Shown here piece by piece: positions 1 through 33,317 of a DNA stretch of 33,317 nt. The translations under genes were made by a program, and so were the position numbers. The DNA comes from Eubacteriales bacterium (GTDB lineage Bacteria > Bacillota > Clostridia > Oscillospirales > RGIG5299), in NCBI GenBank assembly GCA_045648325.1, contig JAZRNU010000097.1:1-33317 (forward strand). Direction: 5' to 3'. The notes under the pieces are model-generated. The model was not told the origin of the DNA and ran no database searches. It saw only the letters and a program-made list of their open reading frames with translations. Each line of letters begins with the position of its first letter. Within the stretch, counting starts at the first letter, position 1.

Positions 1-62
1 GTGGTCTTACCGTGGTCAACGTGGGCGATGATCGCAACGTTTCTTATGTCGTTTCTTACCAA
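1..62 (-). CDS. typA: TypA/BipA translational GTPase, first ~20 codons only (gene continues past the left edge)
   Basis: Not in the ORF track. The reverse complement of 1-62 reads [23 protein letters not shown], the G1/P-loop N-terminus of translational GTPases. AHVDHGKTT preceded by IRNVAII is the TypA/BipA pattern. An AAGGAAG Shine-Dalgarno lies about 8 nt upstream of the TTG at 60-62. Confidence 0.7.
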
Positions 63-114
63 ATCTATTACTTCCTTTTCAAAGAAGATTTTTAACGTAT
101 TTTACCAACTATAC

Positions 115-143
115 ATTATAGCACTTTTATATAAAACTTGCAA
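115..143 (-). promoter_or_regulatory. sigma-A type promoter for typA
   Basis: On the minus strand: TTGCAA (138-143), 17-nt spacer, TATAAT (115-120), about 50 nt upstream of the typA start. Confidence 0.5.
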
Positions 144-218
144 TATAAACGTGAAAATTAAGCGGGATTTTTCTGCAAAAATCCTTTTCATAATTGCTTT
201 TCCGGCAGCTCAGAACGT

Positions 219-249
219 AAAGAAACCGACCGTTACGGTCGGTTTCTTT
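219..249 (-). terminator. Intrinsic terminator-like hairpin at the end of the phage-like module
   Basis: Perfect inverted repeat AAAGAAACCGACCG (219-232) / CGGTCGGTTTCTTT (236-249). It starts at the holin stop codon. The arms are A/T-rich at their outer ends, so it could act in both directions. Confidence 0.6.
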
Positions 250-638
250 CATTCCTTTAGTTGTTTTAAAGCGTCAAGCAGCTTTTCGGGCAGCGGAACT
301 CCCATTTTGCCTGCGTTTTCAAGCACCGAAAGCCCTTCGTTTGCAATCATAAAATAGCAAAACGCGGTTTTGAATATGAAATCGGTTTCAAGTAATCGGT
401 CGATCATAACCGCCACTATCACACAGCATAAGATAGTTATCTTTTTGAGTATTCCCAAAAGTCCCTGCTTGCTTGAAAGAGTCTTGGTATATGCCGCCGC
501 AACAATTCCCGTAATATAGTCAAGCACTATGAATATGCAAAGAGTTATTACCGAAATGTCAAAGCCTCCGAAAAGATAGGTCGCAAAGGTGCAGACCGCC
601 GCAAACGCCCCCTTTAAAGCGATGAGTGCACCGTTCAT
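249..638 (-). CDS. Holin, Phage_holin_4_1 (TcdE-like / toxin secretion-phage lysis holin) family
   Basis: 129 aa with three hydrophobic segments. Contains the family-typical LDYITGI and ANEGLSVLENAGKMG motifs. GGAGGA ribosome binding site. Its ATG overlaps the upstream stop (ATGA at 635-638). Confidence 0.88.
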   Translation of the reverse strand: MNGALIALKGAFAAVCTFATYLFGGFDISVITLCIFIVLDYITGIVAAAYTKTLSSKQGLLGILKKITILCCVIVAVMIDRLLETDFIFKTAFCYFMIANEGLSVLENAGKMGVPLPEKLLDALKQLKE

Positions 639-1420
639 GAAACGTCCTCCTCGCTCAAATAAAGCATCTTTCTTACCCTTTCTATATCGGCTTCCGAAAA
701 GAGTCCGCTTTGCCTCATAAGGGAAAACTCCCTTATAAGCAGGCTTTTATATGCCGTGCCCTTGTAGGTCGAATTTTTTATCATATTGTCGCAAAGGGTC
801 TTAAGCTCCTTGTCTGAAAGAGCGCCCGTGGTTGCCTCTTCTTCGTTTTTCTTCATTTCAAGGTATTCGGCATTCAAGCGGTTTTTTATCTCGTCAAGCT
901 TTATGCGGGTGTCCTCAATAAGCTTTTCCTCTGCCGCCCTAAGCTCTGCTGACTCATATTCCCTTTCAAGCTCGCGCTCCTTTTCCTCTGCTGCCGCCTT
1001 GTTTTCAAGCGACATTATCGTTTCCTTGAGTTCGTTTTCGTTTATGCCCTTCATAATAAGAGCCTTTTCGAGATAATCCTCGCCGTCTTCCTTTGCTTCC
1101 TTGCCGGTTATTCCCTTATAAACGTTTTTAAGCTCTGAAAGTCGGGCGTTTCGGCGCATATCCGCCTCGTCGGAATAGTTCTTTTTTACCGTTTCGCTTT
1201 TTGTGCTTTGGGTGTTTTTCAAAAGCGCATTTGCCGCCGCAGCGCTCTCGTCATCGAGCTTTTTATTTTTCAGCGCGTTTTCCGCCTTAAGCTTTTTAAT
1301 CGCCGCCGCGAGAGAGGAAACGGCAGAGCTCGCCTTTTCCTTCTCGCTTATTTTATTTTCTTCTCCGAGCTTTGAAGCAAGCTCGTTTATATCGTTTAAA
1401 ATTGCGTTTGTCTTTTTCAT
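635..1420 (-). CDS. Highly charged coiled-coil phage protein, function unknown (internal/ejection or fibre-like protein possible)
   Basis: The ORF track gives 635-1468. I prefer the ATG at 1420 (MKKTNAILND...) because AGGAAGTG sits 5-6 nt upstream and this removes the overlap with the upstream gene. The protein is rich in E/K/A heptad-like sequence. Its position is between the putative tail gene and the holin. Confidence 0.7.
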   Translation of the reverse strand: MKKTNAILNDINELASKLGEENKISEKEKASSAVSSLAAAIKKLKAENALKNKKLDDESAAAANALLKNTQSTKSETVKKNYSDEADMRRNARLSELKNVYKGITGKEAKEDGEDYLEKALIMKGINENELKETIMSLENKAAAEEKERELEREYESAELRAAEEKLIEDTRIKLDEIKNRLNAEYLEMKKNEEEATTGALSDKELKTLCDNMIKNSTYKGTAYKSLLIREFSLMRQSGLFSEADIERVRKMLYLSEEDVS

Positions 1421-1431
1421 TTCTTCACTTC

Positions 1432-3126
1432 CTATCTTCTGTTTACCGTGTAAAGCTTTGTTGCGCAAATCACTACCTCGTCAACGTTTAACTCCTCGTT
1501 CTCCTTTTGCGAGCGGATAAGCAGGTCAAGGGTGTAAAACCTTTCCTTTTTGGCACCTATTCTCGTGATTTGCTCCTTTTTACTTCTGTACCCCGTTTTG
1601 ATCTCGTATGTGGTGGGGCTTTCGGAAACGTCACCTATTACCGAAATTTCACCGCCGTTTAAAAGACCGGTTTTTATAAAAACGTCGGTAAGCTGCTTTT
1701 TACGGAACGACGTTCCGAAATCTATTCCCTCAAGATAACAATAGGCGTCTATCGGGCGTCTTTCATCGGAGGGGGTTATATCAACGTAAATATCGTTAAA
1801 CTCGCAAAGGTAGCCATCGTTATCAATAAACTTCAGGCTCGTGCCCTGCTCGAAAATATTAGAAATCGGAAGTCCCTCGAGAGTATAAAAGACGTCGTTT
1901 TTGTAATTCCAGACTATCACCGTGCTGTCGGAGGTTATCCAAAGCTCGTTTTTCGTTTTTAAATTGAATATTCCTTCAAAGCTTGCCCGTTTGAGAGCCG
2001 CCGACACTCTGTCGCTTATTGTCACAACGTTTTTCTCGCTTTTTTCTGCAGTTGAAACAAGCCTCAAAAGCTTGTCGCCGGTTAAAAATACGGGTACGTT
2101 ATCGGCAATCAGCGCAGGACATTTCAAGTCAAATGCCGTTCCGTTAAGAAGCGAAAGAGGATATGAAACGTCGCCGTTTTCGGAAATACAAAGACTGCTT
2201 ACGAATATACCCGACGAGGTGAAAATCACCATCTGACCGTAGTGGCAGATCATATCGTAAATCATTCCCGACGAGCCTACCTCGTCGGAGTTATCTATAG
2301 GGAAATAACCCACGTTGCCGCCGTAGGAATAATAGCGTCGGTTTTTCGAACTGTTCCAGAGGAAAAGATCGCTTTGCAAATTTCCGCCGAAAAACACCGC
2401 TCTGTTACAGTTTAAAATTTCGTTTTTATTCTGCGAAAGCTCGGGAACGCGGTAGGTAACCTTTACCTTTGTACCCGCAGGAAGAGGAGGTGAAACGGTA
2501 AAGCTTCCCGCCTCCTCTCCAGGCGCGGCGGTAACGGGATAGCGGCATTCGGAAACGGTAATGTCGCAGGCGGTTTTGTATTTAAGAAAATAAGGTGAGC
2601 TGCCGTCGGTAATAAACTCCTCGGAAACAAGATCGGTAAGAGCGTTTTCCTTTTCAAACGGCTCGTAAACCGTACCCGAGGGCGATTTGTTTATTGCAAT
2701 GGTGGGAATGTAAATTTCCGGCTCAACTACGTTTAAGTGGTTATCAAAGCAGGTGAATTCTCCGCCCACAAGATAAAGCTTATCGTCCTTTACAAAGCAT
2801 TTTCCTTTACCCGCGCTTTTCCTCTCGTAAACCTTCACAAAGGTATAGTTCTGAAATCTGAAGCCCCAAAGCGCGGTTTCGGTCAGCACGAGAAACGAAA
2901 AGTTATACATCGTCTGGGTGGCGAAGAAAACGATATCAAGCGCCTTGCCCTCAACCGAATTCTGCGAGCCAAGCTGAAAGCCTTTTCTTTTTCGCAGCTT
3001 GCCGTCGTCGGTTATTGTGAAATTCACAAGCCCCCTTGCCTCACCGAGCGCCGTCTTTGAGGAATAAATGCTATCGTTAAGGCCCAAAAAGGTTGAAATC
3101 GAAACAGCGGTGTCAGAAACTGCCAT
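1432..3126 (-). CDS. Large beta-rich phage structural protein (candidate tail tube/nozzle or tail knob)
   Basis: The ORF track gives 1432-3168. The likely start is the ATG at 3126 (MAVSDTAVSIS...), with GGAG 10 nt upstream. About 564 aa, with little predicted helix and many aromatic/Gly beta-type segments. It follows the capsid and a ~190-aa protein, as a podovirus nozzle gene would. I recognise no family motif, so the functional call rests on position only. Confidence 0.55.
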   Translation of the reverse strand: MAVSDTAVSISTFLGLNDSIYSSKTALGEARGLVNFTITDDGKLRKRKGFQLGSQNSVEGKALDIVFFATQTMYNFSFLVLTETALWGFRFQNYTFVKVYERKSAGKGKCFVKDDKLYLVGGEFTCFDNHLNVVEPEIYIPTIAINKSPSGTVYEPFEKENALTDLVSEEFITDGSSPYFLKYKTACDITVSECRYPVTAAPGEEAGSFTVSPPLPAGTKVKVTYRVPELSQNKNEILNCNRAVFFGGNLQSDLFLWNSSKNRRYYSYGGNVGYFPIDNSDEVGSSGMIYDMICHYGQMVIFTSSGIFVSSLCISENGDVSYPLSLLNGTAFDLKCPALIADNVPVFLTGDKLLRLVSTAEKSEKNVVTISDRVSAALKRASFEGIFNLKTKNELWITSDSTVIVWNYKNDVFYTLEGLPISNIFEQGTSLKFIDNDGYLCEFNDIYVDITPSDERRPIDAYCYLEGIDFGTSFRKKQLTDVFIKTGLLNGGEISVIGDVSESPTTYEIKTGYRSKKEQITRIGAKKERFYTLDLLIRSQKENEELNVDEVVICATKLYTVNRR

Positions 3127-3688
3127 TTGCTTCACACTCCGTTCCCACGGCATCGTCCATTTCCTCAAAAAAGCCCTGCGATTTCATCGCGCGCAATCGG
3201 CTCCTTGCTCTTTCGAATTTTTCAGCAAATTCGGCCGAAAGAGATGCATTTTCCTCCTTCATAAACACAGAGGCAAGATAATAGGGCACCGTGGAAATTA
3301 TATCGTTATCGGAAAATGAAAATTCCGAGTTGTCATCTGTAATGGGGGCGGGTGTTGCAAGATAGGTCATCACAGCCATACCCCTGTAATCGTTGCTGTA
3401 AACCGCAACGTCCTTTATCACTTTTATTCCGGTTCCTTCAGGAAAAACCGAAACAGTCATCAGATAATCCTCCGGCAAGGGATTTATCTGCTCTGTTGTA
3501 AAATCAAGCTCGGCGATTTTAACAAGATCGAGATAGTAAACAAGCTCCCTCTGTGCCGCATCACAAAGCTCGGGAGTTCTTTTTGCAAGCAAAGCCGTAA
3601 AATCGTTATAGAGTATCTCGCCTTCATCGTCGATGTAATCGCAAAGCGCCATAGCCCTTTTAAAAACGTCGCTGACTGTTACACTCAT
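3113..3688 (-). CDS. Putative head-tail adaptor / head completion protein
   Basis: 191-aa ORF directly after the major capsid gene, with an AAAGGAGAA ribosome binding site. Its 3' end overlaps the next gene by 14 nt. The functional call rests on position and size only. Confidence 0.5.
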   Translation of the reverse strand: MSVTVSDVFKRAMALCDYIDDEGEILYNDFTALLAKRTPELCDAAQRELVYYLDLVKIAELDFTTEQINPLPEDYLMTVSVFPEGTGIKVIKDVAVYSNDYRGMAVMTYLATPAPITDDNSEFSFSDNDIISTVPYYLASVFMKEENASLSAEFAEKFERARSRLRAMKSQGFFEEMDDAVGTECEANGSF

Positions 3689-3705
3689 GATATTCTCCTT
3701 TCTTT

Positions 3706-3738
3706 AACGCTTGCCCGAATATTTTTCGGGCAAGCGTT
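3706..3738 (-). promoter_or_regulatory. Perfect 14-bp stem-loop between the capsid gene and the downstream structural genes
   Basis: AACGCTTGCCCGAA (3706-3719), 5-nt loop, TTCGGGCAAGCGTT (3725-3738). On the coding (minus) strand it is not followed by a U-tract. Confidence 0.6.
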
Positions 3739-3751
3739 TTCTCAAGCGTTA

Positions 3752-4585
3752 TCAGGCAGTGGGACCCATGCAAATCTTAACCACAACAAGCTCTGAAGGG
3801 CGAACAACCTTTGCGCCGTATACGTGAAGACCCTTTACCGCATCGGCAAAAAGACCCTCGGGGCGATAAGCCTCCATCTTCTTCATCTGACCGACAAAAG
3901 CAATTGCCTTTCTGGTTCTTGCAAAGCAATAGTGGTAGTTTGCCGCGTCGGTTACGATGCAGTTACTCATGTAAACCTTGAAGTTGTCAAACATTCCCAC
4001 AAAGCCGCTTCCAAAGGTGTTACCGTTGGGATTTTCTCTTAAAACCTTTGCCTGCCAGAGAAGCTGGTAAACTGCGGGAGAAACCTCAAGGAAAAGCTCC
4101 TCGTTCTGGGGAACGTTGTTCTCGTAAAGAGCCTTTGCCGCAGAAGCAATCAAGGCGGTAATGCTCTCTGCCGTGGCACCAAGGCTTGAAATTACCTTTC
4201 CCGCCTCGGCGTGAAGACCGTAAACGTACTTATCTGCATCGGCAGCAAGTGCTGCAGCTGCCTCGTGCATGCAGCTTTCCATAATATCGGGAGCCGACTG
4301 AAGCTCGTCAACGTCGTCAACCATAAAGTTAACGTACTTGAGCTGATCGATCTCAAGAGTGGTGGAGCCTGCGCCCTCAAGAGTTTCGGGTGCAAGAATG
4401 TCGGTGCCTACGGTGTAGGTGTTAACGGTGGGACGCTTGGTCCAGTTGATCTGAATTGAGCTGCCGGCATTTGCGGCGTCCTTTTCATAAGCTCTGTTAC
4501 AGAGCGATGCGCCTACCGAAAGGGTATCTCTTTCTCTTTCAATTGCCTTTGCCCAAATCTTCGGTTTGAAATTAGTGTATGCCAT
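3752..4585 (-). CDS. Major capsid protein (HK97-fold, P22-coat-like N-terminus)
   Basis: 277 aa located after the scaffold gene. The N-terminal F-KPKIWAK...L motif resembles the F-PEIWS start of P22-coat-type capsid proteins. AAAGGAGAAAAAA ribosome binding site. Confidence 0.7.
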   Translation of the reverse strand: MAYTNFKPKIWAKAIERERDTLSVGASLCNRAYEKDAANAGSSIQINWTKRPTVNTYTVGTDILAPETLEGAGSTTLEIDQLKYVNFMVDDVDELQSAPDIMESCMHEAAAALAADADKYVYGLHAEAGKVISSLGATAESITALIASAAKALYENNVPQNEELFLEVSPAVYQLLWQAKVLRENPNGNTFGSGFVGMFDNFKVYMSNCIVTDAANYHYCFARTRKAIAFVGQMKKMEAYRPEGLFADAVKGLHVYGAKVVRPSELVVVKICMGPTA

Positions 4586-4604
4586 TTGTTTTTTCTCCTT
4601 TTAA

Positions 4605-5270
4605 TTATTTATTTTTTTCCGAAAGTCTGCTCATAGACTTTATTGCTCTTTCGAGATTTCTCGAAAGCTCGCCGTCGGTAAGAGCATCAAGCTCATCGTC
4701 GCTGTAATACTCGCCCGAAACGGATCCGGAGCCGCCAACCGCCTCGTTTGCCGCAAGCTCGTTTGCAGTTTCCTCCGTTTTTATCTCCAAAAGCGCGTTA
4801 AGTCTTTCAATCTCGGCATTAAGTCTTTCGGTTTCCTGTGCCGAGCTGTAACGGAAAAAGCTTTCCGAAAGCCCTTTTCCCAAGCGGTATTCGCGAATAA
4901 CGCTGTCGGGTATCTTTTTCACGTCGATTCCGGGATTTTCCTTTATAAAGTCAAGAAGCTCTTTTTCTCTTGAATCATTTTGCATTTTCGCAACGTCCTC
5001 AAGAAATTTCGTCCTGTCGTCGTAGCCGCATTCCTTCGAAAGGCTTTCAAGAAGCATAAGCCCCTTATCCGATTTAAGCTCGTTTAAGCTTTGCAAGACC
5101 TTATCGTAGTTAAGTCCCTTTTGCGCAAGCATTACCGCTTCGTCCTCGGGCAAAAGCAGCTCCTCGTGGTTGTATTTTACCTTCAGCCTAAACGGCGCGT
5201 TTTCCGCATGCCCGATTTCGTTTGTAATTTCCTGCATTTCGTTTTTTTCCATTTTTTCTTTTCCTTTCAT
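4605..5270 (-). CDS. Scaffolding protein
   Basis: 221 aa, acidic and predicted helical, with a Gly/Ser linker (GGSGSVSG). It lies between portal and capsid. An alternative start at 5252 (MEKNEMQ...) has a better ribosome binding site. Confidence 0.6.
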   Translation of the reverse strand: MKGKEKMEKNEMQEITNEIGHAENAPFRLKVKYNHEELLLPEDEAVMLAQKGLNYDKVLQSLNELKSDKGLMLLESLSKECGYDDRTKFLEDVAKMQNDSREKELLDFIKENPGIDVKKIPDSVIREYRLGKGLSESFFRYSSAQETERLNAEIERLNALLEIKTEETANELAANEAVGGSGSVSGEYYSDDELDALTDGELSRNLERAIKSMSRLSEKNK

Positions 5271-5291
5271 ATCATGGTGGATATAAATTTA

Positions 5292-6812
5292 TCAAAGCTC
5301 CTCACGGTTTGAGGAAAGCTCTGTAATAAGCTCGTTTACCGCAGGCACGTAGCCCTTGGGAAGCCTTTCAAGATACTGAACGGCAGTTATCGCGCCCGAA
5401 TTAAAGAGGCTCGAAAGTGCCGCCACCGAGTTTAACTCGCTGAAATAGCTCGAGGGACCAACGTCTACCTTTACTCTTACCGCCGCACCCGCTATCTCCG
5501 AGGGCTTGTATTCAAAGCTCGTAAGACCGTTTCCGTCCGAAAGCAAAAGCTGCTTTTTGGCGGTGAATTTGGTTTTCAGAAAGTCAAGCCAGATAAGGGC
5601 AATATCCTCGGTGAAGTTATAGAGATTTTGCTTGATTATCTCCATGGGTATTGCCGCATTCTGACCGAGTGCCGCAATAGCCGCCGCATTGTCGGGACGA
5701 ATGCTCTGTCCAAGCAAAACGTCGGTTGCACCCATACACTCCTCGGTGTATTTCACGGCGCGGTCAACCAAAGCCATTGCATTGGGATCAATGCCCGCAC
5801 CCTCAAGATATTTTGCAACTCCGCTTATATCGCCGTTTACGGGAAGAGCCGCGCCTACTGCGTTTGACCAGCTTGCAACCTTCGTTTTATCGTAAACCAC
5901 CTTGGGAAAAGCGGTGTCCATAAGGCTTTTCATAGCCATTGCGAACATCTTGTTTATAAAAATCTGATTGGGAACAATTCCCTTTGCAAAGCTTTCGCCG
6001 TGGTAGCTTCCTTTCTTTTCAGTCCAGTTTGCAAATGCAACGGGATAGCGCGAAAGCCCTGTGTTGACGTCGTTTTTGAGCACTACCTCGCGGGTGGACT
6101 TTGTAAACCGTATCTTTCCGTCCTCACCTCTGTAATACTTAATAAGATAGGTGGTGCGTGCAGAACCGTCGGACTCTCCGTAATCTATTCCGTCGGAATC
6201 CGAATCGGGAATAATTTTTTCAATTTCCTCCTTTGAAAGCCCTGCCGCCCTTGCCTCGGCAATAAGCTCGGAGGTAAAGCATCTTCCCGCCAGAATTATA
6301 TAGGGCTGACGCGAAACGTCGTTTGTGGTAACGTCGCCGAAAAAGACTCTTGCGCCGTCAATAAGCTCGGTTTTAAAATCGCCTCTTATGCCGTTTGCTC
6401 TCACGGCAGTTTTATCCCAATAAACGTGAGCGCACATATCTCCCGTTATTGCCGCATCAAGAAGCGCCTTTTTGAGCTTTAAATCCATCTTGTTTTCTTC
6501 CCAGACGTATTCAGCCTCGCTGTTAAGTATCTCACTTACTCTGTCGTTTCCCGTGCGATAGGTTATCTTTATCGGCGAGGAGCAGATATAAGCGATAACG
6601 TAGTCGATTATTCTTTTAAAAATATTGAATACCGGCGTGGGAAGATTGTTTGCCTTTACTCCGTGCCACTGATCACCTCGGTAAAAGCGCTCGTTTTTAA
6701 CGGCGTTTGATTTAAACCCCGTCTGAGAGGAGTAATCGGTGCCCTTGACGTAAAGAAGCCAATCGGACGAAACCTCTCTTTCCTTCAACCTATTTCTCAA
6801 CTTCATTTTCAT
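5292..6812 (-). CDS. Portal protein
   Basis: About 505 aa, immediately downstream of the large terminase and upstream of scaffold and capsid. The ATG at 6806 has better GGGAG spacing than the one at 6812. The family call rests on position and size. Confidence 0.7.
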   Translation of the reverse strand: MKMKLRNRLKEREVSSDWLLYVKGTDYSSQTGFKSNAVKNERFYRGDQWHGVKANNLPTPVFNIFKRIIDYVIAYICSSPIKITYRTGNDRVSEILNSEAEYVWEENKMDLKLKKALLDAAITGDMCAHVYWDKTAVRANGIRGDFKTELIDGARVFFGDVTTNDVSRQPYIILAGRCFTSELIAEARAAGLSKEEIEKIIPDSDSDGIDYGESDGSARTTYLIKYYRGEDGKIRFTKSTREVVLKNDVNTGLSRYPVAFANWTEKKGSYHGESFAKGIVPNQIFINKMFAMAMKSLMDTAFPKVVYDKTKVASWSNAVGAALPVNGDISGVAKYLEGAGIDPNAMALVDRAVKYTEECMGATDVLLGQSIRPDNAAAIAALGQNAAIPMEIIKQNLYNFTEDIALIWLDFLKTKFTAKKQLLLSDGNGLTSFEYKPSEIAGAAVRVKVDVGPSSYFSELNSVAALSSLFNSGAITAVQYLERLPKGYVPAVNELITELSSNREEL

Positions 6813-6978
6813 CTCCCGTGTAATTCATAATTGCTTCAAGCTCGGCTTCGATATCGAAGTCAAAGCTTTTGTTCTGATCTTCCTTCTGTTTCTGAGACCT
6901 CTCTTTTCCGAAAAGCACCGCCGCAAGCGAGAGCGTAGCGGCAACTCCCGAAAGAAGCCCCGAAAGATAAATAAGCAT
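6790..6978 (-). CDS. Small membrane peptide with acidic tail, between terminase and portal
   Basis: 62 aa with one N-terminal TM helix (LIYLSGLLSGVAATLSLAAVLF) and then a K/E/D-rich tail. GAAAGGAAG ribosome binding site 5 nt before the ATG. Its 3' end overlaps the portal start. Confidence 0.6.
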   Translation of the reverse strand: MLIYLSGLLSGVAATLSLAAVLFGKERSQKQKEDQNKSFDFDIEAELEAIMNYTGDENEVEK

Positions 6979-6990
6979 TTTTTCTTCCTT

Positions 6991-8328
6991 TCATTCAAAA
7001 AGATATTTGTAGGTGGGAACACCGTCGTTTTCTTCCCTGTCAAAGGGATTTCCAAAGCTTTTTTCAAAAGAAAACCTCTCTTTTTTCTCGAAAAAACAAG
7101 GACGCGACATTGCTCCGTAACGAAGCGCCTCCGGCGCGTGGGTGATCTCGTGAGGACTGTCGGAAACGTCCTCGGGGTTTTTCTTGGAGTGGGTAAGAAG
7201 CGGCAGGCATCTTACGAGATTCAAGCAACACCCGTCAAAAAACCTTAGTCTCGGCAAGCCGCCTTCATCTGCCCGCAAAAGCTCTCTTAAAAGCCGGAGT
7301 CCTCTCACTCTGCCGTTGTCGGCGGGGATAAGTCCCGTTAGCCCTGCCGACGCGAAAATCTCAACGCCCGACACACCGCTTTCCTGCCTTCTGTTCCACA
7401 AATCGGGTGAAGCAACGGTGTATTCTATCCTCTCGTTATCGGGTGTAAGACCGTTTATTTTTCTTGCCGCCTCCGAAAGAGTGAGATTTGGCTCGTAAAG
7501 CTCGCGGTAAATATACATTTGTCCGCTTTTGTCAACTGCCCACCACAAGCAGGCGGTCATATCAAGACCATAGTCAAGTGAGCGGAAAAGCGTCATTCCC
7601 TCAATGGAAAAGGGGGTAATTATGTGCTTTCTTTCGGAAAATTCCGAAAAATACGCACCCTCAAAAAAGCTCCAATCTCCTTCAAGAAGCCTTCTTCTTT
7701 CCTTTTGGGGAAGCTCCGAAAGCCGCTTTATATAGTCGGGATCCGACCTCATAAGAAAGTCGTTATCCGAAACAAAGGAGGGAATAAATTTAATTTTTCT
7801 ACCGTTTTTAACGTATTCCCGTCTGTCTATAAAGCGTCTTTTCACAAACTCGTGACCCACACCGCCGGGGTTTCCGGTGGATTTTACCTTTTTTGGGTAT
7901 CCGTTTGATCCGCGGAGTCTTGAAAGCATATAAAGGTATTGGCTTTCGGTAAAGTGGGTAAGCTCGTCAAAGCGGATAACGTCGTATTCCGCCGACTGAT
8001 AGCGGTAAACGTCCTCCTCCGACTCCAGATATCCAAGCTCTATAACCGAGCCGTTTTTGAAATGCCAGCTGTGCTTTGAGGAAAGATATTTTCCCGCCTT
8101 TTTCGGGAAAAATCTTTTTGTAAGCGGAACTATGCTTCTTTCAAGCTCCGGAAAGGTGCGACGCAAAACAAGCTGACGCGAGCCCGGATATTTAACCGAA
8201 AAGAAAAGTGCGTCTATTACCTGTGCGCAGCTTTTGCCGCCGCCTGCCGCCCCGCCGAAAAATATCTCGTCGGCATCTGTATTTATAAACTCCGACTGCT
8301 TTGCCGTTACCGTAATTTCCTTTTTCAT
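6991..8328 (-). CDS. Terminase large subunit
   Basis: Walker A GGAAGGGKS, Walker B VIRFDELTHF and a C-terminal nuclease-type LDYGLD acidic motif. Its start overlaps the terS stop (ATGA, 8325-8328). Confidence 0.9.
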   Translation of the reverse strand: MKKEITVTAKQSEFINTDADEIFFGGAAGGGKSCAQVIDALFFSVKYPGSRQLVLRRTFPELERSIVPLTKRFFPKKAGKYLSSKHSWHFKNGSVIELGYLESEEDVYRYQSAEYDVIRFDELTHFTESQYLYMLSRLRGSNGYPKKVKSTGNPGGVGHEFVKRRFIDRREYVKNGRKIKFIPSFVSDNDFLMRSDPDYIKRLSELPQKERRRLLEGDWSFFEGAYFSEFSERKHIITPFSIEGMTLFRSLDYGLDMTACLWWAVDKSGQMYIYRELYEPNLTLSEAARKINGLTPDNERIEYTVASPDLWNRRQESGVSGVEIFASAGLTGLIPADNGRVRGLRLLRELLRADEGGLPRLRFFDGCCLNLVRCLPLLTHSKKNPEDVSDSPHEITHAPEALRYGAMSRPCFFEKKERFSFEKSFGNPFDREENDGVPTYKYLFE

Positions 8329-8660
8329 TTCATATCGCCCGTCACGGTAAGGGCAATGTCAAGGTCCTCCTCCTTTTCGTCCTTGCCGTACCCGAAAACG
8401 TTTTGGAGGCAGATATTTACCACCGTGGGATTAAACCGCTTAAACGCCGCGCCCGAAAGGAGCAGATGCTCCATCTCGTTCATTGCTCTTACGTAGGCCT
8501 TGCGAAGCTCTGCATTTTCACTTTCCGAAAGCTTAAAAAGCTCCTCTTTGGTGATTTCAAGATAGTTTGCAAGTCCTGCCGCAGTAGGCATTTCCTTTTC
8601 CTTTTCGTAAAAGGTGGAAACGTAACGGTTAAGTCTTTTAATAAGTATTTTTTCGCTCAT
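8325..8660 (-). CDS. Terminase small subunit
   Basis: 111 aa with a helix-turn-helix-like PTAAGLANYLEITKEELFKL segment. It is translationally coupled to terL. Confidence 0.7.
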   Translation of the reverse strand: MSEKILIKRLNRYVSTFYEKEKEMPTAAGLANYLEITKEELFKLSESENAELRKAYVRAMNEMEHLLLSGAAFKRFNPTVVNICLQNVFGYGKDEKEEDLDIALTVTGDMK

Positions 8661-8713
8661 TTTCTTCTCCTTTCCTTCTTTTCGGTTACACGCAGTATTT
8701 TAATCCCCGTTTT

Positions 8714-8730
8714 CTGCAATAAACTGCAAT
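8714..8730. repeat. Tandem heptamer CTGCAAT-AAA-CTGCAAT (10-bp register) upstream of terS
   Basis: Copies at 8714-8720 and 8724-8730, read directly from the sequence. They lie 54-70 nt upstream of the terS start codon. Confidence 0.6.
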
Positions 8731-8752
8731 GATAAGAGTTTTCATTTTTTTA

Positions 8753-8795
8753 TTGACAATAAAATAAAAATTTGTTATTATTATATTGTTATAAT
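8753..8795 (+). promoter_or_regulatory. Promoter region of the beta-helix lipoprotein operon
   Basis: TTGACA (8753-8758), 17 nt, TATTAT (8776-8781). An alternative extended -10, TGTTATAAT, lies at 8787-8795. Confidence 0.55.
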
Positions 8796-8818
8796 AATAC
8801 ATTATGGGAGGCAAACAA

Positions 8819-10381
8819 ATGAAAAGAATCACGGCAATTTCGCTTGCGGTATTACTTCTTCTCTCCGCTCTTTTGGGGCTTTCCTCTTGCGGCGGAAATA
8901 AGAAAATTCCGTTAAACGACTATTACAGCTACCTTACTGATTTTGAAAACGACGAGTCCGACTGGGCAAAATCCATAAGAGCAGCGGCTGATGCGGTAAA
9001 GGCAAGCTCCACCACGGGAAATTCAAATCTCTATATTCCCAAGGGCGTTTATGAAATAAACGGTATGCTCCAGATCCCCGTCGGAGTAAACCTCATATTT
9101 GAGGAGGGCGCAATCTTCAAGCTCGGCGCAGAAGCCACCTTCAATATGAACGGCAGAAATATAATCGCTCCCAAAACTCAGATATTCGACGTGGCCGACG
9201 GCGCCAAAATAATGGGAAGCGGCTTCTTCTCTGCAAGCGTCGGTTGTCCCGAATGGTTCGGTGCAAAGGTCAACGACGATATCGACGATTCCAAGGCTAT
9301 AAACTACGCAGTAGGCTGCTTTGCAACCGTTGAGTTTTCAGAAGGCACCTATAACGTTGATAAAAACGTCGATCTCAACACCGACTCCAAGACCCACACC
9401 TCTCTTATCCTTAACGGTGCCGGCAAGGATAAAACCGTTTTAAAGGTTTCTCCCAACGTTAAATGCTTCTTCTTTGACGGCTCCAAGGTGTTCTATTATC
9501 TTATCGAAATAAGAAACATCGGCTTTGAGGAGGTCGGCGGCGGCAGAACAGGTATTGCAATATCCGTTCGCGGTGCAACTCCCAACGCTTCACCCAAGGC
9601 AGTTATCACCGATTGCTCCTTCAAGGGCTTTAATACCGCATTTGCCACCGGAAACTCCGGCTTCGTCCATTTCAATAACAACTACGCCGAAAACGACGAG
9701 GTCGTTTGTGAGATCGGCGGCGGCGCCATGTTCCTCTTCTATAAATACAACAAGGCTGTTTCAAACGGCTACTTCCTCCGCTGCGATATCCCCGCTAACG
9801 GCGGTTATTCAAACGGTATAGACATCGTTGAAAACGAGGTCTCCAAATCGGAGCAGTACGATATCTTTATCAAGGAAAATCAGGCGGTATTCATTGAGAA
9901 GTGCAGCTTTACAGACGGCAAGGGCGAAGCCTCTGTCTATCTTGCAAGCGTTTCCGATTTTAGAATAACCGACACCGTTATCACCTCAAGCCCCGAGGCT
10001 CCCGAAAGAGTCGCATACTACAACAAAAACTCCCACTCGGGCTATATTTACAACGTTGAATTCAAAAATAACGGCACCGGCATCTTCTTCGACGGTCCCA
10101 CCGGTTGGAGAAATATGACCTACGTAAACAGCTGCGTTTTTGAAAACAACTCGGTAAACGACATTACCTTAAAGCGCGTAAGTGACGTTAAGATCGTTGG
10201 CAACCAGTTCAAAACCGCATTCTCGCACGATAACGCATCGTCAACCGAAATCAAGTTCAACGACGTAAGAGTTAAAAACATTTTGATTGCAGAAAACACC
10301 TTTGCATCAAAGGCAACGGTATTCTCCGAGGCTTTCGGCGTTGAAAGCAACGTTGAATACGATAACACCTTCAACGGTTAA
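8819..10381 (+). CDS. Lipoprotein with right-handed parallel beta-helix (pectate-lyase-3 / tailspike-like) fold
   Basis: The track start at 8804 is unlikely. The ATG at 8819 is preceded by GGGAGG. Lipobox LGLSSC|GG. PEWFGAKVNDDIDDSKAINYAV resembles the Pectate_lyase_3 start motif. PbH1-like repeats are present (for example FENNSVNDITLKRVSDVKIVGNQF). Confidence 0.75.
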   Translation: MKRITAISLAVLLLLSALLGLSSCGGNKKIPLNDYYSYLTDFENDESDWAKSIRAAADAVKASSTTGNSNLYIPKGVYEINGMLQIPVGVNLIFEEGAIFKLGAEATFNMNGRNIIAPKTQIFDVADGAKIMGSGFFSASVGCPEWFGAKVNDDIDDSKAINYAVGCFATVEFSEGTYNVDKNVDLNTDSKTHTSLILNGAGKDKTVLKVSPNVKCFFFDGSKVFYYLIEIRNIGFEEVGGGRTGIAISVRGATPNASPKAVITDCSFKGFNTAFATGNSGFVHFNNNYAENDEVVCEIGGGAMFLFYKYNKAVSNGYFLRCDIPANGGYSNGIDIVENEVSKSEQYDIFIKENQAVFIEKCSFTDGKGEASVYLASVSDFRITDTVITSSPEAPERVAYYNKNSHSGYIYNVEFKNNGTGIFFDGPTGWRNMTYVNSCVFENNSVNDITLKRVSDVKIVGNQFKTAFSHDNASSTEIKFNDVRVKNILIAENTFASKATVFSEAFGVESNVEYDNTFNG

Positions 10382-10399
10382 GAAAGGAGATAAATTACT

Positions 10400-12091
10400 G
10401 TGAAAATTTCAAAAATAATTTCTGTTTTAGTGGCTTTATCTCTTGTATTTTGCCTTTTTGCAGGCTGTGCACCTCAGAGCGAGCTTTCCTACTACGTTCC
10501 CAAGCTTACCGACTACGCTTCATCAAACATCTATGCAAATATCCAGAATATCTGGCTTTCTGCCAACGCACAGTATAACGAGGTTCCCTTAAATGCAACC
10601 CTCGACGGAACCGAGAAGAACCTCAAAAATCTCACCGTTGATTTTGCCGCCAAAAACGACGGCAGCGAGGATATTTCCTCAGCTCTTACCGAGGCAATTA
10701 CCGCTATCGGCTCAGAGGAAGGCTACATTCATCTCGTAACCGGTCTTTATAAGCTTTCTTCCGATATAACCGTTCCCGAGAACGTAACCGTTTCCTTTGC
10801 ACCCGGTGCAGTTATCTCGGTTGACGCGGGCGTAACCCTCACCATTGATTCAAAGAAGATATACGCTCCCATTGCAAAGATCTTCGAGGGCGAGGGCACC
10901 GTTGCCAGAATGAAGAATATCGAGTTCGGTTATCCCCAGTGGTTCGGCGCAATAATCGGCGATGAAAACGGCGATTCCGATGCCTTCCAGAAGATAATCA
11001 ATGCCGTTGATACCATCTATCTCATCTCCGGCAGATACGATCTTGAAAAGACTATCGTTATCCCGCAGGGCAGAAACATCTCGATAATCGGTCAGGGTCA
11101 GTACAGCCTTTCTTTCCTCTATATCACTGCTCCCATTGCATTCAGCTATCAGCGCGAGGCAGGAAGTGAAAAGACCGACCTCTACATCACCGGCGTTTTG
11201 TTCAAAAGCGATAACGCCAACACCGCAGTTTCTTTCCACGGAATCGAGGGTGCAACCGACAGTTCGCTCAAAATAACCAACTTTGTTTATGACAGAATGC
11301 ACACCCTCGTAAGCATCTCCTACGTAACCGGTTGTGAATTTGCCGATTCGAGAGGTGTTATTACCAAATACAGCTTCATTCTCGGCAAGCAGTGCAACGA
11401 TACCACCTTCGGCTCCTTCCTCTCTCTCTCGGGCGGCTCCTTTATAGTTGCCGACGGCGGCGAGGAAAACGACGGCAAGTCGAAAGGCATCACCCTTCTT
11501 AACAGCTGCAGCGTCTGGGCTTACGCAAGTGATATAATCATCAAGAACTATTCCGATATCTCCATCAAGCAGGGCGGCTATGACCTCGGCTGCAACCAGA
11601 ATCCCGGAACCGACAACCGCGCCGCAATCGTTTTCGACGGTGTAAAGAACGCCTCGTTCGACGGCAACTGGATAGCAACCTGCCCCGATGCTCCTTATTC
11701 CGCCAAGGAATTCCGCGACGGTATTCTTATTATAAACGGCTGTGAGAATATCGGCATTCGCGGCAACTCCATCGTTAACAACAGAATAGGCGTTAACGTT
11801 GATAACGGCACCGACGTAAATGCAAATATTGAAATAGTAGGTAACAAGGGCGAGGGCAACTTCCAGCACGACTTCTACCTTGCAAACTCAAACGGAGTAA
11901 AATTAAACTACAACTTCTGCTACTCCTACAAGTGGAGAGGCATTCCCTATGAGATTTCGGGCGGCGGCAACCTTAAAAACATCGAGGTTATCGGCAACTC
12001 GCTTGGTAACGCACAGTATGACCTTATTTCTCAGATCGGTCTTACCGAAAGCTATAAGTGCGATTACAACCTCTTCTCCGTTACCTCCTGA
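10400..12091 (+). CDS. Lipoprotein with right-handed parallel beta-helix fold, paralogue of the preceding gene
   Basis: GTG start with AAAGGAG 10 nt upstream. Lipobox LFAGC|AP. PQWFGAIIGDENGDSDAFQKIINAV aligns with the same motif in the upstream protein. PbH1-like repeats are present (IRGNSIVNNRIGVNVDNG, IEIVGNKGEGN, IEVIGNSLGN). Confidence 0.75.
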   Translation: MKISKIISVLVALSLVFCLFAGCAPQSELSYYVPKLTDYASSNIYANIQNIWLSANAQYNEVPLNATLDGTEKNLKNLTVDFAAKNDGSEDISSALTEAITAIGSEEGYIHLVTGLYKLSSDITVPENVTVSFAPGAVISVDAGVTLTIDSKKIYAPIAKIFEGEGTVARMKNIEFGYPQWFGAIIGDENGDSDAFQKIINAVDTIYLISGRYDLEKTIVIPQGRNISIIGQGQYSLSFLYITAPIAFSYQREAGSEKTDLYITGVLFKSDNANTAVSFHGIEGATDSSLKITNFVYDRMHTLVSISYVTGCEFADSRGVITKYSFILGKQCNDTTFGSFLSLSGGSFIVADGGEENDGKSKGITLLNSCSVWAYASDIIIKNYSDISIKQGGYDLGCNQNPGTDNRAAIVFDGVKNASFDGNWIATCPDAPYSAKEFRDGILIINGCENIGIRGNSIVNNRIGVNVDNGTDVNANIEIVGNKGEGNFQHDFYLANSNGVKLNYNFCYSYKWRGIPYEISGGGNLKNIEVIGNSLGNAQYDLISQIGLTESYKCDYNLFSVTS

Positions 12092-12101
12092 TATAAGCTT
12101 T

Positions 12102-12135
12102 AAAGGAAGCGATTTTATCGCTTCCTTTTTATTTT
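12102..12135 (+). terminator. Intrinsic terminator of the beta-helix lipoprotein operon
   Basis: AAAGGAAGCGAT / ATCGCTTCCTTT stem followed by TTTTTATTTTT. Confidence 0.7.
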
Positions 12136-12198
12136 TCCTCATTCACACATTCCCTCCTCCTTTCATAGAATGAACTATAACGAAAGGAGGTAAACAGA

Positions 12199-12360
12199 AT
12201 GTGTAATGATAACAGCTGCTTAAGCAACAGCACCCTCTTCTGGATCTTCATCGCCGCAATCATCGTGCTCCTTTTCTTCACGGGCGACAGAAACTGCGGA
12301 TGCGGATGCAATAACAACTCCCTTGGCAACGGTTGCAACTGCGCAGGCGGCAGCTTCTAA
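12199..12360 (+). CDS. 53-aa Cys/Gly/Asn-rich single-pass membrane peptide (not in the ORF track)
   Basis: Translates to MCNDNSCLSNSTLFWIFIAAIIVLLFFTGDRNCGCGCNNNSLGNGCNCAGGSF. AAAGGAGG (12183-12190) lies 8 nt before the ATG. Terminators flank it on both sides (12102-12135 and 12375-12410). Confidence 0.7.
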   Translation: MCNDNSCLSNSTLFWIFIAAIIVLLFFTGDRNCGCGCNNNSLGNGCNCAGGSF

Positions 12361-12374
12361 CGGCAAAACATAAT

Positions 12375-12410
12375 AAAAACAGTCTGCTTTTTGCAGACTG
12401 TTTTTATTTT
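12375..12410 (+). terminator. Intrinsic terminator after the small peptide gene
   Basis: AAAAACAGTCTGC, TTTTT loop, GCAGACTGTTTTT, followed by ATTTT. Confidence 0.75.
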
Positions 12411-12413
12411 ATC

Positions 12414-12442
12414 TTGCAATGTTTGTGTTTTGGTAGTATAAT
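12414..12442 (+). promoter_or_regulatory. sigma-A type promoter of the Cys-repeat lipoprotein gene
   Basis: TTGCAA (12414-12419), 17 nt, TATAAT (12437-12442). AAAGGAG ribosome binding site before the ATG at 12472. Confidence 0.6.
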
Positions 12443-12471
12443 ATTGCTAACGTAATTAAAGGAGTATCACA

Positions 12472-13314
12472 ATGAAGCTTAAATCTCTTATTTCGGTTAT
12501 ATTGGCAATTTCACTTTTTGCACTTTCAGGCTGCACCCTCTTTTGCTCTCACGAATGGGCAGAAGCAACCTGCCTTGACCCCAAGACCTGCACCCTTTGC
12601 GCAAAAACCGAGGGCGAGGCACTCGGTCACAATTGGCAAGACGCAACCTGCACCGTTTTAAAAACCTGCACCCGCTGCGCAGTTACCGAGGGCGAGCTTG
12701 CCGCGCACGATATGAAGGAGGCAAACTACCAGACACCTGCCACCTGCAACGATTGCGGCCACACCGAGGGCGACGTTTTAACCCCCTTCTACGTTGAAAA
12801 GGGTGCAACGGTAATCATTGCCGAAATGGGCAAGGAATACAATTATAAAACCGGTTGCTACACAAGCGGAAGCCGCTCCACCACCGGAAAGCTCCGATGG
12901 GAGGATCACGAGGTCTTTACCTCGAAGGACGGCTACGAGGCGGCAGAGGGCTACGAGTGGCACACCGTTACCGTTAAAATAAAATTTTCCGACGAAAACG
13001 CCCAGACCTACGGCTTTGTTGTTCAGCCTGCTCTTGACGATTATTACACCGGCGATACCTCACCCGTAAACGACGATATAAACACCTTCAAGGTAAACTT
13101 CAACGGCGAGATATATGACAAATGCCTTATGCAAAACAGCCAGGGCAGCTTTTCTTCCTGGCAAAACGGCTCCTGCACCTACACGGGAGAATATGCATGG
13201 CGAGTTCCCGTTGGCTATGACGGACACGTTATAATGTTCTATCATTCAAGCCTTTCGGGTCAGAACGTTTTTGATAACCTCGATAAGCCCTATCTTTTCT
13301 TCGTTTTTGAATAA
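12472..13314 (+). CDS. Lipoprotein with three N-terminal Cys/His repeats and an uncharacterised C-terminal domain
   Basis: Lipobox ALSGC|T. Three repeats of ~26 aa of the form H-x-W-x-x-A-T-C-x4-T-C-x2-C-x3-E-G-E. The remaining ~175 aa carry no motif I recognise. Confidence 0.75.
   Translation: MKLKSLISVILAISLFALSGCTLFCSHEWAEATCLDPKTCTLCAKTEGEALGHNWQDATCTVLKTCTRCAVTEGELAAHDMKEANYQTPATCNDCGHTEGDVLTPFYVEKGATVIIAEMGKEYNYKTGCYTSGSRSTTGKLRWEDHEVFTSKDGYEAAEGYEWHTVTVKIKFSDENAQTYGFVVQPALDDYYTGDTSPVNDDINTFKVNFNGEIYDKCLMQNSQGSFSSWQNGSCTYTGEYAWRVPVGYDGHVIMFYHSSLSGQNVFDNLDKPYLFFVFE
12550..12780 (+). repeat. Three tandem coding repeats (26, 26 and 25 codons) of a Cys3/His motif
   Basis: HEWAEATCLDPKTCTLCAKTEGEALG / HNWQDATCTVLKTCTRCAVTEGELAA / HDMKEANYQTPATCNDCGHTEGDVL. 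Confidence 0.8.
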
Positions 13315-13322
13315 ATAAAAGG

Positions 13323-13354
13323 AAAAAGCGGTCAGCTTAATGCTGACCGCTTTT
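13323..13354. terminator. Bidirectional terminator between convergent genes
   Basis: AAAAA-GCGGTCAGC, TTAAT loop, GCTGACCGC-TTTT. It lies between the + gene ending at 13314 and the - gene ending at 13419. Confidence 0.7.
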
Positions 13355-13418
13355 AATTTTATCTGTGGATTTCAAAGTAGCCGTCTTTTAAAGCGCCGAT
13401 TTTTTCGGACGGGGTAAA

Positions 13419-13988
13419 TTATTTTTCGTCTTTAAAAAGATTTCTGTAATCGTCAAGAGTGGTGGGTTTGAATTCGTCAAACGAAAGAGCGCAGCTTACG
13501 CTTTCATCATCATTTACATAACCGCGCAAATAATTGCCCACCAAATAATACGGACCAATATCAGCATACTCTTCTTTATACTCTACAAAAGCAACTATGG
13601 TTTCATCAAGTTTCAAAAATCCGCCCGCTGTAACATCAACCGTTCTCACGATTTTTGTCATCTGAACAACGGTAATTATATCTCCTTTTTTCAGATCACC
13701 CGATATTCCCTCAATTACCTCTACCGTGGAAACCCAAATATCATCTATGTTATCACCAAACATTTCATCGAGTTCCTTGTCAATGAATTCGGGGTCTTTT
13801 ATCAGCTTACAGCTTAAAACCTTGCCGACAATGACGTCCTTCACCTTCATAACGTCTTCAAACGTCATAGGTCTCTCCAGCTCTTGTGTCGTAACCGTTT
13901 CATCGGGGTAAACTATTTGGGGAGAGCAAGAGGAAAATATAACGGCTGTGAGTAAAGCCAAGGCTACTAATAACGTTAGTTTCTTCAT
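13419..13988 (-). CDS. Small lipoprotein of unknown function, translationally coupled to the upstream metalloprotease
   Basis: I prefer the ATG at 13986-13988 (MKKLTLLVALALLTAVIFSSC|SP, lipobox) over the GTG at 14000. GAAAGGTGG ribosome binding site. The ATG overlaps the protease TGA (ATGA). Confidence 0.75.
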   Translation of the reverse strand: MKKLTLLVALALLTAVIFSSCSPQIVYPDETVTTQELERPMTFEDVMKVKDVIVGKVLSCKLIKDPEFIDKELDEMFGDNIDDIWVSTVEVIEGISGDLKKGDIITVVQMTKIVRTVDVTAGGFLKLDETIVAFVEYKEEYADIGPYYLVGNYLRGYVNDDESVSCALSFDEFKPTTLDDYRNLFKDEK

Positions 13989-15739
13989 GGATTTTGCCAC
14001 CTTTCTATAATTCGTTCTTTATCAACGCGTGTAGGAAACATTATTCTGTGATCATCATAATCATCGTAATTCATCACGGAATATGCGTTATTTATGCTTC
14101 TGCCGTTTGAGTCATGTCCTATACCAAGTGCATGTCCCAACTCATGAATCATTGTATAAATCAATAAATTTTCATCATATGGTGTTTTTTCTTGAATATT
14201 ATCTACAAAAATCAATATGCTAAAACTCGTAGATCTTCCCAGAGTCGTACTATAATAGCCTTGATACATTCCGTAAACATTTTCATAAGCATTTCCTAAT
14301 GTATCTGAATCCATAAAAACAAATGTACCATTCGCTGTTTCATCAGTTGCGAAACCGAGAACAACTCCGGTTCCAAGGTCATTCCATGCATCTATTGCAA
14401 GTTGCATTTCCTCGTAATATTCGGCATTGTACCTTATTAAGATAGGTTCTTCAACCATTGCATAATCCCAATAATCGCCAGCTACAAAAAGATCATCATC
14501 TTCATTAAGCGCTATTCCCCACTCATTACGCGTAATTCCCTCTATATAACATGGCCCGACACTCCAAGCATAAGGTGTTTCTGAGATTTCTACAGTATTA
14601 TTTGATGATATCGATAAATATTTACCTGCTGATGCTTGAATAAAATAATATTTATTATTGGGAGCATTTTCAATACGCCAATCAAGACCAATATAACTTT
14701 GCGCTGAAGGAGAGTATATTCGGTAATATCCGGTAGCAGGATAATATGTAACTTTGAAATCCTGACTTGCATTGCGTTCGGAATTCTGCGATAGAGTACC
14801 ATTGCAATTATAAACCAATGAACCACTGTAAATCTTTATATGGTCATCTACGAGGGGATGTTGCAATGAAGAAACAAAGCATGTAGCGTAAACATTATTA
14901 TTTACGCGCGCAGTAATCGTTGCAGTGCCCACGCTTTGCATTGTTACCAAGCCGCTTTGATTTACTGTGGCAACATTTGGATTATCCGTTGACCATGTAA
15001 TTGATGAATTGGAATAGCTTGGATATAGCGTAGCAGTAAGTTGATACACATCTCCAAATGAAATCATAGCATGACTTTTATCAAGAGATATTGATGTTGC
15101 AATATCCCCTCTCTCCAATGCCCAGCTCTGATTCAAACCGCCGTGAAAGCTTCCAAGCTCAACGTTATTGTTGGTTTGAACCTCCATTGCGTATTGAGGT
15201 TTACTATTTATCTTAAAATGGAAAGAATCCACTACCGCGGAATATACTATCTGCCACTGACTTGAATTTTCATCGCCGGGATTGAAAATGTGTATATTCG
15301 CTCCGTCGGTTATTTGAGAAAGATTCGTGCTGTTTACGTCAACAACTCTGTTGTTTCCGTTACTCGATACCATTGGTTTAATATAATAAATATCGTTTGC
15401 GGAATCGTAAACTATGCGAAATAGCTGTTCAGTTCCTCCCGTTGCGTCGGCTACCGATACATTATTCATATTTGCATCGTAGTTTCCGCTGCTGTTCGGG
15501 TTTACTGTAAGATATTTGTTGCCGCTACGTTGCTTAATTCTGTAAACCGCACCGCTTACCACCCCTTGGGCTTGGGCAGCTACCGCAACGTTTTCTTCGG
15601 CGGGGATAGCTTCTGTTATGATTTCGTTTAAAGTCGAATTCTCCTGATTTTCGGCATAAACGTTAGCGAAGGAGAAGAGTGAAACGAAAAGCAAAACAGT
15701 TGTTGTTAAAATAGCAAGAATTTTGTTGACTCGTGTCAT
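13985..15739 (-). CDS. Secreted multidomain metzincin zinc metalloprotease (ricin-type lectin + Big_2 + catalytic domain)
   Basis: Signal peptide ending SFANVYA|EN. Beta-trefoil QxW-like motifs (EQLFRI, SQWQIV, NQSWAL). A Big_2-like segment (ISLDKSHAMISFGDVYQLTATL...ITWSTDNPNVATVNQSGLVTMQSVGTATITA). C-terminal HELGHALGIGHD (HExxHxxGxxHD) with a candidate Met-turn SVMNY. Confidence 0.85.
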   Translation of the reverse strand: MTRVNKILAILTTTVLLFVSLFSFANVYAENQENSTLNEIITEAIPAEENVAVAAQAQGVVSGAVYRIKQRSGNKYLTVNPNSSGNYDANMNNVSVADATGGTEQLFRIVYDSANDIYYIKPMVSSNGNNRVVDVNSTNLSQITDGANIHIFNPGDENSSQWQIVYSAVVDSFHFKINSKPQYAMEVQTNNNVELGSFHGGLNQSWALERGDIATSISLDKSHAMISFGDVYQLTATLYPSYSNSSITWSTDNPNVATVNQSGLVTMQSVGTATITARVNNNVYATCFVSSLQHPLVDDHIKIYSGSLVYNCNGTLSQNSERNASQDFKVTYYPATGYYRIYSPSAQSYIGLDWRIENAPNNKYYFIQASAGKYLSISSNNTVEISETPYAWSVGPCYIEGITRNEWGIALNEDDDLFVAGDYWDYAMVEEPILIRYNAEYYEEMQLAIDAWNDLGTGVVLGFATDETANGTFVFMDSDTLGNAYENVYGMYQGYYSTTLGRSTSFSILIFVDNIQEKTPYDENLLIYTMIHELGHALGIGHDSNGRSINNAYSVMNYDDYDDHRIMFPTRVDKERIIERWQNP

Positions 15740-15836
15740 TTTAGACCTCCGTTAATATTAATTTCTTTTACAGAAGCTTTACATTACCATTGGACTCACC
15801 ACTTTTAATCAAATTTTAAGCTGTTCGCTTGTTTAT

Positions 15837-15864
15837 ATTATACCATATTCGCCCAATTTGTCAA
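15837..15864 (-). promoter_or_regulatory. Strong sigma-A promoter of the metalloprotease gene
   Basis: On the minus strand: TTGACA (15859-15864), 16 nt, TGG-TATAAT extended -10 (hexamer at 15837-15842). The leader is about 90 nt. Confidence 0.6.
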
Positions 15865-15974
15865 CCTCATTATGCAATTTTTGTGAAAACTGCACAAAAA
15901 TCTGTTTTAAAAGCCGCAATTTGCGGTACCCCATATAGGGGGGGATAGCGGAGTGCGGCATATTTTTTGTGCAA

Positions 15975-16007
15975 ACTAAACAAAATCCCCCTGCCAAAAG
16001 CAAGGGG
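15975..16007 (-). terminator. Possible terminator of the yerC-hslO-DUF362 operon
   Basis: On the minus strand: CCCCTTGC, TTTTG loop, GCAGGGG (one bulge), followed by GATTTTGTTT. The stem is imperfect. Confidence 0.35.
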
Positions 16008-16017
16008 AAAAGAAAAT

Positions 16018-17100
16018 TTATTTAATTATTTCAAGCTCGTATTCTCTTGAGCCTAGTCCCTCGTTTTCAAGTGCCGCCACCTGCACGAAGGGGTCCTTTC
16101 CGTGAAGGCGCTCAAAAAGATGTCCCTTCTCTCCAAGCTCCTTGCCCGCGGGCACGCCCTCCTTAATAAGGTTTTCAAACTTAATAAGATCAAGGCTCGC
16201 CTGCTCAACCGAAACTATCTTTTCGCCGCCTATAATGCCAATATCGGGCACGAGCGAGGGAGTGGTCATTCCCCAGCAATCGCAAAGGGCGGTTATCTGG
16301 GTAAGCACGTTTATAAAATAGACGTTTTCGCCAAAAGGCTCCAGAATCGTTTTGGTGGCAAGCGCCATTCCCTTTTGGAAATCAAAATATCCGTCAGCAC
16401 GCATCTCTATTGCATTTTTGGGGCAAACCTTAACGCAATGACGGCAAAGGGTGCAATGGTGGTAATTTATGCGGTATTTTCCGTCTTTAAAGCTGTTTGC
16501 ATAGTGGTTGCAGGCGTCAATGCATTTGTTGCAGTGAATGCACTCGTCGGCATTCCACACAAGGCCGCCCTCAAGTCCGTGAAGCTCGCGACGGGTACGG
16601 TCGGTAACACAGCCCATTGCAATATTTTTGCAGGCGCCGCCAAAGCCGCAAACGCCGTGACCCTTGGCGTGAGAAAAATCTATAAAAAAGTCGGCATCGT
16701 AAACGTGGCCCGCAATATCAACGTGCTTAAAGGTCTTGTAATCGACCTCTTTGGTGTAGAAATATTTTCCGAAATAGCCGCAATCGTCGATCACGGGAGC
16801 GCCGAGAGCCTCCTCGGTATAGCCTCTGTTTTCAGGGTGGCGCGACGCCACGTAATGGTCGGTAAAAAAGCACTCGCCGCCCGATTCCTTAATAAAATCC
16901 GCAAGCTTTCTTGCAAAAACGGGCGGAATGGTGGAATATCCTATTCCCGAGCCAACGTGCATTTTAATACAAACCTTTTTACCGTTTACCTTTTCCGAAA
17001 GCCCGCTTTTCTTCAAAAGACGGGTAAATTTTTCGGGAAGAGTCTGGCTTGCCTCGTAACGGGTAAAGGCCATAGGGGCAAATAAAACCTTATCGCTCAT
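16018..17100 (-). CDS. DUF362 domain protein with a 4Fe-4S dicluster ferredoxin insert
   Basis: 360 aa. The N-terminus is typical of DUF362 (KVCIKMHVGSG...). Two CxxCxxCxxxC(P) motifs are present (CIHCNKCIDAC, CTLCRHCVKVCP). Confidence 0.8.
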   Translation of the reverse strand: MSDKVLFAPMAFTRYEASQTLPEKFTRLLKKSGLSEKVNGKKVCIKMHVGSGIGYSTIPPVFARKLADFIKESGGECFFTDHYVASRHPENRGYTEEALGAPVIDDCGYFGKYFYTKEVDYKTFKHVDIAGHVYDADFFIDFSHAKGHGVCGFGGACKNIAMGCVTDRTRRELHGLEGGLVWNADECIHCNKCIDACNHYANSFKDGKYRINYHHCTLCRHCVKVCPKNAIEMRADGYFDFQKGMALATKTILEPFGENVYFINVLTQITALCDCWGMTTPSLVPDIGIIGGEKIVSVEQASLDLIKFENLIKEGVPAGKELGEKGHLFERLHGKDPFVQVAALENEGLGSREYELEIIK

Positions 17101-17986
17101 TTTTCTCTCTTATCTCCTTGCTTCTCTTTTTAACGCGTAAATACATTTCAAGGTCTGCCTTTGAGAAGGTGTATTTCGTGTTGCACCAATGGCAAACGAC
17201 CTCGGTTTCCTCATCGTCCGAAAGCTTTGAAAGCTCCTCCTCCGAAAGTGTAAGAAGCATAAGCTCTATTTTTTCTCTGCTGCAGTCGCAATGGTATTTC
17301 GGCTCGATTGTTTCGGTTACCTCAAAGTCAAAGCCGTAAAGCGCCGCCTTTAAAATATCGGTGCCGCTCATACCGCTTTCAAGCATTGCAGTCACGTTGG
17401 GAAGCACCGCGATATTTTCGTCAAGCTTTTTAAGAAGCTCCTCCTCACAGCCGGGCATTGCCCAAACAACGAAGCCGCCTGCCGCCTTAACCGAAAGATT
17501 TTCGCTTTTTGTATCAAGCAACACGCCGAGCGAGCAGCAAAAAGGAGTTTGCTCGCTTTTCTGGTAGTAATCGGTAATATCTGCGGCAACCTCGCCGTTC
17601 ACAAGCGGAATCTGACCTGCATAAGGCTCTTTAAGTCCAAGGTCCTTTACAACGGTGAGATTACCGTTTTTGCCAAACGCCGAGCCAAGAGGCTCGTTTT
17701 CAAGCGGCAACCATTCGGGATTTGAGATAATTCCTCTTACCTCTCCCTTCATATTCGCCGCGGCAGTCATTTTACAGCCGCCGTCAAATCGGAATGCAAT
17801 GCTTTCCTTTTCGCCCTTTAAGGTAATGCCTATCATCGCCGCGGCGGTAAGTGCTCTGCCGAAAAGTATCTTCATAGCGGGAGAAAGTGAAAATTTTTCG
17901 TCTGCCTCCGAAACGAGCGCGCCCGTTTCAGCCGCTATTGCTATAAACTTTTTATCCTTTGATATTGCTCTTATGATTTTATCCAT
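17090..17986 (-). CDS. hslO: Hsp33 redox-regulated chaperone
   Basis: The start is taken at MDKIIRAIS (ATG 17986). The body is Hsp33-like, and the C-terminal zinc centre CDCSREK...CHWCNTKY is diagnostic. Confidence 0.88.
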   Translation of the reverse strand: MDKIIRAISKDKKFIAIAAETGALVSEADEKFSLSPAMKILFGRALTAAAMIGITLKGEKESIAFRFDGGCKMTAAANMKGEVRGIISNPEWLPLENEPLGSAFGKNGNLTVVKDLGLKEPYAGQIPLVNGEVAADITDYYQKSEQTPFCCSLGVLLDTKSENLSVKAAGGFVVWAMPGCEEELLKKLDENIAVLPNVTAMLESGMSGTDILKAALYGFDFEVTETIEPKYHCDCSREKIELMLLTLSEEELSKLSDDEETEVVCHWCNTKYTFSKADLEMYLRVKKRSKEIREKNER

Positions 17987-17996
17987 TTTAAAAACC

Positions 17997-18734
17997 TTAT
18001 CTTTCCTTTTTTGCAACAATAATAATTCGTTCGTCGTTTTCCTTTGGAGCGCGCTTTTTCAAAAACTCGCCGCCGTATATCTTCTTTATTTCAAGACCCG
18101 ACTTCAAAAGCATATCCGAAAGCTCCGAAACGGAGTAAAAGCGCTCTGAAAAGCTTTCCTCGCTTTTTTGGTATTTCCCGCTCTTATCCCTTGTAAAAAG
18201 AATGAGATAAAAATCGCAAACGCCGCTTTTTTCATTATAATCGTTTTGCCACACAAGCGAGTTTTCCTCATCTTCAAAATAATAGCAGTTGCCCGCAAGC
18301 GAGCTTTTGAATTTATGCTCGGTGTTTATATCAAAAACAAAAAGACTTCCCTTAACCATAAAAAGCGAGATGCGGTCAAGCGCCCTTTGCAATCTCTTTT
18401 TGTCGGTTATGTGGTTTACAACGTCTCCAACGGCATAGGCGCCGTCAACGGTGCCGTAAAGGTCAAGGCTCTCGGCGGATTGATTAAGCAAAAGCACGTC
18501 GCGCCCGTCGGTGGCATTTTTTGCAATTTCAAGCATCTCGTAGCTTTCGTCGCAACCGATCATCTGGTAGCCCCTGTCGCTCATAAGCGCGGTAATTTTT
18601 CCGCTTCCGCAGCCAACATCGAGAATAATCTTACCCTTTTCCTTTTTGAAAAGGCTATCTAAAAAATCGGCGCGCTTTTCCTCGTTTACACCCGAAAAGG
18701 CATCGTAAACCGAGGAGATTACGTCGTAGCTCAT
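17997..18734 (-). CDS. Class I SAM-dependent methyltransferase
   Basis: Motif I ILDVGCGSGKIT. The start overlaps the upstream stop (ATGA at 18731-18734). Confidence 0.8.
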   Translation of the reverse strand: MSYDVISSVYDAFSGVNEEKRADFLDSLFKKEKGKIILDVGCGSGKITALMSDRGYQMIGCDESYEMLEIAKNATDGRDVLLLNQSAESLDLYGTVDGAYAVGDVVNHITDKKRLQRALDRISLFMVKGSLFVFDINTEHKFKSSLAGNCYYFEDEENSLVWQNDYNEKSGVCDFYLILFTRDKSGKYQKSEESFSERFYSVSELSDMLLKSGLEIKKIYGGEFLKKRAPKENDERIIIVAKKER

Positions 18735-19018
18735 TTCTTAATATTCTCCAATGCGGTTTTATATCCGTCGGTGCCGTAGTTAAGGCAACGGTTAACGCGG
18801 GAAATCGTGGCGGTAGATGCACCCGTTTTTTCAACAATCTCGCTGTAAACGGTGTTTTCCGAAAGCATTACCGCAACCTTAAAGCGCTGCGACATTGCCT
18901 TTAATTCCGAAACGGTGCAAAGGTCCTCAAAAAAATCATAGCATTCATCGGCATTCTTAAGTGCCAAAATTGCTTTAAAGAGCAAATCGGTATCTTCGTT
19001 TCTTAATTTACTGTTCAT
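18731..19018 (-). CDS. TrpR-like YerC/YecD family protein
   Basis: 95 aa. LCTVSELKAMSQRFKVAVML...TGASTATISRVNRCLNYGTDGY matches the YerC/YecD signature. Confidence 0.85.
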   Translation of the reverse strand: MNSKLRNEDTDLLFKAILALKNADECYDFFEDLCTVSELKAMSQRFKVAVMLSENTVYSEIVEKTGASTATISRVNRCLNYGTDGYKTALENIKK

Positions 19019-19046
19019 TTTAAACCTCTCAAAAGTTGATACTAAT

Positions 19047-19075
19047 ATTTTAACACTTTAGTTTGTGAAAGTCAA
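19047..19075 (-). promoter_or_regulatory. sigma-A promoter of the yerC-methyltransferase-hslO-DUF362 operon
   Basis: On the minus strand: TTGACT (19070-19075), 17 nt, TAAAAT (19047-19052). Confidence 0.55.
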
Positions 19076-19078
19076 GAG

Positions 19079-19113
19079 AAAAAAATAAAAGCCAAGAATA
19101 TATCTTGGCTTTT
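19079..19113 (-). terminator. Intrinsic terminator of gdhA
   Basis: AAAAGCCAAGA / TCTTGGCTTTT stem (19087-19113), followed on the minus strand by TTTTATTTTTTT. Confidence 0.8.
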
Positions 19114-19131
19114 ATGAATTTATTTAACTGA

Positions 19132-20496
19132 TTAGCAGCAGCCGTATGCCATCATTGCACGTGCAACCTTTAAGAAGCCTGCAATGTTAGCGCCTGCAAC
19201 GAGGTCGTCGCCGAGGCCGTACTCGTTAGCAGCTGCAACGGAAGCAGCGAAGATGTTGTGCATGATGCTGTGAAGCTTCTCGTCAACTTCTTCTGCGCTC
19301 CAAGCAAGACGCATGGAGTTCTGAGTCATTTCAAGGCCGGAAACGGAAACGCCGCCTGCGTTAACTGCCTTGGAAGGAGCAACGATAACGTTGTTTTCCT
19401 TGAGGTAAGCAATAGCTTCGTTGGTGGTGGGCATGTTAGCAACCTCAACGTAATACTTAAGGCCGTTTGCTACCATCTGCTTTGCTTCTTCAATACCTAC
19501 TTCGTTCTGGGTTGCGCAGGGCATCATGATGTCAGCCTTAACGCCCCAGGGCTTCTGACCCTTGAAGAACTGTACGCCGAATTTATCTGCATAATCTTCA
19601 ACTCTGTTGCGGCAGGAATCGCGCATTTCGAGCATGTAAGCAATCTTTTCCTTGGTGGAAACGCCATCGGGATCGTAAACGTAGCCGTCGGGACCGGAGA
19701 TGGTGATAACCTTACCGCCGAGCTCGGTGATCTTGGTTACTGCGCCCCAAGCAACGTTGCCGAAGCCGGAAACTGCGAAGGTCTTGCCTTTGATGGTATC
19801 CTTGAAGTGCTCGAGCATTTCAACGGTGTAGTAAACTGCGCCAAATCCTGTTGCCTCGGGACGGAGGATAGAGCCGCCGAAGGGCATACCCTTACCGGTG
19901 AGAACGCCGGTGAACTCGTCGCGAAGTCTTTTGTACTGACCGAAGAGGTAGCCGATCTCTCTTGCGCCAACGCCGATATCGCCTGCGGGAACGTCGGTGT
20001 CGGGACCGATGTGCTTCTGAAGCTCAGTCATGAAGCTCTGGCAGAAACGCATAACCTCACCGTCGGATTTGCCCTGGGGATTGAAGTCTGCGCCGCCCTT
20101 ACCGCCGCCCATGGGGAGAGAGGTAAGAGAGTTCTTAAAGGTCTGCTCGAAGCCAAGGAATTTGATGATGCTTTCGTTTACAGAGGGGTGGAATCTGAGG
20201 CCGCCCTTGTAAGGACCGATTGCGCTGTTAAACTGAACGCGATAGCCGCGGTTTACCTGAACCTTGCCGTTGTCGTCAACCCACGGTACACGGAATTTGA
20301 TAATTCTTTCGGGCTCAACCATAAGGTCGATAACGCCCTTCTCGATAAATTCGGGGCTCTTTACCAATACGGGGATAAGTGACTCAAGAACCTCGCTTAC
20401 AGTCTGGTGAAATTCGATTTCGCCGGGATTGCGCTTTTTAACGTTTTCAATAACGCCTTCAATGTAGGATTTTACTTCTGCTGCTGTCATTGCCAT
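19132..20496 (-). CDS. gdhA: NADP-specific glutamate dehydrogenase
   Basis: 454 aa. KGGLRFHPSVN and PMGGGKGGADFNPQGKSDGEVMRFCQSF are the classic GDH catalytic motifs. Confidence 0.93.
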   Translation of the reverse strand: MAMTAAEVKSYIEGVIENVKKRNPGEIEFHQTVSEVLESLIPVLVKSPEFIEKGVIDLMVEPERIIKFRVPWVDDNGKVQVNRGYRVQFNSAIGPYKGGLRFHPSVNESIIKFLGFEQTFKNSLTSLPMGGGKGGADFNPQGKSDGEVMRFCQSFMTELQKHIGPDTDVPAGDIGVGAREIGYLFGQYKRLRDEFTGVLTGKGMPFGGSILRPEATGFGAVYYTVEMLEHFKDTIKGKTFAVSGFGNVAWGAVTKITELGGKVITISGPDGYVYDPDGVSTKEKIAYMLEMRDSCRNRVEDYADKFGVQFFKGQKPWGVKADIMMPCATQNEVGIEEAKQMVANGLKYYVEVANMPTTNEAIAYLKENNVIVAPSKAVNAGGVSVSGLEMTQNSMRLAWSAEEVDEKLHSIMHNIFAASVAAANEYGLGDDLVAGANIAGFLKVARAMMAYGCC

Positions 20497-20550
20497 GATT
20501 AAAAACCTCCAAATTTTCTTTTAAGCCGCGTTGGCTTTATTCTTGATACT

Positions 20551-20579
20551 ATTATACCAACAATTTTGGCGTTTGTCAA
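20551..20579 (-). promoter_or_regulatory. Consensus sigma-A promoter of gdhA
   Basis: On the minus strand: TTGACA (20574-20579), 17 nt, TATAAT (20551-20556). Confidence 0.65.
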
Positions 20580-20720
20580 AACAATAATGCAAAATTAAGC
20601 TAAAATTAACTAAAAATAATTCAACTATAAGCCATTTTAAATGTTATTGTAAAGCAGTTTTTAAAATTTTAAAATTTTTTATCTTTTTTTGCATTTTTGT
20701 TGCCGATATTGTTTTTTAAT

Positions 20721-20749
20721 TTGACTTTTAATTTTAAAAATGATATAAT
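20721..20749 (+). promoter_or_regulatory. sigma-A promoter of mntP
   Basis: TTGACT (20721-20726), 17 nt, TATAAT (20744-20749), only 35 nt before the ATG at 20784. Confidence 0.6.
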
Positions 20750-20783
20750 AAAGTTTAATGTGTAAATTTCACGAGGTGTTTTT

Positions 20784-21368
20784 ATGAACTGGCCGGTTTT
20801 TCTTTTAAATAATGTTCTGCTCGGCGTGGGTCTTGCAATGGATGCTTTTTCGGTTTCTCTTGCAAACGGCCTTAACGACCACTCAATGAAAAAGCCAAAG
20901 GCATTTCTCATCTCCGGCGTATTTGCCTTTTTTCAGGCGGCAATGCCGCTTATCGGTTGGTTTTGCGTTTCATCGCTTGCCGGTCTTTTTAAAGAATTCC
21001 AAAAATTCATTCCTTACATAGCTCTTTTGCTTCTTTGCTTTATAGGCATCAAGATGATAATCGACGGTGTCAAGTGCGGCGGCTGTGAGGAATGCAGCTG
21101 CGGAAAGCTCGGTTTTGCGGCGCTTATCATTCAAGGAATTGCCACCTCGATCGACGCCCTTTCGGTTGGCTTTACCATTTCGGAATACAACTTTTTCGAA
21201 GCAGTTCTTGCAGCGCTTCTCATTTCGCTTGTCACCTTTATAATCTGCCTTTCGGGTGTTTTCATAGGCAGAAAGGCAGGAACCAAGCTTGCGGGCAAGG
21301 CGGGAATTTTAGGCGGCGCAATCCTCATTTTCATAGGCCTTGAAATTTTCATCACGGGAATTATATAA
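20784..21368 (+). CDS. mntP: Manganese efflux pump MntP
   Basis: 194-aa polytopic membrane protein. The paired GLAMDAFSVSLANG and ATSIDALSVGFT motifs are typical of MntP/DUF204. Confidence 0.85.
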   Translation: MNWPVFLLNNVLLGVGLAMDAFSVSLANGLNDHSMKKPKAFLISGVFAFFQAAMPLIGWFCVSSLAGLFKEFQKFIPYIALLLLCFIGIKMIIDGVKCGGCEECSCGKLGFAALIIQGIATSIDALSVGFTISEYNFFEAVLAALLISLVTFIICLSGVFIGRKAGTKLAGKAGILGGAILIFIGLEIFITGII

Positions 21369-21394
21369 AATTATATAATATGTATTTAATATAT

Positions 21395-21426
21395 AAAAGG
21401 GAGCGAAAGCTCCCTTTTATTTTTTA
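21395..21426. terminator. Bidirectional terminator between mntP and the convergent 666-aa gene
   Basis: AAAAGGGAGC, GAAA loop, GCTCCCTTTT, followed by ATTTTTT. Confidence 0.75.
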
Positions 21427-23424
21427 TACGTTAAATTGTCGCAAAATTGCCTCGCAGTCCGATTCGCTTTCGGCCACCGCCGTAACCGTTATTTCGGGCA
21501 AGGACGTGCTTTCCGAAACGAAGATCCCGCCTTTTTCAGTCTGAAAAAAGGTCGGCACCGCCGTTTTTATTTCCGATGCCGCCTCGGTGCTGTAAAGTCT
21601 TACAAGTGCCCTTCTGCTTTGCGAAAGCGAAAGAGTTACCGAGCGGCGCACGCATCGCGGCATTGCGGCAACAAGCTCAAAAAGCGGCTTTTTCGTTTTC
21701 TTAACCGCCTTTGCAATTACGGAAATGCAAAACGCCGCATCGAGAAACGCTGTTGCCTTTCTCATATCCTTCTTGTTTTCCTTTGCCACCCTCACTATCC
21801 TTCCGCCCGTGGCATTTTCAATTATTTTATCTGCAAGAGGGTAATTTTCGGGAAGATAAAGCTTTTCATAAACAAGAAGCGCCGCAAATGCCGAAAGTAC
21901 GGCAGTGTGTTCCTCCGAAAGATAAACCCCTCTCTCGTCGGTAAGCGAAAAAGCGTCGCCGCCGTCGTTTACAAAAAAGCTTATATACTCGTCCTCGGTG
22001 CAATTTATCACCTTTTTGCAGTAAATCTCCGTAAGAAGCAGGTTTTCAGAGGAAATATTTGCGGTAAAGCCCTTTTCAGAAATAAGCGAAAGCTCCTCGC
22101 CGTAAAGCTCCTTAACTCCCAGAAGCTCAATTTTTCTTCCAAAGACCTTGTTTTCTCCCTCGGCAATCGCCTTTGGAAAAGAATCGTATCCGAGTGTGTC
22201 GCAAAAAACAACACCCTCCTTTTGAAAAAAGGCTCCGCTGTCACAGCCGTATCTGCTTGCGGCAAACCTCCACACCGACCTCGGAAGCCCTCTTAACGTC
22301 ATAACGTCTGCCCCCGAAAGAAGTGCGCCGCTAATAAAAAGCTCTGCCGCCTTTTCAGCCTCGTCATCCTCCGAAATGCCAACCATCACCCTTTTTGCCG
22401 CTCTGCCTATTCGTTTTCCCGCCTCGTGCGCCCTTTCGCCCAAAAGACCGTTTTCGTTTTCCTTTTTGCCAAGCGCCTTGAAATCAGCTATAACTGCTTT
22501 TTTTCCTATCACCGCGCCGTCGGCAATTTCGGCATAAGCGCCTATTATCGCCTCCTCAACCCTCGCGCCTTTTCCAATTTCGGCATCGTCAAGAATTATA
22601 CTTCCCTTGATTACCGTGCCGTCACCAACCGTCACGTTATCGCAAATGACCGAATCGTTTATCTCGCACTCCTTGCCTCTTTTGAAATTCTTGCCAATCT
22701 GCATAATTCCTTTTCCGCCGTTTTTTTCATTATAATACTTTACCGCCTCCTTATAATCGGAAACGCTTTGTATTTTAATTATTTTCCTTTCCGCAAGGTG
22801 ACCGAAAACCGAGAAATTCGCTGCCGCCTCGGGTAAAAAGTCAAGCTCAAGGCTTTTTACACTTTTCTTTACCGATTTTTTCATTACGTCAGCCGAAATA
22901 ACCGCCGCGCCGCCGTAGGTGAAATCGGAATAAGAATAGTCAACCGACGGCGGAATAAAAACGCCCTCAATTTTGCAAAGTGAGGATAATGAAAATATCG
23001 GCTCACAGGGCTCGTTGCTTTCTCGCAGCAAAACCATACCGTCGGCAAAAAGCTCTCTTTTGGCCTCAAGCATTCCCGTTATGTCCTCCGCCTCAATGCA
23101 GCAGCAAGACGAAACTATTACAACGTCTTCGTTTTCATCACAAACCGCGCTTTCAAAAAACTCAAACAGAAATTCCTGTGCGCCGTATTTTCCGCTTGAA
23201 AGAAACGATAACATTTTTGCGTTTTTGTTATCAAGAATCTCCTTTCTTATCCCCTTGTCTGTTTCAGATATTACCGCAACCCTTTTTGCGCCCGCCTCAA
23301 CAAGTGCCGAAATCTGATGCGAAACAAGCGTTTTTGCCCCCATAACGTGAAGCGAAAGAGGCTTTACCCCCGTAACTGCCGCAATTCCTTTTTCTCTGCC
23401 CGTAACAACGATTACACCCGTCAT
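21424..23424 (-). CDS. Fusion protein: nucleotidyltransferase-like N-domain, left-handed beta-helix (hexapeptide) region and phosphoglucomutase/phosphomannomutase-like C-terminal half
   Basis: 666 aa. The N-terminus is NTP-transferase-like (GAKRVAVISE...). Hexapeptide repeats are present (VTVGDGTVIKGSIILDDAEIGKGARVEEAIIGAYAEIADGAVIGKKAVI). The PGM/PMM-like region lacks a recognisable TASHNP loop. Confidence 0.6.
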   Translation of the reverse strand: MTGVIVVTGREKGIAAVTGVKPLSLHVMGAKTLVSHQISALVEAGAKRVAVISETDKGIRKEILDNKNAKMLSFLSSGKYGAQEFLFEFFESAVCDENEDVVIVSSCCCIEAEDITGMLEAKRELFADGMVLLRESNEPCEPIFSLSSLCKIEGVFIPPSVDYSYSDFTYGGAAVISADVMKKSVKKSVKSLELDFLPEAAANFSVFGHLAERKIIKIQSVSDYKEAVKYYNEKNGGKGIMQIGKNFKRGKECEINDSVICDNVTVGDGTVIKGSIILDDAEIGKGARVEEAIIGAYAEIADGAVIGKKAVIADFKALGKKENENGLLGERAHEAGKRIGRAAKRVMVGISEDDEAEKAAELFISGALLSGADVMTLRGLPRSVWRFAASRYGCDSGAFFQKEGVVFCDTLGYDSFPKAIAEGENKVFGRKIELLGVKELYGEELSLISEKGFTANISSENLLLTEIYCKKVINCTEDEYISFFVNDGGDAFSLTDERGVYLSEEHTAVLSAFAALLVYEKLYLPENYPLADKIIENATGGRIVRVAKENKKDMRKATAFLDAAFCISVIAKAVKKTKKPLFELVAAMPRCVRRSVTLSLSQSRRALVRLYSTEAASEIKTAVPTFFQTEKGGIFVSESTSLPEITVTAVAESESDCEAILRQFNV

Positions 23425-23484
23425 ATTTTCATCTCCGTTATTTTATAACGGTATTATTGACAAAAATGCGGCTTTTAAAACGAA

Positions 23485-23510
23485 AAATCCTCCGAAAGCT
23501 CGGAGGATTT
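23485..23510 (-). terminator. Intrinsic terminator of the PadR-DUF1700-DUF4097 operon
   Basis: AAATCCTCCGA / TCGGAGGATTT stem, followed on the minus strand by TTTTCGTTTT. Confidence 0.7.
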
Positions 23511-23515
23511 GTTGT

Positions 23516-24361
23516 TTAAGCTATTTTTATATCAATATTTCCGGTGCTTGCATATATCTTGCAGCTGCCGCCCTCGGAATTTTCAGGCACCCTTACCTTT
23601 CCCGTGCCACTTTTTGCATCAAATTGCTTGCCCGAAGCAAGACTGCCTCTTACGTCGCCCGTAGAGGTGTTTATCTCGATCTCGGTGGCATCAAACCGCT
23701 GAAGCAAAACGTCGCCCGTGCCGACCTCAACCTTTGCCTTTCCTTTAACCTCGGTGTCGTAAAGCGATACACTTCCCGTTGAAGCAAAGGCCGAAAGAGA
23801 GCCGATCTCCTCACTCCAAATAAAAACTTCGCCCGTAGTGGCTCTTAAATAAGCGTTTCCGCTAATCGCCGCTTTAAGGCTAATACCTCCCGTTGTGGTT
23901 TGTATTCCCGCGCTTTCAAAGGTAAGACCATTGGGAACGGTCACGTCGCCCGTGGTATTGTTAATCGCAAGCTTACCGTAGCTTCCCATAGGCAATACTA
24001 TCCTTACCGTTTGCTCTTTTAAGCTTATTCCGATATGCTCATACCACTTTCTCGTGTCTTTTACCTCAACGGTGAGGCTTCCGTCCGTTACAGTGACGGT
24101 GTGATGCAAATTCTTTTGCTCGGTAAAATACACCGTTGTTTTATCGTCCTTTGAAAGCTCGAATACAACGTTTGCCGTTTTGGTCCTTACAGTTATATTC
24201 TGATATTCCTCGGTTATTTCCAGCTGTTTTTCCTCGTATTCAAAGGTTGAAAGACCCGAAAAGTCCCAATTAAGTGCCGTCATGGCTCCGACAAAAACGG
24301 TGCCGCCCGCAATTATGAAGATCGCCGCAACGATAAGCCACGCTATTGTTCCTTTTTTCAT
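23516..24361 (-). CDS. DUF4097 beta-strand-repeat protein with N-terminal membrane anchor
   Basis: A TM helix is followed by eight T/S-G-x-V/I repeats (TTGDV, TTGGI, TTGEV, STGSV, GTGDV, STGDV, GTGKV, STGNI). Confidence 0.8.
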   Translation of the reverse strand: MKKGTIAWLIVAAIFIIAGGTVFVGAMTALNWDFSGLSTFEYEEKQLEITEEYQNITVRTKTANVVFELSKDDKTTVYFTEQKNLHHTVTVTDGSLTVEVKDTRKWYEHIGISLKEQTVRIVLPMGSYGKLAINNTTGDVTVPNGLTFESAGIQTTTGGISLKAAISGNAYLRATTGEVFIWSEEIGSLSAFASTGSVSLYDTEVKGKAKVEVGTGDVLLQRFDATEIEINTSTGDVRGSLASGKQFDAKSGTGKVRVPENSEGGSCKIYASTGNIDIKIA

Positions 24362-25005
24362 TTTGCTTCCTCCTTTGAAAAGAGCCTTTTAATGCCCTTA
24401 AACACGGCCTTGGTCAAAAATGCCGTTCCCTTCGTAACGGCGTTTATGCAGATAATAAGCACTATTGAAACGCCTATGAGCAAAAGGCTTGCTCCGACGG
24501 TTGCCGCCCCTGCGGCGCCGTAGCCAAAGGCCGCAAAGCCCGCGCCCGCTATAATTCCCACCACGCCGACTACGAGTGCAGAGCCAAAAGCCGCCCAGAG
24601 GGAAACGATCACCGACCACAGTGCAACGTAAGCCGATATTGCCGCAGAAATAACGGCAATCGCAACCGAAAGCCAAACGGGCGCGCTGACAATGAGAAGA
24701 GCTATCATCCACGGGCTTATTTTCTTCTTTTTCTCCGTTTCATCCGTTTCCGCGGCAGCAACGGGAAGAGCTTTCTCCTTGGGACTTTCTTCCTCCTTCG
24801 TTTCCGCCTCAGCTTCCTCCGATGCCGCAATGTCCCCGATTTCATCAATGGGGCCGACTGCCAAAACCGCCTCCTCCTCCGAAAGCCCTTCCTCCATTCT
24901 GTCCTCGATCATTTCGCTGTAAAAGTTCAGTCGCTCTATCTTTTCTTCCTTCGGAAGCCTTGAAAGCTTTTCGGAAAGCTCCAAAAGAAATTCCATTTTA
25001 GTCAT
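24358..25005 (-). CDS. DUF1700 membrane protein
   Basis: The start is taken at MTKMEFLLELSEKLSRLPKEEK (ATG 25005, GGGGGAT ribosome binding site, overlapping the PadR stop). An acidic linker is followed by a cluster of TM helices. Confidence 0.75.
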   Translation of the reverse strand: MTKMEFLLELSEKLSRLPKEEKIERLNFYSEMIEDRMEEGLSEEEAVLAVGPIDEIGDIAASEEAEAETKEEESPKEKALPVAAAETDETEKKKKISPWMIALLIVSAPVWLSVAIAVISAAISAYVALWSVIVSLWAAFGSALVVGVVGIIAGAGFAAFGYGAAGAATVGASLLLIGVSIVLIICINAVTKGTAFLTKAVFKGIKRLFSKEEAK

Positions 25006-25318
25006 TTCCGTTATCCCCCTTCGCCACAAAGGTATAAATTCTCATTATCTCTTCCCACTCCGCCTTGAATTCCTCAATTCGCTTTATTCCCGCTTCGGTT
25101 ATGCGGTAATATTTTCTTAGCCTTCCGCCGTGCTCGGCGGTTCTCACCGTGAGAAGCTCTGCCGTTTCAAGCCTTTTTAAAATGGTATAAAGGGTTGACT
25201 CCGAAAGCTCTATAAACGGCTTCAGGTCCTTTATTATTTTGTATCCGTAGGAATCCTCGGTTTTTATTGATGCAAGAACGCAAACGTCCAAAAGACCGCG
25301 TTTTAACTGCACGTCCAT
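24998..25318 (-). CDS. PadR family transcriptional regulator
   Basis: 106 aa. GLLDVCVLASIKTEDSYGYKIIKDL...STLYTILKRLE...RKYYRITEAG is the PadR winged-helix signature. Confidence 0.88.
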   Translation of the reverse strand: MDVQLKRGLLDVCVLASIKTEDSYGYKIIKDLKPFIELSESTLYTILKRLETAELLTVRTAEHGGRLRKYYRITEAGIKRIEEFKAEWEEIMRIYTFVAKGDNGND

Positions 25319-25342
25319 ACAATACCTCTCCTTTCGTAATAT

Positions 25343-25371
25343 ATCATATCACGAAGTATTGCTTTTGTCAA
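25343..25371 (-). promoter_or_regulatory. sigma-A promoter of the PadR operon
   Basis: On the minus strand: TTGACA (25366-25371), 17 nt, TATGAT (25343-25348). Confidence 0.55.
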
Positions 25372-25381
25372 TAGGCAAAAT

Positions 25382-25414
25382 AAAAAAACGGCGGAAAAAT
25401 TTCCGCCGTTTTAC
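25382..25414 (-). terminator. Intrinsic terminator after rex
   Basis: ACGGCGGAAA / TTTCCGCCGT stem, flanked by an A7 run and a T4 run. On the minus strand it is followed by TTTTTTT. Confidence 0.8.
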
Positions 25415-25420
25415 CCGTTT

Positions 25421-26053
25421 TTATTCTTCCTCGTTTATTTCTCTTAAGCTGTAGGTAAGAAGCATAAGGCTGTCTGCCAGATGAACGTTCTCAACCGCAA
25501 CGCCCTTCGTTGCCTGAATTTCGGCATTTGTAAAATTCCAAAATCCCTTTACTCCGCAGCTTTTAAGCCGCTCAAACATTTCGTTTGCGTTTGCCTTTGA
25601 AAGGGTGAGCACTGCAATATCGGGACGGTGCTTTTCGCAAAAATCCTCAATTACGTCAATATCGGCAATTTTGTGCTGTCCGCAAAGCTTACCGATCTTC
25701 TCGGGATTCGAATCGAAGATTCCGAGTATCTTGACTCCGCGCTTCTGGAAGTTGATGTTGTTTACTATTGCGTGGCCAAGATTACCCACACCCACAACTA
25801 TTGCGGTAAAGTTTTCGTTAACGCCGAGGATCTGCGACATTTCCTGATTGAGATTTGGAACGCTGTAGCCGTAGCCCTGCTGACCGAAGCCGCCAAAGTG
25901 GTTAAAGTCCTGCCTTATCTGCGAGGCAGTAACGTCCATCAGCTCCGAAAGCTCCTTTGAGGAAACCTTGAGTTTATTCTGTTTGTAAAGCTCGTTTAAA
26001 TAACGAAAATATCGCGGTAATCTTCTTATTACCGAAAGCGGTACCTTTTTCAT
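25421..26053 (-). CDS. rex: Redox-sensing transcriptional repressor Rex
   Basis: 210 aa. The N-terminus RRLPRYFRYL...SSKELSELMDVTASQIRQDFNHFGGFGQQGYGY and the Rossmann segment VVGVGNLGHA are diagnostic. Confidence 0.92.
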   Translation of the reverse strand: MKKVPLSVIRRLPRYFRYLNELYKQNKLKVSSKELSELMDVTASQIRQDFNHFGGFGQQGYGYSVPNLNQEMSQILGVNENFTAIVVGVGNLGHAIVNNINFQKRGVKILGIFDSNPEKIGKLCGQHKIADIDVIEDFCEKHRPDIAVLTLSKANANEMFERLKSCGVKGFWNFTNAEIQATKGVAVENVHLADSLMLLTYSLREINEEE

Positions 26054-26078
26054 TATATAAGGTCTCCCCGAAAAAAAA

Positions 26079-27242
26079 TTAAAGCTTCGATACGGTTTCC
26101 ATTACGTATTTGCCAAACTCTGCGCAGGTTGCACCGGTATCTCTTCCGGTGATTTCAAGCTTCTTTTCCTCAAACATACAAATATCAAGAGCTCTTTCAA
26201 GCTTGTCTGCCTTGTCCTGATATCCGATGTGTGAAAGAAGCATTACAGATGCGCGGAGCATCGAGCAGGGGTCTGCATAAATATCTCTGCCCTCTTCGAC
26301 CATTCTGGGTGCAGAGCCGTGAATTGCCTCAAACATTGCATAGCGCTTACCGAGGTTTGCGCTGCCTGCGGTGCCAACGCCGCCCTGGAATTCGGCAGCC
26401 TCGTCGGTGATGATATCTCCGTAAAGGTTGGGAAGCACGAATACCTTAAAGTCTTTTCTGCGCTTTTCATCTATAAGCTTTGCAGTGGTAATATCAATAT
26501 ACCATGCATCGGTTACGATCTCGGGATATTCCTCGCCAATCTTCTTGCAAAGATTCAAGAACTTACCGTCGGTGGTCTTAATAACGTTTGCCTTGGTGAT
26601 AACCGAAACCTTGCCCTTTTTGTTTTTTCTTGCATAATCGTATGCAAGACGTGCAATTCTCTCGGTGCCCTCGGTTGTGGTAACCTTGAAGTCAAAGGAG
26701 ATCTCGTCGTTTACCTGAACGCCCTTTGAGCCGAGTGCGTATTCACCCTCGGTATTTTCACGGAAGAAGGTCCAGTCAATGCCCTTTTCGGGAACCTTAA
26801 CGGGACGTACGTTTGCAAAAAGGTCAAGAGCCTTTCTCATTGCAACGTTTGCCGATTCGATGTTGGGATATTTTCCGCCTGCCTCGGGAGTAGTGGTGGG
26901 GCCTTTAAGAATAACGTGGCAGGACTTTAACTCCTCAAGCACGTCATCGGGAATAGCCTTCATAACCTTAACTCTGTTTTCGATGGTAAGACCGTCGATA
27001 TCCTTAAAGGTTACCTTGCCCGACTTCACCTCGTCTGCAAGAAGGAATTTAAGCACGTTTGCGCTTTCCTTTGTGATCATGGGACCGATTCCGTCGCCTC
27101 CGCAAACGCCGATAACTATGGTATCGAGCTTTTCGTAATCAACAAAATCACGGGTTTCCTTCATCTTCTCGTTTCTCTCAAGCTGAGAGCGGATAACCTC
27201 TTCAAATTTGGCTGCTGCCGCTTTAATTTCTGCCTCGTACAT
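26079..27242 (-). CDS. icd: Isocitrate/isopropylmalate dehydrogenase family enzyme, probably isocitrate dehydrogenase
   Basis: 387 aa. NLYGDIITDEAAEFQGGVGTAGSANLG is the family signature. The start is 1 nt from the aconitase stop, which argues for IDH. Confidence 0.75.
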   Translation of the reverse strand: MYEAEIKAAAAKFEEVIRSQLERNEKMKETRDFVDYEKLDTIVIGVCGGDGIGPMITKESANVLKFLLADEVKSGKVTFKDIDGLTIENRVKVMKAIPDDVLEELKSCHVILKGPTTTPEAGGKYPNIESANVAMRKALDLFANVRPVKVPEKGIDWTFFRENTEGEYALGSKGVQVNDEISFDFKVTTTEGTERIARLAYDYARKNKKGKVSVITKANVIKTTDGKFLNLCKKIGEEYPEIVTDAWYIDITTAKLIDEKRRKDFKVFVLPNLYGDIITDEAAEFQGGVGTAGSANLGKRYAMFEAIHGSAPRMVEEGRDIYADPCSMLRASVMLLSHIGYQDKADKLERALDICMFEEKKLEITGRDTGATCAEFGKYVMETVSKL

Positions 27243-27243
27243 T

Positions 27244-29163
27244 TCAGTTGTTTCCTTTCATCATATTTATAAGTCCGCCCGAAAGAAGCATATTAAGCTG
27301 CTTTTCGGAGAAGTCTGCCTTTAAAGTAAACTCAAAGCCGCCCGTTACGTTCTTGACGGTGATCTTGCCGCTTGCAAGCTGAGTTCTTGCATCTTCAATT
27401 CTCAAAACGTCGTTCTGATTTATCTTTTCGTAATCTGCGCTATCCTCAAAAACAAGGGGCATAATTCCCGAGTTTATGAGGTTTGCTGCGTGAATTCTTG
27501 CAAACGAAACCGCCATAACCGCCTTTATGCCAAGATAAAGGGGAACGAGCGCCGCATGCTCTCTTGAAGATCCCTGACCGTAGTTTGCGCCGCCTATGAT
27601 AAAGCCGCCGCCCTCTGCCTTTGCTCTTTCGGGGAATGAGGGATCGCAAACCTCAAAGCAATACTGCGAAAGGTGAGGAATGTTTGAGCGGTAAGGAAGA
27701 ATTTTACTTCCCGCAGGCATAATATGGTCGGTGGTAATGTTGTCGCCAACCTTCAAAACCGCCTTCTTCTCAATTGTTTCGGGAAGATTTTCGTTTAAGG
27801 GGAAGGGCTTTATGTTGGGGCCGCGAAGAACCTCAACCTCTTCTCCTACGGGTGCAGGTGCGTCAACCATATTGTCGTTTATTAAAAATTCGTTGGGAAT
27901 TTTTATTTCAGGGAAATCAAAGCCTGCCTCTGTAGGATCGGTAAGAACGCCCGTTATTGCGGAAACCGCCGCCGTTTCGGGTGAAACGAGATATATTTTG
28001 CCGTCCTTCGTGCCGCTTCTTCCCTCAAAGTTTCTGTTAAAGGTACGAAGCGAAACGCCGGCAGAATTGGGTGACTGTCCCATTCCTATACAAGGACCGC
28101 AAGCGCATTCAAGCACTCTTGCGCCTGCCGCAATAATGTCGGCAAGAGCGCCGTTTTCGGCAAGCATGGTAAATACCTGCTTCGAGCCGGGAGAAACGGT
28201 AAGCGAAACGCCCTCAGCAACGGTGTTGCCCTTAAGGATTGCCGCAACTCTCATAAGGTCAAGATAAGAGGAGTTGGTGCAGGAGCCTATGCAGACCTGA
28301 TCTATTTTGATTTTGCCGATATTTTTTACCTCGTCAACGTTGTCGGGCATGTGAGGCTTTGCAGCCAAGGGAGAAAGAGCCGAAAGGTCAACGGTAATCT
28401 CCTTATCGTAGGTTGCATCGTCGTCTGCCTTTATCTCAACGTAATCCTCTTCTCTGCCCTCAGCCTTCAAGAATGCTCTTGTAATTTCATCAGAGGGAAA
28501 AACCGAGGTGGTTGCGCCAAGCTCGGCGCCCATGTTGGTAATGGTTGCTCTTTCGGGAACGGAAAGGGATAAAACGCCCTCGCCGCCGTATTCGATAATG
28601 GAGCCAACGCCGCCCTTAACAGAGAGAATGCGAAGAACCTCCAAAATAACGTCCTTTGCCGAAACGAAGGGACGGAGCTTTCCAATAAGGTTTACCTTAA
28701 TAACCTTGGGCATAGTGATGTTGTAAGCACCGCCGCCCATTGCCACTGCAACGTCAAGACCGCCTGCGCCCATTGCAAGCATACCGATACCGCCGCCGGT
28801 GGGAGTGTGCGAGTCGGAGCCGAGAAGTGTTTTTCCGGGCTTTCCGAATCTCTCAAGATGCACCTGATGGCAGATGCCGTTGCCGGGTCTTGAATAGTAA
28901 ACGCCGTGCTTTTTGCAAACGGTTCTTATGTAGTTATGGTCGTCGGCATTCATAAAGCCCGACTGAAGAGTGTTATGGTCGATATAAGCAACCGATTTTT
29001 CGGTTTTATCTCTGTCTATCCCCATTGCCTCAAACTGCAGATACGCCATCGTTCCGGTAGCATCCTGCGTTAAGGTCTGGTCGATTTTAAGGCCTATCTC
29101 GGTGCCCTTTATCATTTCGCCCTTCACCAAGTGGCTTTTTATAAGTTTTTCGGCTATGTTCAT
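27244..29163 (-). CDS. Aconitate hydratase (~640-aa type)
   Basis: Fe-S cluster ligand motifs GSDSHT, CIGSCTNSS and CGPCIGMG, plus the swivel-domain GANYGQGSSREHAAL. Confidence 0.9.
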   Translation of the reverse strand: MNIAEKLIKSHLVKGEMIKGTEIGLKIDQTLTQDATGTMAYLQFEAMGIDRDKTEKSVAYIDHNTLQSGFMNADDHNYIRTVCKKHGVYYSRPGNGICHQVHLERFGKPGKTLLGSDSHTPTGGGIGMLAMGAGGLDVAVAMGGGAYNITMPKVIKVNLIGKLRPFVSAKDVILEVLRILSVKGGVGSIIEYGGEGVLSLSVPERATITNMGAELGATTSVFPSDEITRAFLKAEGREEDYVEIKADDDATYDKEITVDLSALSPLAAKPHMPDNVDEVKNIGKIKIDQVCIGSCTNSSYLDLMRVAAILKGNTVAEGVSLTVSPGSKQVFTMLAENGALADIIAAGARVLECACGPCIGMGQSPNSAGVSLRTFNRNFEGRSGTKDGKIYLVSPETAAVSAITGVLTDPTEAGFDFPEIKIPNEFLINDNMVDAPAPVGEEVEVLRGPNIKPFPLNENLPETIEKKAVLKVGDNITTDHIMPAGSKILPYRSNIPHLSQYCFEVCDPSFPERAKAEGGGFIIGGANYGQGSSREHAALVPLYLGIKAVMAVSFARIHAANLINSGIMPLVFEDSADYEKINQNDVLRIEDARTQLASGKITVKNVTGGFEFTLKADFSEKQLNMLLSGGLINMMKGNN

Positions 29164-29202
29164 CGTGTTTATTGCCCCCGTGTATAATTATTCTAATAAA
29201 AT

Positions 29203-29231
29203 ATTATAATATATTACGTTTATTTTGTCAA
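29203..29231 (-). promoter_or_regulatory. Consensus sigma-A promoter of the aconitase-icd-rex operon
   Basis: On the minus strand: TTGACA (29226-29231), 17 nt, TATAAT (29203-29208). Confidence 0.65.
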
Positions 29232-29263
29232 TTAAATATCCCACTCTTTCTGTTAAATTCCTG

Positions 29264-29292
29264 TTGCATTTTTGTTTTTTTTGTGTTATAAT
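29264..29292 (+). promoter_or_regulatory. sigma-A promoter of the sugar isomerase gene
   Basis: TTGCAT (29264-29269), 17 nt, TGT-TATAAT extended -10 (hexamer at 29287-29292). Confidence 0.6.
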
Positions 29293-29322
29293 CTAAATAT
29301 ACATTAATAAGAAGGTGCAATT

Positions 29323-30156
29323 ATGAAAAAATTTAAGGTTGGTCTTCAGCTTTTCTCCATAAGCGGCGATATGCATGCAGATATGGATAAAGCTCTTTAC
29401 GAGGTCAAAAAAGCAGGCTACGATTACGTTGAGTTTGCGGGATATTTCGGAAAAACCGCAGACGAAATAAAGGCTTTGCTTGACAAACACGAGCTTGAAT
29501 GTCACTCGGTCCATCAGAATATATCACTTTTCCTTGAGGAGGGTCAGAGCGCGGTTGATTTCATCAAGACTTTCGGAGTCAAATATTGCGGTGTTCCCCA
29601 CTACGCCAAGGATAAGCTCGCAGGCACTCCCGAATGGGCTGAAACCGTTGAGAGATTTACCGCTATCGGAAAGCTGATGAGAGAAAACGGCATTCAGCTT
29701 ATTTATCACAACCACGATTTTGAGTTTGAAAAATTTGAGGATAAATATCTTTTCGACCACATCTTCGACAGCGTAAAGGACGACCTCATAATCCCCGAGC
29801 TTGACGTTGCATGGGTGACCTACGGCGGCGAGGACCCCGTTGAATATCTTGTGAAATATTCCGGCAAGGTTCCCGTTTTGCACCTTAAGGACTTTTCCGC
29901 AAAATTCTTCAAGGGCGGCCCCGTTTACGGTCTTATAGACAAAGACGGCAACGAAATGAAGGCCGACAAGGCTGTTGACAACGAGTTCAAATTTGAGGCA
30001 CTCGGAAACGGCGTTGTTAAGCTTCCCGAAATCCTCGAAACCGCTTCTAAAGCAGGCACCGAATATCTTATCGTTGAGCGTGACGTTTCTCACGATATGA
30101 CTCCCCTTGAAAGCGCTCGCGTTTCAAGAGAATATCTCAGATCTCTCGGAATATAA
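29323..30156 (+). CDS. Sugar phosphate isomerase/epimerase (xylose-isomerase-like TIM barrel)
   Basis: 277 aa. The MKKFKVGLQLFSI N-terminus and HNHDFEFE / LHLKD / IVERD metal-site-type motifs are typical of the AP_endonuc_2 family. Confidence 0.75.
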   Translation: MKKFKVGLQLFSISGDMHADMDKALYEVKKAGYDYVEFAGYFGKTADEIKALLDKHELECHSVHQNISLFLEEGQSAVDFIKTFGVKYCGVPHYAKDKLAGTPEWAETVERFTAIGKLMRENGIQLIYHNHDFEFEKFEDKYLFDHIFDSVKDDLIIPELDVAWVTYGGEDPVEYLVKYSGKVPVLHLKDFSAKFFKGGPVYGLIDKDGNEMKADKAVDNEFKFEALGNGVVKLPEILETASKAGTEYLIVERDVSHDMTPLESARVSREYLRSLGI

Positions 30157-30165
30157 AATTAACTT

Positions 30166-30194
30166 AAAAAGCAGGCTTTGCCTGCTTTTTATTT
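30166..30194 (+). terminator. Intrinsic terminator after the isomerase gene
   Basis: AAAAAGCAGGC, TTT loop, GCCTGCTTTTT. Confidence 0.7.
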
Positions 30195-30253
30195 GCATTT
30201 TCCCCTTTACTGTGGTATACTTTTATATATCAACGTTAAAAAGGAGCTTTATT

Positions 30254-31549
30254 ATGAAAAAAGCACTTCTTTCGCCCCGCTTTACCGCCGCGCTTATAAT
30301 TTTTTCTCTTATAGGTCAGGTGGCGTGGGTAGTTGAAAATATGTATTTCAACGTTTTTATCTACAAGACCTTCAACGCATCGGCAGGCGACATTTCTCTT
30401 ATGGTTGCCGCCTCTGCAATAACCGCAACCCTTACCACCGTTTTTATGGGTGCTTTATCGGATAAAATAGGCAAACGCAAGCTCTTTATTTCGGTGGGAT
30501 ATATTCTCTGGGGCGTTTCGATCTTTTCATTCGTTTTTCTTTGCACCGGCCAGTTTTCAAAAACAACGGCGCTTACCGCATCTGCAGCCGCACTCGGCGT
30601 TTCGCTTACGATAATTCTTGACTGCGTTATGACCTTCTTTGGCTCAACCGCAAATGACGCCGCCTTTAACGCCTGGCTTACCGACTCAACCGATTCCTCA
30701 AACCGCGGCGCCGCAGAGGGCTTAAACGCTATGATGCCGCTTGTTGCAATACTTGTTGTTTTCGGCGGATTTATGTTTTTCGATCTTGAAAAATCCCAAA
30801 GCTGGCTCGTGATATTCACGGTAATCGGCGTTGCGGTAACGCTTATCGGTATTCTCGGTCTTTTCCTTATCAAGGAGCCCGAAATAAAGCCCGTTACCGA
30901 AAGCTATTTTAAAACCATCACCTACGGCTTTTTGCCACGCACCGTAAAGGAAAACCGCAGACTTTACCTCTCGCTTTTGCTTTTTGTAATTTTCAACATT
31001 TCAATTCAGATCTTTATGCCCTACTTGATAATCTACTACGAGGTTTCCCTCAAAATGACCGATTACGTCCTTATTATGGCGCCCGCAATAGTAATTGCAT
31101 CGGTGGTAACTGCTCTTTGGGGCAGAGTTTACGATAAAAAGGGCTTTTCATTCTCCGGGCTTTTAGCGCTTATTTCCCTTGTTTCAGGATATTTACTTCT
31201 CATTTTGTTTACCGATAAGCTCTTTGTTTTCATCGGTTCCCTCTTTATGATGAGTGGCTACCTTGCGGGAATGGCGGTGTTTGGCGCCTCTATCCGCGAT
31301 AACACCCCCAAGGGCAAATCGGGAATGCTTCAGGGAGTTAGAATTTTTGCGCAAGTATTTATTCCCGGCATAGTAGGTCCGTATATCGGCAAGCTCGTGC
31401 TTGCAAACGCCGAAACGATAGTAAACGGCGACGGCACTACCTCCTTCATTCCAAACCAGAGCATCTTCGTTGCCGCCGCAATCGCGGTAATTCCCGTTAT
31501 TTGTTATTTCATTCTGTTATCCTTGAAAGGCAGAGATAAAAATGCTTAA
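30254..31549 (+). CDS. MFS-type sugar/glycoside transporter
   Basis: The track start at 30107 runs through the terminator. The ATG at 30254 has AAAAGGAG 7 nt upstream. About 12 hydrophobic helices and a GALSDKIGKRK loop (MFS motif A-like). Confidence 0.8.
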   Translation: MKKALLSPRFTAALIIFSLIGQVAWVVENMYFNVFIYKTFNASAGDISLMVAASAITATLTTVFMGALSDKIGKRKLFISVGYILWGVSIFSFVFLCTGQFSKTTALTASAAALGVSLTIILDCVMTFFGSTANDAAFNAWLTDSTDSSNRGAAEGLNAMMPLVAILVVFGGFMFFDLEKSQSWLVIFTVIGVAVTLIGILGLFLIKEPEIKPVTESYFKTITYGFLPRTVKENRRLYLSLLLFVIFNISIQIFMPYLIIYYEVSLKMTDYVLIMAPAIVIASVVTALWGRVYDKKGFSFSGLLALISLVSGYLLLILFTDKLFVFIGSLFMMSGYLAGMAVFGASIRDNTPKGKSGMLQGVRIFAQVFIPGIVGPYIGKLVLANAETIVNGDGTTSFIPNQSIFVAAAIAVIPVICYFILLSLKGRDKNA

Positions 31550-33251
31550 AACACCCTTTGAAAAAGATTTTTCCGAAAACGGAATTCCCTTTTCAAGCTA
31601 TCCCCGTCCCCAATTCAAAAGAGAAAGCTACCTTTGTTTAAACGGCAAATGGAGCTTTACGATCCTTGGCAAAAATCCCTTTGAAGGCGAAATAACGGTG
31701 CCCTTTCCGCCAGAAAGCCGTCTTTCAGGCGTTGAAAGATATATTGAAAAAGAGGATATTCTCGTTTATTCCCGCCGTTTTTCACTCCCTGCAGACTTCA
31801 ATAAGGGAAAGGTAGTAATCAACTTCGGCGCCGCCGACCAGTATGCCGACGTTTTTATAAACGGCACCCTTGCAGGCAGTCACGAGGGCGGATATCTCCC
31901 CTTTTCCTTTGATATAACCGACCTTCTGAAGGAGGGAGAAAACGAGATTACCGTAAATGTTTCCGACCCGCTTGACAAAGCCCTTCCCTACGGCAAGCAA
32001 ACCGAAAAGTCAAAGGGAATGTGGTATACAAAGGTAAGCGGCATCTGGCAAACGGTCTGGCTCGAAAGCCTTCCCGAAGGTCATATTGAAAAAATAAAGG
32101 TAACCCCCGCAGATGAAGGCGTTTTAATAAAGGTAAAGGGTGGCGCAGAGAAAAAGCTCCTTACCGTAAAGGCGCCCGACCGCACCCTCTTTTACTCCTT
32201 TAAGGGCGAAAGCATCTTTGTAAAAATCGATAACCCCCGCCTCTGGTCGCCTTGCGACCCCTATCTTTACGATTTTACCCTTTCCTCGGGAAATGACACG
32301 GTAAAATCCTATTTTGCCATTCGCACCGTTTCAATAGAAACAGCAAACGGCACCCCCTATATTTGCTTAAACAAAAAGCCCTATTTCTTTAACGGACTTT
32401 TGGATCAGGGCTATTTCCCCGACGGCATCTTCCTTCCCGCCACCGAAAAGGGCCTTGAAAACGATATTCTCACAATGAAGCGCTGCGGCTTTAACACCCT
32501 TCGCAAGCATATAAAGCTTGAGCCCGACCTTTTCTATTACTACTGCGACAAGCACGGTATGATAGTTTTTCAGGATATGATAAACAACGGCAAATACAGC
32601 TTTTTCAAGGATACCGTTTTGCCCACTCTCGGCTTCAAATCGGGCTTTGAGCACCGCGCCTCAAAAAGGCAGAAAAAAGCCTTTTTAGAAAGCTCAACGG
32701 GAATTATCGAACACCTTTATAACCACCCCTCCGTTTGCTACTACACCGTATTCAACGAGGGCTGGGGTCAGTTTGACGCCGACGGCTGCTACGGATATTT
32801 AAAATCGCTTGACAAAACGAGAATATTTGACGCCACCTCGGGCTGGTTTGTAAAAAACAAAAGCGACGTTTCAAGCCACCACGTTTATTTCAAGGCGCTT
32901 GACCTTAAAAAATCCCCCTCAAGGCCTCTCGTCCTTTCGGAGTTCGGCGGCTATTCCTATAAAATACCAAAGCATTCCTTTAACCTTAAAAATACCTACG
33001 GCTACCGCTTCTTCAAGGACGCAACCGAATTTTCGCGCGCCTTTACCTCGCTTTACGAAAACGAGGTTGCCGCAATGATAAAGCGCGGGCTTTCTGCGGC
33101 AATCTACACCCAGGTAAGCGACGTTGAGGACGAAACAAACGGACTTTTCACCTACGACCGCGAGATTTTAAAGCTTACCCCCGAAGAACTTTCTTCAATA
33201 AACGAAAAGCTTTACTCGCTCTTTTTTGAAATCACCACCACGGAGAAATAA
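31542..33251 (+). CDS. Glycoside hydrolase family 2 enzyme
   Basis: GH2 sugar-binding domain (VFINGTLAGSHEGGYLPFSFDIT), TIM-barrel segment (CGFNTLRKHIKLEP...) and NHPSVCYYTVFNEGWGQ acid/base region. The start overlaps the MFS stop by 8 nt. Confidence 0.85.
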   Translation: MLKTPFEKDFSENGIPFSSYPRPQFKRESYLCLNGKWSFTILGKNPFEGEITVPFPPESRLSGVERYIEKEDILVYSRRFSLPADFNKGKVVINFGAADQYADVFINGTLAGSHEGGYLPFSFDITDLLKEGENEITVNVSDPLDKALPYGKQTEKSKGMWYTKVSGIWQTVWLESLPEGHIEKIKVTPADEGVLIKVKGGAEKKLLTVKAPDRTLFYSFKGESIFVKIDNPRLWSPCDPYLYDFTLSSGNDTVKSYFAIRTVSIETANGTPYICLNKKPYFFNGLLDQGYFPDGIFLPATEKGLENDILTMKRCGFNTLRKHIKLEPDLFYYYCDKHGMIVFQDMINNGKYSFFKDTVLPTLGFKSGFEHRASKRQKKAFLESSTGIIEHLYNHPSVCYYTVFNEGWGQFDADGCYGYLKSLDKTRIFDATSGWFVKNKSDVSSHHVYFKALDLKKSPSRPLVLSEFGGYSYKIPKHSFNLKNTYGYRFFKDATEFSRAFTSLYENEVAAMIKRGLSAAIYTQVSDVEDETNGLFTYDREILKLTPEELSSINEKLYSLFFEITTTEK

Positions 33252-33252
33252 A

Positions 33253-33317
33253 ATGCAAAAAGCAAGAAAAATTCTTTCGCTTTTCACAACCTTCTTGAAA
33301 ATCGGCGCCTTTACCTT
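33253..33317 (+). CDS. Chromate transporter (ChrA) family protein, N-terminal 21 codons only
   Basis: Not in the track. ATG at 33253 with GGAG 7 nt upstream. MQKARKILSLFTTFLKIGAFT matches the FLKIGxxxFGG start of CHR-family proteins. The gene is truncated by the window edge. Confidence 0.5.
   Translation, partial: MQKARKILSLFTTFLKIGAFT

Follow-up and report, generated by a model that had tools for sequence, protein, structure and literature searches.

The window analysed here, that is, the whole 33,317-nucleotide contig stretch of an Eubacteriales bacterium, carries at 249–8660 on the minus strand a cluster of ten intact, tightly coupled genes, in the order terS, terL, a 62-aa TM peptide, portal, scaffold, capsid, adaptor, a 564-aa gene, a 261-aa gene and holin, with all ORFs present. 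A preceding sequence-only reading had described ten co-oriented, tightly packed genes, and all of them were found on that strand; the ATGA overlaps that it placed at 8325–8328 and 635–638 are real, and its coiled-coil protein has 261 aa and not 262. Family assignments are matches to Pfam, PHROG (phrog_) and TIGR/NCBIfam families. The features of the locus are as follows:

8804..12091 (+), divergent cassette of two beta-helix lipoproteins (525 and 563 aa), with Pect-lyase_RHGA_epim and Beta_helix domains and lipoboxes
8697..8729 (-), candidate activator-dependent promoter/operator upstream of terS, TTGCAG-N4-TTGCAG-N11-TAAAAT
8325..8660 (-), terS, small terminase subunit, 111 aa; Pfam GP3_package, 3e-11
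6991..8328 (-), terL, large terminase subunit, 445 aa; Terminase_6N, 1.5e-12; phrog_979, 1.9e-53
6790..6978 (-), 62-aa peptide with an N-terminal TM helix; orthologues in L003/L004/L006
5292..6812 (-), portal, 506 aa, P22/SU10 type; P22_portal, 6e-15; phrog_156, 3e-41
4605..5270 (-), scaffolding-like protein, 221 aa, with the portal on one side and the capsid on the other
3752..4585 (-), major capsid protein, 277 aa, HK97-type Phage_capsid_4; PF25209, 1e-7; phrog_267, 1.9e-46
3113..3688 (-), head-to-tail adaptor, 191 aa, SU10-adaptor type; own match weak, 8e-4
1432..3126 (-), 564-aa beta-rich virion protein; 23% identity over 94% of the length to Page gp15, a 'virion structural protein'
635..1420 (-), 261-aa helical charged protein rich in Glu, Lys and Ala (E 16%, K 14%, A 11%)
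249..638 (-), holin, 129 aa; Phage_holin_4_1, 3.9e-40; TIGR01593, 2.4e-28
219..249 (-), hairpin terminator closing the cluster, 14-bp stem with 7 GC pairs

Taken together, these genes supply a complete packaging motor (TerS/TerL) along with portal, scaffold, capsid, adaptor, one large virion protein and a holin, whose family TIGR01593 is named 'toxin secretion/phage lysis holin'. The portal has 751 homologues at E<1e-20, and in phage relatives the gap between terL and portal also holds an ORF of 60–91 aa, so that the small gene occupies a conserved position. No Pfam match at E<=0.1 and no NCBIfam match at E<=0.01 was obtained for the 221-aa scaffold-like protein; jackhmmer linked it to gp5 of the Bacillus phage Page and to its counterparts in all related loci. 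The capsid is 36–40% identical to capsids of C. perfringens phages and of one faecal virome scaffold, and an exact look-up of it returned no matching contig. As for the adaptor, PF24175 (SU10_adaptor) was matched by 8 of the 16 members of its family (best 3.9e-9), and its gene immediately precedes that of the 564-aa homologue in most related loci, Page being an exception; hhalign comparisons with SU10 gp12 and gp11 fell short of significance, and neither its profile against PDB sequences nor tblastn of the protein against phages gave a match.

The 564-aa protein has propeller-blade-like repeats, and nine of the 13 members of its family match phrog_3287. Searched against the PDB, the family profile returned propeller-blade repeats of designed proteins and otherwise non-significant matches (26fb_K, E=0.27; RcGTA distal tail protein, E=3), and a metagenome scan with its alignment found no relative. 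We regard it as a putative tail hub or nozzle, the nozzle role being read from position only, and the 261-aa protein, which has homologues in L003, L004 and L006 only, as a putative internal/ejection or needle-like virion component. AlphaFold2 models of the 191-aa protein from a single sequence (pLDDT 41) and of the 564-aa protein from a 5-sequence alignment (pLDDT 35) were unusable; with structure prediction of no help, the functions proposed for both the 564-aa and the 261-aa protein are therefore taken from synteny. For deep alignments, 412 family representatives are now available.

Borders and candidate promoter of the cluster

Both neighbours are as the sequence-only reading had them, namely typA on the left and a divergent lipoprotein operon on the right, each with its own promoter or promoter-like site. 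The minus-strand translation of window positions 62 to 1 is identical to the N-terminus of a BipA_C-containing gene of L003, and typA has a promoter-like site at 143–115, downstream of the terminator hairpin; the right-hand operon encodes three lipoproteins behind a near-consensus promoter at 8753–8781. With housekeeping or lipoprotein genes directly at both ends, the locus is not an intact Page-like prophage (~35–40 kb, with tailspike/fibres, endolysin and replication genes adjoining the head module). The beta-helix lipoprotein cassette adjoins the cluster in all typA-type loci, including L003, L004 and L006, and its 3.3 kb are 97–99% identical across lineages whose clusters differ by 12–20%, a pattern that shows recent exchange between lineages. 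These lipoproteins were considered as virion tailspikes and set aside, given their lipoprotein signal peptides and the lack of similarity to the Page tailspike.

The claim that lifestyle genes are absent was borne out: the cluster holds no integration, replication or autonomous-regulation gene and no toxin or bacteriocin gene, no att-like direct repeats occur in window positions 1–16000, and no tRNA occurs in the whole window. Sixteen further window ORFs were scanned, and the other long ORFs, at 19132–20496 and 26079–31549, were read by eye only. The sixteen match cellular or secreted-protein families or nothing, and none of them belongs to an integrase, replication, tail-fibre or endolysin family. 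Since neither a receptor-binding protein nor an endolysin was found in the window, the particle may be incomplete.

The terS strand showed no standard sigma-70 site, and a sigma-54 or sigma-D reading of the upstream region was dropped by eye, as the -24 GG is missing and the spacings misfit. The candidate promoter listed above is the sole match of its motif within the 33-kb window and is invariant in L003, L004 and L006, and the same geometry recurs upstream of terS in L028, upstream of a solo portal in L023 and in three copies in L031. The consensus TTGCAK-N4-TTGCAG-N11-TAAAAT precedes terS both here and in loci with only ~50% portal identity. When metagenomes were scanned for the motif, 75 sites came up, the majority resembling chance matches or a recurrent soil element with no relation to it; only L073, L078, L098 and L128 were counted, by eye, as matching the extended cassette, and in L098 the cassette precedes a gene resembling a DnaC-type loader.

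Relatives of the cluster, their descent and selection

Three other Clostridia MAGs, L003, L004 and L006, also have all ten genes at this locus, again with no lifestyle genes, so that the typA-type carriers are four genomes, all of them MAGs of a narrow clade. Head-gene dS is 0.8–1.3 between L003 and L004 and 0.015–0.11 between L004 and L006, against 0.77–0.9 and 0.04–0.05, respectively, for the typA and Na/H-exchanger genes beside it, the cluster thus matching its flanks in two pairs of different depth. Across all ten genes dN/dS is 0.04–0.28, with terS (0.04–0.09) and terL (0.07–0.13) among the most constrained. A second, distant and independent family, adjoining lepA, has the same architecture, dS parity with its flanks and a dN/dS of 0.04–0.13, and its cluster is still found beside lepA at only 78% LepA identity. 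Composition is host-like as well, with a GC/GC3 of 46.4/51.8% and a codon usage correlated with that of host genes at r=0.95. Judged by these comparisons, which cover four typA-type and three lepA-type genomes, the cluster is inherited vertically, co-diverging with the chromosome under purifying selection. The sequence-only reading had proposed precisely a check of synteny and dN/dS at the typA locus, which yielded three MAGs in which the module does not sit in a full prophage and no relaxation of selection, the opposite of what it had named as speaking against its proposal.

These values also bear on whether we are looking at a functionless defective prophage in recent decay, with its ORFs intact merely for lack of time. 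Signs of damage do exist, given that the 564-aa gene is frameshifted in one relative (L006, by a 1-bp deletion) and terL is split in another; however, synonymous divergence between carriers reaches up to 0.6–2.7 and the ten ORFs are nevertheless intact under the dN/dS just given, with the lepA-type family showing the same pattern. We therefore consider such decay very improbable, in agreement with the earlier argument from intact ORFs.

More distant relatives adjoin lepA, spoIIE and rny with the same architecture. There are also split relatives: in one, whose host has a TypA identity of 68%, a portal stands alone 6 kb from typA, and others have portal-capsid-hub sets lacking the terminase. Circularity was tested in the short related contigs, and none was found. 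L031, with 51% portal identity, carries a DnaD-like gene (by eye only), an HTH gene and toxin cargo, and therefore the wider family may include mobile members; its toxins are fused to a head-morphogenesis protein.

Those fusions, together with the holin's membership of TIGR01593, would fit a cryptic prophage remnant kept for some other function, such as PBSX-like killing or lysis, release of DNA or cell content, or holin-dependent export, with packaging being incidental; a PBSX-like role has also been kept open by the authors of the Faecalibacterium work discussed below (PMC12946183). Against this, the cluster itself has no toxin or bacteriocin gene, and terS and terL are so strongly constrained (0.04–0.13) that DNA packaging itself is under selection. 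We thus take a role of this kind to be rather unlikely.

Comparison with phages, satellites and known gene transfer agents

Among phages, Page (Pagevirus) has a homologous portal (32%), scaffold, adaptor (gp12), gp15 (23%) and holin in the same head-gene order, whereas its genome of ~40 kb also contains tailspike, fibres, endolysin, FtsK-like and replication genes, and its capsid belongs to a different family from the window capsid. IMG/VR viral contigs of 35–41 kb, mapped by ORFs and tblastn only, encode proteins 44–56% identical to lepA-type proteins, and because such contigs exist, separate capture events are possible. Compared with the clusters (portals of 498–554 aa, scaffolds of 138–221 aa), Page and the IMG/VR contigs have longer portals (635 aa and 567–634 aa, respectively) and longer scaffolds (246–310 aa). 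The T7-like parallel drawn in the sequence-only reading is imprecise: a T7-like module would have a T7-type portal, gp11/gp12 tail tube proteins and internal core proteins, and the cluster lies nearer to the podoviruses P22, SU10 and Page in its portal (P22/SU10 families), its adaptor (SU10 family) and its gp15-related 564-aa protein, and Phage_T7_tail was matched only weakly, in one distant family member.

Capsid-forming phage-inducible islands (cf-PICIs) have int, alpA and rep genes as well as att sites, and the tails that they use are borrowed from siphoviruses. Our cluster resembles them in being small and in having its own terminase, portal and capsid, and a recent preprint likens such clusters to capsid-forming satellites. 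A helper-dependent satellite of this kind would build its own small capsids and neck and spread horizontally, with a co-resident podophage supplying induction, replication, tail fibres and lysis; the missing receptor-binding protein and endolysin, the 35–41 kb viral contigs as possible helpers, the DnaD-like (by eye) and HTH genes of L031 and the DnaC-type-loader-like gene of L098 behind the same promoter cassette are all compatible with that. Yet int, alpA, rep/pri genes, att sites or repeats (sought in positions 1–16000) and a tRNA target are all missing from the cluster, which, unlike cf-PICIs, encodes its own adaptor and hub; moreover, it occupies one locus in four genomes with the dS of flanking housekeeping genes, the lepA-linked family has kept its position at the LepA divergence given above, and composition is fully host-like. 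For these reasons the satellite option of the earlier proposal (a GTA-like, satellite-like or domesticated element) is disfavoured and we hold it to be unlikely, the domesticated, GTA-like option being the one that is favoured.

Among the GTAs, RcGTA of the Alphaproteobacteria resembles siphoviruses: it has a long-tail module and is under CtrA/GafA control. It shares with the cluster a phage-derived set of head and packaging genes without lifestyle genes, vertical descent, purifying selection, host-type composition and relatives with genes at several loci, but the proteins are unrelated, the tail of the cluster is minimal and podovirus-like, and its candidate promoter is another one. The closest known system is FpGTA, a podovirus-like GTA encoded in a ten-ORF operon of Faecalibacterium prausnitzii, whose 40-nm particles carry 8.4–8.9 kb of host DNA (Borodovich et al., Nat Commun 2026, PMC12946183). 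The two were set side by side by description, that is, by annotation and outline architecture, and not by sequence alignment. Both are chromosomal ten-gene sets of gut Clostridia (~10 kb in FpGTA), podovirus-like and without replication or integration genes. The FpGTA operon encodes TerS, TerL, portal, major capsid, tail nozzle, a head-scaffolding homologue (PMC12946183) and a 'TolA-like' charged protein, an architecture that the cluster matches in outline; in where it lies and how it is annotated, the 261-aa protein can be compared to RCH50844, the abundant 'TolA-like' protein of FpGTA particles. FpGTA is near-ubiquitous in Faecalibacterium, and its lysis involves a holin. In contrast, the FpGTA capsid is annotated as N4-gp56 family (TIGR04387), to which the window capsid gave no match at E<=1 (Page gp6, as positive control, 1e-72); between portal and capsid FpGTA has a Prp-like gene, in place of which a scaffold-like protein of the Page gp5 family is found here; its holin and endolysin lie in a second operon 125 kb away, whereas here the holin ends the structural operon; and FpGTA I (RCH50844–RCH50853; CP030777 2536737–2546346) adjoins neither typA nor lepA. 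The sequence-only reading had spoken of an undescribed podovirus-type GTA, which no longer fully applies after the publication of FpGTA (PMC12946183). Because the capsid family differs and the Prp-like gene is absent, we place the cluster as a separate variant and not as a member of FpGTA.

A GTA-like reading of the locus and its meaning

We consider it probable, at roughly 0.6, that the cluster is what remains of a Page/SU10-like short-tailed phage, domesticated and passed on vertically, and that it acts as a GTA-like particle factory. In line with what defines a GTA, it keeps phage-derived genes for particle structure and DNA packaging and none for integration, excision or replication, it has diverged in step with the host chromosome, and it is under purifying selection; as regards host control, no regulator gene is present in the cluster, and a conserved TTGCAG-repeat motif lies upstream of terS. 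A trans-acting regulator from outside the cluster would turn on this TTGCAG-repeat promoter in a subpopulation of cells, portal and scaffold would form the base for procapsid assembly, and TerS/TerL would load DNA into the procapsids by headful packaging. The portal would then be closed by the adaptor and the 564-aa hub, with the charged 261-aa protein as an internal or needle-like component, and the particles would be released by the holin and a lysin encoded elsewhere; a second locus would be expected for the receptor-binding and lysin functions, as in FpGTA.

More tentatively, and with the odds somewhat against it, there may be an old, widespread and hitherto unrecognised podovirus-derived GTA family in uncultured gut Clostridia, distinct from FpGTA, in which the TTGCAK-N4-TTGCAG-N11-TAAAAT motif, as a shared promoter, would drive the genes and mark a dispersed regulon, the lipoprotein cassette would be a footprint of transfer, and the family itself would be the source of the locus-less GTA-like packaging in Oscillospiraceae and Christensenellaceae.

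To our knowledge, GTAs were for a long time known almost solely from Alphaproteobacteria. [quoted passage not shown] The present cluster and its relatives beside typA, lepA, spoIIE and rny are candidate loci for GTA-like packaging in gut Clostridia, and the signature of portal, SU10-type adaptor and 564-aa hub, together with the promoter motif, can be used in a genome-wide search for the missing fibre and lysis genes. Should these loci be active, they would offer genes in gut and rumen microbiomes a major route of flow under host control.

Gene content and boundaries of the cluster

The phage cluster proposed in the sequence-only reading is real: ten co-oriented genes run on the minus strand from 8660 to 249, and searches assigned their families as follows.

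Family matches of genes in the window cluster
terS, minus strand, GP3_package match
terL, minus strand, Terminase_6N and phrog_979 matches
portal, minus strand, P22/SU10-type, phrog_156 match
capsid, minus strand, Phage_capsid_4 family, phrog_267 match
holin, minus strand, Phage_holin_4_1 match

The 191-aa protein by itself matches SU10_adaptor weakly, and 8 of the 16 members of its family match that model (best 3.9e-9); its gene lies immediately 5' of the 564-aa homologue in most related loci, the exception being Page, an isolated Bacillus phage of ~40 kb. The 564-aa protein belongs to phrog_3287, its family has 412 representatives in a search of 1.84 billion clusters, and it shares 23% identity across 94% of its length with Page gp15, an annotated virion structural protein. 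The final structural gene encodes a 261-aa helical protein rich in Glu, Lys and Ala. Since PDB profile searches with the 564-aa family and the adaptor gave no informative match, the putative roles of nozzle (564-aa) and internal protein (261-aa) are assigned by synteny.

A hairpin at 219-249 ends the cluster, and the TypA N-terminus is encoded at 62->1. The neighbours named earlier, typA on the left and a divergent lipoprotein operon on the right, each with its own promoter, were borne out, with a good sigma-70-like site before typA and another before the operon. No att repeats were found in window 1-16000, and no tRNA in the window. Sixteen further ORFs gave cellular or secreted-protein families, or no match, when scanned, and the remaining long ORFs were inspected by eye instead of by family scan; across both sets, receptor-binding and lysin genes are absent from the window. 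GC, GC3 and codon usage of the cluster are those of host genes. At 13985-15739 (minus strand), there is a secreted 584-aa protein with ricin-type lectin and Big_2 domains and a zinc-metallopeptidase motif, which is not phage-like.

Upstream of terS lies TTGCAG-N4-TTGCAG-N11-TAAAAT, which occurs once in the window and is invariant across three sister loci. With the same geometry, it is found 5' of terS in L028, a compact cluster that is linked to spoIIE and includes an M23 peptidase, 5' of a solo portal (L023), and at the head of all three segments of an interrupted cluster (L031), where a ~60-nt promoter cassette is present in three near-identical copies. The repeats are not spaced as a normal -35 element would require, and we infer a candidate activator-dependent promoter; no gene for a motif-binding factor lies within the cluster. 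In L023-L025, a TGCAT-N4-TTGCAT repeat stands 55 nt upstream of the solo portal. Many short metagenome contigs (L062, L065, L067, L072, L081-L083, and also L088, L090, L091, L095, L103, L120) carry an unrelated, strongly conserved element, GCAAATTAAGGTATTGCAGAYATTTGCAGATTTTTAAGTCTAAAAT.

Relatives at the typA locus and across Clostridia

Only two other proteins among 5.8 billion closely match the 564-aa protein, and their contigs, together with one from a genome scan, make up the typA-type relatives (L003/L005, L004 and L006). All are Clostridia/Eubacteriales MAGs with the same ten genes in identical order, typA close by, and the same divergent operon, made up of genes for two beta-helix lipoproteins and one 280-aa lipoprotein. 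By the Nei-Gojobori method, dN/dS is 0.04-0.28 across all ten cluster genes; between L003 and L004, dS is 0.8-1.2 for terL, portal and capsid, against 0.77 for typA and 0.91 for the Na/H exchanger, and between L004 and L006 it is 0.015-0.11 for cluster genes and 0.047 for typA. Because cluster dS is about that of the flanking genes and dN/dS is low, the window-type cluster has co-diverged with the chromosome and is under purifying selection. The adaptor, 564-aa and helical proteins (49-75% amino acid identity) evolve much faster than the head genes (79-95%), and faster evolution is usual for host-contact parts. In L006, a sheep-colon MAG, a 1-bp deletion at 10560-10575 splits the 564-aa gene, which may mark the onset of decay or a mistake in assembly.

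The window typA has the orientation of the cluster, directly downstream of the holin (1-249), whereas typA in L003, L004 and L006 converges on the cluster from 1.7-2.9 kb away, with the Na/H exchanger between (L003 12869-17560), which indicates local rearrangement. The two beta-helix lipoprotein genes adjoining terS (window 8804-12091, plus strand; L003 1050-4316; L006 1041-4369) share 97-99% DNA identity, against a difference of 12-20% in the neighbouring cluster; identity between L004 and L006 is 98-99% throughout, but only 70-86% in this cassette. The ~3.3-kb cassette has therefore moved recently between lineages. The 280-aa lipoprotein (ORF 12472-13314) has three 78-nt tandem units of a Cys-rich repeat at 12583-12773 and no Pfam family match.

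Portal homologues number 751 at E<1e-20, mainly in Clostridia MAGs, and a subset of their loci was inspected for context. In a lepA-linked family (L008, L009, L011, L026, L027), flanked by lepA and hydrogenase genes, the genes run from terS and terL through portal, scaffold and capsid to one or two small genes, followed by those for a 569-574 aa homologue, a 344-385 aa protein, the holin and, last, a 107-109 aa protein; cluster dS equals flank dS, dN/dS is 0.04-0.13, and the place is retained where LepA identity is 78%. Two sets have no terminase: a portal-capsid-hub set adjoining rny (L029), and one in an Oscillospiraceae (L010), flanked on one side by GntR-regulator/ABC-transporter genes and on the other by an AMP-binding acyl-CoA-synthetase-type gene. 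L023-L025 (10001-11524) keep an intact solo portal, 53% identical and 6 kb from typA, in a host whose TypA is 68% identical; plsX/radical-SAM genes lie on one side and transketolase genes on the other, and solo portals of this type are present on >23 contigs. L031 (1-13276, ENA k141_2290) is a related cluster with insertions and 51% portal identity. It carries an HTH gene, a DnaD-like gene (by eye) 5' of terS, inserted barnase/barstar pairs, a MuF-like head-morphogenesis protein apparently fused to a toxin, and a terL divided into pieces of 313 and 118 aa.

Origin and proposed place among gene transfer agents

Viral contigs in IMG/VR, 35-41 kb long, encode proteins 44-56% identical to those of the lepA type, and have more tail genes and longer portals and scaffolds than the compact clusters. 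In four of them (L034, L036, L046, L058), portals are 567-634 aa vs. 498-554 aa, and scaffolds 246-310 aa vs. 138-221 aa; the shorter proteins of the compact clusters may reflect a smaller capsid. Given Page and these viral relatives, the compact clusters are stripped-down descendants of a genuine podophage lineage, which may have arisen once or several times.

The defining features of a phage satellite were not found in the window cluster, and neither were those of an intact prophage. The nearest known system is FpGTA, the podovirus-like gene transfer agent of Faecalibacterium prausnitzii, whose ~10 kb operon of ten ORFs codes for TerS and TerL, a portal, a Prp-like protein, a capsid of the N4-gp56 family, a nozzle and an abundant TolA-like protein, with fibres, RBP, holin and endolysin in a second operon 125 kb off, and whose 40 nm particles hold 8.4-8.9 kb of host DNA (PMC12946183). 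Architecture and logic are alike in outline. We keep the two apart, by annotations and profiles, because the window capsid has no TIGR04387 match, whereas Page gp6 matches at 1e-72, because the Prp-like gene is absent, and because the holin is in cis rather than in a second operon; the window cluster is thus filed as a putative new variant of podovirus-type GTA, not as an FpGTA member.

In summary, the GTA-like or domesticated element put forward in the sequence-only reading is the best supported of the readings considered, with a probability of roughly 0.6. Its novelty is tempered by the 2026 FpGTA report, and the window cluster and its relatives form a family of loci that could account for the GTA-like packaging lately seen in gut Clostridia.
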